Part shown: positions 1-64,000 of the stretch, one piece after another
Layout of the letters: each line of letters starts with the position of its first letter
Numbering within the stretch: the first letter of the stretch is position 1
DNA from: Clostridia bacterium
GTDB taxonomy: Bacteria > Bacillota > Clostridia > UBA1212 > UBA1255
DNA: 64,000 nt
Direction of reading: 5' to 3'
Assembly: GCA_017935905.1 (NCBI GenBank)
Contig: JAGBGO010000035.1
Location: forward strand, 36,064-100,063
Program-made: the position numbers and the translations under genes
Notes under the pieces: model-generated
What the model was told of the DNA's origin: nothing
The model's database searches: none
Seen by the model: only the letters and a program-made list of their open reading frames with translations

Positions 1-367
1 TTTCATGAATGCTGTTCACTCCGTGAGAATCCAAGGCGAAAAAACGCTGTACGGTGTAAAGCCCCAAATCTCTGGCTTGGCGTATCAACTGGCCTCTCGT
101 ACTGATAATGCCGTCGGCGCCTGCTTTGGCTAAGAATTCAATGCCGGCACGGTCTTTACCGATTCCGGAAGCAAGATCGATATGTACGAAAATCTTCTTG
201 CCCGCCCGATGAGCTGCCTGAATTCGCTGCGACACAGTCATAATGCCGGCTTTCAAATCGAACAGAACCTCACAGGGAGATTCCAATGCCGCTTTGAAGT
301 TTTCTTCATAAACAGAAGCAATTACCGGACTGCGTTCAAAAATGTCTTTCAATTCTGTCCCTTCCAC
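1..367 (-). CDS. GlpP-family glycerol-3-phosphate-responsive antiterminator. It is partial because the C-terminus lies beyond the window edge.
   Basis: The reverse-strand translation MEGTELKDIFERSPVIASVYEEN...KKIFVHIDLASGIGKDRAGIEFLAKAGADGIISTRGQLIRQARDLGLYTVQRFFALDS matches the GlpP (G3P antiterminator) family. A GTG start at 365-367 is preceded by a GGAGG ribosome-binding site. Confidence 0.55.
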   Translation of the reverse strand, partial: MEGTELKDIFERSPVIASVYEENFKAALESPCEVLFDLKAGIMTVSQRIQAAHRAGKKIFVHIDLASGIGKDRAGIEFLAKAGADGIISTRGQLIRQARDLGLYTVQRFFALDSHGVNSIHE

Positions 368-607
368 GTGCTGCGCCTCCTAATAAAATAAAAAAAGACG
401 CAAACTACCCCCTTATCCCACGGGGTATTTGCATCTCCAATCATCTCTGCTCTTTCATTATAAAAACAGAAGGCTGTTTTGTCAAGAGCACGGGTACGTG
501 CAAGCCCCCTCCCCGCTGAAAAGGCCGAGTCATTCAGCACGCTTTCGCAGGGTATTTGCCCGTGGAGCAAATGGAATTTACCCACGGGCAAATATGAAAA
601 AACAAAC

Positions 608-2269
608 TTATTTCGCGCCACTTTGAAGTAGCGAGTCAATGTAGTCCAAATTGAACACAACCCGCACCTTCTTGTAGCAATCGGTATATCCGCCCCAGTT
701 TGCTTTGTATCTCCAACCAACGCCGTAGGGAGACGCCGAAGTTCCGTCCGCATAAATACCGTGCATAGGATCGCAGGTAATCCAGCATTTCGGTAGCCAA
801 GACTGTACCTGACCCCAGTAAGCCGTCGTCAAACCCGGATAATTTCCGGAGTTAATATAGCACAGCATCTCAAGTGGCAAATTCTTCACAGGAGATAAAT
901 CTTTCACCCGCGTGTAACTCAAATTCAGGAATTTCAAAGAAGGACATTGGGCAAGGGGTGCAATATTGGAAAGAGAACCGCACCAGGCCAATTCCAAGAA
1001 GTCCAATTTCTTACAGTTCGCCAAGGGAGACAAATCCGTAATCGGGCTTCCGGAAAGAATGGCCAATTCCAGATCCGGCATATAACCCAAGAAGCTCAAA
1101 TCCCGCATCGTCGTATTGTGTCCCAAATCCACGTATTTCACCTTGGTCAAATACTTAAACAAATAACTGTTGCTGTCATCTACGTGATACACGGCGCGAA
1201 GCACGGTGGTATCGGTGAGCCAGCTGCGACTCTTGGTACTGGTGCTGTTGGGATAATAATGGAAAATTCTCCAAACAATTTCCGTTTGAGCCTTGTAATC
1301 GTCCCGAATCTGTGCCAGTACTTCATTGGTCAGTTTACAGTTATCCAGCTTAAAATGGGTGCAGCGGGTCAAAATATCCAACGCTTCCCGAATGGCGGGG
1401 GCGCCGCTGTCTCCGATGTTGGCATTGACGTAGGAGACGGTCTTGCTCAAAGTAGACAGCGTCTTGCCGTAAAGGGTAAAAGAATAATCAAACAAAACGC
1501 CGGGAGCTGCCGTCTGTAACTTCTTAACGTCCGCTTTACTCCAACTGCTACTTAGCTTCACCACGCAAGGCACCGTCAAAGACTTGGCTTCTTCAACCGA
1601 AGCATTGACTTCACTTGCGCTACGCCCGGTCCAGTCGTAAACCGGCCACGAACTGTCCAGCGTCACTTTGGTGTCGGTAATCACAGGTTCCACCGGTGCA
1701 GCCGGAACTGTAGAACCGTTGTACGTGGTAACGGTGAAAACGATTTGAGGATAAGCCGTCTTCAGATCATTGATTTGTTTCTCCGTAAGTTTCGTTTGAT
1801 TCAAAGCCACAGAGGACACTTTAGGCAAATATTTCAGATTTGCTTTCAGCGTATTATATTCAAAATCCGTATCCGTCAAAGAAAGATAGGTTACCGTATT
1901 GCCAACGGCTTTCGTTCCGACGGATACCGTGTAAATCACTTCAACCTTGGGATTAGCATCGGCAAAAGCCATAATTTCCGCGTAGCAATCGCTTCCGGAA
2001 AGGTCCGCTTTCTTCAAATTGGGATATTGGTAAAGCTGCGCAATGGTCTCTGCAGTTACCTGCATCTTCACTTCTTCCGACGGATCGGCAGGTCCCGGAC
2101 TTCCCGTAGGAGCAAGGCTGCCCGTAGGCGTCAAAGAAGTCTCCGGCGACTGCGTTGCATCAGGCGTATCTCCCACTTGATTCATCTGGCAAGCCACAAA
2201 AGCAATAACCAAGACAACAACGATCAGCAAGGCGGCTAAACGAATCCATTTTCCGTATTTTCTCACCAT
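608..2269 (-). CDS. Membrane-anchored surface protein with a C-terminal leucine-rich-repeat (LRR) domain
   Basis: It has an N-terminal signal anchor followed by a Pro/Thr/Ser-rich linker. The C-terminus carries LRR-like repeats (LxxLxLxxNxI.. ; ...ITDLSPLANCKKLDFLELAWCGSLSNIAPLAQCPSLKFLNLSYTRVKDLSPV). Confidence 0.5.
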   Translation of the reverse strand: MVRKYGKWIRLAALLIVVVLVIAFVACQMNQVGDTPDATQSPETSLTPTGSLAPTGSPGPADPSEEVKMQVTAETIAQLYQYPNLKKADLSGSDCYAEIMAFADANPKVEVIYTVSVGTKAVGNTVTYLSLTDTDFEYNTLKANLKYLPKVSSVALNQTKLTEKQINDLKTAYPQIVFTVTTYNGSTVPAAPVEPVITDTKVTLDSSWPVYDWTGRSASEVNASVEEAKSLTVPCVVKLSSSWSKADVKKLQTAAPGVLFDYSFTLYGKTLSTLSKTVSYVNANIGDSGAPAIREALDILTRCTHFKLDNCKLTNEVLAQIRDDYKAQTEIVWRIFHYYPNSTSTKSRSWLTDTTVLRAVYHVDDSNSYLFKYLTKVKYVDLGHNTTMRDLSFLGYMPDLELAILSGSPITDLSPLANCKKLDFLELAWCGSLSNIAPLAQCPSLKFLNLSYTRVKDLSPVKNLPLEMLCYINSGNYPGLTTAYWGQVQSWLPKCWITCDPMHGIYADGTSASPYGVGWRYKANWGGYTDCYKKVRVVFNLDYIDSLLQSGAK

Positions 2270-2314
2270 AATCCCTCCATCAATCCAGTTCTTGTACGAT
2301 TGTACCGCACAAAG

Positions 2315-2959
2315 TTAAGTTTGTCCACCAATTTCACGGCCGTGATGCACCGAAAAGTCTGCGTGCATCCCTTCTAATTTCTGTTTATCCCCATAGCCGT
2401 AGAAAACAGCGCAGGTGCGACCGAATCCCGCTGCTTTTCCCGCTTCAATATCCGTGTAGGAATCCCCCACCATCATACACCCGGCAGGCTCGGCCTCCAT
2501 GGCTTTCGCACAAAGGAGCAACCCCTCCGGATCCGGCTTCATGCGGGTCACGGATTCAGGACCGATGACGCGGGTAAAAAAGCGCCCGATCTGTAACTTC
2601 TCCACAATCATTCTCGTCAAAGGTTCCGGTTTGTTGGACACCACGGACATTTTAACGCCCCGTGCCTGAAAACCTTTCAACGTTTCCAAAATGCCGGGAT
2701 ATAAAACCGTTTCGTCACAGGGATGCGCCGCATAATAATTTTTGTACCATGCCAGAACTTCCGCTTTCTTGTCTTCTTCCACAGGCACCGTATGTTCAAC
2801 CAAATGTTTGGCACCCCAGCCCACGAAGGACATAATTTCAGGGGTAGTCATTTCCGGCACGCCATACTGACGCTGGGTAGCCCGAACCGAAGCGGCAATA
2901 TCCAATGCCGTGTCCGCCAAAACTCCGTCAAAATCAAAAACAACTGCTTGTAACTCCAT
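2315..2959 (-). CDS. HAD-superfamily hydrolase, phosphoglycolate-phosphatase-like
   Basis: It contains the VVFDFDGVLADT HAD motif I, a downstream SNKP motif and a GDSxxD motif. Confidence 0.75.
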   Translation of the reverse strand: MELQAVVFDFDGVLADTALDIAASVRATQRQYGVPEMTTPEIMSFVGWGAKHLVEHTVPVEEDKKAEVLAWYKNYYAAHPCDETVLYPGILETLKGFQARGVKMSVVSNKPEPLTRMIVEKLQIGRFFTRVIGPESVTRMKPDPEGLLLCAKAMEAEPAGCMMVGDSYTDIEAGKAAGFGRTCAVFYGYGDKQKLEGMHADFSVHHGREIGGQT

Positions 2960-2978
2960 TTTACTCTCAGACCTCTAC

Positions 2979-3929
2979 TTAAAACATTTTCTTTTTGAAC
3001 AAAATAATGGCTACGATGGCGCACACAAGGGCTGCACCGCCGCAAATCCCGTAAAATGCCCAACTAAACTGTGCAAGCGGCATGGGTACGTTCATACCGA
3101 AGAACCCGGAAATAATATTGGGAATGGACATAACAATGGTAACTGATGCTAAAAGTTTCATTACAATATTCAAATTGTTGGAAATAATTGAAGCAAAGGC
3201 GTCCATCATCCCATTCAAAATATTACTGTAAATGTTGGCCATTTCAATGGCCTGCTTATTCTCGATAATAACGTCCTCCAGCAAGTCCTCGTCTTCCGGA
3301 TATTTCTTAATAGAAATATTTGGGAAATTGTATTTCATCAACTTCGTCAGTACAATCTCATTGGACTTCAAAGAAGTAGAGAAGAAGACCAGAGATTTCT
3401 CTAAAGAGAGCAAAAGCATCAATTCTTTGTTCTTCATGGATTTATGCAGATCATTTTCAATATTGTTGGTAATTTTGTCAATCTGCCGCAAATATTGCAA
3501 ATAATACGTGGCGTTGCGGTACAAAAGTTGAAGAATGAAACGGTTCTTCTTAAACGTGCAGAACGTCTTCACCCGGTTCTCCAAAAAATCACGTATCAAC
3601 TGGGTTTTCTTCAGACTTACGGTAATCAGACACGTAGGGCACACGATAATACCTAAAGGCATGGTGGCATAAGCAAAGCGGTCGGAACCGGGTACAGCCT
3701 CTACCAAAGGGATATCTACTACGATCAACGTAACGCCGTCTTCGGATTCAATACGGGGGCGCTCTTCTTCGTCCAGGGCGGCGGTTAAAAAGTCTTGTTC
3801 CACACCCATTTTACCCGCAATCTCCTGAATCTCCGATTTGGAGGGATCCAGCATATTGATCCAGCACCCCTCTACGGGCGCCTCCAATTTTTGCAACTTG
3901 CCATCTTCGGAAAATAAAATCTCGATCAT
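2979..3929 (-). CDS. corA: Magnesium/cobalt transporter CorA
   Basis: It has the GMN signature (FGMNVPMP) followed by two C-terminal transmembrane helices, and is 316 aa long. Confidence 0.85.
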   Translation of the reverse strand: MIEILFSEDGKLQKLEAPVEGCWINMLDPSKSEIQEIAGKMGVEQDFLTAALDEEERPRIESEDGVTLIVVDIPLVEAVPGSDRFAYATMPLGIIVCPTCLITVSLKKTQLIRDFLENRVKTFCTFKKNRFILQLLYRNATYYLQYLRQIDKITNNIENDLHKSMKNKELMLLLSLEKSLVFFSTSLKSNEIVLTKLMKYNFPNISIKKYPEDEDLLEDVIIENKQAIEMANIYSNILNGMMDAFASIISNNLNIVMKLLASVTIVMSIPNIISGFFGMNVPMPLAQFSWAFYGICGGAALVCAIVAIILFKKKMF

Positions 3930-4336
3930 GGCTCCATCCCTCCCGGCCCTGTCTTTGCAGGTTTATTCCGCCACAGGCGCTCAATATTGTAGAACTCCCG
4001 CTCTTCTTCTAAAAATACGTGGGCCACCACGTCGGTGAAATCCATTAAAATCCAACGCGCCGTATCGTAACCCTCCAAATGCACGCAGGGCTGACCCGCT
4101 TCCTTCATCTTCTCCATCACTTCGTCGGCAATACCTCTTAAATGGGTAGAAGATGTGCCGCTGCAAAGAATAAATGCATCGGTAATAGGCGTCTGACCCG
4201 CCAAATCAATAACGTCAATTTGTTTCGCCTTTCGGTCCTCCATAGCATTGACTACAATTTCGGTAAAAATCTTTCCTTTATTTTGTTCGTTCATCACGTT
4301 ACGCTCCTTTATCATCTTATTCTTGCAACTTGCCAC
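3926..4336 (-). CDS. rsfS: Ribosome silencing factor RsfS (Iojap family)
   Basis: The 136-aa protein carries Iojap-like motifs (ILMDFTDVVAHVF..EREFYNIERLW). It sits in the conserved nadD-yqeK-rsfS arrangement. Confidence 0.8.
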   Translation of the reverse strand: MASCKNKMIKERNVMNEQNKGKIFTEIVVNAMEDRKAKQIDVIDLAGQTPITDAFILCSGTSSTHLRGIADEVMEKMKEAGQPCVHLEGYDTARWILMDFTDVVAHVFLEEEREFYNIERLWRNKPAKTGPGGMEP

Positions 4337-5474
4337 GCGCCCAATCTCGGGTATCTTTCGTGTCTTGGCAAATGGGTTTACCTTGTTCTTCTAAATGGGC
4401 GATGGTCATCTCGCATTCCGCCAGCACTGCAGGCAGCAATCCTTCTCGGTTCAGCACGTCCCGCACTTTGTCAAAATGAGGACCTTCCCTGCCGGCCTCG
4501 GTATAGTCCGCCACAAAAAGGATTTGTGCCAGCGTTCCCATACCGGGTTTGCCGGTGGTGTGGCATGCAATGGCTTCCAAAATATCGGGATCCTCCACAC
4601 CGTAACGGGTAGCGGCTAAAATTTCCGAGGCTTTTGCATGAAGCAATGCGCCATTATCCCCCTCTAACCCAAGCCATGCGTACTGGGCTTTTGTAAATTC
4701 CCGGGCTCCATCGTGGAGAAGGCCCGCCCACGCACATTTGTCTTCCGGGACTCCTACTTTGCGTCCGATGCGCATCGCTTCTTCCATCACCCCAATGCTG
4801 TGGGCGTATCGGGAAGGACTCAGCCGATTTTGCAGTTCTTGAGCAGCCGTTTCCAGATTCTTATGCTTGTCCCTTTGGTAAAGACCATTTTCCCGGATGA
4901 TTTCCGCCACACTTCCGGGCAGCCACCCATCCATATTTCGTCCTGCTTCGCAGCCGCTGCGAATTTCCGTGGAAGAAATGTCCACGCTGGGTACTTCCGC
5001 AAATTGAATCCGGGCGCCTTCCCGGGTGAGTTCCATATACTCAGTCCGGAAGTCTTCCCGGCTGTATCCCGGCCTGTACATCGCCACAAAACTACATAAT
5101 CGAAAGACTTGGTGATAATCTTTCCAGTGCTTTAAGTCCGCCAGTACGTCTGCGCCGATGATCCACACGTATTCCCCATCCGGATCTTGTGCGTGAAGGC
5201 TGCGTAGCGTGTCTACGGTGTAGGTATATCCGTTTCTTCGAATTTCCATATCCGATACGGAGAATTTAGGATTGCCGGTTTCCCGGATTGCTGCCTGCAC
5301 CATTTGCAGGCGCAGGATTCCCGGCGTTACGTTCCGATGTACCTTGTGAGGCGGGTCTCCCGTGGGCATAAATATCACGCGATCCAACCCTGCAGCGTTG
5401 AATACCGCAGAGGCTACGTCAATATGCCCTTTATGGATCGGATCAAACGTCCCTCCAAAAATCCCAATTCTCAT
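4317..5474 (-). CDS. nadD: Fused nicotinate-nucleotide adenylyltransferase NadD (N-terminal) and YqeK-type HD-domain phosphohydrolase (C-terminal)
   Basis: The N-terminus MRIGIFGGTFDPIHKGH carries the (H/T)xGH nucleotidyltransferase motif. The C-terminus carries an HD domain (YAHSIGV...LLHDGARE). It is one continuous 385-aa ORF. Confidence 0.8.
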   Translation of the reverse strand: MRIGIFGGTFDPIHKGHIDVASAVFNAAGLDRVIFMPTGDPPHKVHRNVTPGILRLQMVQAAIRETGNPKFSVSDMEIRRNGYTYTVDTLRSLHAQDPDGEYVWIIGADVLADLKHWKDYHQVFRLCSFVAMYRPGYSREDFRTEYMELTREGARIQFAEVPSVDISSTEIRSGCEAGRNMDGWLPGSVAEIIRENGLYQRDKHKNLETAAQELQNRLSPSRYAHSIGVMEEAMRIGRKVGVPEDKCAWAGLLHDGAREFTKAQYAWLGLEGDNGALLHAKASEILAATRYGVEDPDILEAIACHTTGKPGMGTLAQILFVADYTEAGREGPHFDKVRDVLNREGLLPAVLAECEMTIAHLEEQGKPICQDTKDTRDWARGKLQE

Positions 5475-5504
5475 CGTACTGCTTCTTTCCTTTTTCTTAC
5501 AAAA

Positions 5505-5540
5505 ACGCCCAACCGCTTTGTCATTCGGTGGGCGTTTCAG
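5505..5540 (-). terminator. Rho-independent terminator downstream of the 5573-5920 gene
   Basis: On the minus strand the hairpin AACGCCCACCGaatgacaaagCGGTTGGGCGTT is followed by TTTTGT. Confidence 0.5.
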
Positions 5541-5572
5541 GCTTCATCTCATACTTTGTTCCGTACATAGGC

Positions 5573-5920
5573 TTAATGTTTGGGAACCTTCTTATCCATA
5601 GCCTTCCCAAAACTATACCAAGAGTTGCGCAACTTATGACGAAGTTCCACATCAAACACCCATTCAATGGCGTCGTTTAATTTCTTTCTCATTTCAAGAT
5701 ATTCACCGCGGTTGAACCCGTCCTGTGCCAGAAGGGCATCCATATCCGCAATCCATGCACACACGCGATCAATCCCTGCCGCGTCCGGATCCACTTTCTT
5801 CTTCAAATGAAAAACCACTGACTTTACGGACTTCTTCTGAAGCTCCGCATCCGGTGTAAGTTGAATCGTTTCCTGCTTACCCACATGATCCGCTATACTA
5901 CTGCCACTATCTGTACTCAT
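5573..5920 (-). CDS. Hypothetical protein of about 115 aa
   Basis: The ORF is preceded by an AAAGGAG ribosome-binding site 7 nt before the second in-frame ATG (MSTDSGSS...). I recognise no family for it. Confidence 0.4.
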   Translation of the reverse strand: MSTDSGSSIADHVGKQETIQLTPDAELQKKSVKSVVFHLKKKVDPDAAGIDRVCAWIADMDALLAQDGFNRGEYLEMRKKLNDAIEWVFDVELRHKLRNSWYSFGKAMDKKVPKH

Positions 5921-5976
5921 GCACTCATCTCCTTTCAAGCTCCGACCTATACTATCATACGAAAAAAATCAAAACC

Positions 5977-5995
5977 TATCACATAATTTGTGATA
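5977..5995. promoter_or_regulatory. Palindromic operator-like site TATCACA-N5-TGTGATA in the 5' UTR of the 5573-5920 gene
   Basis: It is a perfect 7-bp inverted repeat with a 5-bp spacer. It lies about 30 nt downstream of a minus-strand TTGCAT-17-TACAAT promoter at 6025-6053. Confidence 0.4.
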
Positions 5996-6075
5996 AGTTT
6001 GATTTCTTTTTTGTTCTTGACTTGATTGTATCACTGCCGGCGGTAAAATGCAAGTTCATTTTCCCCGGCGTTTTC

Positions 6076-7440
6076 TCAGTTCTTTAAACTCTGCATAGGC
6101 GCCGGAATTCGTCCGCCTCTTGCAATAAAGGAGCTGCTGTCTTTCTCATACTGGCGCACCGGCATCACAGGGCCGCTTCCAAGCAGTCCACCAAATTCTA
6201 CCACGTCGCCCACTTTCTTTCCGGGCGCAGGAATAATGCGCACGGCCGTGGTCTTATGGTTGACCATGCCGATGGCCGCTTCGTCTGCAATAATGGCAGA
6301 AATGGTGGAAGCGCTGGTGTCTCCCGGCACCACGATCATATCCAATCCTACGGAGCATACGCAGGTCATGGCCTCTAATTTTTCGATGCATAAAGAGCCT
6401 TTCTGTACGGCTTCAATCATACCCTCGTCTTCACTGACAGGAATAAAGGCACCGGAAAGTCCGCCTACGTGAGAAGATGCCATCAATCCGCCTTTCTTCA
6501 CAGCATCGTTAAGCAGCGCAAGGGCAGCCGTCGTTCCCGGAGCACCGCAATGGCCCACACCCATTTCTTCGATAATGCGGGCAACGCTGTCTCCAACTGC
6601 CGGCGTGGGTGCCAAAGACAAGTCTACAATGCCGAAGGGCACGCCTAAACGCTCACTGGCAAGTTTTGCAACCAATTGACCCATACGGGTGATCTTAAAG
6701 GCTGTTTTCTTAATGGTTTCGGCTAAAACGGTGAAATCTTGTCCGCGTACGGCTTCAATGGCGCATTTGACTACACCGGGTCCGCTGACGCCTACGTTAA
6801 TGACGCACTCCGGCTCTCCCACACCGTGAAAAGCGCCTGCCATAAAGGGATTGTCCTCCGGGGCGTTGGCAAATACCACCAAGCGGGCACAGGATGCACC
6901 GCCGGTTTCTGCGGAAAGTTCTGCGGCTTTCTTAATTAAAATACCCATATCCCGCACCGCATCCATATTGATGCCGGCTTTAGAGGTACCTACGTTGACG
7001 CTGGTACAAACTTTCTGGGTTTCAAGGAGAGCGTAGGGAAGCGACTCTACCAAAGTCTTCTCGCTTACCGTATAGCCTTTGTGGACCAATGCGGAATAAC
7101 CGCCGATAAAGTTTACGCCGGTTTCTGCTGCCGCCCGGTCTAACGTGCGGGCCAGCGCCACGCATCCGTCAATATCGTGAGGGGCAATCATACCGACCGG
7201 GGTTACGGAAATTCTCTTATTTACAATGGGAATACCCAATTCCGTTTCAATCTCACAACAAACGGAAACTAAATTTCTTGCCGTATGGGTAATCTTATCA
7301 TACACCGCTTGGCACGTAGCCTGAATATCCCCCCGCACACAAGAAAGCAAATTGATGCCCATGGTGACGGTACGAATATCCAAATGTTCTTGTTGAATCA
7401 TTTTGACGGTTTGCGCAATTTCATCCGTAGAAATAAACAT
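6076..7440 (-). CDS. UPF0210 family protein (DUF711)
   Basis: The 454-aa protein is encoded immediately downstream of a ~90-aa ACT-domain protein. This is the conserved UPF0237/UPF0210 gene pair. Confidence 0.65.
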
Positions 7441-7455
7441 AATCGTTCACTCCTC

Positions 7456-7728
7456 TCAGATTTTGTGCATAGCATTGAAAATGTCTACGTGTTGCAACCG
7501 GATGCGTAGACCCATTTCGTCTCCCAATGCCGCCAAATTCGCCGCAAGCGGTGCAAAGCCACCCTTCACAGACGTAACGTCTACCAGCATGGTCATGGTA
7601 AAAATCTCATCCATAGTGGTTTGGCTGATATCTAAAATATTCACGTCTGCTTCTGCAAGCATATTGGATACGGCAGCAATAATGCCTACCCGGTCACTGC
7701 CGATCACCGTAAGTACTGCTTTAATCAT
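7456..7728 (-). CDS. ACT-domain protein (UPF0237 family)
   Basis: The 90-aa protein has the ACT-like motif MIKAVLTVIGSDRVGIIAAVSNMLAEADVNILDISQT. Confidence 0.7.
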   Translation of the reverse strand: MIKAVLTVIGSDRVGIIAAVSNMLAEADVNILDISQTTMDEIFTMTMLVDVTSVKGGFAPLAANLAALGDEMGLRIRLQHVDIFNAMHKI

Positions 7729-7752
7729 GGTATAATGCCTCCTTGTACGAAA

Positions 7753-8649
7753 TTACTGTTCCAACGTTTTGAAGCTGTACCCCTTGCCGGTGGCTTGGGT
7801 AATGAAGTCATCTAATACGTTAAACAAGGCTTCACTGGTATCCATAGAATAGATGATACCGTCTGCCAGACTTTCCACCATAACGCTCAAAGCATTCTTG
7901 GTTTCTCCGCCAATGGTGCGGGACCACAAGGCTACTTTGTAGCCCATAGCTTCTGCAATTGCGATATCCCGCGCGGAAATCTTCATAGGATCCGGGCGGA
8001 AAAATTCCATACGCTTGGTCGCCCCTGCGATACCTTGATAAGTTTCTTCCATGGTCCACAATTTATCACAGAACTGTTCGGGCGTGATGGTAGCGGTAGC
8101 AAAATTACCGCGAACGCCCAACACGTGACCTTCATTTACGATGCGTTTTAAAATATTCTCTGCTTCGTCGCCTAAATTCTTGTTAAGTTCAATGAAATTA
8201 TCCGGCATAAAGAACGTAGCTTTCAGGCTACTACCTTTCAACAAATCCAAAATTTTGACTTCCGTCCCTTGGATATAGCCTAAGTTGAACGTCAAATATA
8301 TATCAAGTCCTGTATCATCTGCTTTGGAATAGAAACAGGTAGTGTCTTTAATCACGGTCAAGGATTCCATATCGAAAGAAGACCATGCTTGATGATACGT
8401 AGCGGACAAACTGCTCAATTTTGTATAATCCACCGCGGGCCGCACGACAGGTCCCTGAGTAGGTTCCGGCGTCGCCGTAGGAGATGGCGTCCCTTGTGAT
8501 GCTGCCAACGTAGGAGATGCCGTTACCGGCGCCTTGGAAGGCTCGTTCAAAATTTCCTGGCTTTCCGGTCCTGTGAACGCTTGGGATACAATCAGCACCG
8601 TAACCGCAATAAACAATATGAAAAGTGCAATTAAATGACTCTTTCTCAT
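7753..8649 (-). CDS. Secreted NodB-homology (polysaccharide deacetylase-like) protein with degenerate catalytic motifs
   Basis: It has a signal peptide (MRKSHLIALFILFIAVTVLIV) and a Pro/Thr-rich linker. The NodB-like domain has TFNLGY in place of TFDDG and GHVLGVRG in place of H(S/T)xxH. Confidence 0.5.
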   Translation of the reverse strand: MRKSHLIALFILFIAVTVLIVSQAFTGPESQEILNEPSKAPVTASPTLAASQGTPSPTATPEPTQGPVVRPAVDYTKLSSLSATYHQAWSSFDMESLTVIKDTTCFYSKADDTGLDIYLTFNLGYIQGTEVKILDLLKGSSLKATFFMPDNFIELNKNLGDEAENILKRIVNEGHVLGVRGNFATATITPEQFCDKLWTMEETYQGIAGATKRMEFFRPDPMKISARDIAIAEAMGYKVALWSRTIGGETKNALSVMVESLADGIIYSMDTSEALFNVLDDFITQATGKGYSFKTLEQ

Positions 8650-8782
8650 TGGATCTCTCTCCTTCGATAGTATAACCTCTTGGATTATAACAAAGTTCCG
8701 GCAAAAAAACAATCGTCTTTTGCCGTCTGTCGGTTTGCCGGATTTCTATTTTGAAATGTACCGAACCAACGGAAAGCACCCG

Positions 8783-8822
8783 CCCTCCGGCCGGAGAGCA
8801 GGTGCTTCACAAAGCATTTTTC
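8783..8822 (-). terminator. GC-rich hairpin terminator downstream of the 8965-12525 gene and the small ORF
   Basis: On the minus strand the stem GAAGCACCtgctctccggccggagggcgGGTGCTTC is followed by a U-rich segment. Confidence 0.4.
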
Positions 8823-8835
8823 TTATAAACCCTTC

Positions 8836-8949
8836 TTACGGAAGATTCAAATCATCTTCCCAATCCGTTCCCTGCGTAGATTCTGTAATAATATCCTGTA
8901 CTTGGAACGTAAATACCTCAATTTCTGCTGTTTCAAAAATCTCTTTCAT
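8836..8949 (-). CDS. Candidate 37-aa acidic small protein (MKEIFETAEIEVFTFQVQDIITESTQGTDWEDDLNLP)
   Basis: A strong GGAGGGGG ribosome-binding site lies 7 nt upstream of the ATG, directly after the stop of the giant gene. The ORF lies upstream of the terminator hairpin. Confidence 0.3.
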   Translation of the reverse strand: MKEIFETAEIEVFTFQVQDIITESTQGTDWEDDLNLP

Positions 8950-8964
8950 ATCAGTTCCCCCTCC

Positions 8965-11900
8965 TTACGGGTTGTAGGCACTTGCCGCACAGCCATAATC
9001 ATAAACCGCTTGAATCAATGCATAGGACTTGCTCGTCTCGTCATTTGCAGCCACAAATGCATTGACGTAGGAGTTGATGCTGTAAGTAACTTCCTGTACA
9101 AGAACACCGTCTACGTACAAGCCAACTACAACGGGTGTGTCAAACTGGTGTGCATAAACTCCGTCGTAATCCCAGTAATAAATATTACCGGTGGACAATT
9201 CGAAGTTGTCATACGTTGTCTCGCCTACTTTGATCGTAATCTTGCTTGCGTCATTGGTTACGAACTTAAAGCGAAGACGTACGGTATTGAACAATGCGAG
9301 GCTTGCAGACTTCCAGTAGTTATTTGCATCGCTGCGTGTACCTACGCTCCGAACGCTTCCTGCATTGGTCATAGCTTGATTTACAGATGTCTTCTCACCG
9401 GCATCCAACTGGCTGTTGGCAAAGAGTGTAGCATCCGTAACACCTTCAAAGTACTTTTGAGACTCTGTTCCGTAGTTCAGCATTGCAATCAACACGTCGC
9501 GAAGTTTCTGCTTCTGACCGCTTGTATCCGCCGCTGCATCCTCTGCAGAAGGCAACATATTCATACAGTATTGTTGTAGGCTGTACGTCGCCACTTTATC
9601 TTTCCGCATACCGTCGATATACAATTCCGCAGAAATATTCTCACACATATCTTGAGGAAGAATATCCGGCAAGGAGAAGGTATACTGACCGTCGGCCTCT
9701 ACACCGTCCACCCAAATTACTTCACCTTTGAAGGTAAACTTCATTTGAACGGATTCCGCATCGTCAACATCAACATCGGCCTGCAAGTGAAGTGTAATCG
9801 CCTCATCCAACTCAGGTGCTGCCGTCTTAATTTCGCCTTCAACACCTTCTGTGATGGAGAAGTTCTTTACGTCAAAACCGGCAGTGCCGCCTTCCGCCAT
9901 AAAACCAAAATAAGCAATGTCCGCTGCAGTAGGCAAACGGTCAATCTTCTCAACAAACAATTGCTCACCGTCTAAGAACACTTGAATAGATTTTCCGGTT
10001 ACCTCTGCAGTTAAGTTAAACCACTGCTTGGTAGAGAAATCAAGACCGGATTTAACAACTACAAAGCTGTCAATATAAGCAATACCACTGGAATACGTAT
10101 GCTCCGGATCACTACCTTGTGCATGGCCACGGAACGACATCGTACCTGCAGCCATATCAAAGTCAAAACGAAGTTGATGGAATCTATAACCGCTGGATAC
10201 TTTCTCGCCAACCAAGAAACCGGCTCCGCCAACTTTGTCCACACCAGATGTGGTGATACATCTGTTCGGGGAGAAATCAACACTAACCTTATAACTTTCA
10301 AACGGAATCGTACGTGTACCTGAAATCCAAGACCCACCATTGCTTATAACAGGGACTCTCATGATGTAATCACCATTTTCATCTACGGTATAGCAATCCG
10401 TTTGATCATGAGCATTCAGTTGTTGAACATTTTTAAACCAATATTTAGCAGTATCATAATGTTCAAACACCTTCTCCGAAACGATATTGTCTACACCTTC
10501 ATAGATGCCGAAGTTCTTAATAGATTGTGTTGCTCCGGACGGGAAGAAACCAATATAGTTCAGTTCACCGGACGTAGGGAAATGACCCAATGATGCAGTT
10601 GTGATACTACCACCCGTTTTTGGATCGGTGAAATCCGGCGCTTGGTAGCCATCAAAATAAATCATAGTTTTCGTAGGTGTTACCTTGAAAACAACCTCAT
10701 GCCACGTGTCCGCATCAAAATCACCCTTATACCAAGAAGTTCCATACGTGGGTGTTGCAACATTCGTTCCACAATGCTCCCATACGTAAAAACTAACTGT
10801 CTTTGCGTCATAGTTCGGGTCAAAACGAATATTCATCCACTTAAGGTCATTAGGCGCGCTGCCATATCCCAAAAGAACACCCATATACTTACTTCCGTCA
10901 GACTTAATGTTCATCTTTACGGTATAACTGCCGTCCGGAAGTGCCACTTTCGTATAGGAATCCGTATGCGTTGTGGGAACCGAGTATACGTAATCCCCCT
11001 CGTCATCCAAATAGAACGTACCGGCGCAAGCACCTGCAAAATAATTCTTCATGTTTGCCTGATTTGCAAAAACATGTTTATAAATCAAATTTTCAGGACC
11101 GGTTGACGTCTCGGGAATAATCGATGTGTCTTCCGAATCCGGATAAACAATGTGAATCGTATGGGTTTGATTTCTTGCCGCTCCACCAAAACTCTGAATA
11201 CGGAAGTATACGCCATCCTCACCAGTTTCTTCACCCACGCCTTGGATTTCACTTAACTTTTGACGAGAAGTAAGCGCAGTGGCGGTCTCCGCATAAGAAT
11301 CAAATGCAGAACCGGTCTTGTCGCCAATTCCACGAATCATTACATTGCCGGTTTCATTCTTGGAGAAAGCAAATACATAGCCTTCCTCTGCAAAATCTGC
11401 GTAATTTCCATAGGTCACATGACTGTTAATGTCACGGATACTAATTGTGGAATATACAAGATTTTCATTGCTGCGCACATACCAAGTCATAGCTTGTTTG
11501 TTGGTATACGAAGGATTAATCGTACCCGAAGTGGAGGGATCACCCACTAACTGTACGAAAGAATAGTCATTGGTCGGATCATCCGGAATAATATGGATAT
11601 ATCCCTTACCATCTTTACCATCAGAACCAATCAAATCCGTCAACTTCACATGATGCTGTACAAAGCCCGGCTCAGCAGCAAGATTTACACGTACCGTATC
11701 ATAGACCATTGCCTCGTGGCTTTCGCTGAGAATCTCCGCGCCGCCACCTGTCGTCCAACGGCTGGGTTTTCTCTCGTCCACAGTAGAAGTCTTCGGTTTC
11801 GGATAAACAACTTTAATCGTGTATTTCAAATTGCTGGTTGCATCACCAAAACTCTGCAATCGGAAATATACACCATCTTCACCGGACGTCTCTCCGGCAC

Positions 11901-12525
11901 CTTGAATTTCACTCAATTTCAATCGGGAAATTAAAGAGGTCGTGTCCTCATAAGAATCAAAAGTGTTATATGTACGCTCGCCAATACCACGAATCATAAC
12001 GTTACCCACTTCATTCTTGGAGAAAGCAAACATAAATCCCTCGGATTTAATTTGAGATTGGATACCATAAATCTTAACAGGATTTCCTTCTCCTCTAAGA
12101 TATACAAGAGAGTTAGCACTACCATCGGTTCTAAGATACCAAGTCATCGCCTTTGTATCGCGTATCGGATCAATGCCGGTAGCACTGGGATCACCAACTA
12201 ATTGTACGAAAGAATAGTCCGTCATATAATTATCGCAGATAATATTGATATAGCCTTGACCATCTTCACCGTTCTCACCAATTAAATCCGTAAGAATCTG
12301 ATCCAGCTGCACATATCCGGAACCACTCTTCATATCCACTTCTACAATATCCGTAACCCAGGTAACGCTGGATTCGCTCAGTACCGATGCACCGGAACCG
12401 GCAGACCACTTAGAAGTAGACGTTGCCTCCGCACCTACACTCATCGGAAGCGTTACTGTAATCATCGAGCATACCATCAAAACCGTCAACAAAACGGAAA
12501 TGCTACTCTTCCACACTCTTTTCAT
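8965..12525 (-). CDS. Large (1186 aa) secreted multidomain protein
   Basis: It has an N-terminal signal peptide (MKRVWKSSISVLLTVLMVCSMITVTLPMSVGA). An internal ~220-aa tandem duplication follows. The C-terminal part has two concanavalin-A-like/LamG-type beta-sandwich segments. There is no LPXTG motif and no SLH domain. Confidence 0.6.
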   Translation of the reverse strand: MKRVWKSSISVLLTVLMVCSMITVTLPMSVGAEATSTSKWSAGSGASVLSESSVTWVTDIVEVDMKSGSGYVQLDQILTDLIGENGEDGQGYINIICDNYMTDYSFVQLVGDPSATGIDPIRDTKAMTWYLRTDGSANSLVYLRGEGNPVKIYGIQSQIKSEGFMFAFSKNEVGNVMIRGIGERTYNTFDSYEDTTSLISRLKLSEIQGAGETSGEDGVYFRLQSFGDATSNLKYTIKVVYPKPKTSTVDERKPSRWTTGGGAEILSESHEAMVYDTVRVNLAAEPGFVQHHVKLTDLIGSDGKDGKGYIHIIPDDPTNDYSFVQLVGDPSTSGTINPSYTNKQAMTWYVRSNENLVYSTISIRDINSHVTYGNYADFAEEGYVFAFSKNETGNVMIRGIGDKTGSAFDSYAETATALTSRQKLSEIQGVGEETGEDGVYFRIQSFGGAARNQTHTIHIVYPDSEDTSIIPETSTGPENLIYKHVFANQANMKNYFAGACAGTFYLDDEGDYVYSVPTTHTDSYTKVALPDGSYTVKMNIKSDGSKYMGVLLGYGSAPNDLKWMNIRFDPNYDAKTVSFYVWEHCGTNVATPTYGTSWYKGDFDADTWHEVVFKVTPTKTMIYFDGYQAPDFTDPKTGGSITTASLGHFPTSGELNYIGFFPSGATQSIKNFGIYEGVDNIVSEKVFEHYDTAKYWFKNVQQLNAHDQTDCYTVDENGDYIMRVPVISNGGSWISGTRTIPFESYKVSVDFSPNRCITTSGVDKVGGAGFLVGEKVSSGYRFHQLRFDFDMAAGTMSFRGHAQGSDPEHTYSSGIAYIDSFVVVKSGLDFSTKQWFNLTAEVTGKSIQVFLDGEQLFVEKIDRLPTAADIAYFGFMAEGGTAGFDVKNFSITEGVEGEIKTAAPELDEAITLHLQADVDVDDAESVQMKFTFKGEVIWVDGVEADGQYTFSLPDILPQDMCENISAELYIDGMRKDKVATYSLQQYCMNMLPSAEDAAADTSGQKQKLRDVLIAMLNYGTESQKYFEGVTDATLFANSQLDAGEKTSVNQAMTNAGSVRSVGTRSDANNYWKSASLALFNTVRLRFKFVTNDASKITIKVGETTYDNFELSTGNIYYWDYDGVYAHQFDTPVVVGLYVDGVLVQEVTYSINSYVNAFVAANDETSKSYALIQAVYDYGCAASAYNP
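11115..12414 (-). repeat. Intragenic tandem duplication (two ~650-bp diverged repeat units) inside the 1186-aa gene
   Basis: Protein residues ~36-255 and ~256-470 are colinear paralogues. Examples are ...GYINIICDNYMTDYSFVQLVGDPS... versus ...GYIHIIPDDPTNDYSFVQLVGDPS..., and ...GVYFRLQSFG... versus ...GVYFRIQSFG... Confidence 0.7.
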
Positions 12526-12655
12526 TTGCTAAACCTCCCTTAACTCTATACACAAACAAAAAGTTAACAATTGGATAATAATCCATTAACTAATTATACG
12601 CTTTGGGAGATTTTTTGTAAAGTGCTTTTTCAGGGCAAATTATGACGTAATTATC

Positions 12656-14770
12656 TTAAAACCGATCGGAAAAATAAACCTCCATAATACGGCCGGCAAT
12701 GGGTGCCGCATTAGAACCGAATACACCATGTTCCAACACAATAGAAATGGCAATCTCCGGGTCGTCCGCAGGCGCATAGCAAATCATTAAGCCGTGGGAG
12801 CTTTCACCGAAAGCTTCCAATCCGGTTTCCGGCGTACCCGACTTAGCTGCTACAAAACCGTAAGGGAATTTTGAAAAAACGGCATTGGCGGCTGCGTTCT
12901 CTCTTGCCATAGCTTTCATGCCTTCCCGTACAGCGTTTAAAATATACGCAGAAACACCCAAATTCGTTCCGCCTTCCGCTTTAGCCACATTGTCCGAAAC
13001 AACCGCACCCTCCCCATTGATAACAGACTTAATCAAATAAGGAGTTTTCAGGATTCCGCCATTGGCAAGTGCAGACGTGTAGTTACACAGTTGCAAAGGG
13101 GTAAAAAGGGTGTACAGCTGTCCAATGGACGTCTGGGCAGTGTCGGAATCACTCCATACGTGGGTAGTATCTTCTTCCCGCTGTTCCATAGTTTCCGGAT
13201 TGCTGCGAGAACCTGCGTATTCGCTGATTTCGATGCCGGTCTTCTCTCCTAAACCGAACTTCTTAATCCATGCGTCCAACGTATCGATGCCTGTGCGAAT
13301 GCCTGCTTCATAGAAATATATGTTACAGGAACGGGCAAGGGCACTCTTCAGAGCAATCTGTCCGTGGTAACCCAAGCAAGCGTGGGTTTGGGTGCCGATT
13401 TGAATGGTGTGGGTACAGTTGATGGTCTGGTTAACGGAAATCTTTCCTTCCATCAATGCGGCAACGGATATCAAAGGTTTAATGGTCGAGCCCACGGGAT
13501 AAAGACCTTGTGTAGCGCGGTTCAAGCTTGGGGAAGTGGGGTCCGCAAAAAGATCCACAATCGCCTGCTGGGCTTCTTTGTCCGTAGAAGGTGCAATGAA
13601 TATAGAATTATCGTAATACGGGTAATTGGCCATAGCAAGCACTTCCGCCGTTTTTACGTTCATTACCACAACAGATCCGGCGGCCGCATCGCCGAAATTA
13701 TTGTATCCGTTCTTCCCTGCCGCAATATCTGCCAAAGTTTTCTCTAAAATGGAAACACATTCTTTTTGCAGATTGTAATCAATGGTTAAATACACGTCGT
13801 TTCCACGTACCGGCGGTGTGTAGGATTCAGTCCGTACAATGCCGTTTGCATCCCGATAAACCACGCGCGTTCCATTTACACCCCGAAGATCGGATTCCGC
13901 TGCTTTCTCAATGCCGATCTTGCCGATCAAGTCGTCATTGCTGTAGCCTTGATCTTTCATTTCCTGGTATTCACTGTCGCTGATAGCCCGCACGTATCCA
14001 ATCAAATGGCTGGCTGCCGCAGCGTCCTGGTAAACACGATAGTATGCTTCTTCCGTAGTAATACCGGGGAAATCAAAATACCGCGCCGACAAATATTCCA
14101 TGGTTTCTTTGCAAACGTCCGTGGCAATGGTGGTAGGGCGCAAATAACTAAGACCAAAAAAGTGAGTTTGGTACCGTATAATCATAATCTTGTACGCCTG
14201 GGCATCCGTATACTTCTCGTCCAGTTCAAAAACCTTGTTGCGCAAATAATCGTAGGCGTCTCTTGCGGTCTTAATATTCTCCTTGTCCGACTTGCTGAAG
14301 CCGCTTACAATCGTATTCAACCAGTTATTCAGTGCCTTCTCCCGGTTCTCCCCGTCAAAAGCACTGCCCCATTCCAAGTTTGGCGTAATATACCGTTTCA
14401 AATTGTTGGTATATACGTCATTATTTTGTTCGAACAGCTCGATGAGGGCTAAATACATCGCGTCGCGATCCGCCTGTTCCATTTTGTAGTTCACCATATT
14501 TACCTGATAGGCAACGCGGGTTGTGGCAAGAAGCACGCCGTTTCGGTCGTAAATATCGCCCCGGCGGGCTTTCACCGTAAGTTCCGCTGTAGAAAGAGCC
14601 GTCTGACCCGCTTGAGAATTTAGCGCATCACCTTGACGAATCTGGAGGTCGTACAAGCGACCAATCATCACCGCAGAAACAACAAATACCATCAGCCCCG
14701 CGTAAAAATGAGGACTGGTAATCATGCGTTTCAGTTCTCTTTTGACAATCTTCCAATATTTAGCAAACAT
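12656..14770 (-). CDS. Penicillin-binding protein 2 (class B transpeptidase, rod-complex associated)
   Basis: It has an N-terminal transmembrane helix and a dimerisation domain. The transpeptidase motifs STIK (SxxK), SCN (SxN) and KSGT (KTG) are present. It lies directly downstream of mreBCD. Confidence 0.8.
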   Translation of the reverse strand: MFAKYWKIVKRELKRMITSPHFYAGLMVFVVSAVMIGRLYDLQIRQGDALNSQAGQTALSTAELTVKARRGDIYDRNGVLLATTRVAYQVNMVNYKMEQADRDAMYLALIELFEQNNDVYTNNLKRYITPNLEWGSAFDGENREKALNNWLNTIVSGFSKSDKENIKTARDAYDYLRNKVFELDEKYTDAQAYKIMIIRYQTHFFGLSYLRPTTIATDVCKETMEYLSARYFDFPGITTEEAYYRVYQDAAAASHLIGYVRAISDSEYQEMKDQGYSNDDLIGKIGIEKAAESDLRGVNGTRVVYRDANGIVRTESYTPPVRGNDVYLTIDYNLQKECVSILEKTLADIAAGKNGYNNFGDAAAGSVVVMNVKTAEVLAMANYPYYDNSIFIAPSTDKEAQQAIVDLFADPTSPSLNRATQGLYPVGSTIKPLISVAALMEGKISVNQTINCTHTIQIGTQTHACLGYHGQIALKSALARSCNIYFYEAGIRTGIDTLDAWIKKFGLGEKTGIEISEYAGSRSNPETMEQREEDTTHVWSDSDTAQTSIGQLYTLFTPLQLCNYTSALANGGILKTPYLIKSVINGEGAVVSDNVAKAEGGTNLGVSAYILNAVREGMKAMARENAAANAVFSKFPYGFVAAKSGTPETGLEAFGESSHGLMICYAPADDPEIAISIVLEHGVFGSNAAPIAGRIMEVYFSDRF

Positions 14771-14784
14771 CCAAATCCCCCTCC

Positions 14785-15333
14785 TTACACGTCATATTGA
14801 ATCATAGGCTTCGGCTCTAATTTCTTCAAAATCCACAACACCGGCACCAGCATCAGGCCAAGCACGATCAGGTGGTACAGCGTTTGAGGTAAAATGCGGG
14901 TTATCAAGTGCGCACCGTAGCCGTGGGCATAAAGGGCACCGCTCTTAGTGGCATATAACGTAAGGACCCGAACGAAGAAACTTTCCACCATGCAATAGAA
15001 AAATAAAAGAGGCGGAAGAACCGCGCAAGGCCACCATTTCTTCTCCCGAAGAAATGCAGGGCCGGAGATAGACGCGCCCACTGCAAAAAACATATACAAA
15101 AGTGCATAGAATCCCAAATATCGCCCGTAAACGATGTCATAGAAAAAGCCGGCAGAAATACCCAACACCATAGCCTCTTCCTTCTCCATACGAGAAGCAA
15201 TCAAAAGGATAAAAACCGGTAGCAGTTGCGGCATCGCCCCAAGCAACTGAACGTCTTGGGGAAGCAAGGCTTGCAGCACTGCCAAGATCAGTACCGAAAT
15301 ACAATAATAAATAATATGTTTCCGGTCTCGCAT
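14785..15333 (-). CDS. mreD: Rod shape-determining protein MreD
   Basis: The 182-aa polytopic membrane protein sits between mreC and pbp2. Confidence 0.65.
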   Translation of the reverse strand: MRDRKHIIYYCISVLILAVLQALLPQDVQLLGAMPQLLPVFILLIASRMEKEEAMVLGISAGFFYDIVYGRYLGFYALLYMFFAVGASISGPAFLREKKWWPCAVLPPLLFFYCMVESFFVRVLTLYATKSGALYAHGYGAHLITRILPQTLYHLIVLGLMLVPVLWILKKLEPKPMIQYDV

Positions 15334-15357
15334 GCCGTGCCGCCTTTCTGTAAATGC

Positions 15358-16200
15358 TTATGGTTGTGGTTCCGCTCCGCCCTGGGGAATCAGTATGTTT
15401 ACCGAAATCAGCGTACTGAAATGAACACTGGGTTCCACTTCCGCAAAACGGGATCCGTCCACAGCTACACCTACACGAACCACGGTGCCAATGGTAAGGC
15501 CGCGGGGATAAACGCCGCCGCTTTCTGCCGTCACCAACACGTCCCCTTCTTTAATCTCTGCATCCGGGGAAATACGATCCACCCGAAGAAGGCCTTCGTA
15601 ATTCTCATTGCTGGTACCGCAGACACGCACCAATTCATCATTGTGGGAAATACGCGCCATCAATACGTTCTGCTCATCAATAATACAACGAACTTTTGAC
15701 GAAACAAGGCCGGCATTGTAAACAATGCCCACCAAACCTTTGGAGGTAATCACCACGTATCCATTCTTGATACCGTGAGCAGTTCCTACGTCAATGGTGA
15801 ACTCGTTAAACCAGCCGGTTACGTCCTGGGTAATCACGTCTGCGCGAACAATCTTGTATTCCCGAATAGTTTCTTCCATTTCCAAGAGATCTCGAAGTTC
15901 CTCATTTTCTCGCTCCAAACGGGCATTTTCATCCTCTAAGGAAGAAAGATTCTCATTCTCCTCCCGAAGTGCTTCGATTTCCGCCTGGATTTCTTTGTAG
16001 TCCTGTAAAATGGTGATCCGCTGACCAATGGCGTTTCCCACGGAAGAAAAGGCTTTCTGCACATAATACACCGGCGTACCGATAACTTTATAAAAACCAT
16101 GGAGTTGGCTATCTGCATTGGCAGAAATAGCAACAAACACAGCCATCAATATGGACAATATAATCAGTACAAACAGAAAAATTTTGGATTTCTTGCTCAT
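15358..16200 (-). CDS. mreC: Rod shape-determining protein MreC
   Basis: It has an N-terminal transmembrane helix, a coiled coil (EIEALREENENLSSLEDENARLERENEELRDL) and a C-terminal beta-domain. Confidence 0.8.
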   Translation of the reverse strand: MSKKSKIFLFVLIILSILMAVFVAISANADSQLHGFYKVIGTPVYYVQKAFSSVGNAIGQRITILQDYKEIQAEIEALREENENLSSLEDENARLERENEELRDLLEMEETIREYKIVRADVITQDVTGWFNEFTIDVGTAHGIKNGYVVITSKGLVGIVYNAGLVSSKVRCIIDEQNVLMARISHNDELVRVCGTSNENYEGLLRVDRISPDAEIKEGDVLVTAESGGVYPRGLTIGTVVRVGVAVDGSRFAEVEPSVHFSTLISVNILIPQGGAEPQP

Positions 16201-16239
16201 CCGCGTTCCTTTCTGCCCCGGTATGCAGCATGCGGGCTA

Positions 16240-17259
16240 TCAGAACTTACGCATGGTTCTGTTTTGAGAAAGCATGCGGCGAAGTTCCGGATCCTCTAAA
16301 CACTTACCGGTACCTCTTGCCACACAATCCAAAGGATCGTCTGCAATGTGTACGGGAATACCGGTCTCAATCTTAATAATCTTATCTAAACCGCTGAGCA
16401 GCGCGCCGCCGCCTGTGAGCATAATGCCCTTCTCCATAACGTCTGCAGCCAACTCCGGAGGCGTTGCTTCCAAAGTTTCCTTCACGGCATCAATAATGGC
16501 CGCAACCGGTTCTTTCAACGCTTCCACAATTTCCGAGGAAGTTAATTGAATATTCTTGGGCAAGCCGGAGAAAATATCACGGCCCTTTACGGACATTCTT
16601 TCCTCCTGTGCCTTAGGATAAGCGGCACCAATGGTAATTTTAATTTCTTCCGCGGTGCGCTCACCGATAACCAAACTGTGTTCTTTCTTGGCATAGGTAA
16701 TAATGGCTTCGTCTAATACGTCGCCGGCTACCCGCAAAGATTTGGAATTTACAATGCCGCCCATAGACAGCACGGCAACTTCACTGGTACCGCCGCCGAT
16801 ATCTACAATCATGCAACCGGTGGCTTCTTCAATGGGAAGACCTGCACCGATAGCGGCTAAGATAGGCTCTTCGAACAATACCGGACGCTTTCTGGCACCG
16901 GCTTTCTCGGCAGCTTCCTCCACGGCCATATATTCAACTTCCGTTACACCGGAAGGCACGCAGATCAGCAAGTTGGGCTTACCAAATCCTGCAGAAGCCA
17001 TGGCTTTTCGAATAATATGACGGAGCATCTGTTCCGTAATATCAAAGTCTGCAATCACACCGTCCTTTAAAGGACGAATGGCCACGATACTGCCCGGTGT
17101 ACGACCAATCATCAATTTAGCCGCATTGCCTACCGCCAAAACTTCGTTGGTGTTCTTATTGACTGCCACAACGGAAGGCTCACGAATAATGATGCCCTTG
17201 CCGTTCATGTGTACCAACGTATTTGCAGTACCTAAATCAATTCCGATATCTCTTGCCAT
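16240..17259 (-). CDS. mreB: Rod shape-determining protein MreB (actin homologue)
   Basis: The sequence MARDIGIDLGTANTLV... is 339 aa long and the actin-fold ATPase motifs are present. Confidence 0.9.
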   Translation of the reverse strand: MARDIGIDLGTANTLVHMNGKGIIIREPSVVAVNKNTNEVLAVGNAAKLMIGRTPGSIVAIRPLKDGVIADFDITEQMLRHIIRKAMASAGFGKPNLLICVPSGVTEVEYMAVEEAAEKAGARKRPVLFEEPILAAIGAGLPIEEATGCMIVDIGGGTSEVAVLSMGGIVNSKSLRVAGDVLDEAIITYAKKEHSLVIGERTAEEIKITIGAAYPKAQEERMSVKGRDIFSGLPKNIQLTSSEIVEALKEPVAAIIDAVKETLEATPPELAADVMEKGIMLTGGGALLSGLDKIIKIETGIPVHIADDPLDCVARGTGKCLEDPELRRMLSQNRTMRKF

Positions 17260-17275
17260 ATACTCTCAACCTTCC

Positions 17276-17974
17276 TTATTCTGCCTGCAGTTCCTCCATA
17301 TCACCTTCTAAGAAGAAACTGTAGTATTGGTCTTTGCCGTAAATAATATGATCTGCCAGCACAATGCCCAGGATCTTACCGGCTTCTGCCAGCCGCCGCG
17401 TGGTTTCCCGGTCTTCTCGGCTGGGTGTACAATCGCCGCTTGGATGATTGTGCATCACCACCACGCCGGATGCCCGATTCACTACCGCCGGGGAAAAAAC
17501 TTCCCTGGGATGTACGATAGCCCGGTCTACCGTGCCCACCGAAACCGTGACGTCTTTCAAAATCTGCCACTTCCGGTCTAACAAAACTACTTTGAAATGT
17601 TCTTGAGGCAAGTGCATTTCGCCGCTGTACAAAGAAGCCAACTGCTCAATGCTGCCAATCCTCGTTTTCTTTCCCACTTCACCTTTGGAAATTCGTCTGC
17701 CTAATTCAAAAGCAGCTAACAAGGTAACGGCTTTTGCAAAGCCTACGCCGGAAATTTCTGTCAGGGCCTGTACACTAAGCGCTCCTAATCCATACAGTCC
17801 TTCGCTTCTGGCCAGCACGTCTTGGGCCACCTCTACGGCGTTCCGCTTCCGATTTCCGCTTTTGAGTAAAATCGAAATCAGTTCCGTATCGGATAAAGTT
17901 TCCGGACCGTACGCTTCCAACCGTTCATAAGGACGAAGCCCTTCCGGAAGCGTCTTCATCGTTCTGCCGTCCAT
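17276..17974 (-). CDS. radC: RadC-family (UPF0758, JAB/MPN) protein
   Basis: It has an HhH N-terminal domain and the JAMM motif HNHPSG...D. Confidence 0.85.
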   Translation of the reverse strand: MDGRTMKTLPEGLRPYERLEAYGPETLSDTELISILLKSGNRKRNAVEVAQDVLARSEGLYGLGALSVQALTEISGVGFAKAVTLLAAFELGRRISKGEVGKKTRIGSIEQLASLYSGEMHLPQEHFKVVLLDRKWQILKDVTVSVGTVDRAIVHPREVFSPAVVNRASGVVVMHNHPSGDCTPSREDRETTRRLAEAGKILGIVLADHIIYGKDQYYSFFLEGDMEELQAE

Positions 17975-18103
17975 ATTCCACTCCTTTCCTTCTGTTCGGT
18001 TGCCGCCTGAAGGTCGTGTGTATTATGGAAATGCATACAATGTTAGTATACCTTTTTTACCCGAAAAACACAATACGTTTTTTGGACGCAGAACAGCCCG
18101 ATC

Positions 18104-18826
18104 TTATCGCTCCAACATGGTGCGAACCAACTCGTAGGCAAACATCCAATGAAGTTCCTTCGTAGGGTGGTTTACTTCGTTGGACAGCAGTTTGTTGGTG
18201 TTTACACCGCGGCTGCGCATAAGTTCCCACAAAGCGTGACAATCGCAAACGGGAACGTTCATCTCTCCGGCAATTCTCCGGGCACTGTCTAAGAACAAGC
18301 GAAGCAAGCCGTCCCGCTCCCCTTGGCTGACGGTCCGGATCACTTGTTCAATGGTTTCATTGGCATTGTGATAATCCGTATAATCCGAACGGGTGTTGGG
18401 CGTCATAAAGATCACTTCTGCGCCGGTTTCCTGAATGCGGGTAAAAATCTTCTTAAGTGCTGCTTCGTAAGCGGGCAAACGATCTGCACCTTCTGCCGCA
18501 TCATTCAAACCGAAGCATACAACCACCAGGTCAGGCTGATAACTAAGTACGTCCCGTTCCAAACGCTCCAAACCAAGTTCCGCGTTCTGACCGGAAATAC
18601 CGGCATTGATGATGCTCACGGGAACGGCAGGATACAACATACCCAGCAAGGTTTTTACTTTCGTTACGTATCCGTCTTCCGCACGAAACGCTGTCAAAAG
18701 CTGACCCTGCTCTACGTAAATTTCAAAGCAACCTTGCGTAACGCTATCGCCTAAGAAAGCAATCACCGGTTGACGGTTTTCATGCAGGCTGTTTTGCTTT
18801 GCAAGAATCTTATCTATAATTTTCAT
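18104..18826 (-). CDS. SGNH/GDSL-family hydrolase
   Basis: The GDSL block (IAFLGDSVTQG) and the D-x-x-H region near the C-terminus are present. Confidence 0.75.
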   Translation of the reverse strand: MKIIDKILAKQNSLHENRQPVIAFLGDSVTQGCFEIYVEQGQLLTAFRAEDGYVTKVKTLLGMLYPAVPVSIINAGISGQNAELGLERLERDVLSYQPDLVVVCFGLNDAAEGADRLPAYEAALKKIFTRIQETGAEVIFMTPNTRSDYTDYHNANETIEQVIRTVSQGERDGLLRLFLDSARRIAGEMNVPVCDCHALWELMRSRGVNTNKLLSNEVNHPTKELHWMFAYELVRTMLER

Positions 18827-18923
18827 AAAATATCGCTCCTTATTTGCAAAAAGAGCTTCAGAACAGGCTGTTCCGAAGCTCTTCGTTTCATTTCAGTCCA
18901 ACCGAAATCCCTATCAACTGAAA

Positions 18924-20036
18924 TTAGTTAATAATGGTATTCTCAGTTTCCTTGTCGAACACGTGAACTTTGTTGGGGTTGATTGCAAAGCGCATGGTAT
19001 CTCCGGAATACAAGTTAGCGCGAGGCTTAACACGTGCAATGAAGAGAGAGGAACCAAGCATCATGTACAGCAAGGACTCAGCACCCAAAAGCTCTACAAC
19101 GTCAATCTTGGACTCAATCTGAGAATCCGGATACATCTCAAGGTACATAGCCTCGTCGTGTACGTGCTCAGAACGAACACCCATAACAACTTCCTTGCCG
19201 ATGTAACCCAAATCTTCAAGAACTTTACCTTTTGCTTCAGGCAATTTGATGGTCCAACGCTCGATACGAAGCTGAACGGCATCGCCTTCCTTCTCAACGC
19301 GGCAGTTTACAAAGTTCATTTGAGGAGAGCCCATGAAACCTGCAACGAACATGTTTACGGGTTTCTCGTACAAACGTTGCGGGCTGTCTACCTGCTGAAT
19401 GTAACCGTCTTTCATAACCACGATTCTGGAACCCATAGTCATAGCCTCGGTCTGGTCGTGGGTTACGTAAATAACGGTTGTTTGAAGTTTCTGGTGAAGT
19501 TTAATAATCTCTGTACGCATCTGAGCACGGAGCTTTGCGTCCAAGTTAGACAAAGGTTCGTCCATCAAGAATACTTTCGGTTCACGAACGATTGCACGAC
19601 CAAGGGCTACTCTCTGACGCTGACCACCGGACAAAGCCTTAATGGAACGGTCAAGTAAGTGCTCAATTTCCAGAATACGAGCAGCTTCTGCAACTCTCTT
19701 CTTAATCTCACCCTTCGGAGTCTTTCTCAATTTAAGACCGAATGCCATGTTCTCAAACACGGTCATGTGGGGGTACAAAGCGTAGTTCTGGAATACCATG
19801 GCGATATCACGATCCTTGGGAGCGATATCGTTTACCAACTTGCCGTCAATGAGAAGCTCACCGGACGTGATTTCCTCAAGACCTGCAACCATACGAAGCG
19901 TCGTAGACTTTCCGCAACCGGAAGGTCCTACCAATACAACGAACTCCTTATCTTCAATATCCAGATTGAAGTCGTTTACGGCTGTAACGCCGCCGGGGTA
20001 TTTCTTGTAAATGTTCTTCAATTTAACACTTGCCAT
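18924..20036 (-). CDS. Sugar ABC transporter ATP-binding protein (MsmX/MalK/UgpC type)
   Basis: Walker A (GPSGCGKST), the signature LSGGQRQR and Walker B (LMDEPLSNLD) are present. It has the C-terminal TOBE regulatory domain of MalK-type ATPases. There is no adjacent permease, as for the orphan energiser MsmX. Confidence 0.85.
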   Translation of the reverse strand: MASVKLKNIYKKYPGGVTAVNDFNLDIEDKEFVVLVGPSGCGKSTTLRMVAGLEEITSGELLIDGKLVNDIAPKDRDIAMVFQNYALYPHMTVFENMAFGLKLRKTPKGEIKKRVAEAARILEIEHLLDRSIKALSGGQRQRVALGRAIVREPKVFLMDEPLSNLDAKLRAQMRTEIIKLHQKLQTTVIYVTHDQTEAMTMGSRIVVMKDGYIQQVDSPQRLYEKPVNMFVAGFMGSPQMNFVNCRVEKEGDAVQLRIERWTIKLPEAKGKVLEDLGYIGKEVVMGVRSEHVHDEAMYLEMYPDSQIESKIDVVELLGAESLLYMMLGSSLFIARVKPRANLYSGDTMRFAINPNKVHVFDKETENTIIN

Positions 20037-20284
20037 GTTGTATATATACCTCCTGCAATTTAATATGTCTGGGCAGAATTTTTCTCTGCACTTTCACTAT
20101 GGCTACTATGATACCACAAATTTCATCCAAATAAAAGTAAAAAAACAATGACATTCCACCGCCATTTTTTATGCACCTTGCCCAAAACTTCGAAAAATGT
20201 CATAATTTCTCAACAATTCCTGTCCCGATATGTTATATTATAGAAGTGTTTTACGGAAACTACTACAGAAAGGATCGTGTCCTT

Positions 20285-21568
20285 ATGAGCAACACAACGC
20301 TTCCTACGGAAGAACAGAACAAGCAACCTTCGGAGCAGCCGAAGCAAAAGAAGGTAAAGATTAAGAAGTACAAGCTTACCGTGATGGATTACATCACCAT
20401 CGGTTTTACCGCTGTGATCGTATTGATTATGGTATTTATTTTACTTCGTACGATTCGTCCGGATTGGTTCCAATCTTCTAAGCAGAACAACGGGCAACCT
20501 TCTGCTTCCATGAGTGCTACAGAAGAGCCTTCCTCGGATCCCACCCTTTCCGACAATGGAAACACGTACGGAAACTTTTCCAATAGCCCTTGCATCGCCG
20601 AGATCGACGATCGGTTGTATTTCGTTTCCGCCGGAGATGACGCAAAGCCTTATTTGTACGTAAAGGCGGAGGGCGAGACGAGAAAATTGGTACAGGACAA
20701 CGTTTTCTGTCTGAACGTGATTTCCGATCCTTTCACCTATGCAGATGACGCCAAAGCGTACGCATACACCGTGTTCTATTTAGATGCCGACGGCAATATT
20801 TGTTGCGTGACAGACGGTCCGGTTTACAGCGATGCACCCTTTATGGAAAATGTCGTTGAGAAGAGAATCTACAAAGAGGGCGCCTACAAGTCCATTGCGG
20901 TTCGCGGCGAATATTTGTTCTTTATTGACAAGGACGGCCACGTAGGCAAGATGTCTTTAATTGAGGAAGCCTATACGGTACTCAGCAAAGAAAGCTACAA
21001 AGCGTTGTCCGTGTATGGCACCAGCATTTTTGCACAGCACGAAGACGGTACCATTTACTTGCTGTCCACGGTGGCACGCCCCGTAAGTACACCGACACCT
21101 ACGCAAGATCCTTCTGCTTCTCCCGAAGCTACGGCAACTGCAACACCTGCACCTACGGAAACTGCAACGCCGGTTCCCGGTGTGGATGAGTATGAGATTC
21201 AAATTCTGACGGAGAAAGTAACCCACTTCTGTGTAGACGGTTCTTATCTCTACACCGTTTCCGACAGCGGCATCGTTCGTCGCTCCGGCGATGGCACGAT
21301 GAAGGATACGTTAAGCAAGCGGAAAGCTGAATATATTAACGTTCTGGACGGTCAGATTTTTGTGGTTTCTCAAGGAACGCTTTACGTAGGTACGGCAGCA
21401 CAGTACGTTTCCGGCACAGAAGTTGCCATCGGCAGCGTATCCTCTTCGATCGGCATTAGTTTGACAGAGGATGCAGTATACGTATACGCCGGCGGCTTGA
21501 AGGTTTCCACCTACGATAAAGAAACAGATAAGTACAGCGCGCTTACCAAGGTGACTTTGCCGGCGTAA
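20285..21568 (+). CDS. Membrane-anchored protein with a DUF5050-like beta-propeller repeat region
   Basis: An AAAGGAT ribosome-binding site lies 9 nt before the ATG at 20285. It has an N-terminal transmembrane anchor and a Pro/Thr-rich segment. Motifs of the form hYhhxxxdGxhxk recur (RLYFVSAGDD, EYLFFIDKDGHVGKM, GTIYLLS, SYLYTVSDSGIVRR, GQIFVVSQGTLYV). Confidence 0.4.
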   Translation: MSNTTLPTEEQNKQPSEQPKQKKVKIKKYKLTVMDYITIGFTAVIVLIMVFILLRTIRPDWFQSSKQNNGQPSASMSATEEPSSDPTLSDNGNTYGNFSNSPCIAEIDDRLYFVSAGDDAKPYLYVKAEGETRKLVQDNVFCLNVISDPFTYADDAKAYAYTVFYLDADGNICCVTDGPVYSDAPFMENVVEKRIYKEGAYKSIAVRGEYLFFIDKDGHVGKMSLIEEAYTVLSKESYKALSVYGTSIFAQHEDGTIYLLSTVARPVSTPTPTQDPSASPEATATATPAPTETATPVPGVDEYEIQILTEKVTHFCVDGSYLYTVSDSGIVRRSGDGTMKDTLSKRKAEYINVLDGQIFVVSQGTLYVGTAAQYVSGTEVAIGSVSSSIGISLTEDAVYVYAGGLKVSTYDKETDKYSALTKVTLPA

Positions 21569-21592
21569 GCGGAGCGTTTTTCAAAAAAACGA

Positions 21593-21630
21593 ATCCCCGT
21601 GGTTTTTCCGAGGCCACGGGGATTTTTATA
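21593..21630. terminator. Bidirectional rho-independent terminator between convergent genes
   Basis: The hairpin ATCCCCGTGGtttttccgaggCCACGGGGAT is flanked by an A-tract upstream and TTTTTAT downstream. Confidence 0.6.
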
Positions 21631-21681
21631 AAGAGTTACGATATACGGTAAAAAGTTCGCAGGTTTCCAAAATCCATCTTC

Positions 21682-22518
21682 TTATCGAATCAATTCATAT
21701 ACGTCTTTAATGCTGTCAAACACGTAATCCGGCTTTTCGGCTTCCGGCAGCGCCGCAATGTCGTCCAATGTGGCCTCTCCCGACAACACACAAATAGAAT
21801 AAACCCCGGCATTCTTAGCAGACATAATATCCGTATGCAAGCGATCTCCCATCACAGCCACTTCGCTGTGTTTCAGACCCATTTTCTCGATTACCATATC
21901 AATCATACTGGGATTGGGTTTTCCCGCGATGAAAGAAGGCTTGCGCCCGGTGGCGCCTTCGATCATCAGCATAAAGGAACCGGCATCGGGAATCGAGCGT
22001 CCCGCTTTCATAGGACAAACCATATCCGGGTGGGTGGCCCAATAGGTTACGCCGTCTGCTAAATAATCACAGAACACGCAAAGACGGCTATATTCCAATG
22101 TGGTATCAAAACCCAACACAGCAAAATCCGGACGCTTGTCAGGATCTTCCGTATATTCCGTTACAATTTCAAAGCCTGCCTCCCGGAATGCCGTAATCAG
22201 CGCCGGTGTGCCAAGCACCACCAGGCGGGCGCCGGGCTTCACTTTATTCAAATGGAAAATAGTGGCATTCACCGACGTACAGAAATCCTCCTCTGCCGCC
22301 GCAATGCCTAATTTGCCCAACTTCTCCACGTAGGCCTGTGTATTCTTGGAAGAATTATTGGTGATATACACCGCATTTTTACCCTGAACCTTCAAAGTTT
22401 CCAAGAAGTCCAGCGTGCCGTCAAATAACGTGGTATCCAAATAAATGGTACCGTCCATATCCAACAGGAAATATTTTACATTTTTCAGCGGTGCGGGATC
22501 TTTCGTATTTCGTTGCAT
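21682..22518 (-). CDS. HAD-superfamily subfamily IIA hydrolase (NagD/p-nitrophenylphosphatase-like)
   Basis: It has the FLLDMDGTIY motif I, the ...YITNNSSK motif and a C-terminal GD...D motif. Confidence 0.75.
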   Translation of the reverse strand: MQRNTKDPAPLKNVKYFLLDMDGTIYLDTTLFDGTLDFLETLKVQGKNAVYITNNSSKNTQAYVEKLGKLGIAAAEEDFCTSVNATIFHLNKVKPGARLVVLGTPALITAFREAGFEIVTEYTEDPDKRPDFAVLGFDTTLEYSRLCVFCDYLADGVTYWATHPDMVCPMKAGRSIPDAGSFMLMIEGATGRKPSFIAGKPNPSMIDMVIEKMGLKHSEVAVMGDRLHTDIMSAKNAGVYSICVLSGEATLDDIAALPEAEKPDYVFDSIKDVYELIR

Positions 22519-22519
22519 C

Positions 22520-24688
22520 TTATTTACCTCCTATGCGGGACATACTTCTTTGTGCCATCACTAAATCGTGGTAAATGCCTTTCTTAGCCAACAATTCTTC
22601 GTGAGTACCCACTTCTGCAAGGCCGCCTTTGTCCAATACGAAAATGCGGGTAGCATTGCGCAGGGTGGAAAGTCGGTGGGCAATGGCAATCGTCGTGCGA
22701 TCCTGAATCAAAATCTGCAAAGCATCCTGAATCTGTTTTTCCGTCTCCGTATCCAAGGATGCGGTAGCCTCGTCCAGAATTAAAATCTTTGGATCCCGAA
22801 GCAGCGCCCGGGCAATGGCAATGCGTTGCCGTTCTCCTCCGGACAACGTCTGACCTTTCTCCCCCACTCGGGTTTGGTAGCCCTGGGGCAATTTACAAAT
22901 AAACTCGTGGGCACCGGCAATCTTAGCGGCGCGGATAATTTCATCTCGGGTCGCCGTAGGTTTCGCGTAGCGCAGATTGTCGTAGACACTGCCGGCAAAC
23001 AGGAAAGTTTCCTGCAGCACCGCACCCACTTGGGAGCGGAGAGATTCCTGAGAAAACGTGCGAATATCCGTGCCATCGATGCGGATTTCCCCTTCCGTTA
23101 CGTCATACAGACGCATCACCAGGTTAATCAACGTAGATTTGCCCACACCGGAATGCCCCACAAGCCCGATCATTTCACCGGGGTGAATTTCAAAGGAAAT
23201 ATCCTTTAACACTTCCGAAGTCGGATCGTAGCCAAAGGAAACGTGATCGAAGGTAATGGTGCCTTCAATCTCTACGTCCTTGGCAGCTTCCGTATCCGCA
23301 ACTTCCGGCGTTTCATCCAGCACGTCAAACAAACGCACCAGTGCGGTGACCGCCCGCGCCAGGGCAGTGGGAATTCTGGTGAGCCATTGGATGGGCCCGT
23401 AAATCAGGGATACGTACGACGTAAACATCGTAGCCTCACCAATGGTCATAGTGCCGCCCAAAATTTTCTTTCCCGTGTAATACAACAAGAAGTACGTGCC
23501 CAGCGTTAAAGAAAAACGAATAAAGGGAGAAACCTTCGCCCAGAAAACTTCGTTGCGCACGGCAATCTGCCGTTCCTCGCCTGCCGCGCTACCGTAGCGC
23601 TCCGCCTCCCGGTCTTCCGTACCGTAAGACTTTACCACCCGGATGCCGGAGAAAATATCAAACAACACGTTTCCGGCACGGCTGCCGGCACGCCACTGCT
23701 GACCGTAGAGCTTTCGCACCTTGTGATGGAAGCCTCGCATCGCGGCAATAGCAATAGGCATGGGTAAAATGACGATTAAGAACAACCGCCAATCGTATGC
23801 CAGCATAACGCCGGCGATGGCAAGAAGCAACAACACTTGCCCAAAAATATTGGGAATTTCATATACGATAAAAGCTTGTACGTCCTGAGTATCTTGCCCA
23901 ACCCTTTGAATCAATTCACCGGCAGTCCGACGGGAGATTTGGGAGAGGGACATACTGTGGACTTTTTCAAAAACGTTTTCCCGAAGGCGCACGGAAATCC
24001 GCACGGCAGCTTGCATAATGGTAATGTTTCGCAGGATATTCACCACTTCATTGAGCAAGTAAACGCCCAACATAGAAAGTACCACTGCTACAAAGCCCGC
24101 AGCCACTTGTCCCGGTGCAGATTGCACCAAGGCTTGCATTTCGCTGTTTCTGATGTAATGGTCTACCAGAACTTTGCTCACGTAAGGGCCTAACAAGCCT
24201 ACTGCCGCTGCCAGCAAGAAGAATACAGCGGATCCAATTAAATATTTCTTGTACGGCAGTGCCAGTTGTACAAATCGGGCAAAAACTTTCTTTTTGTCCA
24301 CGCATTTCATACAAACGCTGTCGGGTCTTGGCAATTTCGCACCGCACTTGGGACATTTTGCAGTACCGGCGACTTGTAAATCTTCCGGAAAATCCCCGTT
24401 TTTCTTGTAAAGATTCAGCAAACGCACGACTTCCGCAAACAAATTGCGGTGCTCCATAGTACTGCGACACAGAATGCGGAAATGGCCTTCTGCATCTTTA
24501 TATTCTAAAGAAACGCTGCCATTTTCCCCACGAAGCAAGAACTCCTGCACGTCGGAAAAAGCCACAACCCGCGCCTGTTCGCCGTCTTCAAAGCACGTCA
24601 AAACCTCCCGGGTCACTTCCACCCGGCCTGTACATAGGTCGCCGCCCAGCGTCAGGTTATATCGAATTTCATTTCCAGCCGCCTTCAA
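22520..24688 (-). CDS. ABC exporter (fused TMD-NBD half transporter) with a ~150-aa N-terminal cytoplasmic extension ending in a zinc ribbon
   Basis: A TTG start is preceded by an AAGGAGG ribosome-binding site. The N-terminal extension contains CPKCGAKLPRPDSVCMKC. Six transmembrane helices and a C-terminal nucleotide-binding domain follow, with Walker A GHSGVGKST, LSGGERQR and ILILDEATASLD. Confidence 0.75.
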   Translation of the reverse strand: MKAAGNEIRYNLTLGGDLCTGRVEVTREVLTCFEDGEQARVVAFSDVQEFLLRGENGSVSLEYKDAEGHFRILCRSTMEHRNLFAEVVRLLNLYKKNGDFPEDLQVAGTAKCPKCGAKLPRPDSVCMKCVDKKKVFARFVQLALPYKKYLIGSAVFFLLAAAVGLLGPYVSKVLVDHYIRNSEMQALVQSAPGQVAAGFVAVVLSMLGVYLLNEVVNILRNITIMQAAVRISVRLRENVFEKVHSMSLSQISRRTAGELIQRVGQDTQDVQAFIVYEIPNIFGQVLLLLAIAGVMLAYDWRLFLIVILPMPIAIAAMRGFHHKVRKLYGQQWRAGSRAGNVLFDIFSGIRVVKSYGTEDREAERYGSAAGEERQIAVRNEVFWAKVSPFIRFSLTLGTYFLLYYTGKKILGGTMTIGEATMFTSYVSLIYGPIQWLTRIPTALARAVTALVRLFDVLDETPEVADTEAAKDVEIEGTITFDHVSFGYDPTSEVLKDISFEIHPGEMIGLVGHSGVGKSTLINLVMRLYDVTEGEIRIDGTDIRTFSQESLRSQVGAVLQETFLFAGSVYDNLRYAKPTATRDEIIRAAKIAGAHEFICKLPQGYQTRVGEKGQTLSGGERQRIAIARALLRDPKILILDEATASLDTETEKQIQDALQILIQDRTTIAIAHRLSTLRNATRIFVLDKGGLAEVGTHEELLAKKGIYHDLVMAQRSMSRIGGK

Positions 24689-24702
24689 CAGCCCAAGCCT
24701 CC

Positions 24703-25224
24703 TTACAAATACAGTTCCAAATGACGGTAACTCTTACGCGGGAGTGCATCCACGCTCATAATTTCATACACGTTGCCGTCCACGTCGTACACCAGCAAAT
24801 GGTCCGGCGTGATTTTGGTAATAGAGCGGTAGGTGTCCTGCACAGAGAACGATTTCTTGCCGCTTGCCGTAGTCACGTCCCAGTGAGTAAATCCGTACCG
24901 TTCTTTAATTTTCTCAATGGACAGGATTTCCCGGGTAAAATATTTTCTGGAAAGTTCCGTTCTGCAAGCCTCCCGGCTCTCTTCCGAAAGCTCCTGCAAA
25001 TCCCGGATCAAGCCAATTTCTTTCATCTCGCAATCCGTTACAGAAATATGGGTTTCCGGCTCATCAAAGGGAAAACACCGACTGAGCAGCACCCGGTCGT
25101 AATGTTCCTCTCCCATATCCATAGACAAAAATCCCTCGTCGTCACAAAAGGATGCGTTGTCCTTCGTAAGCCACGTAACGTCCACAATCCCGGATAATCC
25201 GTCTTTCTTTTGCTTCTCTTCCAT
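24703..25224 (-). CDS. Hypothetical cytoplasmic protein encoded between the two ABC exporter genes; possibly DUF1854-like
   Basis: The 173-aa protein is acidic and tightly packed between two ABC genes, with its stop overlapping the next ribosome-binding site. The family assignment is from memory only. Confidence 0.35.
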   Translation of the reverse strand: MEEKQKKDGLSGIVDVTWLTKDNASFCDDEGFLSMDMGEEHYDRVLLSRCFPFDEPETHISVTDCEMKEIGLIRDLQELSEESREACRTELSRKYFTREILSIEKIKERYGFTHWDVTTASGKKSFSVQDTYRSITKITPDHLLVYDVDGNVYEIMSVDALPRKSYRHLELYL

Positions 25225-25227
25225 ACT

Positions 25228-27441
25228 TTACTCCTCCACACCGATATTCTTCAGTGCGCTTAACTGAAGTTGATATAACCGGTAATAAATTCCTTTTTGT
25301 TTCAAAAGCTCCACGTGGGTGCCGGTTTCCGGCATCTTTCCCTTCTCAATGACAATTAAACTGTCCGCATTGCGCAGGGTGGAAAGTCTGTGGGCGATCA
25401 TAATGGTGGTCCGGTTCTCCGAAAGTCGTTCCAGGGCCTCCTGAATGGTGCGCTCCGTGGCCGTATCCATGGCCGCCGTGGCTTCATCCAAAATTAAAAT
25501 CTTAGGGTCTTTCAAAATGGCGCGGGCAATGGAAATCCGCTGTCGCTCTCCCCCGGATAAATCCTGATGTCCAAAGCCGATCTTGGTATGATAGCCGTTG
25601 GGCAACCGCATAATAAAATCATGGGCACCGGCAATCCGCGCCGCATGCAGAATTTCTTCTTTGGAAGCGTCCGGATTGGCGTAGGCAATATTCTCCAGCA
25701 CCGTGCCTGCAAATAAATAAGTTTCCTGAGAAACGATGGACACGCTTCTGCGCAAATCCTCAAAAGCCATATCTTTCACATTGACGCCGTCGATATAAAC
25801 GCCGCCGGAATCCACGTCATACAAGCGAATCAACAGATTCGCAAGGGTACTCTTGCCGGCACCGGAATGGCCTACGATACCTAAACGGTGTCCGGCGGAA
25901 ATTTTGAAAGAAATCCCTTCCAGCGTCTTGCGCCCTTTCTCATAAGAGAACTCCACGTCCCGGAACTCCACGTCTCCCCGAATTTCCGGCATAGACACAG
26001 GATGCTCCGCTTCCACAACGTCGGGAGAAGCGTCCGCAATTTCAAACAAACGTTGCATGCCGTTGACGCACCGGGTAAAATTATCCGACATATTGACAAA
26101 GCTAAACATAGGACCGTTCAAAATGCCCACGTAGGAAATAAATACCATTAAAGTACCGTAGGTAATCTGTCCTTTCATCGCCATCCAGCCGCCCACGCCC
26201 CAGACCAGTAAAGTGGAGAAATAAATCAGCAAATTCAAAGACGGGTGACGGGTGTTGTGGAAATACGTCAATTTTCTGGTCATCTCCGCCGCTTGTGTTG
26301 AGTAATAGTTGAATCGGCCGGTCTCTTCTTTCTCCCGGGCAAAGGCTTTCACCACCCGAACGCCGTTCAAAGAGTCGGACAGCACGCTGTTCATAGAGCG
26401 GTTCCGGGCATAACTTCTGGCATTCATCCACCGCTGCTGTTTCAGCACCCGGGTGACGGCATACAGGTAAAATGGCAGCGGAATGAGGGACGCAATGGCC
26501 AAAGGCACGTCAATGGTCAGCATTAAAATAAACACCGTCACCACTTGAATCAGGCTGGAGAAGAACACGGGAAAACCGTTTACAAAGAACCAGTAAATGG
26601 CATTGGAGTCCCGGTTAATCTGGGTCATCAAGCCGCCGGTCTGCCGCCCTGTAAAGAAGCGCATAGACAGTCTGCGAATGCTGTCGAAAATGGTGCGTTT
26701 CAAGTCGTAAATAATCCTGGCAGAGACTTTCGCCGTTACAATATCGCTGACCATCGTAATAAGAATCGTAGCGATTTGCGTGGCCAGCATCAGCGTAACC
26801 ACAAACAAAAGATCTCCGTAGAACTTTCCCCGAATATCCAGCACTTGGTCGTAGAAGAACGACGTGGACAAATACGGAGAAACGATGCCCAATATACTGG
26901 TAATGGCCATAGCCAAAAGGGCCAGCAGAATCTGTCCCTTGAATTTCTTGGCAAGGGTTAAGAATCGACCCACAATACTGGCTTTGTCCATACAGTCAGG
27001 ACAAACCTTTCGGTTTGGATCGGGATAACGGCGGTGACATTTCGGGCAAAATTGCTCCTGCAGGAAATCCTGTTCGTCTACCGTAATCTCACCGGTATCC
27101 ATTTGCATTTTTAAGTATTTAGCGAAAAGCCGGCACTCTTGCTTTCGGCTGTTGGTTAAAGTAGCAAGCAGCTTCCGCTTCCCTTGATATTCTCCAATGA
27201 ATACGCAAGTGCCGATCTTCTCTTCAATGGCTGGATTCTGTAAATCTTTCAAGGCATAGGTTTGGACGCGGTCTCCGTCGGAAATCAGCAGCGTGTCTTT
27301 GGTGGCCGCCAAAACGATTTCCCGCTCGTCATAATGGGCATTCAAATCCGCCCGGGCAAACAAAAGAACGTCCTCCGGGCTAACTTTCATCTTATGTAAT
27401 ATTTCGCCTGCACCATCGGTGCGTTGCGATAATTCCAACAT
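25228..27441 (-). CDS. ABC exporter (fused TMD-NBD) paralogue with an N-terminal zinc-ribbon extension
   Basis: The N-terminal ~150 aa contain CPKCHRRYPDPNRKVCPDC. Transmembrane helices and a nucleotide-binding domain follow (GHSGAGKST, LSGGERQR, ILILDEATAAMD). Confidence 0.75.
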   Translation of the reverse strand: MLELSQRTDGAGEILHKMKVSPEDVLLFARADLNAHYDEREIVLAATKDTLLISDGDRVQTYALKDLQNPAIEEKIGTCVFIGEYQGKRKLLATLTNSRKQECRLFAKYLKMQMDTGEITVDEQDFLQEQFCPKCHRRYPDPNRKVCPDCMDKASIVGRFLTLAKKFKGQILLALLAMAITSILGIVSPYLSTSFFYDQVLDIRGKFYGDLLFVVTLMLATQIATILITMVSDIVTAKVSARIIYDLKRTIFDSIRRLSMRFFTGRQTGGLMTQINRDSNAIYWFFVNGFPVFFSSLIQVVTVFILMLTIDVPLAIASLIPLPFYLYAVTRVLKQQRWMNARSYARNRSMNSVLSDSLNGVRVVKAFAREKEETGRFNYYSTQAAEMTRKLTYFHNTRHPSLNLLIYFSTLLVWGVGGWMAMKGQITYGTLMVFISYVGILNGPMFSFVNMSDNFTRCVNGMQRLFEIADASPDVVEAEHPVSMPEIRGDVEFRDVEFSYEKGRKTLEGISFKISAGHRLGIVGHSGAGKSTLANLLIRLYDVDSGGVYIDGVNVKDMAFEDLRRSVSIVSQETYLFAGTVLENIAYANPDASKEEILHAARIAGAHDFIMRLPNGYHTKIGFGHQDLSGGERQRISIARAILKDPKILILDEATAAMDTATERTIQEALERLSENRTTIMIAHRLSTLRNADSLIVIEKGKMPETGTHVELLKQKGIYYRLYQLQLSALKNIGVEE

Positions 27442-27456
27442 ACGAAACAATCTTCC

Positions 27457-27945
27457 TTACTCTTCCGCAATTTGGCTGTACGTAATGGTGAGCACGTATC
27501 CGTCTGCGTCAATCAAAAACGTAAGCACCGTATCTTTCTTTGTGTAAATTAAATTTCCGTGCAAAGGATCCTCTATAAATTCCGTGCCGTATGCCGAAAG
27601 GACAGTCTCACGTGTATCGCCTATGGCCACTTCCTCTTCCGTGGTGACCGCATTGCTGCGAAGGATAATCGACGTGATCACTTCTTTATTTTGCACCATG
27701 CCGGTAATTACCATAAAATGGGGATACGTATAGGTGGTTTGATCGCCTTCCGGAATGCGGTTCTCATAAGTGCCAAACGCTTCTTCCCCGATGGAGAACT
27801 CGGTGCCTACCCGCACGCCTTGAAATTCAAAATAAGGTTTCTCATCAGGCGGTGTGACTGCGGGCTTTCGCTGCTTGCAACCCCCGAAAAAACACAGGGT
27901 GCATGCCAAAAGGATCGTGCAAATCACCAACTTACCCTTACCCAT
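27457..27945 (-). CDS. Putative lipoprotein
   Basis: The start MGKGKLVICTILLACTLCFFGGC has a lipobox-like FFGGC. A ribosome-binding site precedes it. It is the first gene of the lipoprotein-ABC-x-ABC operon. Confidence 0.5.
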   Translation of the reverse strand: MGKGKLVICTILLACTLCFFGGCKQRKPAVTPPDEKPYFEFQGVRVGTEFSIGEEAFGTYENRIPEGDQTTYTYPHFMVITGMVQNKEVITSIILRSNAVTTEEEVAIGDTRETVLSAYGTEFIEDPLHGNLIYTKKDTVLTFLIDADGYVLTITYSQIAEE

Positions 27946-28037
27946 AGAAACCCCACCTTTCTTGCAAAAAAACATACGCTATTATGATAATTTATTTCCC
28001 GCCTACTGTCAAGAAATATCGGCCTTTTTTACGCATT

Positions 28038-28066
28038 GCAACCCCTTGCCAATTATGTTACAATGA
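28038..28066 (+). promoter_or_regulatory. Sigma-A-type promoter for pgi
   Basis: TTGCAA-17-TACAAT lies upstream of the pgi ribosome-binding site. Confidence 0.45.
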
Positions 28067-28098
28067 CCCTGTTATTTTATCATAAAGGTGGTTTGACT

Positions 28099-29430
28099 AT
28101 GAGTTTTATCCGTTTTGATTACACGCGTGCAGACAAATTCTTGTCTGAAGATGAAATTTTGAATTTAAAGGGCCAGGTGGTAGATGCCCACAACACCCTG
28201 CACAACAAGACCGGTGCCGGCAGCGATTTTACCGGTTGGGTAGATCTTCCCGTGAATTATGACAAGGAAGAATACGCACGTCTTAAGAAATGCGTAGAGA
28301 AGATCCGCAAAGATTCTCAGATTCTTGTGGTGGTTGGTATCGGCGGTTCCTATTTGGGTGCCCGCGCTGCCATTGAAATGCTCAGTCCTTCTTTCTACAA
28401 CGTTGAGTGTATTGCCGGCAAGAAAGGTGCGATTCGCAAGTCCGATACGGCGGTGATTTTCGCCGGCAACAGCATCAGCTCCAACTATTTGGCAGACCTT
28501 ATGGATTTAATTGAAGGTTGCGATATTTCCGTAAACGTAATTTCTAAATCCGGTACCACCACGGAGCCTGCTATCGCTTTCCGTATTTTGAAAGAATATA
28601 TGGAGAAGAAATACGGCAAGGCTGAGGCCGCTAAGAGAATTTACGCTACAACCGACAAGGCACGAGGTGCTCTTCGCACCTTGGCGACGCAGGAAGGTTA
28701 CGAGACGTTCGTAATTCCCGATGACGTAGGCGGCCGTTACTCCGTATTAACTCCCGTTGGTTTGCTGCCGATCGGCGTTGCCGGTATGGATTTGGATCAG
28801 ATTATGAAAGGTGCGAAAGATGCATACGATCGCTATTTTGAGCCGGACGTAACCAAGAACGATTGCTACGCCTATGCGGCTGCCCGCAATGCTTTGTACC
28901 GCAAAGGTAAGACCATTGAGATTATGGTAAACTACGAGCCTTCTCTTCACTATATGACCGAGTGGTGGAAACAACTCTACGGCGAGAGCGAAGGCAAAGA
29001 CGGCAAAGGTATCTTCCCTGCAGGGGTAGATTTCAGTACTGATCTTCACTCCATGGGCCAGTACATTCAAGACGGTATCCGGAATTTGTTCGAAACTGTT
29101 TTGTTGGTAGAGGCACCCCGTCGCTCCGTCATCATCGAGGCAGACGAGGCAAACTTGGATGGACTCAATTATCTTGCCGGCATGGACGTAGATTACGTAA
29201 ATAAGCAAGCGGCAGAAGGTACGTTCCTCGCTCACAGAGACGGCGGCGTTCCCAACTTGTTCTTGAACATCCCTGCTTTGGATGAATACAACTTCGGCGC
29301 TTTGGTTTACTTCTTCGAGAAGGCTTGCGGCATCAGCGGCTATATGTTAGGCGTGAATCCTTTCAACCAGCCCGGCGTGGAGGCGTACAAGAAGAATATG
29401 TTCCACTTGTTAGGGAAGCCCGGATATTGA
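28099..29430 (+). CDS. pgi: Glucose-6-phosphate isomerase (short bacterial type)
   Basis: [15 protein letters not shown]... is about 444 aa with the PGI family signature regions and the SIS fold. An AAAGGTGG ribosome-binding site is present. Confidence 0.85.
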
Positions 29431-29458
29431 TTTTGGTAAAATGGTTTGAATTTGAAAG

Positions 29459-29491
29459 CGACCGCTCCTGTTGAGCGGTCGTTTTTGTGTT
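29459..29491 (+). terminator. Rho-independent terminator of pgi
   Basis: The hairpin CGACCGCTCctgttGAGCGGTCG is followed by TTTTTGTGTT. Confidence 0.65.
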
Positions 29492-29551
29492 GCGAATGAT
29501 GCCGATAGGTTGTAAACAAGCATAAAACGATGCTTCACGACCTATTCGCCA

Positions 29552-29956
29552 TTAAATTTTCTGTTTAAGAAAATCTTCAAGCGCCATCAACCACAATTCA
29601 TCTTTTTCTTTTTCGGCTCTCAACTTACAAGCATTGAGTTCGTTTTCCAATAACGGAAAGGGCATTTTCAACAATCTATCAAATATAATGTATGCGCCCG
29701 GCCAGTTTAAATCTTGTAACCACTCAAACAACAGGCACAAATATGGCTTCAGTTCTTCATCTGTTTTTAATGCAAGGACCCTTGCACACGGCTCCCAAAT
29801 ACATTTTGATTTTTCAGGAATTACCGGCTGAATAAAAGGATAAAGATATTTATATTTTTTCGCCTCATTGATGCCCACGGAGATCTTCGTTTCATATTCT
29901 TCATCCGTGTACGACGAATCCCAAATAAATGATTCATAAATTTCGTCTAATGTCAT
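29552..29956 (-). CDS. Hypothetical protein (DUF5071-like)
   Basis: The 134-aa protein has a WLQDLNWPGA motif. The family is recalled from memory. Confidence 0.35.
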   Translation of the reverse strand: MTLDEIYESFIWDSSYTDEEYETKISVGINEAKKYKYLYPFIQPVIPEKSKCIWEPCARVLALKTDEELKPYLCLLFEWLQDLNWPGAYIIFDRLLKMPFPLLENELNACKLRAEKEKDELWLMALEDFLKQKI

Positions 29957-29978
29957 AATGGTAAAACACCTCGCTTTG

Positions 29979-30887
29979 TTATAAACATTCTGCCCAAACC
30001 ACGTATTTTTCCAGCAGCGTCACCGGCTGGTAGGCAAGTTTGGACGTACGAAGGGATTCATTGCCCATATCGTCTTCCCGATTGACGTACAGAATTTCAG
30101 AAGTTCCGTACATTTTAGCAAATTCGGAGGCAATTTTCTGGTAGGCGCCGGGATACGTCCGGGAGGCTTTTTCAATGTGTTCGTAGAGCATATTGCCTCG
30201 CTTGCTGCCAATGGCAAAAGCCACCACGTCCCCGCCCACTAAAACGCAAGTGCCAAGCAGTCCGTACAATTCATAGTTCTCCAGCACTTCTTCCACGTAG
30301 CCCATTTCCGTGATTGCGCCCTCCGAGCGAGCTTGTCCGCCGTAGACAGCTAAAAACTTTTTACACAAGTCCAAATTCTCCCGGGAAATGGCCGTTACGC
30401 AGGCGTCCGGATATAATTTATGGAAGCGATTGACAAAATTCCGCTGGCCGTGAAGCTTCTTCCCGGGGAAAGTCTGCATAGAGTTTACGTCATACACGTA
30501 ATCCGCCCAATCCCGCATAGATTGGCAGCGGGCAATGGTAAAATATTCCTTCAATGTCTCCACTTGTGCCGGCGTTACGGGACTGAAAATCAATGTTTCC
30601 CCGCGGCTTTTTACAGTTTCCGCCAGTTTATGGAGGGCAGCACCCAAATTTCCCTCTCCGCAAGGCACGGAATAAGCCACGAACCCGTCGGGGTGGATGA
30701 TTCTGAAGAACAGCATTTTCGAATCTACACAAAAAGCCGTTTGAAAATGATGCCGCCACATAAAAATGGTGCCGGGGAGCGTGTCACATATATTTCCCTT
30801 TTCAAAAGCCAAATACTTGCATACGAAATCGTAATCTGCAAGGGTCAGCGGCTTAAAATCAAGCATGCTATCACATCCGCCGGCCAT
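29979..30887 (-). CDS. DUF2156 / LPG-synthase-C-like (GNAT-fold) protein
   Basis: The 302-aa protein has a GKKLHGQRNFVNRF block that resembles the conserved region of the phosphatidylglycerol lysyltransferase C-terminal domain family. Confidence 0.45.
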   Translation of the reverse strand: MAGGCDSMLDFKPLTLADYDFVCKYLAFEKGNICDTLPGTIFMWRHHFQTAFCVDSKMLFFRIIHPDGFVAYSVPCGEGNLGAALHKLAETVKSRGETLIFSPVTPAQVETLKEYFTIARCQSMRDWADYVYDVNSMQTFPGKKLHGQRNFVNRFHKLYPDACVTAISRENLDLCKKFLAVYGGQARSEGAITEMGYVEEVLENYELYGLLGTCVLVGGDVVAFAIGSKRGNMLYEHIEKASRTYPGAYQKIASEFAKMYGTSEILYVNREDDMGNESLRTSKLAYQPVTLLEKYVVWAECL

Positions 30888-30910
30888 TATACGCTATTTT
30901 GGTAAATTTT

Positions 30911-31180
30911 TCAATTCTTTTGCAAGGCGTGGTGCTGTTCTTTCAGTTTGCGCACCAACATATCGTAGCGAACCTCGTAGGCTTTTTGTAAGTAAATGTA
31001 GTATTCCACCATATCGGGCTCCGTGACGAAGTTAAAATTGTTCCGGGCGGCTTGAAGGAGTCCCCGTACCCGTTCAATTTCGTCATTTAACGTTACCATT
31101 TCCGGATTCGCCCACTCCGGTGCAGCTCCGTCTTTTTGGACCTTTTGGACACCGGCCCGGAAAAATCTGATTATGTCCAC
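30911..31180 (-). CDS. DUF2508 (YaaL-like) small protein
   Basis: The 89-aa protein has ...NFVTEPDMVEYYIYLQKAYEVRYDMLVRK, typical of the YaaL family found in spore formers. Confidence 0.5.
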   Translation of the reverse strand: MDIIRFFRAGVQKVQKDGAAPEWANPEMVTLNDEIERVRGLLQAARNNFNFVTEPDMVEYYIYLQKAYEVRYDMLVRKLKEQHHALQKN

Positions 31181-31304
31181 TGATGCTCACCTCTTCCTTG
31201 CATATATATGGAGGTAGGGGGCGAAAAATCACTTGACAATCCCAATTATTCTGCCATAATGAAATGAGAAAAGACTGCTGTAATTTCATTGTGTAAAGGT
31301 AGTT

Positions 31305-32150
31305 GTGGATATGAAGAAAGATATTGCCAAGAAGCTGTTTATTCTGCTGGTATTGCCTTTGATAGCAATGGCCCTGGGGACCGCATGCGGCGAAGCGCCC
31401 CACCATGCAGCGTCTACGTCAGCAGTCACGCAAACCCCTATTGCTTCACAGTCAAGCGATATGCCTGCTTTTGCGTCTACGCCTACAACCGCACCTACAA
31501 CCACGGCTGCGCCGGCACCCACACAGCAACCTGTCAAAAACACCCCGGCGCCCACCGCCGGCACACAAACACAGCGCAAGCGTTATCATATCGAAGTTTC
31601 TTTAGCCGCACAAATTGTATACGTATACGAAATTAATCAAGACGGTTCTAAAGGCGATCTGGCCAAAGCTATGCTTTGCTCCACCGGATTGTTGGGCGGA
31701 AACGAAACGCCGATCCGAAAATGGGTGATTTTAGATAACGGTATGGAATACCAAGCTGTTCGAGATGCCCGAGGCCTGTCCCGTTATAAATTCGAATGGT
31801 TAGACGGCATCTCTGCCGGTCAGTATATGTCCCGTATGTGGAAAGTAGAGACGGACGCCGTTACCGGTGAAGAATACTTTGCATCTTCCGGCTATTTATT
31901 CCATTCCGTCCCCTACAAGAAGATCGATCGCAATGCCTTGAAGACAGAAGAATGGAACAAATTAGGCAAGCCCGCATCCAACGGCTGCATTCGTATGACC
32001 GTAGCGGACGCCAAATGGATTTATGATCACGTAGCAGCCTACTCTTACGTATACACCATTGAAGGCACGCCGGATCCGGAGTTATGGGCCGCTTTGAAAT
32101 TGCCGGATTTACCTTTGGACGTCACCCGGGATCCCACCGACGTATTTTAA
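31305..32150 (+). CDS. L,D-transpeptidase (YkuD/ErfK family) with a signal peptide and Pro/Thr linker
   Basis: The catalytic region ...HS...SNGCIRM carries the conserved Cys. There is an N-terminal signal peptide. Confidence 0.8.
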   Translation: MDMKKDIAKKLFILLVLPLIAMALGTACGEAPHHAASTSAVTQTPIASQSSDMPAFASTPTTAPTTTAAPAPTQQPVKNTPAPTAGTQTQRKRYHIEVSLAAQIVYVYEINQDGSKGDLAKAMLCSTGLLGGNETPIRKWVILDNGMEYQAVRDARGLSRYKFEWLDGISAGQYMSRMWKVETDAVTGEEYFASSGYLFHSVPYKKIDRNALKTEEWNKLGKPASNGCIRMTVADAKWIYDHVAAYSYVYTIEGTPDPELWAALKLPDLPLDVTRDPTDVF

Positions 32151-32154
32151 CGGC

Positions 32155-32868
32155 TCAACCAATCTCCCGCACAGAAAATATTTTACGAATGGTGTCTACC
32201 AAACAAGGGTTGGCACTTCTGTCCTGTCCGTATAAATACACGGTGCGCGGGGCAATGGTAAGCAGCGACGAGAGAATCACGTCATCTTCATTTTCCAGGC
32301 AGGCTACGTCCTCCAGGTCAGCGTAGTCGTAGGTGATTTCAATGCCGGTTTCGGTAAAAATATGGTGCTGCCCCATGCCGTCTGCCAGCAGAAGCACGGT
32401 ATCCACCAAAGGATCACAATCCTTCACGTAGGTTTGCAAGAGCATCAAAAAGTCTCTGTACTGTTCTTCCTGCTCCAGTTCCCGCAAAGATAATTGTATG
32501 CAATAACACAGCTCCGACAGCACTTCCTGCAAGCGAAAACGAAGAAATCCTTCCACGTGGAGCGTATTATACTCCTTTAAGTAGTCGCCGAAGATTTTGG
32601 CGATATTTTTTCGATTATTTTGGACTGCCCGACGGAAAGCTTCGGTAAAAAATCGCTCATTTGCATGAACAAAACGCTTGCGGGCTTCTTTATATAAATA
32701 GGTTTCCTCCGCAAACGTGCAAAATAACGGGACCAATGTATCTGCAGGTGCGGATATTTTCCAAAGATTTCCCTCCTCCAAAATCGAAATTTTACCTTGA
32801 AAAACGGTTTGCAATACTTGGGTGTAGGTGCCGGGAATGACGTAAAAATTTTCCATAAACTGCCTCAT
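32155..32868 (-). CDS. YtxC-like putative sporulation protein
   Basis: The 237-aa protein has the motif EGFLRFRLQE. Its size and composition resemble the YtxC family. Confidence 0.45.
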   Translation of the reverse strand: MRQFMENFYVIPGTYTQVLQTVFQGKISILEEGNLWKISAPADTLVPLFCTFAEETYLYKEARKRFVHANERFFTEAFRRAVQNNRKNIAKIFGDYLKEYNTLHVEGFLRFRLQEVLSELCYCIQLSLRELEQEEQYRDFLMLLQTYVKDCDPLVDTVLLLADGMGQHHIFTETGIEITYDYADLEDVACLENEDDVILSSLLTIAPRTVYLYGQDRSANPCLVDTIRKIFSVREIG

Positions 32869-32973
32869 CGATTGCTTTCATTTACTATTTTATGCATAGG
32901 CATACTTTTTCGCCCCTTTGGAAAAATAAATTACGGTACGTTTTTATTGTGCCGGAAAGGAGATTATTTGAAT

Positions 32974-33192
32974 ATGAGAACTTTTTTAGATCGTGTTGCA
33001 TTGATTATTATTCTCATTGGTGCAATTAACTGGCTTTGTATCGGTTTCTTCCAGATGGATTTAGTGGCCACTTTGTTTGGCGGACAGTCCGCTTTGATGA
33101 GCCGTATCGTATATTCTTTAGTAGGTCTTGCAGGTCTTTACTCCATTAGTTTGTTGTTTAGACCCCTTCCCGAAGGCTACCACGAAGCGTAA
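32974..33192 (+). CDS. DUF378 small membrane protein
   Basis: MRTFLDRVALIIILIGAINWLCIGFFQMDLVATLFGG... is a typical DUF378 two-transmembrane protein. A ribosome-binding site lies before the ATG at 32974. Confidence 0.6.
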   Translation: MRTFLDRVALIIILIGAINWLCIGFFQMDLVATLFGGQSALMSRIVYSLVGLAGLYSISLLFRPLPEGYHEA

Positions 33193-33291
33193 AATGCAAG
33201 GAAATATTTCCCTTGTATGCTTTTAAGATGCAAAACAAAGAATAGCACTGCCGAAACAAAGTTCGGCAAACCACATTGGAGGTAATTCAAA

Positions 33292-33483
33292 ATGGCAAAC
33301 AGCAGAAATAAAACAGCTTTTGACAATATGAAGTACGAAATTGCGAAGGAAACAGGCGTAAACTTGAAGCAAGGTTACAACGGTGATTTAACTTCCAGAG
33401 AGGCCGGCACAATTGGCGGTAACATCGTACGGAAAGTATTTGAAAGCTATACCGGAAAGAATTATTATACCGGTAAACAATAA
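33292..33483 (+). CDS. Alpha/beta-type small acid-soluble spore protein (SASP)
   Basis: The 63-aa protein has the SASP signature MKYEIAKETGVNL... and ...GGNIVRK. Confidence 0.7.
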   Translation: MANSRNKTAFDNMKYEIAKETGVNLKQGYNGDLTSREAGTIGGNIVRKVFESYTGKNYYTGKQ

Positions 33484-33498
33484 GTTGTAGATGAAGAA

Positions 33499-33530
33499 GA
33501 GCCGCTCTTTTCGGGCGGCTCTTTTCGCAT
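33499..33530 (+). terminator. Rho-independent terminator after the SASP gene
   Basis: The hairpin AGAGCCGCtcttttcgGGCGGCTCT is followed by TTTCGCATT. Confidence 0.55.
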
Positions 33531-35123
33531 TCATTCCAATTCATACGCAAACCCAAAAGAACAGATCACCCGTTTGCTGATTTTCTCCGTGTGCGTTCCA
33601 TCGGTCGTCAAACGGCTGTAAACACTTTCTTCGTTCCAAGGGGTGACGGTAAAATACACTTCGCCTCCTACCATTTCAGCCAAGATTTCCGTCTGTCCTT
33701 TCGCACCTCGGTACGTACCTAAAATATCTTTTGAAAGAAGCTTCCCTTGAGACAGCGTCGTTACGCTGCGAATCTCCGCATTGTCATACGTGGACAAGTA
33801 TACGGCCGTTTCTTCCCGCAACAAAAGAGGCTGAATGGATCGAGATAGTGGAACGTCGCAAGCCACCGGTTTCTCACCGCCTAATTCCACGTACCATAAG
33901 CCATATAAATAACTGCTGCCGAAATTCATCCAGCTTTCCGGATTGCTTTGGTTCAAAATAAAACTTTTTCCGGAAACCGCCTGTACGTAGAAGCGATCTC
34001 CCCCTTCACGGTCCACGCGAAGGAAATCCCGAATCATCGTAGGATTCTTCTTATAAATCTTGAAAGACCCCGTATAAGACAAAATCCGCAAGGCAGTCGC
34101 ATCCGAAATATCGGCTACATCCAACCGAAGCAGATAAAGACCTTTGTCCGTAGACACCAGCATTTCTTCTAAACGTTCATTCCAATCCAGTACGCGGTAA
34201 ATAGGACCAAGCGTTTCAAACAAGCGTTTCGTTTGTGTGTCATTTTCCAGGAACAGCGTTCTTTCCGTTTCACAGAACGTATACGTGTCCCCGTCTTTGC
34301 GACCTACAACCCTGCGCACGTTTTCTTCCAATCGGGTGGATTCGGTAGGTGTAATGCGATAGTCGCCGTCTTGTTTCCTGCAAAAAACCGTAGGTTCCGT
34401 CACGTTGGACGCCCAGGAAGAAGATGCATAAATTTCCAGTACGTCTTGGGCAAGTTCCGTTTGGGTGCCAAGCATTACCTGATGTAAAGAAAGATTGCCG
34501 TCTTGATCTAAGGAAGCGATTGCATCCCCATAGGACAGCGCCACACTCTTTACGTCTTCCGCAAGTACGGTGGAGGTTTCGCCGTCGTAGGCATACAACT
34601 GATTGGCACGGTGGTATCCGCAAGCGTACACCACGCGCTCTCCCACAAAAAGGAAACTATCCACGTTGGTGGCAACCAATTTGGTGGTCATGGTGGTAAA
34701 ATCCGTCAAAAACAAAGTAGGAATGTCACGGTCCTGCAACAAAAACAACATTTGCTTCCCGTCTTCCCGCACCGTACACTGTTTCCGCATCCGCAGTTCT
34801 TCCGTAATATTATGTTTAGAAGCGTAGAAAGCAATATTGACACCGGCGGGGGTAATATCATACGCTTTTCCGGAAAGGCCGCCGTAAAAAAGCATCAATT
34901 TCCCGTCCTGCTCGTATACAAAAGGTGCGTCTTCTTGAGAAAGCGGTTCGTCAAAGCCGTCGATGACAATGCGCACGTCTGCCGCATTCTCTGCCAAGGG
35001 AGAGCCAATCCAGCGGGTAAGCCCGCGGTCGATTGCCGGAATGTGCAAAAGCAGGATACATACCAATACGAAGCCGATCACAATACCCAGCGTCTTTAGT
35101 CCTCGGATCCATTTATCTTTCAT
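33531..35123 (-). CDS. Hypothetical membrane-anchored protein (530 aa) with a single N-terminal transmembrane helix and a beta-rich exo-domain
   Basis: The transmembrane helix is at residues ~10-30. No family is recognised. It overlaps the upstream gene by 4 nt. Confidence 0.4.
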   Translation of the reverse strand: MKDKWIRGLKTLGIVIGFVLVCILLLHIPAIDRGLTRWIGSPLAENAADVRIVIDGFDEPLSQEDAPFVYEQDGKLMLFYGGLSGKAYDITPAGVNIAFYASKHNITEELRMRKQCTVREDGKQMLFLLQDRDIPTLFLTDFTTMTTKLVATNVDSFLFVGERVVYACGYHRANQLYAYDGETSTVLAEDVKSVALSYGDAIASLDQDGNLSLHQVMLGTQTELAQDVLEIYASSSWASNVTEPTVFCRKQDGDYRITPTESTRLEENVRRVVGRKDGDTYTFCETERTLFLENDTQTKRLFETLGPIYRVLDWNERLEEMLVSTDKGLYLLRLDVADISDATALRILSYTGSFKIYKKNPTMIRDFLRVDREGGDRFYVQAVSGKSFILNQSNPESWMNFGSSYLYGLWYVELGGEKPVACDVPLSRSIQPLLLREETAVYLSTYDNAEIRSVTTLSQGKLLSKDILGTYRGAKGQTEILAEMVGGEVYFTVTPWNEESVYSRLTTDGTHTEKISKRVICSFGFAYELE

Positions 35124-36508
35124 ACGCGCCTCTTCTTTCTGCCAAACGTGCCATAATACCGGCTATGGGGGCTTCTTGCAACGCCCAGGGTACAAAGGGT
35201 CATCACGGTATACAAACACAGGAACCACAGTGCCCCATCGCCCATAGACAGCGCCGCTTCACAAACCGGTCGCCAACGCATCAGGCCGGTAAAATGGCGG
35301 AAAATTTCCCGCTCATTTTGGAAAAATTTCGCCTGTCCGGCGTGATATACCCAAATGCCGTCTGCCGCATTCTCTGCCCATGGTGCACAATAAAATACCT
35401 GGTCACCCCAGACCGGAATTTCCTTCCGGGCGATTTCTTTCAGTTCCCGGTTTAGCCGCACCATTTGTACGCCGTAGCGGTCCGCACCCGGTTTTTGCGC
35501 CGTATAGGCGCGAAGCAAAAGGCCGTTCTCCGTAGAAAGACCTTGAGACACCAAAATCGGTGCAGGAGATGGATACGTAATTTCCTTGGTAATTGCACCG
35601 TTTCGATCTATTTCCATAAAGAAAGATTCCTCACCGTGGGGGGCACTTTCGAAAACGAAGGAAAGACCTTGGGTACGCAATATATTCAAATCTTCCACCC
35701 GGTTCACACCGTGAAGAAGCCAATTCCCTTGTTCATGATCCAAAATTTTGATCACCGTGGCTTTGGATCCTTCTTCTCCCGCCACGGCTTTGCGCCAAAT
35801 TCGATTGCCTTCTAAATCATAGAAAGCGCAAAAGGCTCGATGCACGGTTTCTTTCATACCGCTTTCAGAAGTGCACCCTGCAATAAGCGCACCGGTTTGA
35901 TCGCAGCGAACGTCATAAATCTCTCTTGTTTGTTCCGAATTGAGACGAAGGACGATATTGCCTTCCTTGTTAAAAATGGTGACCCGTTGATTTTGAATGC
36001 CCGCATAAGCTTGTCCCGCCTGATTGGCGCAAACAAACCGGTTGAAACCGTATTGTGACCCATCTTCAGGTTCCTGATAACAAGTCGGCTCCTGCACGAT
36101 TCCATGTCGATCGATCTTGTATACTGCACCGTAAGAGACGGCATCTTCCCCTCTTGGGGAAACCAAACAAATCAAATGAATTTCATTGCCTAAAGTAAAC
36201 ACCTGCTGCAGCGTAAGGGCGGCGCCGTCTACGCCAAAATCATCTCCAACAAAACCGCTGATGTGAGGTCCGTAAATTCTGAAAAATAGATTGCCGGCAT
36301 TCGTGCCTTCCGTATACTGCCCGATTACAGCCGCTTCCCCCTGAGGCAAGCCTACAAATTCCAATATTTCTTCATCAGCTGCACGCGCTTCCCGGGCAAT
36401 GCCTTCATATAATTCTGTACACGTTCCGTATCCCAATACAAACACAAAGAGACACACCATGGTAACCGTGGCTAAGATCAATACGTATAGCAATGCTCTT
36501 TTGAACAT
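35120..36508 (-). CDS. Hypothetical membrane-anchored protein (462 aa) with a single N-terminal transmembrane helix
   Basis: It is a complete ORF. Its N-terminal transmembrane helix is MFKRALLYVLILATVTMVCLFVFVL. It is co-oriented with, and 4-nt-overlapping, the next gene. Confidence 0.4.
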   Translation of the reverse strand: MFKRALLYVLILATVTMVCLFVFVLGYGTCTELYEGIAREARAADEEILEFVGLPQGEAAVIGQYTEGTNAGNLFFRIYGPHISGFVGDDFGVDGAALTLQQVFTLGNEIHLICLVSPRGEDAVSYGAVYKIDRHGIVQEPTCYQEPEDGSQYGFNRFVCANQAGQAYAGIQNQRVTIFNKEGNIVLRLNSEQTREIYDVRCDQTGALIAGCTSESGMKETVHRAFCAFYDLEGNRIWRKAVAGEEGSKATVIKILDHEQGNWLLHGVNRVEDLNILRTQGLSFVFESAPHGEESFFMEIDRNGAITKEITYPSPAPILVSQGLSTENGLLLRAYTAQKPGADRYGVQMVRLNRELKEIARKEIPVWGDQVFYCAPWAENAADGIWVYHAGQAKFFQNEREIFRHFTGLMRWRPVCEAALSMGDGALWFLCLYTVMTLCTLGVARSPHSRYYGTFGRKKRRV

Positions 36509-36596
36509 AATCCGCGCATCCTTCTAGTAAAATATCTTCTTAAGTATAACACAAAGGCCGGAATGGAGCAATTCTCTATTTTACCATTTTACCTTT

Positions 36597-37298
36597 TTAC
36601 CCGAAATCTCCAAGGCCGCCCTGCATCGCTTCCTTAATCTTCTCCAAAGCGGCTTTTTCAATTCTGGAGACATAGGAACGGGAAATGCCCAACATCCGTC
36701 CCACTTCTCTTTGGGTTTTCTCCACGCCGTTCAAAAGGCCGTACCGAAGTTGAATAATCAGCCGCTCTCGTTCTTCTTGCAGATTTTGAACGGCTTTGCG
36801 AATGGCTTTTTTCTGCACGTTCAAATCCACTTCTTCCACTAATTCAGAGTCGTCGCAACGGAGCAAATCCATGAGCACGATTTCGTTGCCGTCCCGATCA
36901 ATGCCAATGGGTTCGTGCATGGATACTTCTCCATTGTATTTTTTGTTGGCGCGTATGTACATCAGAATTTCATTTTGAATACAGGAAACGGCATACGTCC
37001 CCAGCCGAGCGCCTTTGCTTCCGTCAAAAGAAGACAGGGCTTTGATCAAGCCAATGGTGCCGATAGAAATCAGTTCGTCCGGCGTGGCACTGACCGTACT
37101 GTATTTTTTCGCCGTGTGGGCAACTAAACGAAGGTTGTGTTCCAAAAGAATCCGACGGCTTTCGCTGCGCTGTCCTTCCGTGGCTCCGTTTCGAAATCGG
37201 TTTAAATGATACGCTTCCTCTTCTTGGGTAAGCGGTTGGGGAAATCCGCTACTTCCGCCAATATACGTGGAAAATTGCTTGTTTTGCTCCTGCTCCAT
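36597..37298 (-). CDS. sigK: Sporulation sigma factor, most similar to SigK and lacking a pro-sequence
   Basis: Region 2 reads FPQPL...LLEHNLRLVAHTAKKY...LISIGTIGLIKA. Region 4.2 reads TQREVGRMLGISRSYVSRIEKAAL, and the ISRSYVSRIEK block matches SigK. There is no hydrophobic N-terminal pro-peptide and the gene is uninterrupted. Confidence 0.65.
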   Translation of the reverse strand: MEQEQNKQFSTYIGGSSGFPQPLTQEEEAYHLNRFRNGATEGQRSESRRILLEHNLRLVAHTAKKYSTVSATPDELISIGTIGLIKALSSFDGSKGARLGTYAVSCIQNEILMYIRANKKYNGEVSMHEPIGIDRDGNEIVLMDLLRCDDSELVEEVDLNVQKKAIRKAVQNLQEERERLIIQLRYGLLNGVEKTQREVGRMLGISRSYVSRIEKAALEKIKEAMQGGLGDFG

Positions 37299-37445
37299 AG
37301 TGCCCTCGTGCTGCCTCGTTGCTTTCTTAAACAGTATATGAGGCCCTCCGGGTTGTTCGTGTCTGTCTTATTTGGCTTTGGAAAAATATTTATGTAAAAT
37401 GTGGTTGACGAGCCGTGTTTTTGTTGCTATAATAAGTTTCGCTTT

Positions 37446-37537
37446 GGAGAAGTACCCAAGTAGGTTGAAGGGGACGGTTTGCTAAATCGTTAGGTCGGGT
37501 GACCGGCGCCGGGGTTCGAATCCCCGCTTCTCCGCCA
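37446..37537 (+). tRNA. tRNA-Ser (anticodon GCU), class II with a long variable arm; CCA is encoded
   Basis: The cloverleaf is GGAGAAG acceptor stem / D-arm / anticodon loop TTGCTAA / long variable arm GGTCGGGTGACCGGCGCC / T-arm GGGGTTCGAATCCCC / CTTCTCC-GCCA. Confidence 0.85.
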
Positions 37538-37542
37538 AACAC

Positions 37543-37576
37543 AAAGAGACACCTTTTGAGGTGTCTCTTTTGTGTT
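37543..37576 (+). terminator. Rho-independent terminator after tRNA-Ser
   Basis: The hairpin AGAGACACCttttgaGGTGTCTCT is followed by TTTGTGTTT. Confidence 0.65.
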
Positions 37577-37778
37577 TCGTCGAAAACTGCGGCGGGGATG
37601 AGAAGCCCGCAGGGGTTCGTCGCAGGTGCCGGGCGCAGAGGGCGACCGGACGCCGAAGTCTCGAGCAGCGCAGCATTTCCCGGCACCGCCGACACGCGGT
37701 GGGAAATGCCAGTAAGCGCAGAGTATCCCCGCTTCTCTTTGTTTCACAGAAACTTGCGGCGGGGATGAGAAGCCCGCA
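37575..37778. repeat. GC-rich structured intergenic block with two 37-38-bp direct repeats and a duplicated tRNA-Ser 3'-end fragment
   Basis: Direct repeat 1 at 37575-37611 and direct repeat 2 at 37741-37778 are AACT(T)GCGGCGGGGATGAGAAGCCCGCAGGGGTTCGTC. Between them is a 9-bp-stem hairpin (GCATTTCCC...GGGAAATGC at 37663-37699). ATCCCCGCTTCTC at 37715-37727 copies the tRNA 3' end. Confidence 0.6.
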
Positions 37779-37782
37779 GGGG

Positions 37783-37915
37783 TTCGTCTTCTCAATGGGA
37801 TGTAAAAAGCCAAAATCGGCTTAAATTATACTTTTTTCAGGCCAATTTGTATACAAACCGGCTTTTTACCGCAAAAACATACCGGAATTCCGGTCAAACC
37901 GCGGAAATCCGGTAT
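37783..37915. repeat. Dispersed ~110-130-bp intergenic repeat, copy A
   Basis: Copy A is about 75% identical to copy B at 53643-53760. Shared blocks are CAATGGGATGTAAAA, CCAA(A)TTGTATACAAA, TTTTACCG.GAAAA.ATACCGGAATT. Copy A also has the perfect palindromes TTTGTATACAAA (37846-37857) and ACCGGAATTCCGGT (37871-37884). An inverted terminal copy TTTACATCCCA lies at 37938-37948. Confidence 0.6.
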
Positions 37916-37965
37916 AAAATTGTCTTAAAAATCAAATTTACATCCCACTGGCATTTTACCAAAAC

Positions 37966-39018
37966 TCATTTCAAATACAACGCTTTGAAATCTTCTCGAT
38001 CCCGAAGGGGGTCAAAGCAGGGATGATTATTCAAACTATCAATAAAATCATCCAAATCCGTAGCATCGCGGTCCGTCTTGATTGTCTCCCCCGCTACACG
38101 GTCAAAGAAGGGGGCCGTGAAACGGTACTGTGTTTGCTGGCCGTATTGTACCATTTCCTCCGCGTGAAATCTCGCCGTTCGCAACGCCGCAATAACTTCG
38201 TCGTATCGTTTTTCTTCGCAGAGCATAAACGCTTTATCCATGGCGTTATATTGTAAAATATTGTGATAATATTGGTAATTGCCATCCGGGAAAAGAATTT
38301 TCAAGATTTGTTCGATGGCATCGCGGGCTGCGATCGAGTAGTTTGCAACCTTGAATTGTAACAAAAATTCATTCAAACAATTTTCTGCAACCTTTTGCCT
38401 GTGGCAAATCTTTTCCTCACCTTCTAAACACCAGCAAAGGGCACTATCTCGATCATGGTCATTTTCGATCCGCATCGCATACTCTTTTGCTTCGGTCTTT
38501 CTTCCCAGCATATGAAGGGGCCAAACAATTCCCTGCAACGCACGATTACGCAATTTAGAATCGTTTGTATTGTCCAAAACAAGTTTGTAGTGTTTAGCAG
38601 AGCTTTCAAGCAACCGATTGTATGATTCCGGATCTTCCGCTAGGGAACCAACATAGAATTCTGCAGAAGCAAGCCATTCCATATATTCCATATTTCCGGG
38701 ATACGCCTCTACTGCGCGGACAGCCACCGCGTAATTTTTCTCCTTGTCATCATGTTTCCAATATTCATGAAACGCCTCTTCAAACTCTGCCTTTCTCAAA
38801 TCCTTTTGATACTGATCCATTTCCAATAAATAATCGGTGGTGACGCCAAAGAGATTCGCAATAGGCGGTATCAGGGATATATCCGGCATTGCACAGTCGG
38901 TTTCCCAACGACTTACAGCCTGCGGGGATATCGACAACAATTCAGCAAGGTTTTCCTGGGTCATATCGGCTTCCCGCCGAAGTTTTTTGATAATTTTACC
39001 AAAAGACATATAGATCAT
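37966..39018 (-). CDS. XRE-family HTH transcriptional regulator with a large C-terminal helical domain (possibly TPR-like); RNPP-like architecture
   Basis: The N-terminal Cro/C1-type HTH is IKKLRREADMTQENLAELLSISPQAVSRWE. The C-terminal domain is about 280 aa and helical. Confidence 0.6.
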   Translation of the reverse strand: MIYMSFGKIIKKLRREADMTQENLAELLSISPQAVSRWETDCAMPDISLIPPIANLFGVTTDYLLEMDQYQKDLRKAEFEEAFHEYWKHDDKEKNYAVAVRAVEAYPGNMEYMEWLASAEFYVGSLAEDPESYNRLLESSAKHYKLVLDNTNDSKLRNRALQGIVWPLHMLGRKTEAKEYAMRIENDHDRDSALCWCLEGEEKICHRQKVAENCLNEFLLQFKVANYSIAARDAIEQILKILFPDGNYQYYHNILQYNAMDKAFMLCEEKRYDEVIAALRTARFHAEEMVQYGQQTQYRFTAPFFDRVAGETIKTDRDATDLDDFIDSLNNHPCFDPLRDREDFKALYLK

Positions 39019-39213
39019 ACTCCTGTTTCATTACTCAACCGGTTTGTACTTCTATTATATTAAAGCATATTGATTTGTCCATCTCTCGTTAATTGAGCAT
39101 CCGTAAATTCAAAATTGGGTCGTTTGTTTTATGAATTTTTTATGTCTTTTTTATTGACTTTCATTAAACACTATGTTATAAAGAAATCAATAAACTACAA
39201 GGAGCTCCCAACA

Positions 39214-39441
39214 ATGGACGGCAAAAATGTACCACGTTTCTTTTTAACATTATTCTTAGGCTGGATCGGTAGCTTTATTATCAACCACTCCGGCTTGAAA
39301 CCCGAAGGCTACACATGCAGAACGACAGCTTATTTCTTCTTGACCTATCTTACTTGCGGTATTTATCAGCTTGTTGCATCCATCTGCAACTTTGGCTTCA
39401 GCCCCAATAAAGAGAAGAACATTGGCTATTCCAAGGACTAA
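39214..39441 (+). CDS. Small (75 aa) two-transmembrane membrane protein, divergent from the XRE regulator
   Basis: An AAGGAG ribosome-binding site lies 7 nt before the ATG at 39214. The sequence FFLTLFLGWIGSFIINHSGLKPEGY...YFFLTYLTCGIYQLV resembles a TM2-domain-like protein. Confidence 0.4.
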   Translation: MDGKNVPRFFLTLFLGWIGSFIINHSGLKPEGYTCRTTAYFFLTYLTCGIYQLVASICNFGFSPNKEKNIGYSKD

Positions 39442-39503
39442 TAAATAACCTTGCAGGCATACCAAGACGGATCGGTGCAAACCGGTCCGTTTTTTACGCA
39501 AAT

Positions 39504-40352
39504 TCAGCCCAAGCGAAAAGCCTCTTTCAGCATCTCGTAGAATGCCCGCACAAAACCGGGAGCCGTTTGCGCCTCTCGGCAATATAAATACACGTCACGA
39601 CTGTAAGCGCCCACCGGCCACAATTCAATGCCCTCAGAAAACAAACCCCGCCAGGAATGTTCCGGCACAAAAGCAATGCCCAGACCCAACTCCACGCATT
39701 TTCGAATGTAAAATGGGTCCTCACTTTGCAGCGTAATTTCCGGTTCAAAACCCATATCCCGGCAAATGGTTTGGGTAAATTGATACAAACTGCCCGGGGC
39801 ACTCATGGTAATAAACGATTTCTCCCCAATGGCAGCGCGGTCTATCACGGTGCCCGCCGGAAAAGTCCCTTTCTGAGCGGCCAACACAATATTTTCCCGG
39901 AAAAGTTTTTCCCGCACCATGCCCGGTAAATTCAATTCTTGGTCAGAAACCAGCACGTCAAAATCCGCATTCTCCCGCTTCACTTCATGGGTGGTCACAA
40001 TATGGACGCCGGAATACTGCAATTGAAAACGTTCGATAGCCTCCATCACTGTGCGGCGGTTAATGTGAATGCCCACGTGCAGGGTGCCCCGATTGGTATT
40101 GCCCGAGGCGACGCTGGCGGCCTGTTCCAAAATCCCCAGGGCGCGCTTTGTCTCCAGGTAGAAGGCCTTCCCCCGCTCGTTCAAGGTGATACGGTTGGCG
40201 GTACGGGTAAAAAGGTGCACCGATAACTCTTGCTCCAGCCGTTTGATGCTTTGAGAAATATCAGAAGGTGGCACTTGAAACTTCCGTGCCGTTTTAGAAA
40301 AATTCTGGGTCTGTGCCGCGTCGCAGAAATATTTTAATTGCAGTAACTCCAT
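39504..40352 (-). CDS. LysR-family transcriptional regulator
   Basis: The N-terminal wHTH is MELLQLKYFCDAAQTQNFSKTARKFQVPPSDISQSIKRLE. A substrate-binding domain follows. Confidence 0.8.
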   Translation of the reverse strand: MELLQLKYFCDAAQTQNFSKTARKFQVPPSDISQSIKRLEQELSVHLFTRTANRITLNERGKAFYLETKRALGILEQAASVASGNTNRGTLHVGIHINRRTVMEAIERFQLQYSGVHIVTTHEVKRENADFDVLVSDQELNLPGMVREKLFRENIVLAAQKGTFPAGTVIDRAAIGEKSFITMSAPGSLYQFTQTICRDMGFEPEITLQSEDPFYIRKCVELGLGIAFVPEHSWRGLFSEGIELWPVGAYSRDVYLYCREAQTAPGFVRAFYEMLKEAFRLG

Positions 40353-40491
40353 TTTACCCACCCCTTCCCGGATACTATAACACATTTTGCTATCACTTTC
40401 AACATATAGTATTGTACTTCATTTCATTATTTACATAATAGTATCCCCGTGCTATGATTGCACTCGATCCAAGTTGAAAGGGGTTTTCCTG

Positions 40492-40806
40492 ATGACAGAA
40501 TTATTGGAAATGGTTATGTTAATATGTTTTGGAATTTCTTGGCCGATGAACGTGGTAAAATCCTACAAGGCAAGAAGCACCCAAGGAAAGAGCCTTACGT
40601 TCCTTTTGATGATCATTATCGGGTATATTGCCGGTATTATTTCCAAATTGATGAATCCTGCCTTTATGTCCGCAATTTCGGACAAATGGTTTGTGCTTTT
40701 CATTTACTTCTTAAACCTTTTTATGGTATTGCTGGATTTCATTCTCTACTTCCGCAATGCACACTTGATGCACAAATACGCACCGCTTAAAAAGGCCCAT
40801 TGCTGA
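40492..40806 (+). CDS. Small membrane protein (104 aa, three transmembrane helices), divergent from the LysR regulator
   Basis: A ribosome-binding site (AAAGGGG) precedes the ATG at 40492. The protein is hydrophobic and no family is recognised. Confidence 0.4.
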   Translation: MTELLEMVMLICFGISWPMNVVKSYKARSTQGKSLTFLLMIIIGYIAGIISKLMNPAFMSAISDKWFVLFIYFLNLFMVLLDFILYFRNAHLMHKYAPLKKAHC

Positions 40807-40817
40807 GACAGGCTCTC

Positions 40818-40846
40818 TTTACAAGTTTTTGTCCTTTTGATATAAT
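40818..40846 (+). promoter_or_regulatory. Sigma-A promoter for cysK
   Basis: TTTACA-17-TATAAT lies about 30 nt upstream of the cysK start. Confidence 0.55.
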
Positions 40847-40878
40847 GGCAAAGATTATGAAGAAAGAGATTCTATCCT

Positions 40879-41808
40879 ATGATTTGCAATACAATTTTGG
40901 ACGCTTTGGGCAACACACCGATGATTAAACTGAACCGCATGGTCGGCAAAGACTGCGCCGATATTTTGGTGAAATTCGAAGGTTTGAACGTAGGTGGTTC
41001 CATTAAAACCAGAACCGCATACAATATGATTCTTCGCGCGGAGCAACAAGGTCTGCTCACGCCGGAGTCCATCATTGTAGAGCCCACTTCCGGCAACCAG
41101 GGAATTGGTCTATCGTTGGTTGGCGCGGTAAGAGGATACAAAGTAAAGATCATTATGCCCGACTCCGTCAGCGAAGAACGGCGGAAGTTGGTGAAGCAAT
41201 ACGGTGCTGAAGTTATTTTGGTACACGACGATGGCAATATTGGTTTGTGTATTGAAGAATGTATCGGTTTAGCTCAGAAGATGCAGCAAGAAGACCCGCG
41301 GGTATTTGTTCCCCAGCAATTTGAGAATCCCGCCAATCCGGAGGTGCAGCGAAGCGTTACCGGAATGGAAATCTTAGCCCAAGTAAATGGTCCCATTCAC
41401 GGCTTCTGCTCCGGCATCGGCACCGGCGGTACCATTACCGGCATTGGTGAAACGCTGAAACAAGCCAATCCGGAGATAACCATTTGGGCAGTAGAGCCGG
41501 AGAATGCTGCTATTTTATCCGGCGGTTCCATTGGCACCCACTTGCAGATGGGCATTGGGGACGGTTTGATTCCCCAAATTTTGAATCAAGAGATTTATCA
41601 GGACGTTTGTATTATTAAGGACGAAGAGGCATTACAGACTTCCAAGGATTTAGCCGCCAAGGAAGGGATTCTTTGCGGCATCAGTTCCGGCACCAACGTA
41701 GCGGCGGCCATGAAGTTAGCCAAGAAGCTGGGCCCCGGTCACACAGTAGTCACCGTGCTTCCCGACACCGCGGAGCGTTATTTCTCCACACCCCTTTTTG
41801 CTGAATAA
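40879..41808 (+). CDS. cysK: Cysteine synthase A (O-acetylserine sulfhydrylase)
   Basis: It has the PLP-enzyme lysine motif (..GGSIKTR..) and the glycine-rich loop GTGGT. It is 309 aa. Confidence 0.85.
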   Translation: MICNTILDALGNTPMIKLNRMVGKDCADILVKFEGLNVGGSIKTRTAYNMILRAEQQGLLTPESIIVEPTSGNQGIGLSLVGAVRGYKVKIIMPDSVSEERRKLVKQYGAEVILVHDDGNIGLCIEECIGLAQKMQQEDPRVFVPQQFENPANPEVQRSVTGMEILAQVNGPIHGFCSGIGTGGTITGIGETLKQANPEITIWAVEPENAAILSGGSIGTHLQMGIGDGLIPQILNQEIYQDVCIIKDEEALQTSKDLAAKEGILCGISSGTNVAAAMKLAKKLGPGHTVVTVLPDTAERYFSTPLFAE

Positions 41809-41886
41809 GAAGAAATTGACACTTCAACAAAATTCGTGTATAGTACGATTGTTGATTGTTCAACAAGTTCCTTGGAGGTATTTTTT

Positions 41887-42336
41887 ATGGTAGACCGTTT
41901 TGAACGTTTTTCCTTTGCAATTTATGAATTATCCCGTTATTGGCACAAGATTGCCTCGGATGAAATGGAGAAATATGGATTAAAAGGGCCGTATGCCGTT
42001 TATTTTACCACCCTGTACCGAAATCCCGAAGGAATGACCGCCGCCCGCCTTTGCGAAGTTTCCGGCCGTGACAAAGCGGACGTTTCCCGGGCCATCAGCG
42101 CCATGGAGAAACAAGGACTGGTGACAAAAGAAGGCAGTCAGTATCGCGCACTGCTGAAGCTGTCCCCCGCCGGCATGCAAGCCGCCAACCAGATCAATGA
42201 ACGAGCGCGGGTTGCCGTGGAATTAGGAGGAAGAGGGTTAACGCCGGAACATCGGGAAATTTTCTACGCCGCTATGGAACAAATTGTTGCAAATCTTCAA
42301 ATACTCAGTGAGGAAGGACTTCCTTCAGAAAGGTAA
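41887..42336 (+). CDS. MarR-family transcriptional regulator
   Basis: It has a winged-HTH core (LKGPYAVYFTTLYRNPEGMTAARLCEVSGRDKADVSRAISAMEKQGLV). A GGAGGT ribosome-binding site is present. Confidence 0.7.
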   Translation: MVDRFERFSFAIYELSRYWHKIASDEMEKYGLKGPYAVYFTTLYRNPEGMTAARLCEVSGRDKADVSRAISAMEKQGLVTKEGSQYRALLKLSPAGMQAANQINERARVAVELGGRGLTPEHREIFYAAMEQIVANLQILSEEGLPSER

Positions 42337-42340
42337 TTCA

Positions 42341-43177
42341 ATGAAAATTGTATTTGATTCATCGGCAGATCTTCGTGGTCTTACAAAGAGCTCGTCTTCT
42401 TGTGCCCCTTTAAAGATTATTACTGCAGAAAAAGAATATGTGGACAACGATTCTTTAGATATTGGCGGTATGGTGGAAGATTTGCTGCACTACAAAGGTA
42501 AATCCTCCACGTCCTGCCCCAACCCGGAAGATTGGCTCTCTGCTTTTGGTGATGCCCGGGAGATTTTCTGCATTACCATTACCGGAACCCTTTCCGGCAG
42601 TTACAATGCCGCATGTGTGGCAAAAAATTTGTATATAGAGCGTCACCCGGATGCACAAATTTGCGTAATCAACTCCCTGTCCACGGGACCGGAGATGAAA
42701 TTGATTATCGAAAAATTGCAGGAGTGGATGGAAGGGGGCCTGCACTTTTAAGAAATTGTGCCAAAAATCGAGACGTACCGACAAAACACCGGACTGCTGT
42801 TTATGTTGGAATCTATGCGCAATTTAGCCAACAACGGAAGAGTCAGCACCCTTTCTGCAAAAGCGGCGGGACTGCTCGGCATCCGTGTGGTAGGAAAAGC
42901 CAGCGATCGGGGAGATTTAGAACCTTTAGACAAGTGTCGCGGGGAGAATCACGCGTTGGCATCTTTGGTTAAGCACTTGAAAGGGCTGGGGTTTGCAGGG
43001 GGTAAAATACGCATTGCCCACTGCTTTAACGAAACCGGCGCCAAGAAATTACAAGATTTAATTTTAGCCGAATACCCGCAAACCCACGTGCAAATCTACC
43101 CCACCGGCGGCCTTTGCAGCTTCTACGCAGAAAAAGGCGGCCTTCTCGTAGGTTTTGAGAAAGCCGCTGAATTATAA
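42341..43177 (+). pseudogene. DegV-family (fatty-acid-binding, EDD-fold) gene interrupted by a single in-frame TAA at 42749-42751
   Basis: The N-terminal half (42341-42748) and the C-terminal half (42752-43177) are in the same reading frame. They translate to ...LQEWMEGGLHF*EIVPKIETYRQNTGLLFMLESMRNLANNGRVS.., which reads as a contiguous DegV. Confidence 0.6.
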
Positions 43178-43187
43178 ACAAATCCTT

Positions 43188-44030
43188 TTAACAGATCCAA
43201 TCTTGAAGCCGTGTAAGCACGCGGTCTACCGAAGGATCCCCTTGGCAGGCGCCTTGGTACTCAATGGCGTAATAGCCGTCGTACCCGGATGCTTTCAAAA
43301 GGCGAATCGCTTCTTCGATGCGCACCGTGCCGGTACCGGCCTCTACTTCCCGCACCCAGTTGCCATAAATGGTTTCCAGGCATCCGGGACCGATTTCCGC
43401 TTTCGAAACCGGCGTCAGATCTTTCACGTGGGCATGCACAATCTGCTTCGGGAAAGCGCGGATAAAGTCCACAACGCTTTCTTCCACCTGGGCAATATTG
43501 CCGAAGTCTGCCACGGCGCCTACGTTTCGGTCCACAGCGTCTAAGAAACGCTGAAAACCGGCTACACCGTTAAACACAAAGCCCTGGTCTTCGTAAATGG
43601 AACGAATCCCTAAACTTGCAGCATAATCGTAAACGGTGCGAACGCTTTGTACGCCTTGTGCGAACAAAGCTTCCTTGCGGGCAAGCACGTCTTGTGGGTT
43701 TCCAAAATCACAGGCAACGGTGTGGTGCAAATAGGGGGATCCCAAAATAGCTGCAACCTCTGCATATTGGCACAGACGCGCTACGTTTTCTTTGGCATGC
43801 TCCCCGGCTACGTCGCAGAATAAAGAAAAACACGGGAAAACAACGCCTCGTTCGTCCGCATATTGGCGGATTTCTTTTGCTGCAGCCAAATCCGGCTGTG
43901 CAAATTCAAAATTGCAAAACCCTTCCACCGCCGTAAGCCCTTTGGCTACCGCTAAATCAATGATCTCTTTGTAAGAGGTCATCCCGGGATAGGGAGGTGT
44001 GTAAAAACAAATTTTCCCACTCATTGACAA
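43188..44030 (-). CDS. Sugar phosphate isomerase/epimerase (xylose-isomerase-like TIM barrel)
   Basis: The 280-aa protein has a TIM-barrel AP-endonuclease-2/XylA-like fold. Confidence 0.7.
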   Translation of the reverse strand: MSMSGKICFYTPPYPGMTSYKEIIDLAVAKGLTAVEGFCNFEFAQPDLAAAKEIRQYADERGVVFPCFSLFCDVAGEHAKENVARLCQYAEVAAILGSPYLHHTVACDFGNPQDVLARKEALFAQGVQSVRTVYDYAASLGIRSIYEDQGFVFNGVAGFQRFLDAVDRNVGAVADFGNIAQVEESVVDFIRAFPKQIVHAHVKDLTPVSKAEIGPGCLETIYGNWVREVEAGTGTVRIEEAIRLLKASGYDGYYAIEYQGACQGDPSVDRVLTRLQDWIC

Positions 44031-45040
44031 TCACCAAAATCCAAAACTTTTCCGCCGGCTTCTGCGCTTTCAAAAAGTTTCTCCAAAGCATAAATGGTCT
44101 TGGCGGACTCTTGGGGAGGATTGCGGTCATTGTCCAAATTTTTATCAAAAATCTCTGCCAAATATTCAATCTCGCCCATAATACCGTCCCGATCCGGAAG
44201 CGCAATGGATTCCGCAGTGCCGTCGGTCTTGGTAAATATAACTTGGTCCCGGGTGTATGTCAAGATGCCTTTTTCAAATTCCACTTTGTAGTTGGCGTTA
44301 AATTCCGTTTCTGCCCCCAACCAAGCGCTCTTAATATCCACGGTCAGGTCTGCGTAAATAAACTGACTGTCGGCACGGTCATAGGGGTAGACAATATCCT
44401 GTGTCTTACAAGACATTTTCAAAGGATTGCCAAACAAGCAGCGCACCAAGTCAATGTCATGAATATTCAATTCTGCCAAGCAGCTGCCTGCTTTGCCCGC
44501 GCGGGTTTGCCATTGGTCTTTGCTCCACAAAGGAACGGGGCTGTAACGGGTAAATTCCGCGGACAATACTTTGCCGTACAGATTCTTCTTCACAGCTTCT
44601 TGCAAATACTCATAGGCGGGCCAGAAACGAAGGCATTGTCCGATCATTAAGAATTTCCCTGTTTTCTTGGCTGTGTCTACCATGAATTTACATTGTTCGT
44701 AGCTTTCCGCCATAGGTTTTTCGCAAAAAACAGAATAACCGGCTTCCATCACAGCTACCGCCATGGGGGCATGGAATTTTGTAGGCAAACAAATATCTAC
44801 CAGATCCGGTTGCTCTTTCTCCACCATTTCACGCCAATCGGTATATTGGCCAAAAGGCAATTCATTGGTAATTTCTCCTTTTGTGGGCAAATTAATCTTC
44901 GTAATGGTTCTGAATTTCTCCAGATCCGTATCGCAGGCACCGACCAATTGAATGGGAAGACCTCTCCGATTGCAATCCCAGTAAGCAAAACGGTGCGCCT
45001 GTGCAATTCCGCCAAAACCAATCATAGCAACTTTCAGCAT
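44021..45040 (-). CDS. Gfo/Idh/MocA-family NAD(P)-dependent oxidoreductase
   Basis: The N-terminal Rossmann motif is MLKVAMIGFGGIAQAH. The protein is 339 aa. Confidence 0.8.
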   Translation of the reverse strand: MLKVAMIGFGGIAQAHRFAYWDCNRRGLPIQLVGACDTDLEKFRTITKINLPTKGEITNELPFGQYTDWREMVEKEQPDLVDICLPTKFHAPMAVAVMEAGYSVFCEKPMAESYEQCKFMVDTAKKTGKFLMIGQCLRFWPAYEYLQEAVKKNLYGKVLSAEFTRYSPVPLWSKDQWQTRAGKAGSCLAELNIHDIDLVRCLFGNPLKMSCKTQDIVYPYDRADSQFIYADLTVDIKSAWLGAETEFNANYKVEFEKGILTYTRDQVIFTKTDGTAESIALPDRDGIMGEIEYLAEIFDKNLDNDRNPPQESAKTIYALEKLFESAEAGGKVLDFGDCQ

Positions 45041-45189
45041 TTTCGACCCCTCCGAATATGTTCGTTTGTTTATGGTTATAGCCTATCATTTTACCGCGAG
45101 GCTTTTCAATGGAAGATTGTTCTTTATTCTTATACAATCGTTCACAAGAGATCGTCCAATTTGACTATTTCATAAATTTATGTTAGGGT

Positions 45190-46140
45190 ATGGACAATAT
45201 GAAAGGGCGTGAATCAATGCATCAAGTGCCGGCAAGGAGACCCAGTTTCCAATTAAAACCCATTGTAGATATTTCCAGAATTTTTACCGTTTTCTACTAC
45301 GAATTCAGCGGAGATTACCAATTTGAAGGAGAATCCCACAATTTCTGGGAGTTTGTGTACGTGGACAAAGGGGAATGTAAGCTGTTTAACAGTGGCCGAA
45401 CTTTCCACATGAAGACCGGCAATATTTATTTTCACAAGCCCAACACTTTTCACGCTTTGTACGGCATGCCGGAGCAGAATTTCAACGTGCTGATTATTTC
45501 CTTTTCCTGTAAATCCGAAACCATGAACGCCATTCCCGATGAAATGATTCAGGTCTCCGGTGAACTGCGCAGTGTTCTTTCAAAAATTACCCGGGAATGT
45601 CGGAACGCTTTTTACCTACCCATCATTGATAAAGATATCCCCGCCATCCAAGCCAAACGCTCCACGCTGCTGGGCGCGCGGCAACTCATTAAATTATATA
45701 TGGAAGAATTTTTGATTTTGCTGATGCGCAAAGAGCATTTGCGAAATGCCAAGAACCCCACCCTCTCCCTCCTTTCCGGACAAGAAGTGGGGCAGGAGAA
45801 TTTAGTGGCTTCTATCAAGGCGTATTTGCTGGCGAATCTGCGAGAAAAGATTACCATCGATGATCTTTGCAGGGAATTTCATTACAGTAAGACGTATATT
45901 TGTACCAATATTAAGAAAGCTACCGGCTATTCCGTGATTGAGTTTATCAACCAAGCCAAAACGGAACGGGCAAAAGACTTAATTCGGGAGAATAAAATGT
46001 CTCTCACCCAAATTTCCGAAGCGTTGGGTTTTTCCGGATTGGAATATTTCAGCAAAGTCTTTAAGCAATACGCAGGACTTTCCCCCAGCGGCTACAAAAA
46101 GAAATTAAAAACTTTATTAGGATATACCTTTGAACAATAG
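45190..46140 (+). CDS. AraC-family transcriptional regulator (cupin N-terminal, HTH C-terminal)
   Basis: The C-terminal AraC HTH is ...LTQISEALGFSGLEYFSKVFKQYAGLSPSGYKK. Confidence 0.75.
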   Translation: MDNMKGRESMHQVPARRPSFQLKPIVDISRIFTVFYYEFSGDYQFEGESHNFWEFVYVDKGECKLFNSGRTFHMKTGNIYFHKPNTFHALYGMPEQNFNVLIISFSCKSETMNAIPDEMIQVSGELRSVLSKITRECRNAFYLPIIDKDIPAIQAKRSTLLGARQLIKLYMEEFLILLMRKEHLRNAKNPTLSLLSGQEVGQENLVASIKAYLLANLREKITIDDLCREFHYSKTYICTNIKKATGYSVIEFINQAKTERAKDLIRENKMSLTQISEALGFSGLEYFSKVFKQYAGLSPSGYKKKLKTLLGYTFEQ

Positions 46141-46229
46141 ACAAAATTGTAAAAAAGGAGTATACTGTAACATACTTGAAAAAGAACTGTGAACGAACAG
46201 TCCGATAATAAAATAAAGAGGAGGATCTT

Positions 46230-48422
46230 ATGAATTACAAGAGACTATTCGCATTATTATTTTTGTGTGCGATCTGCTTGAGCTCCGCAGTGCTTGCACC
46301 TGCCACGCCCCAAGCATCCGTGAAAGTGGGCACCGTGAAACCCAGCACCTGGGTAGCCGTTGACGGTTTAGGAAGAACGGTTGCTTCCCACAGCGAAGCA
46401 GGCAACGTAAAGACGAATAAGACCGTGGGTGTTTTCTTTTGGAGCTGGCACGATTACTGGGCACAGTATCCTGCAAGAAACATCTCTCAAATTATGAGTA
46501 AGAACCCTGCTGCCAAGAACGATTACAACCATTCTGCCTGGGGCGGAGAAGATTCCAAACAGAAACCCTATTTCTGGAACGAACCGATTTATGGATATTA
46601 CAAAACCTCCGACCGGTACGTATTGAGAAAACAAGCAGAGTTGCTTGCGGATGCCGGTGTAGACGTAATTTTCTTCGACTGTTCCAACGGTACACAAAAT
46701 TTTCTTACGCAGGCACAACTGATCTTCAGTGAGTTCAGCAAAGCAAAAGAAGACGGTGTAGATGCACCCAAGGTTTCTTTCGTGCTGAGTTTACATAACA
46801 ACGCAGACTCCACAACGCAGTTGAAAGAATTGTACAATCAGATTTATTCCAAAGGCAAGTACAAGGATATGTGGTTCTATTGGGAAGGAAAGCCTATGTT
46901 GATGGCACGTTATTCCCAATTGAATACCAACGACCCAACGGAGAAGGCTATTAAGAATTTCTTTACTTTCCGCAGAAATGAGCCTACTTACTCTTTTGCA
47001 AACACCAAATACGCAGATAAAGCCTGGGGCTGGTGTTCCGTGTATCCCCAGACCAAATACGGTATTCGCGATGACGGCTCCGTAGAGCAGATGTGCGTCA
47101 GCGCAGCCCAGAATGCGCGTGTAAGCGGCAGCAAAGTCGTTTCCCCCGTTGCTATGAACGATTCCAGCGGCACTGTTTTGGGCCGTGGCTACGCAAAGGG
47201 AAATTATTCGTACAGCTACACCTACAAGAATCAAAAAGTTACCGTAAATCAAAGCACAAAGAATGCATATACCTACGGTCTTAATTTCCAGCAGCAGTGG
47301 GACTACGCATTGAGCGTAAATCCGGACTTTATCTTTGTCACCGGTTGGAACGAATACGTTTGTCAGCGTTTGGAAACTTACGCCGGTACGTCCAACGGTT
47401 TCTCCGATAACTTTACGGACGAATTCAGCCGAGACATCGAGCCCTCTAAGGGTATTTTGAAAGATAACTTCTATTATCAGTTGGTCAGCAACATCCGTAA
47501 ATTCAAAGGTGTCAACAAACAACCTACGGGTACGGACGCTACCGGTGTTGCAAGAACCATTGACATTAACAGCAGCAAAGATCAATGGACAAACGTTTCT
47601 TTGGCTTACAACCACTACGTAGGCAGCACCAAGAAGCGGAACACTGCCGGCTACAAAGGCTCTGCTTATTCCAGCGATGCTGCACGCAATGATATCGTAA
47701 CTTCCAAAGTTGCTTACGACGCAGAGTATATTTACTTTATGGTAGAGACAGCCGCAGATTTGACGTCTTCTTCCGACAAGGCTTGGATGCGTCTTCTGCT
47801 GGATACCGATCCTACCGGCGTCAGCAAGAATTGGGAAGGATTTGAGTATATCATTAACCGTGTATCCCCCTCCGGCGGCAATGCCACCATTGAGAAATCT
47901 ACCGGCGGTTGGAAATTCTCCAAAGTAGGCACCGCAAAGTTTACGGTGAAGGGCAATCGCTTACAAATTGCAGTGCCCAGAAGTGCCGTTGGCCTTACAG
48001 ATTTGAATAAATTGACGTTCAATTTCAAATGGGCAGATAACACCCTTGCAAAAGGTGCAACCACCGACAGCGGTGACATTATGGATTACTACTTATATGG
48101 CGACGTAGCACCGGGCGGGCGTTTCATGTTTGCCTTTAACGGAACTGCGAAAGCAAAACCGGTAGGTTCGGTAGGTGCAACGGCAACCAATCCGCCTGCT
48201 ACAAAGGCACCTGCAGCTACAAAGGCACCTGCAGCCACGAAGGCGCCTGTAACAAACACGACAGCACCCACGGAACCCGACGTTTCTCCTACAATTTCGG
48301 TTGAAGAACAGCAGGAATCTTCCGGAGGTCTTCCCGGATACGTCTGGGGAATTGTGGGCGGTGGCGCAGCCGTTGTGATTGCAGCCGTTGTCATCATCAT
48401 CTTGGTACTGAAGAAGAAATAA
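46230..48422 (+). CDS. Secreted putative glycoside hydrolase (GH99/GH71-like TIM barrel) with a PAATKA repeat linker and a C-terminal transmembrane anchor
   Basis: It has a signal peptide. The block VGVFFWSWHDYW...YGYYKTSDRYVLRKQAELLADAGVDVIFFDCSNG looks GH99/GH71-like. A C-terminal beta-sandwich follows, then ATKAPAATKAPAATKAP repeats, then the transmembrane anchor IVGGGAAVVIAAVVIIILVLKKK. Confidence 0.45.
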   Translation: MNYKRLFALLFLCAICLSSAVLAPATPQASVKVGTVKPSTWVAVDGLGRTVASHSEAGNVKTNKTVGVFFWSWHDYWAQYPARNISQIMSKNPAAKNDYNHSAWGGEDSKQKPYFWNEPIYGYYKTSDRYVLRKQAELLADAGVDVIFFDCSNGTQNFLTQAQLIFSEFSKAKEDGVDAPKVSFVLSLHNNADSTTQLKELYNQIYSKGKYKDMWFYWEGKPMLMARYSQLNTNDPTEKAIKNFFTFRRNEPTYSFANTKYADKAWGWCSVYPQTKYGIRDDGSVEQMCVSAAQNARVSGSKVVSPVAMNDSSGTVLGRGYAKGNYSYSYTYKNQKVTVNQSTKNAYTYGLNFQQQWDYALSVNPDFIFVTGWNEYVCQRLETYAGTSNGFSDNFTDEFSRDIEPSKGILKDNFYYQLVSNIRKFKGVNKQPTGTDATGVARTIDINSSKDQWTNVSLAYNHYVGSTKKRNTAGYKGSAYSSDAARNDIVTSKVAYDAEYIYFMVETAADLTSSSDKAWMRLLLDTDPTGVSKNWEGFEYIINRVSPSGGNATIEKSTGGWKFSKVGTAKFTVKGNRLQIAVPRSAVGLTDLNKLTFNFKWADNTLAKGATTDSGDIMDYYLYGDVAPGGRFMFAFNGTAKAKPVGSVGATATNPPATKAPAATKAPAATKAPVTNTTAPTEPDVSPTISVEEQQESSGGLPGYVWGIVGGGAAVVIAAVVIIILVLKKK

Positions 48423-48445
48423 ACTTTTAATCCGCAACAAAAATG

Positions 48446-48480
48446 TGGCTCCAAGTAATGCTTGGAGCCATTTCTTTTGT
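48446..48480. terminator. Bidirectional terminator between convergent genes
   Basis: The hairpin TGGCTCCAAGtaatgCTTGGAGCCA is followed by TTTCTTTTGT, and an A-tract lies upstream. Confidence 0.65.
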
Positions 48481-48505
48481 GCCGCCCTAATCATGAACAA
48501 ATCGA

Positions 48506-50017
48506 TTATCGACCTTTCTTGATCTGCCGAATCAGCATTTGAATTTCAGCAATCTGTTCTTCCGGTGCAGTCAATACGTCATATTGAACCGGTGTGCCAA
48601 AGGCGTACAATGCACCCTTCAATCCTTTTCCAAACATAGCATACGTTTGAATCTCCCATGGTGCCATGTCTGTTAGTTGCATTTGGATCAAGGCGTTGAT
48701 GCTGTCCGAGGACAGGTTGGTTTTTGTATTGTCTGTAATTGCCGTAAGCACTTCCGGGAAATTGGAAATCGTCGCCGGAGACATCAGTTTCTTCAAGATT
48801 GCTTGAATCACCCGCTGTTGGTGAACGCCTCGCTGCATATCCCCACCGGGAAGATTATAACGGTGCCGTACAAAAGCAAGGGCTTGGTCTCCATTTAAAT
48901 CATTTAAGCCTTTATGAAACGTGTACTTGCCGAATGTGAACGCATAGTCGGATTCCGCCGTAACGCCGCCCAGCGCATCTACGATTCGGATCAAGGAATT
49001 AAAATTCACTTTCACGTAGTAGTTAATATTAATATCGTATAAGGCTTCTAACGTATCAATAGAACAATTGATTCCGTAAACACCTGCGTGGGTCAATTTA
49101 TCCATTTTCGCGGGATCTCCGCTCAAAGCAACGTACGTATCTCTGGGTGTATTGATCAAAAGAATCTTCTTCGTAATCGGATTGATCACCGCAATCTGGT
49201 TCACGTCCGACCGTCCGTTGTCCGCAATAGGATAATTTCCTTTGGTATCCATACCGGAAATATAAACGATAAACGGCGTTTTGGTAACGTCTACGTTTTC
49301 AATTTCAATTTCTTGCTCTACCCTGGCACTTTCCGAAAGCATCCGCGCCCAGTTCAGAAAATCTGCGTCGAAAAATTCCGTAATGTTAGCAACCATACCC
49401 TCATCCAGCAAAATTGCGTCCACTTCCTCATCCTTCAACGCTTGTATCAATTGGGTGTAGTCTGCGTATTCTGCTACGCGAACTTGCTGCGCCAAGTCTT
49501 CTTTCAATTGTTCTACGGCTTGTGCCATGGTATCGTTCATAGGATCCGGGCGCACACCCACGTTGTGATTTTTGAGTTGCTCAAGGGTTTCGTATTCCGA
49601 ATCTTGCCGGACGTAAACCGACACGACGATCGTTGTAACGTTTGCGCCTTGGTTGGTTTGTTCCAAATTCTTGTATACGAAACGAAGGGCAACGCTTCCC
49701 CATATAGAAGTGATTGCCAAAATCAGGCTCAAAATCAAGCTGACAACGCCCGCGCCCACCGCACGCTTTTGCATGCAAAGGGACAAAACGTGCAAACCGA
49801 TCAGAATAACCGTACCGATTAAAAGAACAATAAAATAACTATGAGGCAGGAATGACAGCACGCCCACGTAGCCCGTAAAAGCGACCAACGCCAATACTTC
49901 TATACAAAAAGAAACCCATGCAGCCCAAAACACAACGCGTCGAAAACGTTGCTGTCTTCGTTGTTTCTTTAACGCTTTGCAAGAAGCCTCAGATTGTGCA
50001 GATGATTGTGCGGACAC
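48506..50017 (-). CDS. LCP-family (LytR-CpsA-Psr) protein with a polytopic N-terminal membrane domain
   Basis: The LCP domain blocks (..ILLINTPRDTYVALSG...; ...KLTHAGVYG) follow several N-terminal transmembrane helices. Confidence 0.7.
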   Translation of the reverse strand: MSAQSSAQSEASCKALKKQRRQQRFRRVVFWAAWVSFCIEVLALVAFTGYVGVLSFLPHSYFIVLLIGTVILIGLHVLSLCMQKRAVGAGVVSLILSLILAITSIWGSVALRFVYKNLEQTNQGANVTTIVVSVYVRQDSEYETLEQLKNHNVGVRPDPMNDTMAQAVEQLKEDLAQQVRVAEYADYTQLIQALKDEEVDAILLDEGMVANITEFFDADFLNWARMLSESARVEQEIEIENVDVTKTPFIVYISGMDTKGNYPIADNGRSDVNQIAVINPITKKILLINTPRDTYVALSGDPAKMDKLTHAGVYGINCSIDTLEALYDININYYVKVNFNSLIRIVDALGGVTAESDYAFTFGKYTFHKGLNDLNGDQALAFVRHRYNLPGGDMQRGVHQQRVIQAILKKLMSPATISNFPEVLTAITDNTKTNLSSDSINALIQMQLTDMAPWEIQTYAMFGKGLKGALYAFGTPVQYDVLTAPEEQIAEIQMLIRQIKKGR

Positions 50018-50142
50018 GAATCTTCCCTACCTTTCCAATACGATTAAAATCCAAAGGAATTATAGCACACTTTTTTCAGAAAATACAACAAGCACCCGTT
50101 TTACCCGAGTGCTTGCCTGTACTGTCGAAAATAGGTTGTGCT

Positions 50143-51006
50143 TTACTCTACGGAACCCTCCCCGTAAACTTCCGTAATAATATCCGTCAAGAACTTCTTG
50201 CCGTCGATAATATCACGAATCTGCTCGTCGCCGTCAATCTCACGCTCGATGGTGATATGAGAATCGTAACCCAATGCTTTAAGGCCGCGAATCAATGCAG
50301 GGAAGTTGGCTTTGCCTTCGCCCAAACGTGTTTCTTCGCCTAAGTTCATACCGTTGGTAGGGAACTTACCGTCTTTCGCATGCAAGTTTCTTACGTACTT
50401 GCCGATTACGTCCAAAGCATCTACCGGATTGCCCTTGCCATAGAGGATCAAGTTTGCCGTATCCAAGTTTACAGCCAGGTTGTCCGTGCCTACGCGCTCA
50501 AAGCAACGAAGCATGGTAATGGGGGTTTCCTGACCGGACTCAAACAATAAGTACTGGCCGTTTGCCTTCAAATGCTCCGCTACGTGACGGATGGCAATGC
50601 ACAAACCGGGGAAATTGGGATCGGAAGGATTCTCGGGAATAAAGCCCATGTGGGTTGCAACGTCGGTTACGCCCAACTTCTTTGCAAAGTCAGCGCCGTC
50701 GCACAAGTTCTGTACACGAAGGGTTCTGTACTCCGGGGGAACCAAGCCAAGGGCGTAGGGGCCGTCGAAGAAGTTCCAAGCCATACGGCCGGGGCCTTCC
50801 CAACCACACCAGAATGCAGAAATGGTAACGCCGTACTTCTTGCACAATTCGTTAATCTTGTCTGCGTTCTCGTCAGTCCAAACACAAGACTCCCAGGAAC
50901 TAAGCTGACAGTAGTGAATATCCATTTCCTTTAATTTTTGAAATTTTTGCTCCAATTTCTCAATTGTGTTTTGCGGTTCCACAACGATTAAAACACCAAT
51001 TTTCAT
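50143..51006 (-). CDS. Sugar phosphate isomerase/epimerase (xylose-isomerase-like TIM barrel)
   Basis: The 287-aa protein is a paralogue-type of 43188-44030. Confidence 0.7.
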   Translation of the reverse strand: MKIGVLIVVEPQNTIEKLEQKFQKLKEMDIHYCQLSSWESCVWTDENADKINELCKKYGVTISAFWCGWEGPGRMAWNFFDGPYALGLVPPEYRTLRVQNLCDGADFAKKLGVTDVATHMGFIPENPSDPNFPGLCIAIRHVAEHLKANGQYLLFESGQETPITMLRCFERVGTDNLAVNLDTANLILYGKGNPVDALDVIGKYVRNLHAKDGKFPTNGMNLGEETRLGEGKANFPALIRGLKALGYDSHITIEREIDGDEQIRDIIDGKKFLTDIITEVYGEGSVE

Positions 51007-51137
51007 ACGTTAACCTCCAATTATGAATTGAATTATATTTTACTTTATGATACCATACTCTTGTTGGGTACTGATTTATTTTTTTGACCTATATTTGTAT
51101 TTTTTTGACTTTTCGTAAAATGGAGGTTGGAGGTTCT

Positions 51138-51980
51138 ATGGCAAGACCCGCACTGAAAGAAATCACCCCGGTGGTTTACAAAGACCACGCGGTAAAGGTG
51201 CTGCACCACATGGAAACGGCACCCCATGCCGAGTGTTTTCCTTTGCACTGGCACGATCGTGTGGAGCTACTTTTGATTACACAAGGATCCATGGAAATCC
51301 AATTAGGCGATGAACTGCAAGTGGCAGCGCAAGGCAGTTTGGCGATTATCAACGTAGGGCAGCCCCATCGGGGAATCGCCGGAGACCAAGGGGTGCAATA
51401 CCAAGTGCTGATGTTCGAACCCGGTACTTTTCAAAACAGCACACCGGCATCCCAACGTTTTATTGCCCCCATTTTACAGAACCAAACGGTATTTTGCCAC
51501 GTCACCCAAAATGAAGAGGTGCTGCAAACCGTCCGCCAAATCCTGCAACTCCACGAAGACCCTTACACGAACCCCCTGCAGATTATGGGCCTCACGTATT
51601 ACTTATTAGGGCTTTTCAGCCGCCACTGTTTAGGGACGGCCCGGGTAACCGCACAGGAAGACGCGCAATTTAAGCCTGTACTGGAATATATGAATGCGCA
51701 TTTTACCGAGAAAATTTCTACCAAAACGCTGAGTCACACCTTCGGCTACGACGAAGCCTATTTTTGTCGGCGTTTTAAGCGCACCACCGGCATTACGGTG
51801 ATGAAATACATTCAAATTCTGCGGCTGGAATATGCCCAGCAATTGCTCAAAAAGAAAGACCGAAATATCAGCGATATTGCGGTCCTCTGCGGTTTTTCAG
51901 ATATTTATTATTTCACTCGGTGCTTTAGCAAGCACTTCGGCATCGCGCCCACCGAATTCAGGAAAGCCCACCGAGGGTAA
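51138..51980 (+). CDS. AraC-family transcriptional regulator (cupin plus HTH)
   Basis: GGAGGTTGGAGG lies before the ATG at 51138. The C-terminal HTH is TKTLSHTFGYDEAYFCRRFKRTTGITVMKYIQ. Confidence 0.75.
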   Translation: MARPALKEITPVVYKDHAVKVLHHMETAPHAECFPLHWHDRVELLLITQGSMEIQLGDELQVAAQGSLAIINVGQPHRGIAGDQGVQYQVLMFEPGTFQNSTPASQRFIAPILQNQTVFCHVTQNEEVLQTVRQILQLHEDPYTNPLQIMGLTYYLLGLFSRHCLGTARVTAQEDAQFKPVLEYMNAHFTEKISTKTLSHTFGYDEAYFCRRFKRTTGITVMKYIQILRLEYAQQLLKKKDRNISDIAVLCGFSDIYYFTRCFSKHFGIAPTEFRKAHRG

Positions 51981-53601
51981 GCCGTAGGTCCGCCAGTTCC
52001 TCCGGCTTTACCTTCTCCACCTGCCGATCATAGGTAATGAGACCGTTCACCTCATCCTCCACGTCGGAAATTTGGGTATATACCGCAGCGCACAAGCCCT
52101 TCTCTATCAAAGGCGCCACTTCCTCTAAATAAACTTTGCGCAAAGCCTGCACAAATTCTTCTCGGGACGTGCATTTTCCGTAGCCGTATTCCTTCTTGGG
52201 GTTAAACACGTGCCCTTCCACCTGATACGAATACCCGCCGAACTCCGACAGCACCAAAGGTTTTTTCCCTGCTTTCAAACGCACCTTGCGGAAATATACG
52301 TGGCGGCTGTCCACGTCTGAGTCCACCCCGGAGAACCAACCGGACGCCGTATCGATCACGCGGCTGTCGTCCAAGGTCTTGAGCCGCTTGTACATGGCCG
52401 TACCGCAGAACTGACCCCAGCCTTCGTTAAAAATGGTCCAATAGCAAATACAAGGATGATGATAAAGGGTTTCTACTGTCTCTACCATCGCCTGCTCAAA
52501 TGCCGCCCGGCTTCGCTTATTTCTGTGGAGCCACCGATCCGGAAGCCACTTTAAGCCAACCGTAGGCAGCACTGTATCCCGCAAGAAAGAATACGCGCCG
52601 TTATTTACCATATCCTGAAACACCACCATGCCTAAGCGGTCACAGGCATAATAAAATAACTGAGGCTCAATCTTAATGTGTTTGCGCAGCATATTAAAGC
52701 CAAGTTTCTTGGCAAACAGAATATCTTGTTCGTACGCCGTCGGACTGTTCGGCGTAAAAATGCCGTCTTGCCAATACCCCTGATCCAAAAGACCGTGGAA
52801 GAAATAAGGTTTCCCGTTGAGGCAAATCCGCGGATATCCGTCCACGTCCTTGATTTCAAGGGTACGCAGGGCAAAATAAGACTGCACCCGGTCCTTTCCG
52901 GTCTGAACGGTAAAATGGTACAAATAAGGATCCTCCGGAGACCAATTTCGCGGATTTGGAATCGGGATGCGGCAACTGCCATTTTCCAGTTCCACCGGCA
53001 CCATACTCTGAATTTCCACAACGCCCTCCGTAGCGCCGCTTACAGAAATTTCCACCCAATCTGCCCCATTTTTCACCCGAATTCCCTGAATATACACCTC
53101 CGGCACCGACTCCATCCATACCGTCTGCCAAATACCGGAAACCGGAGTGTACCACATGCCCCCACGTTTGCGGGTTTGCTTGCCGTAGGGCAAAATCTTC
53201 TTACTTAAATGATCCCGCACTTCCACCGTAAGCACGTTCTCCCCTTGCAGGAAATCGGTCACGTCAAAGGTAAAAGGCAGATATCCCCCTTCGTGGGTTC
53301 CCACCACCCGGCCGTTGACGTACACCCGGGCAATTTGGTCTACGGCGCCGAAATGGAGTAGCACACGGCTTTTCCGAAAGCCTTCCGGGAGGGTAAAATG
53401 CCTTTGATACCAAAGCACTTGTTCTTCCCGGTACACTTCTCCGGTGCCGGACAGTTTGGACTCCGGGCAGAAGGGCACTTGAATGGTTTGGTTATATTGG
53501 GGCTTGTCGCCTTCGTTGCATACATCAAAATCCCATGGACCATTGAGGCACAAAAAAGATTCTCTTTGCAAGGTAGGGCGAGGATATTGGTTCCAGTTCA
53601 T
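51958..53601 (-). CDS. Glycoside hydrolase family 2-like protein (beta-galactosidase/beta-glucuronidase type)
   Basis: The 547-aa protein has an N-terminal sugar-binding region, an Ig-like region and a TIM barrel, with the block YWTIFNEGWGQ. An AAAGGAGAT ribosome-binding site is present. Its 3' end overlaps the AraC gene convergently by 23 bp. Confidence 0.55.
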   Translation of the reverse strand: MNWNQYPRPTLQRESFLCLNGPWDFDVCNEGDKPQYNQTIQVPFCPESKLSGTGEVYREEQVLWYQRHFTLPEGFRKSRVLLHFGAVDQIARVYVNGRVVGTHEGGYLPFTFDVTDFLQGENVLTVEVRDHLSKKILPYGKQTRKRGGMWYTPVSGIWQTVWMESVPEVYIQGIRVKNGADWVEISVSGATEGVVEIQSMVPVELENGSCRIPIPNPRNWSPEDPYLYHFTVQTGKDRVQSYFALRTLEIKDVDGYPRICLNGKPYFFHGLLDQGYWQDGIFTPNSPTAYEQDILFAKKLGFNMLRKHIKIEPQLFYYACDRLGMVVFQDMVNNGAYSFLRDTVLPTVGLKWLPDRWLHRNKRSRAAFEQAMVETVETLYHHPCICYWTIFNEGWGQFCGTAMYKRLKTLDDSRVIDTASGWFSGVDSDVDSRHVYFRKVRLKAGKKPLVLSEFGGYSYQVEGHVFNPKKEYGYGKCTSREEFVQALRKVYLEEVAPLIEKGLCAAVYTQISDVEDEVNGLITYDRQVEKVKPEELADLRLTLGGLS

Positions 53602-53630
53602 CGTTTTATCTCCTTTGGTGGGATGGGTTT

Positions 53631-53660
53631 ATTGTACCACGACAGCAATGGGATGTAAAA
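53631..53660 (-). promoter_or_regulatory. Sigma-A-type promoter (TTTACA-18-TACAAT) for the GH2-like gene, embedded in repeat copy B
   Basis: On the minus strand TTTACAtcccattgctgtcgtggTACAAT lies about 30 nt upstream of the ribosome-binding site. Confidence 0.45.
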
Positions 53661-53760
53661 CGCAGAAAATCAACGAAAATATACATTTGGAAGTCCAAAT
53701 TGTATACAAATCGCCATTTTACCGTGAAAATATACCGGAATTTATGCAATCGTTAAAGTA
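53643..53760. repeat. Dispersed intergenic repeat, copy B
   Basis: It aligns with 37783-37915 at about 75% identity. Confidence 0.6.
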
Positions 53761-54200
53761 TCCCCCCGGACGTAACAAGGATCGTCACCGCCATAGTACA
53801 CAGACGTACCCCAAATGGGTACAAATTTTACAGAAATTTCCCGCTCCACAATCAAGGTAAAAGAAACCTTTTCACGGAAATCATTCTCAGCGTTATCGTC
53901 CACACCAATTTGCAGCGTATAATAACATTGATTACCAACCTCAATTTTGCAGAAACCGGTAGAGGCGGAACCTTCCACATACGACAAATTAACCGCATAC
54001 TGTCCCGGCGCTAACGTCATCGTGTTGGAAGTATAGAGATCTTCCTCTCCCTGCAAGATCTGAATATCCAAAGTATAGTTGGCAGCAACAATCCGGTTAC
54101 TGCCGGAATCTACACCGGCGGTAAAATACCCAAAGGCTGCAAAACTCATCGATGTGAGCAAAAGCACAATAGATACAAAAGAAAAATATATTTTTCTCAT
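53742..54200 (-). CDS. Small secreted protein (152 aa), last gene of the SipW/TasA-like operon
   Basis: The signal peptide is MRKIYFSFVSIVLLLTSMSFAAFGYFTAG. Its start overlaps the upstream gene in an ATGA arrangement. Confidence 0.45.
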   Translation of the reverse strand: MRKIYFSFVSIVLLLTSMSFAAFGYFTAGVDSGSNRIVAANYTLDIQILQGEEDLYTSNTMTLAPGQYAVNLSYVEGSASTGFCKIEVGNQCYYTLQIGVDDNAENDFREKVSFTLIVEREISVKFVPIWGTSVYYGGDDPCYVRGDTLTIA

Positions 54201-54826
54201 GCGGCACCCCCTTGCTGGGTCGCGCGAACAATCAACCCTAAATCTACTTCCGGCACCACTTCGCCTCGGTAATTCGCTTGGTTATCGACCTCTTCCGGCA
54301 TCCGTACGATAAGCGCCACGTATGCAGTTTCCTCGGCACCCAAAGAAGCCTTCTCCGAAGCATATTGATTTAATTCCATATTGGCATAGGCGCAGGCTCG
54401 CTCTCTTGTTCCCACAAGGGCATCCAGCGCGCCTTCGTCTGTGTCAGTCACCAAACCGAATTTCAAATAGTCCTGCAGGATAAACGGCTCTCCCATCATA
54501 TTCTCTGCCACGGTATATCCCGTCACGTTAACAGCAGTATAAAAATCAAAAGGTACAGTTCCCTTGTTCTCCACTTTCAAATAAACCACTTGCACGTAAC
54601 CGGGCTCATACAAAGCGTTGTCATCAAACACCTTTGTATCTGCCTCAAGCTCTTTATACGACCCATCCGCCTGCCTATAAGACACCTTCAACTCAAAATC
54701 TGCAAAATGGAACACGTTCTGTAATTCCGGCGTAGCATCAGAGAACCATGCAATGGAGGTACCGGCACCCAAAATAATCCATAACAAAATCAAGCCTACA
54801 CTGAGGGTAAAAGCAATTTTCTTCAT
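54197..54826 (-). CDS. TasA/camelysin-like protein with a SipW-cognate class signal peptide
   Basis: MKKIAFTLSVGLILLWIILGAGTSIAWFSDA has a motif matching the SipW-cognate signal (..GT.A.FSD). An AAGGAGGG ribosome-binding site is present, and its start overlaps the previous stop in an ATGA arrangement. Confidence 0.55.
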   Translation of the reverse strand: MKKIAFTLSVGLILLWIILGAGTSIAWFSDATPELQNVFHFADFELKVSYRQADGSYKELEADTKVFDDNALYEPGYVQVVYLKVENKGTVPFDFYTAVNVTGYTVAENMMGEPFILQDYLKFGLVTDTDEGALDALVGTRERACAYANMELNQYASEKASLGAEETAYVALIVRMPEEVDNQANYRGEVVPEVDLGLIVRATQQGGAA

Positions 54827-55467
54827 GCTTTTTCCCTCCTTTTTCGCAAGATAAACAGCAAGATTAACAGGAAACCCGCCCCACCTAAGATCGCAAACCA
54901 CAAAGGCCGATTAAAAGTATCGCCCGTAGGCGGCACCGGGTCGTCATTTTCCACTGGAAACTCCTCTACCTTAAATTCCCAATCCAAATAGCCGGTCTGC
55001 CCGCTATATTCATTGCCAAGGGTCACCGGCACCTCCAAAAGAACTTCCAGATTGACCACGCCGCCGGAATACAAAGTACCCAAGCAAACCCAATCGGAAA
55101 GTTGCGCCGTTTCGGAAGCTGCGCTGTCAAACATATACGCCATGGTATTGTCCGAAGCGGCCCGCACTTTCAGTCCCAACTGAGACAAAAATCCTTCCGA
55201 GCCCGCCTGCGCACCCAAGGCGCGCAGATAGATCTTTACTTTAACCTTCTTAGAGGCTTCATTTCGAACTGTAATGTTTTGTGTCAATGTATCCCCGGGC
55301 ATAACGTCCTTAAATGCAGGAAACAAATCCGTAGGAGACTGACTGCTGCCGGGGGTAAAAATAAATTCACCTGAATCTCCGGCATACGTGACGGAACTCT
55401 CCTTTGCCATAGTCGGCAGGCTGAAACACAGCAGCAATATGAAAATGATACAAAAAATTCTTCTCAT
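54823..55467 (-). CDS. Secreted protein with a C-terminal LPXTG-like sorting signal (VPPTG, hydrophobic segment, RKRREKA)
   Basis: It has a standard signal peptide and a beta-rich domain. The C-terminal tripartite cell-wall sorting signal is VPPTGDTFNRPLWFAILGGAGFLLILLFILRKRREKA. Confidence 0.5.
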   Translation of the reverse strand: MRRIFCIIFILLLCFSLPTMAKESSVTYAGDSGEFIFTPGSSQSPTDLFPAFKDVMPGDTLTQNITVRNEASKKVKVKIYLRALGAQAGSEGFLSQLGLKVRAASDNTMAYMFDSAASETAQLSDWVCLGTLYSGGVVNLEVLLEVPVTLGNEYSGQTGYLDWEFKVEEFPVENDDPVPPTGDTFNRPLWFAILGGAGFLLILLFILRKRREKA

Positions 55468-55479
55468 CTTGCCACCTCC

Positions 55480-56046
55480 TTATTCCATCGGCCAACCGGA
55501 AGCCGTATAGGTCTTTCCGTCCGTAATAGGATTATGCTCACTCTGAACTGCGTGGGCAGAAACCGTCAAGGACAGCGTCTTACCAATGTAACGATTATCC
55601 ACTTTATCCCCTACGATTTCCACATGGGAGAAAACGCAAGGCGTTGTTTCGCCCGGTGTTAAAATGCTTTTATAATAGTACCAGCCTTCATGAAACTCCC
55701 AATGCTCTGCGTCAATATTCAATTTGAAACAATCCTCTGCAGAAAGTTCTTGGGCATTCACGCCGTACACCACTTTGACCCGCAGGTAAAATGGGTGGGT
55801 GCACGTGTTCTCAATAGTCACTTCTTTGCTCACCACGTCGCCGGGAACAATGTACACACCCTCACTGGGAAACGCCGTACCTTGCTCTGTGGTTTCGTGG
55901 ATAATAAATTGGATTTCGCCGGAGGTCACTACGTTCGTAGCCTTTCCCACGGTAGAATAAAATGCAAGTGTGCCTTGTGCAAAGAAGGTCATCAAAATGG
56001 CCACCATTGCAATGGCGACAATTTTCAACTTCATACTTCTCAACAC
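55480..56046 (-). CDS. TasA/camelysin-like protein with a SipW-cognate signal peptide
   Basis: The N-terminus is MKLKIVAIAMVAILMTFFAQGTLAFYS. The protein is 188 aa. Confidence 0.5.
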   Translation of the reverse strand: MLRSMKLKIVAIAMVAILMTFFAQGTLAFYSTVGKATNVVTSGEIQFIIHETTEQGTAFPSEGVYIVPGDVVSKEVTIENTCTHPFYLRVKVVYGVNAQELSAEDCFKLNIDAEHWEFHEGWYYYKSILTPGETTPCVFSHVEIVGDKVDNRYIGKTLSLTVSAHAVQSEHNPITDGKTYTASGWPME

Positions 56047-56231
56047 AAAAACCTCCTTTATAATTTTAGTAGAAAAAGGGCATCAGACGATATTGGGGGA
56101 TGCATATCCAATGCCCTTTCTGCCTAAGAGATAATCCTCGGCAGGCAAAAAGTATAAATCTGAAAGAAGCAGGACTTATACCCTTTGCTTGCCGCCCAAC
56201 GCCTCGCAAGGCGTTGGGACGGGCAAAACAA

Positions 56232-58430
56232 TTATTTTACAGTAGCATTTTGAACATTGGAAGTTACAAGCGTACCAATATTCTCAGCAGTAAGAAGAAC
56301 ACCGTTCAACCGGCAGTTCTCAAAGGTAACCGCCGCACGAGGATCCATTGCAAAGCCTTCGCTGAAATCGCAATCTACAAAGGTTGTGGGCGCATAGGGA
56401 CGGCAGAACGCATAACCTGCACCCTTACCAAAACTACAGCCTGTAAATTCAGCATCGCCAATAGTTGCAGCATAACTGGTCCAACCATTGATAACACAGT
56501 TTGTAGCCGTTAAACCATTACCGGTTCCTTGATCACAACTAATTGTGTAGGTAGGACCATCAATGGTTACATTTTCCAAATAAACTCTGCTACCTGTAGC
56601 GTTGTGATTTACAAACACACCACGGAAACCTTTTGCAATTGTCAGATTTTTTATCGTGCCACCAGTGATATTAATGGCAGAATCCCATGTACTGGTTGCA
56701 CCATTAACAATCAAGACCTTACCATTTCCATCCAAAGTTTCACCATTTTTGATATTGAGACCGGTAGCGCCATATCCATTACTCTCACTGTCAGTGGTTG
56801 TAATATCACAATCGAGGATGATAAGCTGTGCATCTCCTTCCAATGCTTCTCTAAGTGCATCAGCATCTTTTGCATAAGCAATCATCGTCTCAGCACTCTC
56901 TATATCGTAACACTCATACCCGTCATTATCGATGTAAGGCGCTTTGATTGTAGACAACCCAAAATTGGCGACATTATCCCTGACTAATGTGTTGCATTTA
57001 GAAAGCGCATAGAAATTTCTAAGAGCAATTACAGTCATATCTCCAGCAAAGGTATTCAGGAAACTATTTTCCAGAACAGAAATCTTTAATGCATAAGAAC
57101 AAGAAGCATTGTTATGGGGTGTAACGACTACATTACCATTCATAAACGTATTACCAATTACAGAAACGTGACCCTGGGTAGCACCTACATACACAGCAGT
57201 ATTTACAGTTGTATCTGCGGTTCCAAAACTGTTGTTGATAATCTTAAATTCGCCTTTAAGCTGATAACCGGGATAGTACATATAAATATAATATAAGGCA
57301 TCCGTTTCAAAGGTACACCCATCAATAACAGCACCTTTCATACCGCCACTTTTACGATTTCTTTCATAGAAAACAACAGGAATATATTTACTGGAATCTG
57401 CAGGCTTTCCGGTAAAGGTACAATTGATAATTTGCAGATTATCTGCACCGTTTGCGCTGTTCTCGGCACCAGTCACATTGGTGTAAAGATCAAGTGCATT
57501 ATTGACGCCACTTGTTTTAGTCATACCGTACGCCATCTGAGCACCTGCCGCATCAAAGGTAATGCCAATCAACTTGCAATTATTCTTTGCATTGGCATTA
57601 ACATAGTCAACAACAGCAGAATTAGTAACCAGTGTCAAATCGTTTTGAGTCAGTGTAAGTTTGCCATATTGTCCATCAGACAATCCAATTACCATACCTT
57701 CTGTAGCTGTAGCAAGAATATCGTCAATGGTTTCAGGTGTAGCAACTACATCACAAGGCAAAGCATCTGCATCGTAATCATTACCGAAGGCATCATTCTC
57801 ATTGACATATTGAGTAGCTACAAGATTAATTCCTAATCTGATGGTAGGAACAACAGTCCCGGTCTTGTAATTTGCCTCATTACCAACGGTTTCAGGCATA
57901 TAAACTACCATGGAAATATAATCCGTATCATTGGTAGACTCCAGGGTAGAGCCTTTGGAAAATCCTGCCGAAATTACGTTGGCGTCTGTAATAGCAGCTC
58001 GTGCCTCATCCCGACTTGCAAAAGCTGTTTCTGTTTCAACAACACCAAATTGAATATAGTTAGAAAGCTTAAATTTCTCTCCCGAAACATTTGTGCCCAA
58101 TGTTTCAGAAATAACATTAATGCCCAAATGATACTTAAACGCCAGGGTACCAGCGTTTACCACTTTCAGATACACAACTTCTGTATGACCGGGTTCCCAA
58201 AGAGCCTCCGCATCAAATACGTTGGTATTCTCATCCACAAGTTTCCAATCCTTTGCGTCCGTGCTCCAATACAATTCTGCATCCAAATTACCGGACTTAA
58301 TAATATTATTGTTCGATGATACACTGTCTGTAAACCATGCAAAAGTAGTACCAACCAACATAGATACGCACATAACGAGTGCCAATGCACTCATCAATAA
58401 AGCACGTTTTGTGCTTTTTGTTTTTGTCAT
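56232..58430 (-). CDS. Large (732 aa) fusion of an N-terminal TasA/camelysin-like domain with a C-terminal right-handed parallel beta-helix (pectate-lyase-like) region
   Basis: The SipW-cognate signal is ALVMCVSMLVGTTFAWFTDS. A ~220-aa TasA-like domain follows. Then come many beta-helix rungs (..NCTFTG.., ..IINNSFG.., ..VIGNTFMNGN.., ..LENSFLN.., ..TGGTIKNLTI.., ..ATNCVINGW..). An AGGAGG ribosome-binding site is present, and its start overlaps the upstream stop. Confidence 0.55.
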   Translation of the reverse strand: MTKTKSTKRALLMSALALVMCVSMLVGTTFAWFTDSVSSNNNIIKSGNLDAELYWSTDAKDWKLVDENTNVFDAEALWEPGHTEVVYLKVVNAGTLAFKYHLGINVISETLGTNVSGEKFKLSNYIQFGVVETETAFASRDEARAAITDANVISAGFSKGSTLESTNDTDYISMVVYMPETVGNEANYKTGTVVPTIRLGINLVATQYVNENDAFGNDYDADALPCDVVATPETIDDILATATEGMVIGLSDGQYGKLTLTQNDLTLVTNSAVVDYVNANAKNNCKLIGITFDAAGAQMAYGMTKTSGVNNALDLYTNVTGAENSANGADNLQIINCTFTGKPADSSKYIPVVFYERNRKSGGMKGAVIDGCTFETDALYYIYMYYPGYQLKGEFKIINNSFGTADTTVNTAVYVGATQGHVSVIGNTFMNGNVVVTPHNNASCSYALKISVLENSFLNTFAGDMTVIALRNFYALSKCNTLVRDNVANFGLSTIKAPYIDNDGYECYDIESAETMIAYAKDADALREALEGDAQLIILDCDITTTDSESNGYGATGLNIKNGETLDGNGKVLIVNGATSTWDSAINITGGTIKNLTIAKGFRGVFVNHNATGSRVYLENVTIDGPTYTISCDQGTGNGLTATNCVINGWTSYAATIGDAEFTGCSFGKGAGYAFCRPYAPTTFVDCDFSEGFAMDPRAAVTFENCRLNGVLLTAENIGTLVTSNVQNATVK

Positions 58431-58450
58431 TTTATTTTTCCTCCTAATCA

Positions 58451-59137
58451 TTAAGCCTCAATGGCCATTCCAACAGTCGCGAAAGCTTCATACGCATTAT
58501 CGCCAACGTGCTCAGTCTGTACCGCCTGAGCCTTTACGTCAATTGCAAAACTGCCGCTAAACGCAGCCGCTTGTTCTCGCGTTAGGGACTCGGGAACCTT
58601 CACAGCGTTGAAGAGTACCAGATCTTCTTCGCTTTCAAGAATATCCGTATAGTACAGTACGTAGGTAACAGTATCTGTTTCGCCATTGATATCTTTCGAG
58701 ATATGATCCCATTTCGTTTCATCAAAACCAACAAAGACCGTGTTCATATCAATATCCAAGCCAACTGCATTGATCCATGCGGTCGCATCAGAAATCTTCA
58801 CAATCACACGAATGTATTGATCGTAATGACCCGTATTGGTAACGTGTGCAATCTTACTGAGTTCGTCACCGGGAAGAATATTCTCATAAACAAGGGACGC
58901 ATCTGTTCTCTCAACATCCTCGACTTCATTAAAGTCACCGTCGCCGTTAGAATCTTTCTGCTCCCATACATCTACAGAGAAAATCTTATCCGGCGTATTG
59001 TCCTCAGAATCAGCAACGAAGAATTCGTTGTACACGCTGTCCTTGTGTGAGAACCATGCGAGTGATCCCATAGAGAGAATGGCGATTAAGCATACTGCCA
59101 AAGCTGTTACAAAAACCTTTTTCTTATTGAACTTCAT
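58451..59137 (-). CDS. TasA/camelysin (peptidase M73 / CalY)-like protein with a SipW-cognate signal peptide
   Basis: MKFNKKKVFVTALAVCLIAILSMGSLAWFSHK is followed by a TasA-like beta-domain. The protein is 228 aa. Confidence 0.6.
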   Translation of the reverse strand: MKFNKKKVFVTALAVCLIAILSMGSLAWFSHKDSVYNEFFVADSEDNTPDKIFSVDVWEQKDSNGDGDFNEVEDVERTDASLVYENILPGDELSKIAHVTNTGHYDQYIRVIVKISDATAWINAVGLDIDMNTVFVGFDETKWDHISKDINGETDTVTYVLYYTDILESEEDLVLFNAVKVPESLTREQAAAFSGSFAIDVKAQAVQTEHVGDNAYEAFATVGMAIEA

Positions 59138-59193
59138 GTTATTTGCCTCCTTTCAATTCATTTTTCTATAAAACGGTGCATAAATCACCGATT

Positions 59194-59403
59194 TTACCGG
59201 TAAAATGGCAATAAAGATAACCACAATTCCCTTCTTTGCCAAATCCAGTACTGCCGTTCTTCCCCTTCCGTGCGGTCAATTTCCGAATTTACATACTGAA
59301 GCTCCCGGCAAAAATCTCTAATCCAAAGAACAAAGCCAACCAGCAAAAGAAAACCAAAACCGCCGCCAATGATGACTGCCAAAATTGCTACCATTTCATC
59401 CAT
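59194..59403 (-). CDS. Small single-transmembrane protein (69 aa)
   Basis: The sequence MDEMVAILAVIIGGGFGFLLLVGFVLWIR... has a ribosome-binding site 12 nt upstream. Its start overlaps the end of sipW. Confidence 0.3.
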   Translation of the reverse strand: MDEMVAILAVIIGGGFGFLLLVGFVLWIRDFCRELQYVNSEIDRTEGEERQYWIWQRRELWLSLLPFYR

Positions 59404-59935
59404 GCGTAGGCGGTACCTCCTTCTTCCGCTTGGCGATTAAATCCGGCAAGAAAACCACAAGAATCAGCGCCACACCGCCGGCCAGTACAAAATACATACC
59501 CGGTGGATTTTGAATAAACTCTGCCACGTATCCCAAATAGGGAATACTGAATTGAGGTACACCGATTACGTTGTTGTAATGCACCGGGGAAGAATCCACC
59601 GTATTGTTAGCGTCACCTTTGGTGTAGAACACTTGCTTCTCTGTATCGACTTCTACAACCCGATGCGTTGCCACCACTAAATTCTCATTTAAGATAAACG
59701 TAATGGGGTCACCCACTTGAATCGTGCTTTTGTCTTTCACGGTTTTTACGTAGATCAAATCGCCTGCGCTGTACGTAGGCTCCATACTGCCGGAAAGCAC
59801 GTTAAACACCCGGTACCCTAATATTCGGGAACCCATCAAGAACACGGCACATAACACCACCAGCACAACGATTACAGTAGACACACTATTCCAAATGCGC
59901 TTTGCACGCTTCTTCGTTCTCTCATTCATAGTCAT
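59396..59935 (-). CDS. sipW: Signal peptidase I, SipW (archaeal/eukaryal S26B) type
   Basis: It has an N-terminal transmembrane helix, the catalytic Ser block VLSGSMEPTYSAGDLIYV, the His/Asp region GDANN and a C-terminal transmembrane helix. Confidence 0.8.
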   Translation of the reverse strand: MTMNERTKKRAKRIWNSVSTVIVVLVVLCAVFLMGSRILGYRVFNVLSGSMEPTYSAGDLIYVKTVKDKSTIQVGDPITFILNENLVVATHRVVEVDTEKQVFYTKGDANNTVDSSPVHYNNVIGVPQFSIPYLGYVAEFIQNPPGMYFVLAGGVALILVVFLPDLIAKRKKEVPPTHG

Positions 59936-60617
59936 CCGTTCCTTCCCGGATTTCTTTCTCCGCAAGTTGCGCTTTCAAGGCTTCCAACTCTGCCAGCACA
60001 CGGGCACTTTCTTCCCGTTCTTCTGAAAGCTTTTGTCGCTCCGCTTCCATCTCCGCCATTTGCTCCTGTTTATATTTTCGGAACAATTGAATACAACGAA
60101 AGCCCTGATAGAGAATCAGCAACATAAAAGGCACAAAGATACAAAGCATATAGCCTTGGGTGGTTTTCATAAAGTTGAAGAATGTTCCCACATCAGGAAT
60201 GTGACCGGTGTACTTACCCAAAATATAAGGGTACGTAACAATAGTCGCATCATCGGTGTCTGTGGTAGTACCGTATGTAACAAATCCCGGATTCCCTTTG
60301 GCATCCGTGGTTTTGCGCCGAATTTTATGGGTAATGGTTTCTCCGAAACTTTCGCTGTCTTGTGAAATAAACGTAATAATGTCCCCTTCTTTCAGGGTGG
60401 ACGGGCTCACTTCTTTCACAAAAATCAAATCGCCGGCATCAAAATCCGTTTTGCTCATAGAGTCTGTCCGTACTACAAATGCTTTGTATCCAAACAAACT
60501 GCGATCATTTCGGTTGAAAGTGGTTACGGAAATAACGGTAAAAATCATCATACACACCGCAACTGCCACCACAATCCACACCAGTACTTTTCGAACAATC
60601 CCCAATATCTTTTTCAT
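59922..60617 (-). CDS. Second SipW-type signal peptidase I paralogue with a C-terminal coiled-coil extension
   Basis: The sequence is MKKILGIVRKVLVWIVVAVAV...VVRTDSMSKTDFDAGDLIFV...; it has a second transmembrane helix and an acidic coiled-coil tail (EQMAEMEAERQKLSEEREESARVLAELEALKAQLAEKE). Confidence 0.7.
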   Translation of the reverse strand: MKKILGIVRKVLVWIVVAVAVCMMIFTVISVTTFNRNDRSLFGYKAFVVRTDSMSKTDFDAGDLIFVKEVSPSTLKEGDIITFISQDSESFGETITHKIRRKTTDAKGNPGFVTYGTTTDTDDATIVTYPYILGKYTGHIPDVGTFFNFMKTTQGYMLCIFVPFMLLILYQGFRCIQLFRKYKQEQMAEMEAERQKLSEEREESARVLAELEALKAQLAEKEIREGTDDYE

Positions 60618-60630
60618 GCAAAATTCCCCT

Positions 60631-60789
60631 CTATTTATCGTTCTTTTGCGCCAAACTTTCTGATAACTTTTCAAAAAACGCTTCGGTTTCTTCTTTGGAC
60701 GTCTGCTGGTCGCTCTCACAGTTCGGACAAATCATTCGCCCCTCCGGAACCGGGACTCCGCAACAGACACAAATATCTACATCGTTCAT
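60631..60789 (-). CDS. 52-aa Cys4 zinc-ribbon protein, first gene of the operon
   Basis: The sequence is MNDVDICVCCGVPVPEGRMICPNCESDQQTSKEETEAFFEKLSESLAQKNDK. An AGGAAG ribosome-binding site is present. It lies 13 nt upstream of the second sipW start. Confidence 0.45.
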   Translation of the reverse strand: MNDVDICVCCGVPVPEGRMICPNCESDQQTSKEETEAFFEKLSESLAQKNDK

Positions 60790-60817
60790 TTATCCACACC
60801 ACTTCCTTACCTGTTGG

Positions 60818-61091
60818 CACATAATGATTATTATGTTGTATGAGAGGTAACTTGTTTCTGAAGCAATAACGTTTTTATGCGTTCCGACAAAATATAAAGG
60901 TATAGAAAAATAACCTTTCCTTAGAAATTCAAAGGCAAGGTTTCACTCATATTACGTAATTGTTGTATTTTTTGTAAACTAATTATAGAATTAGTTGATT
61001 TCTTCAAAAAGGTATGCTATTATACGGCACACGAATGGCATATTCGTGTGTCTTCGTATGTATATACTTACAACATAATAATCATTATGTG
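60818..61091. promoter_or_regulatory. Putative invertible (phase-variable) promoter segment bracketed by perfect 23-bp inverted repeats
   Basis: The left inverted repeat CACATAATGATTATTATGTTGTA is at 60818-60840. The right copy at 61069-61091 is its exact reverse complement. The 228-bp AT-rich core contains sigma-A-like promoters in both orientations. On the minus strand TTTACA-18-TAATAT lies at 60949-60978. On the plus strand TTGATT-17-TATTAT lies at about 60996-61024. A hairpin is at 61028-61050. The tyrosine recombinase gene abuts the right inverted repeat. Confidence 0.55.
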
Positions 61092-61096
61092 TTCTT

Positions 61097-61918
61097 TTAC
61101 AGCAACAATCTCAAATTTTCCATTCTTTTTTGATGTTCATATCCGGTTGTCATAATATAAATTCTGGTCGTATTGATATTGGAGTGCCCCAGTATATCCG
61201 CAAGCTTTGCAATATCTTTTTCAATACCGTAAAATGTCCGGGCAAATAAGTGCCTTAAATTATGAGGAAAAACTTTCTCCGGAGCTACGCCGGCCTGCTT
61301 ACACAGATGTTTCATTTCTCGCCAAATATTGCTACGGCTGATGGGTTTACCGTTACGGGTGGTAAAAATCATACCGGTCTGAATACCCTGTCTGGCAATA
61401 TATTGCTTCAATTTGTCCCTTAATTCCCGCACAAGAAAGATTTTTCGTATCTTACCCTTGCAGGAAACCATTGCCTCTCCCTTCTTCACTGCTTCTACCG
61501 TGATGGCGGAAAGCTCACTGACGCGAATGCCGGTGGCACAAATGGTTTGCACAATCAGGGATAAGCGCCTGTTCTGCTGTCGTTCCGCCGCGCGAACCAA
61601 TCGGAAATATTCCTCTTTCGTCAGTTCTTTTTGGGCAGGACAATAGGCTTCTTGCTGGATTTTGTACTGTTTCACGCATAAATGATGCCTGCCGGCGAAA
61701 CGCAAATAACTGTTTAGGGATGCAATCATAGAGTTTGCACTGCGTACAGCGTACTGCTCGCCCAAATGTTTTTTGTAGTTAAGAATGTCTTGTTTGACGG
61801 GAACTTTATCCCCCATATATTGCATAAAGTATCGGATGTCTCTTAGATATTTTTCAATCGTTGCAGGACTTTTTTCATCCTCTTGCAAAAATTGTTTAAA
61901 TTGTTCGATCGTTGTCAT
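61097..61918 (-). CDS. Tyrosine site-specific recombinase (XerC/D-integrase family), candidate invertase for the adjacent switch
   Basis: The catalytic signature is R (TGIRVSEL) ... HNLRHLFA ... LGHSNINTTRIY. The protein is about 274 aa. An AAAGGAG ribosome-binding site is present. Confidence 0.8.
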   Translation of the reverse strand: MTTIEQFKQFLQEDEKSPATIEKYLRDIRYFMQYMGDKVPVKQDILNYKKHLGEQYAVRSANSMIASLNSYLRFAGRHHLCVKQYKIQQEAYCPAQKELTKEEYFRLVRAAERQQNRRLSLIVQTICATGIRVSELSAITVEAVKKGEAMVSCKGKIRKIFLVRELRDKLKQYIARQGIQTGMIFTTRNGKPISRSNIWREMKHLCKQAGVAPEKVFPHNLRHLFARTFYGIEKDIAKLADILGHSNINTTRIYIMTTGYEHQKRMENLRLLL

Positions 61919-61984
61919 GCCAATCAACTCCTTTATTAATTGATACTTTTATTATTATAGGTTTGAAAAATAATTTCAATACAA

Positions 61985-62013
61985 TTGACTTATTAGACAA
62001 CTATTGCTATAAT
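61985..62013 (+). promoter_or_regulatory. Sigma-A promoter TTGACT-17-TATAAT for the pgmB-GH65 gene
   Basis: It is a near-consensus promoter about 40 nt upstream of the AAAGGAG ribosome-binding site and ATG at 62055. Confidence 0.6.
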
Positions 62014-62054
62014 GCACTTGTTTAATAAAAATTGGCCAAAAGGAGTTTTTTCTG

Positions 62055-64000
62055 ATGAGAAATTACAACATTAAAGCTGCGCTGTTCGATTTGGATGGCG
62101 TGATCGTGTTTACCGACAAATATCACTATTTGGCATGGAAGCAATTGTCCGACGAGCAGGGCTGGGATTTCAATGAAACTGTCAACAACCGCCTGCGGGG
62201 CATTCCCAGATTGGCTTCCTTAGAAGAGATTTTGAAGCACAACAACATTGATCTTCCTTTGGAGGAGAAGATTGTGCTGATGAACCGGAAGAATGATTAT
62301 TACGTAAAGCTTTTAGAGCAGATCAATCCCGGGGACGTTTATCCGGGTTCTGTGGAGTTTATTAAGAAACTGCGGGAAAGAGGCATTCTGATTTCCCTTT
62401 GTTCTTCCAGCAAGAACGCGCCCTTGGTGTTGGAGAAGTTAGGTCTTACAGAATTGTTTGACGCCGTTGTGACCGGTCACGATATTAAGAACGCAAAGCC
62501 GGATCCGGAGATTTTCTTACTTGGCGCAAAACGTCTGAATATGCCCGTATTCCACTGCGTTGTTTTTGAAGATGCCAAAGCCGGCATTGAAGGTGCCCGG
62601 GCGGCCCGCATGAAGACCGTAGGTGTGGGAAACAAAGAAGAAACAGAGAAGATTGCGGATACGTTCATTATGAACTACGACGAAATCGACGTGGAAACGT
62701 TCTTGGAGTCGGGACGGAAACAGCCTTTGCCGGTACATGAAACCAAGATTATTGAAACCGAGTTTAATCCTTACGATACAGGCCATATTGAAAGTGTTTT
62801 TGCATTGGGTAACGGATACATCGGTCTTCGGGGTACCTACGATGAAACGGACGAGGGCAGCAAGAGTTTGCCGGGGATGTATTTGAACGGCATTTTCTGT
62901 ACCAGAGAACTGAATCACCTTTTCCCCTTTCCGCTCCACTCCACCCACGACCAGTACACCATCAACTTGTCCGATTGGCGTATTTTCAATTTGTTTATTG
63001 ATGGAGAAAAGGCTTGCTTCTCCAAGGAGAATATCAAAGAACACCGCCGTGAATTGGATATGGTAAGAGGCGTCATTGAGAGATCTTTTGTATTTGAGAC
63101 TTCCACCGGCAAGAAAGCACAGGTACAGAGCCTTCGCATGGTAAATATGGACGAGGTACACGGTGCACAAGTTCAGTACAGTGTAACGCCCTTAAACTTT
63201 GACGGAGAAATCGTCATCAAGTCCGAAGTGGTGAAACTCACCGGCACTTGGGATTTGTGGCCTTGCGTGCTGGCTTCCGAACAGGATACGGACGGCATTT
63301 ACAGTTTCATTCAAGAAGTGACCACGACCAAACAGCGCGTCGCCTGCGCCGTTGCCCACACGGTGGGCGGTGCATCTAACGTTCGCGGGGAAAATAGTGA
63401 AAACTGTTACACCACCGTAATCACTGCAGATGCAAAGCGAGGCGTACCCGTAACGGTTTCTAAATACGTTGCTTTTAGTTGCACCATGGACAAGAGCGAA
63501 GATATGGAAGGGGATGCCCGCCGTTTGGCTGCTGCCAATCGGGATGCCGGCATGGAAGTGCTGGCGGCTCGCCAGGCTGCTTTCTGGAAGAAACACTGGG
63601 AGAACGGCGATATCATCGTAGAAGGCAACCCCGCCGACCAACAAGCCATCCGTTATAGCTTATTCCAGCTTCGTCAGCAATTAGCAACCATTAACCAAAG
63701 CCCCATCGGTGCTACAGGTCTTACAGGTCTGAATTACAGCGGCAAGGCATTCTGGGATACGGAAATGTACTTGATGCCTTATTACAATTTTACCCAGCCG
63801 GAGACGCAGAAAGAGTTGATTTTGTACCGTTACAAGACGCTCCCCAGAGCTCGCCAGCGTGCAAAAGAGTACGGTCTGTGCGGCGCCATGTATCCTTGGT
63901 GCGGTATTGACGGTGAAGAAACTTCCGTTGTATTCGAGGCTTCCACCGCAGAATACCACTTACACAGCGATATTGCTTACTCCATCTGGCGTTACTACGA
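62055..64000 (+). CDS. Fusion of beta-phosphoglucomutase (HAD) with a GH65 disaccharide phosphorylase (maltose/kojibiose/trehalose phosphorylase type). Partial; it continues past the window end.
   Basis: The N-terminal ~215 aa are HAD beta-PGM (AALFDLDGVIVFTDKYH...KNAKPDPEIF...FEDAKAGIEGARAA). They continue without a stop into the GH65 N-terminal domain (FNPYDTGHIESVFALGNGYIGLRG) and the catalytic domain (GLNYSGKAFWDTEMYLMPYY; EYHLHSDIAYSIWRYY). Confidence 0.8.
   Translation, partial: MRNYNIKAALFDLDGVIVFTDKYHYLAWKQLSDEQGWDFNETVNNRLRGIPRLASLEEILKHNNIDLPLEEKIVLMNRKNDYYVKLLEQINPGDVYPGSVEFIKKLRERGILISLCSSSKNAPLVLEKLGLTELFDAVVTGHDIKNAKPDPEIFLLGAKRLNMPVFHCVVFEDAKAGIEGARAARMKTVGVGNKEETEKIADTFIMNYDEIDVETFLESGRKQPLPVHETKIIETEFNPYDTGHIESVFALGNGYIGLRGTYDETDEGSKSLPGMYLNGIFCTRELNHLFPFPLHSTHDQYTINLSDWRIFNLFIDGEKACFSKENIKEHRRELDMVRGVIERSFVFETSTGKKAQVQSLRMVNMDEVHGAQVQYSVTPLNFDGEIVIKSEVVKLTGTWDLWPCVLASEQDTDGIYSFIQEVTTTKQRVACAVAHTVGGASNVRGENSENCYTTVITADAKRGVPVTVSKYVAFSCTMDKSEDMEGDARRLAAANRDAGMEVLAARQAAFWKKHWENGDIIVEGNPADQQAIRYSLFQLRQQLATINQSPIGATGLTGLNYSGKAFWDTEMYLMPYYNFTQPETQKELILYRYKTLPRARQRAKEYGLCGAMYPWCGIDGEETSVVFEASTAEYHLHSDIAYSIWRYY

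What the first reader, a model, noticed from the sequence alone, without database searches (positions are those of the whole stretch)
22520..27945. Operon of a lipoprotein plus two ABC exporters bearing N-terminal zinc-ribbon cytoplasmic domains, flanking a small conserved protein
Both ABC half-transporters (22520-24688 and 25228-27441) carry a ~150-aa N-terminal extension before TM1 that ends in CPxC-x12-13-C(M/P)xC (CPKCGAKLPRPDSVCMKC; CPKCHRRYPDPNRKVCPDC). This is atypical for exporters. The genes are translationally coupled, with stop codons embedded in the next ribosome-binding site. They are separated by a 173-aa acidic protein (possibly DUF1854-like) and preceded by a lipoprotein. The N-terminal domains may be regulatory or substrate-recruiting modules of a heterodimeric exporter of unknown cargo.
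Basis: partly seen in the sequence, partly recalled or inferred. Interest (0 to 1): 0.55.

Follow-up and report, generated by a model that had tools for sequence, protein, structure and literature searches.

The report
ABC exporter pair with DUF1854 partner
This is a real, conserved gut-Clostridia operon for a two-subunit ABC export pump in which each subunit carries a PH-like domain plus a zinc ribbon on its cytoplasmic end and works with a small DUF1854 protein; the gene family is already catalogued, but its cargo and the role of these extra domains remain unknown.

Summary
A strong promoter-like site precedes them and a terminator hairpin follows.

The N-terminal extensions are genuine. They are conserved and under purifying selection. 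The ABC1 extension folds (AlphaFold2, pLDDT 94.6) into a PH-like domain, then a Cys4 zinc ribbon, then the elbow helix before TM1.

The core ABC(PH+Zn)–DUF1854–ABC(PH+Zn) is found in all 43 related loci that have enough flanking DNA. In some relatives DUF1854 is fused to the C-terminus of the first ABC protein. The lipoprotein and the HAD gene occur only in the closest relatives.

The module is a sub-threshold relative of NCBIfam's "cyanophycin metabolism-associated ABC transporter + DUF1854" pair. No cyanophycin synthetase gene is nearby. A Gemmatimonadota relative has the N-domain but lacks the zinc ribbon.

Best reading: a heterodimeric type IV ABC exporter with DUF1854 as a cytoplasmic third subunit, where the PH/Zn modules select cargo or gate transport. 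The cargo is unknown. It is a new variant of a known, uncharacterised kind, of moderate interest.

The parts
27984..28012 (-). Promoter-like site TTGACA-17-TATCAT upstream of the lipoprotein gene
   Evidence: It matches 11 of 12 consensus positions and is the best site in the region. The sequence was read. It is a consensus match only and has not been shown to function.
27457..27945 (-). Putative lipoprotein (162 aa), first gene of the operon and lineage-specific
   Evidence: The RBS AAAGGTGGGG precedes the ATG at 27945. A signal peptide and a conserved xGC23 lipobox occur in three orthologues. There is no Pfam or NCBIfam hit. Homologues were found only in L001 and L002.
25228..27441 (-). ABC1: type IV ABC half-transporter (737 aa) with an N-terminal PH-like domain and a zinc ribbon
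   Evidence: PF00664 scores 123 bits and PF00005 114 bits. NF052233 scores 543 bits against a cut-off of 880, and the alignment covers residues 21-732. The Walker A, signature, Walker B-Glu and H-loop motifs are canonical.
27088..27441 (-). ABC1 PH-like domain (residues 1-118)
26986..27057 (-). ABC1 Cys4 zinc ribbon (CPKC-x11-CPDC, residues 129-152), directly before the elbow helix 153-165
   Evidence: The four Cys are invariant in alignment A4. The segment is 24/24 identical to L002 although pS is 0.89. The Pfam DZR match is sub-threshold.
24703..25224 (-). DUF1854 protein (173 aa; acidic, soluble)
   Evidence: PF08909 scores 115 bits against a cut-off of 26.8. NF052234 scores 75 bits against a cut-off of 150. 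It has no hydrophobic segment and pI 4.87. In P0084, P0093, P0130 and P0146 it is fused C-terminally to the ABC protein. The AlphaFold2 model has pLDDT 82.7 and no significant PDB neighbour.
22520..24688 (-). ABC2: second type IV ABC half-transporter (722 aa), 35% identical to ABC1
   Evidence: PF00664 scores 150 bits and PF00005 127 bits. The TTG start behind TAAGGAGG is conserved in L001 and L002.
24374..24688 (-). ABC2 N-terminal domain (residues 1-105), aligned with the ABC1 PH-like domain
   Evidence: It aligns with the ABC1 N-domain and is conserved in ABC2 orthologues. Against L002, pN is 0.17 and pS 0.65. Its structure was not predicted separately.
24296..24367 (-). ABC2 Cys4 zinc ribbon (CPKC-x10-CMKC, residues 108-131)
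   Evidence: Pfam Zn_Ribbon_1 scores 16.3 bits against a cut-off of 25 at residues 111-129. The motif is conserved in orthologues.
21682..22518 (-). HAD-IIA family hydrolase (278 aa), fifth gene, translationally coupled to ABC2
   Evidence: The junction reads GGAGGTAAATAAGATG. TIGR01460 HAD-SF-IIA scores 130 bits against a cut-off of 100. The same position is occupied in L002 at 90% identity. It is absent from the more distant loci.
21583..21621 (-). Terminator-like hairpin CCCCGTGG-loop-CCACGGGG followed by a T-run
   Evidence: Read from the sequence. The scan found the same palindrome on the + strand at 21605-21622.

Best explanation
The region is a five-gene operon whose conserved core is a three-gene module: ABC1, DUF1854 and ABC2.

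ABC1 and ABC2 are paralogous type IV (ABCB-like) half-transporters, and both have fully canonical ATPase motifs. They most likely form a heterodimeric exporter with two active ATP sites. This is inferred from gene adjacency, from distinct ABC1 and ABC2 orthologue groups in all loci, and from general knowledge of the family.

Each subunit begins in the cytoplasm with a PH-like beta-sandwich. A Cys4 zinc ribbon follows, two residues before the elbow helix and TM1. Both modules therefore sit at the cytoplasmic face of the membrane beside the transmembrane domain.

DUF1854 is a soluble, acidic cytoplasmic protein that acts as a third subunit. It is always encoded next to such an ABC gene, and in some lineages it is fused to the C-terminus of the ABC1-type nucleotide-binding domain.

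I infer that the two PH/Zn modules and DUF1854 form a cytoplasmic platform. This platform would select or hand over a cargo made in the cytoplasm, or couple cargo binding to ATPase activity. C39 and C39-like domains do this in peptide and type I secretion ABC exporters.

The acidic PH-like domains (pI about 5) resemble peptide-binding PTB/FERM-F3/TFIIH-p62 domains most closely. This favours a protein, peptide or polyamide ligand over an anionic lipid.

The cargo is unknown. In beta-proteobacterial relatives it was proposed to be a cyanophycin-like amino-acid polymer.

The lipoprotein and the HAD-IIA phosphatase are lineage-specific additions to the operon.
For: Shown:
- Domain content and canonical ATPase motifs.
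- Tight coupling of the five genes, with a promoter-like site and a terminator hairpin.
- A high-confidence model of the ABC1 N-domain as PH-like domain, Cys4 ribbon and elbow helix, with exclusively PH-superfold neighbours.
- Purifying selection on the extensions.
- ABC-DUF1854-ABC in all 15 genome loci and in 42-43 of 43 loci with at least 2.6 kb on both sides.
- 190 representative clusters carry the N-domain, and 144 of the 150 best have Cys4.
- C-terminal ABC~DUF1854 fusions exist. One fused gene is followed by an ABC2-type gene. Single-ABC versions with DUF1854 also occur.
- DUF1854 has no TM segment or signal peptide.
- No other gene is conserved around the module.
- Both ABC proteins and DUF1854 hit the NCBIfam 'cyanophycin metabolism-associated' models.

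From the literature:
Against: - No physical interaction was tested. I could not run a multimer prediction.
- No cargo-synthesis gene is linked to the module in Clostridia, and no cphA is in the window.
- The scores against the cyanophycin-associated equivalog models are well below their cut-offs.
- The zinc ribbon is missing in a Gemmatimonadota relative and in the ABC2 of L083 and L091, so it is not essential to the family's mechanism.
- PH-like folds are functionally promiscuous, so fold alone does not say what is bound.
- The N-domains could equally be regulatory.
Confidence: 0.55

Rival explanations
1. The PH-like/Zn-ribbon domains and DUF1854 are regulatory rather than cargo-selecting. 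They would sense a cytoplasmic signal (a metabolite, second messenger or protein partner) and switch the exporter's ATPase on or off, as regulatory domains do in other ABC transporters.
For: The accessory domains are cytoplasmic and attach at the elbow helix (N-domain) or at the C-terminus of the nucleotide-binding domain (DUF1854 fusions). The PH part evolves faster than the transporter core (pN 0.17-0.28 against 0.06-0.09). No cargo gene is linked to the module.
Against: No ligand-binding signature is recognisable. DUF1854 has no similarity to known regulatory domains. In beta-proteobacteria, DUF1854 mutants phenocopy the transporter and polymer-synthetase mutants. That fits a required subunit better than a negative regulator.
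Confidence: 0.25
2. The module is the Clostridial counterpart of the cyanophycin-associated exporter. It would export a cyanophycin-like, non-ribosomally made amino-acid polymer produced by a synthetase encoded elsewhere in the genome.
For: The best NCBIfam hits are NF052233 and NF052234, 'cyanophycin metabolism-associated'. Cofitness with cphA/cphA' was reported in beta-proteobacteria. DUF1854 and the PH domains are acidic, which would suit an Arg-rich polymer.
Against: The scores are far below the equivalog cut-offs (543 against 880; 75 against 150). No cphA-like gene lies in the 64-kb window or within 7-10 kb of the module in about 100 loci. The Gemmatirosa relative, which scores higher (625 bits), also has no adjacent cphA.
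Confidence: 0.12
3. The PH-like domains bind inner-leaflet lipids or a lipid-linked substrate. The complex would be a flippase for an envelope precursor, with the lipoprotein acting outside the cell.
For: The zinc ribbon and PH domain sit directly before the membrane-parallel elbow helix. MsbA and PglK-type flippase models are among the next-best hits to the core. Some loci have Ddl/MurI or a GH106-like gene next to the module. In this lineage the operon starts with a lipoprotein.
Against: The PH-like domains are acidic (pI about 5), unlike lipid-binding PH domains. The nearest structural neighbours are peptide-binding PTB/F3/p62 types. The neighbouring envelope genes are housekeeping genes found in only a minority of loci. 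The lipoprotein is not conserved beyond L001 and L002.
Confidence: 0.07
4. The N-terminal extensions are artefacts of mis-called start codons, and the real proteins begin just before TM1.
For: None was found. The only formal point is that ABC2 uses a TTG start.
Against: The extensions are conserved in sequence, length and Cys4 motif in about 100 loci. They are under purifying selection at synonymous saturation. The ABC1 extension folds with pLDDT 94.6. Strong SD sequences precede the annotated starts, and the TTG start with its SD is conserved in orthologues.
Confidence: 0.01

Closest known systems
DUF1854-associated ABC exporter of beta-proteobacteria (NCBIfam NF052233 'cyanophycin metabolism-associated ABC transporter' with NF052234 DUF1854 protein; Price et al., bioRxiv 10.1101/072470)
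   Same: Both combine a type IV ABC half-transporter, an N-terminal extension of about 150 aa that the same HMM covers (profile positions 26-746 of 766), and an adjacent DUF1854 gene. A Gemmatirosa member with the same layout was examined here.
   Different: Here there are two paralogous ABC genes flanking DUF1854, implying a heterodimer. A Cys4 zinc ribbon lies between the PH-like domain and the elbow helix; it is absent in the Gemmatirosa member, and I did not examine a beta-proteobacterial one. No cphA/cphA' is nearby. The scores are below the equivalog cut-offs.
Peptidase-containing ABC transporters and type I secretion ABC proteins (PCAT1, HlyB) with an N-terminal C39 or C39-like domain
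   Same: In both, a type IV exporter carries a cytoplasmic N-terminal accessory domain that precedes TM1. In those systems the domain recruits the cargo (established knowledge, from memory). NCBIfam models of these families are among the next-best hits to the core.
   Different: The N-domain here is PH-like, not papain-like, and there is no C39 Pfam hit. A separate DUF1854 subunit is present. No precursor-peptide gene is nearby.
Bacterial heterodimeric type IV ABC exporters with solved structures (TM287/288, TmrAB, BmrCD)
   Same: They are the closest solved bacterial half-transporters by sequence, aligning from residue 152 onward. Their genes are also adjacent paralogues.
   Different: None of the solved chains covers residues 1-151. 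Those heterodimers have one degenerate ATP site (established knowledge), whereas both sites here are canonical. They have no DUF1854 partner.
PH-like fold domains (PTB, FERM-F3, TFIIH p62 PH, GRAM, bacterial PHb)
   Different: Sequence identity is only 4-14%. No Pfam PH, GRAM or bPH model matches. The domain is fused to a zinc ribbon and an ABC exporter.

Membership tests
Pfam DUF1854 (PF08909) | HMM score above the gathering threshold (26.8 bits) | tested here: met
   115.3 bits, E 2.2e-33, residues 42-170 against profile positions 1-128 of 130
Pfam DUF1854 (PF08909) | Encoded next to, or fused with, an ABC exporter | tested here: met
   It is flanked by two ABC genes in the window. The same holds in 43/43 loci upstream and in 42/43 downstream by the script (the remaining locus, L025, also has one). 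Fusions are shown.
NCBIfam NF052233 cyanophycin metabolism-associated ABC transporter (equivalog) | Score at or above the curated cut-off of 880 bits | tested here: not met
   ABC1 scores 543.1 bits and ABC2 541.3 bits. It is the best-scoring model, but both proteins are sub-threshold.
NCBIfam NF052233 / NF052234 (cyanophycin-associated pair) | Genomic association with cyanophycin synthetase genes (cphA/cphA') | tested here: not met
   No cphA-like ORF lies in the operon or its flanks, and none of the window's large ORFs that were scanned is one. None recurs in about 100 related loci. The rest of the genome could not be searched.
NCBIfam NF052234 cyanophycin metabolism-associated DUF1854 protein (equivalog) | Score at or above the curated cut-off of 150 bits | tested here: not met
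   75.2 bits
Type IV (ABCB-like) ABC exporter half-transporter | ABC_membrane (PF00664) transmembrane domain followed by an ABC_tran (PF00005) nucleotide-binding domain | tested here: met
   Both proteins score above threshold for both domains. The closest PDB sequences are ABCB1, TM288, Sav1866, TmrAB and MsbA.
Type IV (ABCB-like) ABC exporter half-transporter | Canonical Walker A, Q-loop, LSGGQ-type signature, Walker B with catalytic Glu, and H-loop | tested here: met
   Both proteins carry GHSG(A/V)GKST, LSGGERQR, ILILDEAT and IAHRL.
Heterodimeric ABC exporter | The two different half-transporters physically assemble | not testable with these tools
   The only support is genetic: adjacent, coupled paralogues (35% identity) with separate orthologue groups in all loci.
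PH-like fold superfamily | Seven-stranded antiparallel beta-sandwich closed by a C-terminal alpha-helix | tested here: met
Pfam PH / GRAM / bPH sequence families | Significant HMM match in the N-terminal 130 residues | tested here: not met
   No such hit was found. The only bPH_10 match (14.9 bits, cut-off 27) falls in the transmembrane region.
Zinc ribbon | Two CxxC knuckles separated by a short spacer | tested here: met
   The motifs are CPKC-x11-CPDC and CPKC-x10-CMKC. The four Cys are invariant in alignment A4 and present in 144 of 150 homologues.
Zinc ribbon | Pfam Zn_Ribbon_1 or DZR above threshold; actual metal binding | tested here: inconclusive
   Scores are 16.3 bits (cut-off 25) and 14.1-14.2 bits (cut-off 27.3). 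Zinc binding cannot be tested with these tools.
PCAT / type I secretion ABC exporters | N-terminal C39 peptidase or C39-like domain | tested here: not met
   There is no Peptidase_C39 hit. NCBIfam matches to these families begin only at the transmembrane domain.
Bacterial lipoprotein (first gene) | Signal peptide ending in a lipobox with an invariant Cys | tested here: met
   The sequence has an MGKGK n-region, a hydrophobic core and FGG-C23. The G-C is invariant in three orthologues. Lipidation itself was not tested.

The most novel reading that the evidence does not exclude
The PH-like domain, zinc ribbon and DUF1854 together define a distinct, previously undescribed cargo-recognition apparatus for type IV ABC exporters. 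It would be a Gram-positive secretion route in which PTB-like domains capture a cytoplasmic peptide, protein or polyamide cargo, possibly through a conserved tail, and DUF1854 hands it to the transporter. This would be independent of cyanophycin synthetases.
Probability: 0.15. Interest if true: 0.7.

Novelty: new variant of a known kind. Interest (0 to 1): 0.4.

Why it matters
DUF1854-linked ABC exporters are widespread in gut and rumen Clostridia and occur in other phyla. The searches found 743 DUF1854 clusters and 190 representative N-domain clusters. No member has a known cargo, structure or mechanism.

Three results give concrete handles for biochemistry and cryo-EM:
- The N-terminal extension is a confidently predicted PH-like domain followed by a zinc ribbon.
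- DUF1854 is an obligate partner, sometimes fused to the ABC protein, whose predicted fold has no solved neighbour.
- The Clostridial form is a self-contained heterodimeric module with no polymer synthetase attached.

The last point questions whether the "cyanophycin-associated" label applies outside the beta-proteobacteria. If the accessory domains select cargo, this would add a new type of substrate-recruitment domain to ABC exporters.

Tried and rejected
- **Word-indexed search with the ABC1 N-domain.** It returned only one fragment. The exhaustive profile search replaced it.
- **AFDB50 fold search.** The library was not available.
- **PDB sequence searches.** Neither DUF1854 nor the N-domain gave a hit.
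- **Rfam scan of 21-29 kb.** It found no leader or riboswitch.
- **Plasmid collection.** There was one hit, an unannotated Gemmatirosa megaplasmid.
- **Conserved third-party neighbours.** A GH106-like protein of about 800 aa, Ddl, MurI and PrmC recur in only 5-6 loci each. I judged these to be lineage synteny, not part of the system. An apparent 14-locus cluster was a shadow ORF opposite ABC1.
- **Literature.** Only one paper in the library mentions DUF1854 or PF08909. No paper describing PH-like N-domains in ABC exporters was found.
- **Mis-called start hypothesis.** Rejected.


Full report
**1. What is in the sequence**

On the minus strand, five ORFs follow one another with gaps of 15, 3, 14 and 1 nt.
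- A 162-aa putative lipoprotein lies at 27945-27457.
- ABC1 lies at 27441-25228 (737 aa).
- A 173-aa acidic protein lies at 25224-24703.
- ABC2 lies at 24688-22520 (722 aa, TTG start).
- A 278-aa HAD-IIA hydrolase lies at 22518-21682.

Every start codon is preceded by a strong Shine-Dalgarno sequence. At two junctions the stop codon overlaps it (TAAGGAAG, TAAGGAGG). At the other two the stop lies between the SD and the start codon. The TTG start of ABC2 and its overlapping SD are conserved in the two closest relatives.

The best promoter-like site of the region (TTGACA-17-TATCAT, 11 of 12) sits at 28012-27984. A GC-rich hairpin with a T-run follows the HAD gene at 21621-21583. No Rfam family matches the region.

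**2. Identity of the proteins**

Both ABC proteins have ABC_membrane and ABC_tran domains. Both have canonical Walker A, signature, Walker B-Glu and H-loop motifs, and they are 35% identical to each other. Their closest solved relatives are ABCB1, TM288, Sav1866, TmrAB, BmrCD and MsbA. Every PDB match starts at residue 152 or later, so no solved exporter has this N-terminal part.

The 173-aa protein is a clear DUF1854 member (115 bits). It is soluble and acidic (pI 4.87).

In NCBIfam the best models are NF052233, 'cyanophycin metabolism-associated ABC transporter', and NF052234, the matching DUF1854 protein.
- NF052233 scores 543 and 541 bits against a cut-off of 880, and the alignment reaches into the N-terminal extension.
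- NF052234 scores 75 bits against a cut-off of 150.

These proteins are therefore relatives of that pair, not equivalogs.

The lipoprotein has no family match. It has a conserved signal peptide and lipobox Cys23.

**3. The N-terminal extensions are real**

In 15 genome loci from Clostridia MAGs, the genes on either side of DUF1854 encode 720-820-aa ABC proteins. Their N-terminal regions align with those of the window, and all four Cys are invariant.

Against the closest orthologues, synonymous sites are at or near saturation. Non-synonymous divergence stays low.

| Part | pS | pN |
|---|---|---|
| PH-like part | 0.65-0.81 | 0.17-0.28 |
| Zinc ribbon | 0.43-1.1 | 0-0.06 |
| Transporter core | 0.57-0.69 | 0.06-0.09 |

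The zinc ribbon of ABC1 is 24/24 identical to that of L002.

An exhaustive HMM search of 1.84 billion representative proteins with the two N-domains found 190 clusters at E ≤ 1e-3. Of the 150 best, 144 carry CxxC-x8-20-CxxC. All hits of 700 aa or more that were listed carry the motif at residues 117-217, ahead of the transporter core.

**4. Fold of the N-domain**

AlphaFold2 was run on ABC1 residues 1-170 with a 93-sequence alignment and gave pLDDT 94.6 and pTM 0.82. The model contains, in order:
- a short helix;
- seven beta-strands (27-96);
- a long capping helix (97-116);
- the Cys4 knuckles (132-150);
- a helix (153-165) that leads into TM1.

**5. DUF1854**

DUF1854 is not detectably homologous to the N-terminal PH-like domain.

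Its extreme C-terminus (I/L-E-L-Y-L) is almost invariant in the Clostridial clade.

**6. Conservation of the arrangement**

A metagenome scan added 80 loci. Of the 43 loci with at least 2.6 kb on both sides of DUF1854, all 43 have an upstream ABC gene with the Cys4 motif. The script counted 42 with a downstream one, and the apparent exception also has one, just outside the distance window.

Several variants exist.
- DUF1854 is fused to the C-terminus of the ABC1-type protein in P0084, P0093, P0130 and P0146. One such fusion is followed by an ABC2-type gene.
- Single ABC genes occur with DUF1854, either fused or adjacent, which implies homodimers.
- ABC2 in L083 and L091 kept the N-domain but lost the zinc ribbon.
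- A Gemmatirosa (Gemmatimonadota) megaplasmid carries a single 759-aa ABC gene (NF052233, 625 bits) plus DUF1854. Its N-domain has no Cys4.

No other gene is conserved around the module. The lipoprotein and the HAD gene occur only in L001 and L002. A GH106-like protein and Ddl/MurI/PrmC recur in only a few loci. No cyanophycin synthetase gene was seen in the window or in any locus.

**7. Mechanism**

Shown:
- The conserved genetic unit is ABC(PH+Zn)-DUF1854-ABC(PH+Zn).
- The accessory parts are cytoplasmic.
- DUF1854 can be covalently attached to the nucleotide-binding domain.

Inferred:
- ABC1 and ABC2 form a heterodimer with two active ATP sites.
- DUF1854 is a third subunit.
- The PH/Zn modules sit next to the elbow helices at the inner face of the membrane and act, together with DUF1854, in cargo selection or in coupling.

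The domains are acidic, and their nearest structural neighbours are peptide-binding PTB/F3/p62-like domains. This leans towards a peptide-like ligand, but fold alone is weak evidence.

The only functional data for the wider family come from RB-TnSeq. [quoted passage not shown] Whether that cargo applies here is doubtful, because no synthetase is linked to the module.

The rivals are given with their tests in the rival-explanations section: a purely regulatory role, cyanophycin-like polymer export, and lipid or lipid-linked substrate binding. The mis-called-start artefact is excluded.

**8. Comparison and novelty**

The link between the ABC gene and DUF1854 is known from the Pfam note, NCBIfam and Price et al. 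The N-terminal region is implicitly part of an NCBIfam model. I found no paper that describes its fold, the zinc ribbon or the heterodimeric Clostridial form.

I therefore rate it a new variant of a known but uncharacterised kind. The finding is sound and the family deserves experiments. It is not, however, a surprise of the first order, and I score its interest at 0.4.

Noticed in passing
window 53742-59965 (minus strand): A cluster of secreted proteins with TasA/camelysin-like (Peptidase_M73) N-termini. These are the 739-aa ORF at 56232-58451 and the 188-aa ORF at 55480-56046, with similar 'AWF(T/S)D'-type signal regions in neighbouring ORFs. A type I signal peptidase (S26) lies at 59396-59965. 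The layout resembles a SipW/TasA-type fibre operon.
   Followed up: partly
window 29979-30887 and 29552-29956 (minus strand): A stand-alone protein with the C-terminal domain of phosphatidylglycerol lysyltransferase (LPG_synthase_C, 119 bits) lies next to a DUF5071 protein. Both sit just beyond the divergently transcribed gene at 28036-29430, which I assumed to be pgi without checking.
   Followed up: no
L006:4770-7190, and homologues in L007, L009, L010 and L013: A cytoplasmic protein of about 800 aa with only a borderline GH106 (alpha-L-rhamnosidase) match is transcribed divergently, directly upstream of ABC1, in five to six otherwise different Clostridia loci. It is absent from the window.
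   Followed up: partly
L024, L025, L027, L029, L032 (ABC2 genes): In one bioreactor/metagenome clade the ABC2 protein is shorter (672-695 aa) and its zinc ribbon sits at residue 73-96. The PH-like part of the second subunit appears truncated there.
   Followed up: no
L007, L008, L010-L014 (DUF1854 genes): The DUF1854 proteins of the Flemingiibacterium-like group carry a 30-60-residue insertion rich in Asp, Glu and Lys near the N-terminus. The window protein lacks it.
   Followed up: no
window 20171-21568 (+ strand): A 465-aa membrane-anchored protein with a DUF5050 domain and Pro/Thr-rich linkers converges on the operon's terminator.
   Followed up: no
L016 3055-6003: In the Gemmatirosa megaplasmid, the gene upstream of the single ABC+DUF1854 pair encodes a 982-aa protein. 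It shows only weak, far sub-threshold matches to a TolB-like beta-propeller and to S9/Dpp5-like peptidases, and it is not a cyanophycin synthetase.
   Followed up: no

Follow-up and report, generated by a model that had tools for sequence, protein, structure and literature searches.

The GC-rich block that follows the tRNA-Ser gene in the 64,000-nt stretch of Clostridia bacterium DNA analyzed here (GCA_017935905.1, JAGBGO010000035.1:36064-100063; hereafter the window) is, with a probability of roughly 0.7, a tRNA-linked repeat of the TLR/RtT class, in a clostridial variant tied to tRNA-Ser genes. Among the readings offered in the original prediction for this block, which were derived from the sequence alone, that of a structured small RNA fits best.

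In the window the tRNA-Ser(GCT) gene lies between sigK and a helix-turn-helix gene, both of which are on the opposite strand, and the tRNA gene is 100% identical across all related sigK loci. Its promoter is the only predicted plus-strand promoter able to drive the GC-rich block. The terminator that separates tRNA and block has homologues with compensated stems at related loci L009, L015, and L023. The block itself consists of one full unit, which begins 54 nt past the CCA of the tRNA on the same strand, and the stump of a second; a downstream, same-strand position is found likewise at every related locus. The features are as follows, with scores for the covariance model R1 described below.

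36597-37298, minus strand: sigK, neighboring gene
37405-37433, plus strand: sigma-70-type promoter of the tRNA-Ser gene (TTGACG, 17-nt spacer, TATAAT, with TG; 11 of 12 consensus positions)
37446-37537, plus strand: tRNA-Ser(GCT), intact, CCA encoded (ARAGORN; Rfam tRNA 55 bits)
37543-37570, plus strand: intrinsic terminator hairpin of 'T2' type, 12-bp stem followed by a T-rich tail, between the tRNA and unit 1
37573-37621, plus strand: direct repeat copy 1, comprising spacer (37573-37590) and the 5' module of unit 1
37591-37737, plus strand: full unit 1, tRNA-linked-repeat (RtT-like), about 147 nt, 190 bits with model R1
37591-37599, plus strand: P1 5' strand of unit 1
37600-37618, plus strand: conserved junction GA and hairpin P2 of unit 1
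37619-37624, plus strand: junction GTCGCA of unit 1
37625-37654, plus strand: hairpin P3 of unit 1
37660-37662 with 37721-37723, plus strand: CTC/GAG pairing of unit 1
37673-37709, plus strand: hairpin P4 of unit 1
37710-37720, plus strand: junction after P4 of unit 1
37725-37733, plus strand: P1 3' strand of unit 1, which then ends in the tRNA 3'-end copy
37725-37737, plus strand: tRNA-Ser 3'-end copy ATCCCCGCTTCTC, 13 nt (the tRNA's own copy is at 37520-37532)
37740-37788, plus strand: direct repeat copy 2, comprising spacer (37740-37757) and the 5' stump of truncated unit 2
37758-37766 and 37769-37785, plus strand: P1 5' strand and P2 of the unit 2 stump, without body and without tRNA-end copy
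37622-37788, or any cyclic shift within the 34-nt identity, plus strand: 167-bp segment present in the window and in relatives L003 and L004, absent from relative L001
37966-39018, minus strand: helix-turn-helix gene, neighboring gene

Two direct repeats of 37-38 bp had been predicted for this site; the repeats are present, but their limits are wider, each copy being 49 nt long with 44 of 49 positions identical (90%) and a start-to-start spacing of 167. Their last 34 nt are identical (37588-37621 and 37755-37788), and this 34-mer has no third copy in the 64-kb window and never arose in 100 shuffles. The spacing between the repeats, predicted to be of about 68% GC, measures 66.7% over the interval 37612-37740 and 66.9% over the 118 nt that separate the repeats as now delimited, versus 46.6% for the whole window, and the block is the only site in the window having a 143-nt stretch of at least 64% GC (maximum 0.70, starting at 37589). 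Within it the predicted 9-bp stem was found, with GCATTTCCC at 37673-37681 pairing with GGGAAATGC at 37701-37709 and an inner 5-bp stem inside. The 13-nt copy of the tRNA 3' end, which comprises the end of the T-loop, the 3' strand of the T-stem, and most of the 3' strand of the acceptor stem, is also present as claimed, but at a position ten bases to the right of that originally given (37715-37727). As predicted, tRNA 3'-end sequence lies ahead of each repeat, with a gap of 40 nt holding CGCCA and the terminator before the first and a gap of 2 nt before the second.

The 22-nt core of the repeat was found in one of 185,579 species genomes, a Clostridia MAG from water-buffalo cecum (L007), where tRNA-Ser(GCT) is followed by a different terminator ('T1'), a spacer, GGCGGGGATGAGAAGCCCGCAGGGGTTCG, the same GC-rich body that the window has, and ATCCCCGCTTCTCCGCCA, an exact match to the final 18 nt of the tRNA with its CCA. 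Further loci on the sigK side were fetched via SigK orthologues, and the unit was found behind tRNA-Ser(GCT) beside sigK in several species (L007, L015/L016, and L018, with contig-end fragments L008 and L017). L018 has one unit, whose tRNA-end copy is mutated and reads CCGTCA; the unit of L009 is decayed, and L023 has none. At L022 the CCA of the tRNA is directly followed by a holin gene, possibly phage-derived. Three additional loci were found by searching with the translation of spurious gene-caller ORFs that cross the unit, of which there are only six among 1.84 billion representative proteins. At these loci the unit lies behind tRNA-Ser(TGA) in surroundings that are GC-rich by eye (L026), behind tRNA-Ser(CGA) in surroundings that are AT-rich by eye (L027), and behind another tRNA-Ser(CGA) (L028/L029), in each case in the order tRNA, terminator, spacer, unit, copy of the local tRNA 3' end, second terminator. 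The totals are thus at least eight units in five genomic contexts of uncultured Clostridia, behind tRNA-Ser genes of three isoacceptors (GCT, TGA, and CGA). Identity to the tRNA end over the full 18 nt is seen in L007, both units of L015, L026, and L028, and mutated copies in L018 and L027, the latter reading TTTGCCA. Since the distal copy of the tRNA end decays in the window, L018, and L027, its acceptor/CCA part is evidently not under strong selection. In the tRNA of L028 the acceptor 3' strand mismatches its own 5' strand at two positions and equals the copy carried by the unit.

Comparison of these loci gives a common architecture of about 190-205 bp. An intrinsic terminator comes first, then a short spacer rich in A, the 5' strand GGCGGGGAT, a conserved hairpin GA-GAA...UUC, and two GC-rich hairpins with conserved junctions; at its end the unit repeats the final 13-21 nt of the tRNA that precedes it. 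A four-helix fold is closed by pairing between the T-stem portion of this copy and the 5' strand, and the junctions GA, GUCGNA, GAAGUCUCGAGCA, and AAGCGNAGAGU are near-invariant. When the order in the window (tRNA, T2, unit 1, spacer, stump) is set against that of the related loci, the direct repeats are seen to be the 5' modules of two successive units. The tRNA-end copy of the window is truncated before CGCCA with 13 nt kept, versus 18-21 nt including CCA and then a terminator in the relatives, and window unit 1 accordingly reads as one whose tRNA-end copy has been cut to 13 nt and whose own terminator has been lost.

The recurrence of the unit bears directly on the leading reading of the original prediction, according to which the repeats are attL and attR of a prophage or island integrated at the tRNA-Ser 3' end, nearly all of which has been deleted, with the GC-rich sequence as what is left of the foreign DNA. 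In favor of this, the tRNA 3' end occurs twice in the same orientation, GC content between the repeats is atypical, one strain lacks the 167-bp segment, and the tRNA may be an integration site in a relative, as the adjoining holin gene of L022 would suggest. The resemblance to attL/attR repeats at tRNA genes extends to the length of the duplicated tRNA 3' terminus (about 20 bp), to the intact tRNA on one side and the displaced fragment on the other, and to a presence that varies by strain. Unlike att-flanked elements, however, the clostridial 'element' is about 200 bp long, gene-free, and tandem, and the conserved fold in its interior includes a helix of which the duplicated tRNA strand is one side. 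The island that was to be sought between the repeats in related genomes did not appear, as no element genes lie between them at any locus examined, and the body recurs at five contexts while never enclosing or adjoining such genes. Because the same body with the same boundaries is present in at least eight units at five loci, and in tandem in L015, it is not the product of a one-off deletion, and it is not credible that an island was almost wholly deleted, time after time and in the same way, to produce it. The maintenance of helices by compensatory change, the covariation of the 5' strand with the tRNA-derived strand, and the likeness to E. coli TLRs, all described below, argue in the same direction, and the island reading is considered very improbable.

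The fold was examined with covariance model R1, made from four GCT-type units and a hand-drawn structure. R1 finds all other clostridial units at 102-193 bits; on the stump of the window it gives a weak global match (37758-37904, 22 bits) with a score from the 5' module only. In eight aligned units 97.4% of pair cells hold standard pairs, and 12 of 43 pairs change on both sides, a number reached in 0 of 500 shuffles and compared with at most three in shifted controls, although the counting on a model-fitted alignment favors the structure and several of the eight units are closely related. Independently, RNAalifold on a plain MAFFT alignment yields 7 compensated pairs, and the fold of the L007 unit has z = -3.2. 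Compensated changes are found in P3 (GGUG/CGCC to GGAG/CUCC, and CCGG/CCGG to CCGA/UCGG), in inner P4 (ACCGC/GCGGU to ACCAC/GUGGU), and in outer P4, where L028 has three swaps. P1 varies with the local tRNA, being formed by GGCGGGGAU with AUCCCCGCU in the GCT type, GGCGAGAU with AUCUCGCC in L027, GAAAGAUAGG with CCUGUCUUUC in L026, and GGGUG with CACCC in L028. The U-G pairs of P3 and the G-U pairs of P1 exist on the plus-strand reading only, which points to an RNA on the strand of the tRNA.

The pattern of substitution also bears on whether the unit might be a small protein gene, in which translation of a short basic peptide like tpr would start within the conserved GATGAGAAG. In E. coli K-12 tpr ('protamine-like protein') is annotated inside rttR and begins at the ATG of GGATGAGAAGC; from this ATG an open frame also runs in the window unit, and gene callers place ORFs across the unit on the opposite strand. 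The substitutions, however, are paired changes in stems and not synonymous-site changes, there is no ribosome-binding site before the ATG, and the ORFs across the block have no Pfam match. A tpr-like peptide fails in particular because the frame is broken in L027, with a stop at codon 4 (ATG AGA ACG TAG), and in L026, which has no ATG at this place; the tpr-like ORF of E. coli is in this sense not conserved in the clostridial units, and a coding function is regarded as extremely unlikely.

The assignment to the TLR class rests on comparison with E. coli, where such repeats were first described in 1978 and are defined by 18-19 bp at their 3' end that exactly repeat the 3' end of the preceding tRNA or rRNA gene (PMC8144298; Egan & Landy, 1978; Bosl & Kersten, 1991; Rudd, 1999, as cited in PMC8144298 and PMC3318445). 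E. coli K-12 has 22 TLRs at ten loci, with 1-5 per locus; they are stable, transcribed chromosomal parts of tRNA and rRNA operons for which no function has been established, the sole claimed phenotype, an early stringent-response claim for rtT, having been withdrawn (PMC8144298). In Pasteurellaceae, RNAs of the RtT family beside other tRNAs have been seen on Northern blots (PMC4986893). In the tyrT-tyrV region of E. coli K-12, where the class was first seen behind tyrT and its RNA product is RtT/RttR, one unit lies between the two tRNA-Tyr genes and three lie behind tyrV, and each begins with GGGGAAGGAUGAGAAGC and ends in the last 19 nt of tRNA-Tyr. These units resemble the clostridial ones in following a tRNA gene directly and on its strand, in forming tandem arrays of similar unit size (178 bp in E. 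coli versus about 190-205 bp), in closing with the final ~19 nt of the preceding tRNA, CCA included, and in having a 5' strand that pairs with the T-stem/acceptor copy (GGGAAGGAU with AUCCUUCCC in E. coli, where the clostridial strands are those of the GCT-type P1 given above). The two share the modules GAUGAGAA, the GAA...UUC hairpin, CUCGAGC, and AAGCG-AGAGU(A)-AUCC. They differ in host (Enterobacteria versus Clostridia), in upstream gene (tRNA-Tyr versus tRNA-Ser isoacceptors), and in the central domain, which in the clostridial units is of another kind and larger, containing P3 and a long P4 in two parts; moreover, most clostridial units contain an intrinsic terminator, whereas the E. coli tyrT spacer has none.

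When R1 was applied to the E. coli tyrT locus (L030), the four TLR units ranked as the top four matches at 23.9, 23.5, 23.2, and 14.4 bits, the next match having 6.3 bits, and one of the four overlaps the annotated rttR. In a 121-kb search three of the E. coli units passed the speed filters with E-values of about 0.005-0.007, values that are rough, and R1 aligns to the E. coli units through their 5' and 3' modules, with differing central domains. In the reverse comparison no Rfam family matched the window block at threshold, and RtT (RF00391) was the only family to match it at E up to 10, with a global alignment at 37577-37742 (14.5 bits, E = 2.2, below the 45-bit gathering threshold). RtT also aligns globally with L028 (19.4 bits, E = 0.21, again below 45 bits). 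Both alignments line up the 5' strand, GG-AUGAGAA-hairpin-UUCG with its GAA...UUC hairpin, AAGCG.AGAGU(A)AUCC, and the tRNA end. Since these scores are under the Rfam RtT threshold, the clostridial unit is termed a distant relative and not a member of RF00391.

The rRNA-linked repeats RrA, RrB, and RrF (rrnA, rrnB, and rrnD) offer a second comparison, as they have the same layout of stable-RNA 3' end, terminator 1, body, 3'-end repeat, and terminator 2, but with 5S rRNA and not tRNA as the upstream gene. This layout is seen in rrnB (L031) and in clostridial L015, L018, L026, L027, and L028. R1 did not recognize the body of the rrnB TLR, its best match there (8.8 bits) being a terminator hairpin. 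In vitro, GGA motifs in RrB mediate its binding to Hfq and CsrA (PMC8144298).

Two other Rfam families are weak leads. The Xanthomonas sRNA sX4 (RF02223, threshold 70) scores 40.9 bits on L028 and 19.3 bits on the window; its model consists of a tRNA-Ser-like 3' part and a spacer, ends with GGGGGGUGAGA, and aligns with the tRNA and the start of the unit, most of the score coming from the tRNA. Clostridiales-2 RNA (RF02937, threshold 58.6) matches L028 alone, in its AAGGGGGGUGAUGAG-hairpin-CGUCGAAGG part, at 19.8 bits. Several known classes were considered and rejected: a CRISPR mini-array (spacing wrong), tmRNA or permuted tmRNA (only weak matches driven by the T-arm), group II intron domain V, hammerhead, and other small ribozymes (no Rfam match and misfitting cores), a T-box (no UGGN partner for the tRNA end), a tRNA-like cloverleaf (P3 loop not anticodon-like), and miniature elements of IS200/IS605 type or integron attC-like sites (no transposase or integrase near, and the unit only at tRNA-Ser genes).

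The number of units varies between close relatives. Among contigs encoding the identical SigK protein, two (L003 and L004) equal the window base for base across the locus, and another, L001, has near-identical flanks and is exactly 167 bp shorter, with a single repeat copy and with the stump as sole remnant of a unit. This is not simply a collapse by the assembler, because the repeat copy of L001 has a single-base variant of its own (GAAACCTGCGG). L015 has two full units in tandem (tRNA, T1, unit, T2, unit, T2, stump), and L016, of the same species and with identical flanks, has one full unit and the stump. Within a species the number of full units is therefore 0, 1, or 2, and the one to five tandem copies typical of TLRs are found here as one plus stump in the window and L016, two plus stump in L015, and the stump only in L001. 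The insertion polymorphism foreseen in the original prediction is thus real, related genomes being distinguished by the 167 bp that L001 lacks. Its warning that generic REP-like repeats might occur at many loci was not borne out, the 22-mer having been found in a single one of the 185,579 species genomes and nowhere among the viral contigs; as to REP/BIME elements, the window has two copies, both at the tRNA-Ser locus.

How such variation arises can be proposed from the breakpoints, which would be explained by gain and loss of units through unequal homologous recombination between the repeated parts. The difference between the window and L001 would result from a crossover within the 34-nt identity, and L015 and L016 differ by one whole unit. 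Transcription of the block is something we infer, since no promoter of its own is predicted and a good terminator stands upstream of it; by analogy with E. coli, it would probably proceed from the tRNA promoter through a leaky first terminator. The proposal of read-through follows from the rrn TLRs of E. coli, which lie between terminators T1 and T2, are made by T1 read-through, and give an RNA whose 3' end maps just past the repeat (PMC8144298). By the same analogy the RNA may be released by the nucleases that process tRNA ends, with the tRNA-end copy held in P1 serving as a processing signal, and the product would be a folded RNA of about 150 nt whose level follows transcription of tRNA-Ser.

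The polymorphism might also be explained if the unit were a non-autonomous cassette of about 200 bp (tRNA 3' end, terminator, and body) that inserts at tRNA-Ser 3' ends, by means of a recombinase acting in trans or by homologous recombination after transfer, in which case the hairpins would be a recombination site of double-stranded or folded single-stranded DNA and not RNA, and the copies closest to the tRNA would be the more recent ones. The unit is bounded by 18-21-bp direct repeats of tRNA 3'-end sequence, most cleanly in L007, the terminator that comes with each unit gives the tRNA gene its end back, strains have 0, 1, or 2 units, and units occupy genes of three tRNA-Ser isoacceptors in hosts whose local G+C context differs by eye. 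T1-type terminator and unit are 92-100% identical where sigK DNA is 72-78% identical, and both the possibly phage-derived holin gene straight after the tRNA in L022 and the acceptor 3' strand of the L028 tRNA, which equals the unit copy and mismatches its own 5' strand, are in keeping with insertion. Unequal recombination between repeats already present nevertheless accounts for every polymorphism seen, the relatives in E. coli are stable parts of the chromosome and are transcribed (PMC8144298), and strand-specific G-U pairs and conserved single-stranded junctions are typical of functional RNA. Nor did the searches of viral, phage, plasmid, and metagenome sequences yield a recombinase or a phage or plasmid copy: viral contigs had no match in exact-pattern scans (repeat core, three body segments, and T1 terminator) or in a translated scan, the BLASTN search of phage and plasmid collections suggested in the original prediction returned nothing, and no JGI metagenome contig matched the 22-27-mers of the body, this clade seemingly being missing from that collection. 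The genome-collection scan used the repeat core only, and its sole result was one syntenic locus (L007). An inserting cassette is on balance unlikely, and it may in any case coexist with an RNA function.

Some movement of units may be indicated by their conservation. Between species of the sigK clade the units are 93-97% identical, versus 72-82% for sigK DNA and 66-89% for the 150 nt upstream of the tRNA in the same species. The T1 terminator and spacer of L007 and L018 are 100% identical, and the whole terminator-plus-unit segment is 100% identical as well; that this is so despite only 78% identity of their sigK DNA points to recent transfer and not only to vertical constraint. Judged from these sequences, the conservation of the unit would mean strong constraint, recent transfer, or both.

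On the reading preferred here, a clostridial variant of the TLR/RtT class, what is known is the TLRs of E. coli, and what is new is the clostridial variant, the clear structural evidence, and a much wider phyletic reach. The presence of a relative in uncultured ruminant-gut Clostridia suggests that the class is no mere oddity of enterobacteria but has greater age or mobility. A broader proposal, offered tentatively and with the odds against it, is that units of TLR/RtT type are widespread, ancient structured elements that propagate at the 3' ends of stable-RNA genes across phyla, with a closing helix that takes one strand from the host T-stem and re-adapts to each tRNA. If this were true, the re-adaptation of the helix, the near-identical units in diverged species, and the L028 tRNA would mean that units move between tRNA genes and between genomes; such movement might be recombination templated on the tRNA end, and units might also swap sequence with the tRNA gene. 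The clostridial units supply sequence variation that can be used for structure inference, and the conserved junctions GA-GAA, GUCGNA, GAAGUCUCGAGCA, and AAGCGNAGAGU are singled out for testing.

The units have a practical consequence in addition. Many other contigs stop inside the tRNA or the block, and these contig ends are an effect of the repeated, polymorphic site on assembly; in metagenomes the units break assemblies at tRNA-Ser genes, and they draw spurious ORF calls.

The stretch downstream of the tRNA-Ser/repeat array is a variable locus. In the interval that separates the array from the conserved cysteine-synthase-like (PALP) gene, the genes differ among related species (window 37790-40880 compared with contigs L007, L009, L016 and L023 of related Clostridia): the window encodes a 350-residue HTH_3 protein, a 75-residue ORF and a LysR regulator, and the same interval in other species holds a GtrA-like protein, or LysR alone. 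At the sigK/tRNA-Ser(GCT) locus of a further related species, on contig L022, the CCA of the tRNA abuts unrelated DNA without a gap. This holin-bearing DNA suggests that a prophage, or what is left of one, integrated at the same tRNA-Ser(GCT) 3' end; its far end, together with any integrase, lies beyond the contig. Eleven independent sigK-carrying metagenome contigs (L002, L005, L006, L008, L014, L017, L019-L021, L024 and L025) terminate within the tRNA-Ser gene or the first unit, which fits assembly breaks caused by repeats and polymorphism.

Features at tRNA-Ser loci on related contigs
L022:1183-1702, unrelated DNA with a holin gene (PF16079) and a 387-residue ORF, sigK/tRNA-Ser(GCT) locus
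L028:496-584, minus strand, tRNA-Ser(CGA) with two acceptor-stem mismatches
L015:892-1488, gene-caller ORF opposite the unit
L016:2413-2805, gene-caller ORF opposite the unit
L026:4001-4447, gene-caller ORF opposite the unit
L027:288-701, gene-caller ORF opposite the unit
L028:305-544, gene-caller ORF opposite the unit

In the acceptor stem of the L028 tRNA-Ser(CGA), the tRNA model flags pairs 5:68 and 6:67 as mismatched. Despite these mismatches, the last 18 nt of the gene are identical to the copy that ends the adjacent unit; sequence could have been exchanged between the gene and the tRNA-end copy of the unit, or L028 may carry a tRNA-Ser(CGA) pseudogene here.

Two Rfam families gave matches below threshold. 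The sX4 model, which describes a Xanthomonas sRNA, scored 40.9 bits on L028:442-598 and 19.3 bits on window 37474-37601, and both alignments cover the 3' part of tRNA-Ser together with the spacer, and reach into the opening bases of the unit (GGGGGGUGAGA); sX4 may itself consist of a tRNA-Ser gene and the start of a tRNA-linked repeat. The Clostridiales-2 RNA model matched in L028 only, and weakly (416-482, minus strand; 19.8 bits, where the threshold is 58.6), the aligned part being the 5' module of the unit, that is, AAGGGGGGUGAUGAG, a hairpin and CGUCGAAGG.

The gene-caller ORFs in L015, L016, L026, L027 and L028 lie on the strand opposite the units and comprise 79-198 residues. Since they have no Pfam family and extend over the tRNA gene as well, the proteins entered for them in public databases are almost certainly spurious.

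Direct repeats also occur elsewhere in the window. Several collinear copies (27-132 nt, 71-82% identical, spaced by ∼650-660 bp) at 11140-12318 look as if a ∼650-bp segment had been duplicated in tandem, giving paralogous genes or domains. Two further collinear repeats link 22653-22853 to 25367-25567 at a distance of 2714 bp; one is 52 nt long (81% identical), the other 114 nt (73% identical), and both probably represent paralogous coding sequence.

Follow-up and report, generated by a model that had tools for sequence, protein, structure and literature searches.

The DNA studied here, called the window below, is a stretch of 64,000 nucleotides (64 kb) from a Clostridia bacterium contig. It is core chromosome of an uncultured Clostridia/Oscillospiraceae-like bacterium, with mreBC, a PBP, radC and pgi, and the homologues of its genes are named only as Clostridia MAG proteins. 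Two intergenic segments of the window resemble each other. The first (copy A) is flanked by the end of an XRE-family regulator gene and by a GC-rich region 3' of tRNA-Ser(GCT), and the second (copy B) is located between a 152-aa ORF and a GH2-family glycoside hydrolase gene (Table 1).

Table 1 Positions of the two repeat copies, their internal sites and the neighbouring genes in the 64-kb window
Feature	Position	Strand	Remarks
tRNA-Ser(GCT)	37446..37537	+	Marks the variable locus of copy A, with tRNA-3'-end-like duplicates at 37573-37621 and 37740-37788
Copy A, full-length module from arm to arm (GH2-sense orientation)	37791..37950	-	nhmmer profile 37947-37791, E 4.7e-44
Copy A proximal arm	37793..37806	+	CAATGGGATGTAAA; minus strand TTTACATCCCATTG, -35-like TTTACA without a -10 downstream
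P2, promoter-like site	37825..37853	-	TATACA-17-TATAAT, 10/12; overlaps TTTGTATACAAA (37846-37857)
Internal dyad of copy A	37863-37892 / 37902-37931		Half-sites ATACCGGA...TCCGGTAT; encloses palindrome ACCGGAATTCCGGT
Copy A distal arm	37937..37950	+	TTTACATCCCACTG; inverted version of the proximal arm, 13/14 complementary
XRE-family regulator gene	37966..39018	-	HTH_3 plus ~280 aa; clade core gene; copy A starts 16 bp past its stop
GH2-family glycoside hydrolase gene	51958..53601	-	Predicted to be driven by P1; Pfam Glyco_hydro_2_N/_C; orthologues 75-96% identical
P1, predicted GH2 promoter	53631..53659	-	TTTACA (-35) lies in the module arm; after a 17-bp spacer, the TG-extended -10 TACAAT lies beyond the repeat
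Copy B, module truncated distally, where the 152-aa ORF has its stop codon	53643..53749	-	nhmmer 53749-53643, E 3.2e-27
Copy B counterpart of P2	53678..53706	-	TATACA-17-TATATT, 9/12
152-aa ORF	53742..54200	-	Stop codon abuts copy B

Comparison of the two copies with blastn gave 79.6% identity over 98 nt (E 2e-17), which means that the pair of similar segments pointed out in a sequence-only reading of this DNA is real. The gapless alignment of 37793-37889 with 53646-53742 covered 97 nt at about 80% identity (the copies were also aligned with MAFFT), and a core of 67 nt was 81% identical. The outer ends given in that reading had to be moved: copy A had been ended at 37915, and the unit, which is about 160 bp long, reaches 37950; copy B had been drawn to 53760, and the similarity stops at 53742, the stop codon of the 152-aa ORF. 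Searches of the 64-kb window with motifs and with an nhmmer profile built from nine copies found copies A and B only. The repeat is real, lineage-restricted and non-coding, and was found only in a small group of uncultured gut Clostridia.

The two perfect palindromes described for copy A are present (TTTGTATACAAA at 37846-37857 and ACCGGAATTCCGGT at 37881-37894), and so are its inverted 11-mers TGGGATGTAAA / TTTACATCCCA, which we located at 37796-37806 and 37937-37947 and which extend to 14 nt with 13 of 14 positions complementary. Copy B has only the 10-nt palindrome TTGTATACAA (53700-53709), and the second palindrome is absent from it.

A few other features of the window were recorded. A DegV-family gene at 42284-43177 is divided into two same-frame ORFs (42284-42751 and 42758-43177), one matching the N-terminal and the other the C-terminal half of the Pfam model, which is likely due to an in-frame stop or another mutational split, or to a sequencing error. 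The 1186-aa ORF at 8965-12525 has internal or tandem repeats spaced 650-670 bp (11140-12318), adjacent paralogous genes of about 720-740 aa were seen at 22653-25567 (22520-24688 and 25228-27450), and neighbouring ORFs at 59.4-60.7 kb are also repeated (59685-60437).

Anatomy of the repeat unit

Loci of relatives (L numbers below) were reached through homologues of the GH2 and XRE proteins of the window, for which no exact protein match was found, and nine copies from at least five genomes could be aligned. Read in the sense of the GH2 gene, the unit starts with a distal arm, CAGTGGGATG(TAAA), followed by ATACCGGA and a variable spacer of 19-21 nt, and after the spacer come TCCGGTATrTTTTyrCGGTAAAA (the most conserved block), rTATACnAnTTG, AAAnGTATrwTTT, GATTTT and the proximal arm TTTTACATCCCAwTG. 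The bounds of the unit are the inverted arms, CAnTGGGATG(TAAA), with a length of 10-14 bp. The arm-to-arm spacing is 148 bp both in copy A and in the right-hand copy at L002 (L002m2, arms CAGTGGGATG / CATCCCAATG), in spite of a core identity of just 72% between the two. The distal arm is also kept in L010 and in L018m2.

GTAT/ATAC boxes stand at fixed offsets of -46, -13, +15/17 and +38 from GTAAAA (spacings of 33, about 30 and 21 bp), and no indel was found across the 84 bp of the box region in the nine copies. The half-sites of the internal dyad are conserved in sequence in eight of the nine copies, without compensatory change. The hexamers of P2 and their 17-bp spacing are preserved in all nine. 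As for the palindromes, ACCGGAATTCCGGT is specific to copy A, and TTGTATACAA is lost in the m2 copies of L002 and L018. Together with its T-run, ACCGGAATTCCGGT scores as a terminator-like hairpin on the minus strand of copy A, and a terminator role was rejected because the hairpin is not conserved in the other copies.

Quantitative analysis of AA/TT periodicity showed a period of 10-10.5 bp in all eight copies tested (p<=0.001 against shuffles), and when 2554 sliding 150-bp windows were ranked by 10.5-bp AA/TT periodicity, copy A came first and copy B was the next locus. About 14 A/T tracts of copy A, read by eye, lie in helical phase between the arms, so the module is predicted to be strongly curved. 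Module identity between species was 81-95% and that of the adjacent coding DNA was 72-89%, and this rough tracking suggests some constraint and no ultra-conservation.

The sequence-only reading had also offered a shared regulator-binding module, and we found no support for it in the window: CANTGGGATG and CGGTATRTTTT occur only inside copies A and B in the 64 kb and are absent upstream of the other window genes, and the palindromes are poorly conserved between copies. A regulon operator has no support within these 64 kb. The similarity is moreover colinear over 97-160 bp, which argues for common descent and not merely for a shared site. The repeat does not fit the consensus sequences of CcpA, CodY, CtsR, LexA and the sporulation sigma factors. 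TTGTATACAA resembles the core of the Bacillus subtilis GntR operator; this candidate was rejected as well, as the m2 copies of L002 and L018 lack the site and no gene of the GntR family came to light.

The GH2 promoter, the orphan copy and the distribution of the module

On the minus strand, TTTACA at 53659-53654 is followed by 17 bp, TGGTACAAT, and then AGGAG and ATG. The suggestion that the TTTACA of copy B serves as the -35 of the GH2 gene agrees with this arrangement (TTTACA-17-TACAAT with TG before the -10), in which sigma-A-type hexamers at a spacing within 16-18 bp precede an RBS and a start codon, with A/T tracts phased at about 10.5 bp. P1 is conserved upstream of the orthologous genes in L001, L002, L006 and L018 (GH2 protein 77-96% identical). 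The module arm thus appears to give the -35 of a well-formed, cross-species conserved GH2 promoter, which upholds the idea of a repeat that delivers promoter sequence, and on sequence grounds copy B reads as the ancestral upstream region of the GH2 gene. In L001 and L019, the GH2 promoter is adjoined by a module stub only, and in L006 the module is replaced and the core promoter is kept, so the upstream part of the module is dispensable for having a GH2 promoter. In L006, the place of the module (4775-5040) is taken by another repeat, GC-rich, about 55 nt long and present twice (GACGGCGCGCAGCCAAGG.TGGGCGTAAAATGCTC...), which may belong to a further dispersed family. An AraC-family gene (51084-51980 in the window) adjoins GH2 in the window, L001 and L018; the L002 lineage has the module but no AraC gene there.

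On the other side of copy B, the window (54197-58451) and L002 (1-8925) have several small ORFs in a cluster (188, 214, 234 and 152 aa), none with a Pfam domain; upstream of them are large proteins with weak matches of the camelysin/TasA-like kind (Peptidase_M73). The relatives have a signal-peptidase-like gene as well, and the cluster resembles a TasA/SipW-type fibre or matrix operon that ends at copy B.

Copy A varies between relatives, as the sequence-only reading had proposed to check. Its orthologue is present in L013 and L014 (86% identical, with a small membrane-protein gene between the XRE gene and the module) and absent from L015, a closer relative (XRE protein 94% identical), which carries 190 bp of unrelated sequence as a filler in its place and so does not offer a clean empty site. 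Both outward -35 arms of copy A are without a -10 or a gene, and its P2 points antisense into the tRNA-linked GC-rich region, so copy A is probably a full-length orphan with little or no regulatory role. The small gene between the XRE gene and copy A (L013 4034-4273, L014 1302-1541) is missing from the window; the opposite strand gives the better reading, in which a TTGACT-16-TACAAT promoter of its own precedes the gene of a membrane protein of about 100 aa.

Beside copy A, directly 3' of tRNA-Ser, the GC-rich region forms an element of about 150-220 nt (37572-37792) with conserved counterparts in relatives (L013 4512-4700, L015 1694-1905). A 49-nt direct repeat (37573-37621, 37740-37788) and a second occurrence of the tRNA 3' end, ATCCCCGCTTCTC (37520, 37725), stand at its flanks. 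Its plus strand gave a multi-stem fold with an acceptor-like closing helix (two compensatory pairs among three sequences, z = -2.25), and no Rfam family matched it. This element may be the remnant of an att site, or a tRNA-linked RNA that has yet to be described.

The genomes sampled had about two copies each. A pattern covering eight of the nine known copies gave two true matches, both in the MAG RGIG7274, and four chance matches among the GTDB representative genomes. The second RGIG7274 copy (L010) occupies a locus that is not orthologous, with a YitT-family gene as its neighbour and with genes for an HTH protein and a Xer-like recombinase close by. No further copy was found in the other fetched clade DNA, which had been chosen for the known loci. 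The first pattern had no matches in the JGI metagenomes and IMG/VR; a second, looser pattern had 32, and in all of them nhmmer similarity went no further than the pattern. With blastn, no match was obtained in the plasmid and phage collections. Thus, we found no homologue outside this clade among the GTDB representative genomes, JGI metagenomes, IMG/VR, plasmids and phages.

The idea of a mobile MITE-like element stood in part. The unit is discrete and arm-bounded, its arms recur in L002, L018 and L010, it occupies non-orthologous loci, and it is present in some relatives and absent from others. In copy A, L010 and the m2 copies homology begins at the arm, and beyond either arm copy A no longer matches the GH2-locus copies, which points to the copying of a discrete unit and not to random segmental duplication. 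A reading of the copies as paralogous promoters of duplicated genes, with no terminal inverted repeats in other copies, does not hold either. The rest of the idea did not stand. There are no target-site duplications (copy A is flanked by ...AAAATGC and AGAAGAC, and the flanks of L002m2 and L010 have no direct repeat), and the copy count asked for is two in the 64-kb window and two in RGIG7274, which is not that of a many-copy family. No transposase domain and no autonomous partner was found in the window, where the arm motif is confined to the two copies. The module is MITE-like in anatomy, including terminal inverted repeats (14-nt arms in copy A, 13/14; arms spaced 148 bp in L002m2), and formal membership fails on target duplication and copy number. 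A genomic island between copies A and B was rejected, since the gene order between them is the same as in the relatives and there is no integrase inside. At about 7 kb from copy B there is a gene for a Xer-like tyrosine recombinase (61097-61927), and a 52%-identical homologue (L010 4253-5092) lies 1.7 kb from the L010 module in RGIG7274, with no link to the repeat established.

The GH2 locus in relatives and the 258-aa gene

The module is present upstream of GH2 in L002-L005 and L018 (GH2 protein 77-80% identical), and its arrangement there differs with a 258-aa gene that is variably present (L001 4615-5391, L002 8929-9705, L018 5001-5777) and is absent from the 64-kb window. In L018, the order is a left module (m1), the 258-aa gene reversed, a full right module (m2) and GH2, with m1 and m2 as direct copies. 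In L002, it is the arm only, the 258-aa gene and m2, and in L001 and L019 it is m1, the 258-aa gene and an m2 stub. The m1 and m2 repeats are about 115-160 bp long and 60-64% identical to each other, and in L002 and L019 the distal arm (CAGTGGGATAA) shares sequence with the final codons and stop codon of the 152-aa ORF. A three-way alignment showed that copy B tracks m1 up to GTATATTTT and m2 beyond it. Copy B is therefore a hybrid of m1-type and m2-type copies from which the nuclease-fold gene is missing, and the simplest reading is that recombination between the direct repeats m1 and m2 deleted this gene.

The phylogenies of the 152-aa, 258-aa and GH2 genes disagree, which means that the locus is a recombination mosaic. 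Given the mosaic flanks, the high module identity between some genomes may be due to recombination and not to selection. An apparent ultra-conservation of m1 (95% between genomes whose nuclease proteins are 67% identical) was withdrawn, because the adjacent 152-aa gene is also 89% identical in DNA, so the m1 identity reflects the mosaic locus and not a special constraint.

The 258-aa family has no Pfam domain and is widespread in Clostridia, with more than 800 homologues, many of them on contigs of about 1 kb. A confident model of the protein has a PD-(D/E)xK nuclease fold with the conserved acidic residues, closest to TnsA and to the homing endonuclease I-Bth0305I (also called TnsA/Vsr-like), and the expected catalytic lysine of E-x-K is not evident in it (WEHFG). 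The promoter region of the gene has repeated GGGAAATA-N-TTCA motifs, which also occur upstream of a paralogue. The arms do not bound the gene consistently in the relatives, and a general link between the family and the module was rejected, as an RGIG7274 paralogue between an HTH gene and dnaE has neither a module nor flanking repeats.

Origin and role of the module

The reading that we tentatively prefer, with somewhat less than even confidence, is that the module is a low-copy, MITE-like, arm-bounded and predicted-curved promoter/operator cassette that was co-opted as a promoter and copied a few times. At its native place upstream of GH2, the proximal arm would contribute the -35 and some of the spacer to a sigma-A-type promoter that has its -10 in the flanking DNA. 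The predicted-curved, box-bearing DNA upstream would most likely be an UP-like or factor-binding region, and these 95-150 bp would probably enhance or regulate the recruitment of RNA polymerase through UP-like contacts, an activator or an arm-to-arm loop, with P2 perhaps acting as a weak tandem promoter inside the cassette. Within the clade, the whole unit would have been copied from arm to arm, giving a second tandem copy beside GH2, the copy between the XRE gene and tRNA-Ser, and one more at a third place, in RGIG7274; arm-bounded copies at three loci favour a site-defined copying process.

A reading that we consider rather unlikely, but that several of the same features would fit, is a regulatory architecture that is not mobile. 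The arms would be operators of one repressor (a dimer or a tetramer), the phased A-tract DNA that separates them by 148 bp would favour a repression loop or a wrapped nucleoprotein complex, the GTAT boxes would bind an activator such as the AraC-family neighbour, and the extra copies would have come from ordinary recombination, with copy A as a decoy or relic. Conserved at both ends of the unit, the arm CATCCCAnTG reaches past the -35 and into the spacer of the promoter, the spacing of exactly 148 bp (about 14.1 helical turns) is shared by two copies whose cores have diverged to 72% identity, and the boxes are held at offsets of 33, about 30 and 21 bp. A dyad with a variable spacer (ATACCGGA-N19-21-TCCGGTAT) and no compensatory changes is what would be expected for protein binding rather than for RNA, and the AraC-family gene is next to GH2 in the window, L001 and L018. 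However, this architecture leaves unexplained why three independent copies start exactly at the arm, and no isolated arm or box motif stands upstream of any other window gene. The m1 copies and L010 are conserved yet have no proximal arm, the L002 lineage keeps the module without an AraC gene beside GH2, and the binding protein is only putative.

We hold it improbable that the module serves a mobile nuclease-gene cassette as its landing pad or flank. In the manner of free-standing homing endonucleases, the 258-aa protein would cleave alleles that lack the gene, at the module or close to it, and repair with a gene-bearing allele as template would copy the gene together with flanking module, which would yield the duplicated modules, the presence or absence of the gene and the mosaic flanks, with copy B as a gene-less allele. 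The RGIG7274 paralogue, however, sits stably between the HTH gene and dnaE with no module or flanking repeats, there is no trace of the gene at copy A or its L013 orthologue, and the relic at L010 is short and ambiguous; the catalytic lysine is not evident (WEHFG), and the nuclease activity is putative. It seems still more doubtful that the module and the 258-aa TnsA/Vsr-like nuclease gene together form an undescribed chromosomal mobile cassette of gut Clostridia, in which the nuclease would recognise or cut the module, repair or recombination would copy both gene and module, and tandem modules, a solo hybrid (copy B) and an orphan (copy A) able to donate -35 elements would be the leftovers.

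To a classical MITE, that is, a deletion derivative of a transposase element that moved in trans and has many copies elsewhere in the genome, we give very little credence. The size of about 160 bp, the terminal inverted repeats, the A/T-richness, the outward-facing -35 at the ends, the non-orthologous insertion loci and the presence or absence between relatives would all suit it; but target-site duplications are lacking, only two copies were found in 64 kb and two in one representative genome scanned, the window has no transposase, and the fetched clade DNA, chosen for the known loci, held no further copy. The GH2-locus copy is also orthologous across species whose GH2 proteins are 77-80% identical, which would be unusually old for a MITE.

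Least credible is a core that encodes a small RNA (the P2 transcript, antisense to the 3' end of the nuclease gene in the m1 copies, which P2 faces) or a tiny peptide of 12-23 codons from GGTAAAATG (MxVCIQFGLKKV...), since the P2 hexamers with their 17-bp spacing in nine of nine copies and an in-frame ATG in eight of the nine aligned copies (all but copy A) are set against a weak RNAalifold consensus (-8.5 kcal/mol, covariation term positive at +0.89, pairs nearly invariant), no Rfam match at the gathering threshold or, beyond noise, up to E=10, no conservation downstream of P2 among loci and, for the peptide, AAG in place of ATG in copy A, no Shine-Dalgarno and substitutions without third-position bias in the alignment read by eye.

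Small promoter-bearing intergenic repeats are known in bacteria, such as the Correia repeat-enclosed elements (CREE) of Neisseria, ERIC/IRU, RUP and BOX. The module is like CREE, ERIC, RUP and BOX in being non-coding, about 100-160 bp long, bounded by terminal inverted repeats and present or absent between strains, a likeness of features. As in CREE-type repeats, outward promoter elements form hybrid promoters with the flanks, and the middle would hold a bend or a site for an architectural protein. In CREE-type families a genome carries tens to hundreds of copies, and CREE have a TA target duplication, whereas the module has about two copies per genome, no duplication and one copy that is orthologous across species.

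Curved DNA with phased A-tracts is also known upstream of sigma-A promoters, for example at the Clostridium perfringens plc promoter and at Bacillus phage promoters, and the A/T tracts of the module likewise lie in helical phase (10-10.5 bp) immediately upstream of the -35. Known curved promoters have 3-6 tracts over 30-60 bp, but the module has about 14 over about 150 bp, has inverted arms and is a copied cassette, including a gene-less copy. The direct module copies that flank the gene in L018, and the left/right hybrid of copy B with the gene missing, resemble a solo-LTR-type deletion; the repeats, however, are intergenic modules of about 115-160 bp with 60-64% identity and not LTRs, and the difference can be read either way, as deletion or as insertion.

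Free-standing homing endonucleases that act in intronless homing include those of the phage T4 seg/mob genes and the I-Bth0305I family, and TnsA belongs to Tn7. The 258-aa gene is like them in its PD-(D/E)xK fold, its intergenic position, its variable presence at one locus and its mosaic flanks, but it is in a bacterial chromosome, has no TnsB/TnsC partners and has a paralogue that is stable elsewhere without a module.

The module is best filed with the small inverted-repeat-bounded intergenic repeats that donate promoter elements, here with unusually strong curvature periodicity. If the preferred reading is true, a small, bent, inverted-repeat-bounded piece of non-coding DNA has become part of the promoter of a gene, and such DNA would also be a recombination substrate through which a neighbouring nuclease gene is gained or lost. 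In uncultured gut Clostridia, this would be a case open to testing in which a repeat donates promoter sequence and intrinsic curvature has been preserved between species. It opens no long-standing question, and the more interesting lead is the unannotated but widespread 258-aa nuclease-fold family.
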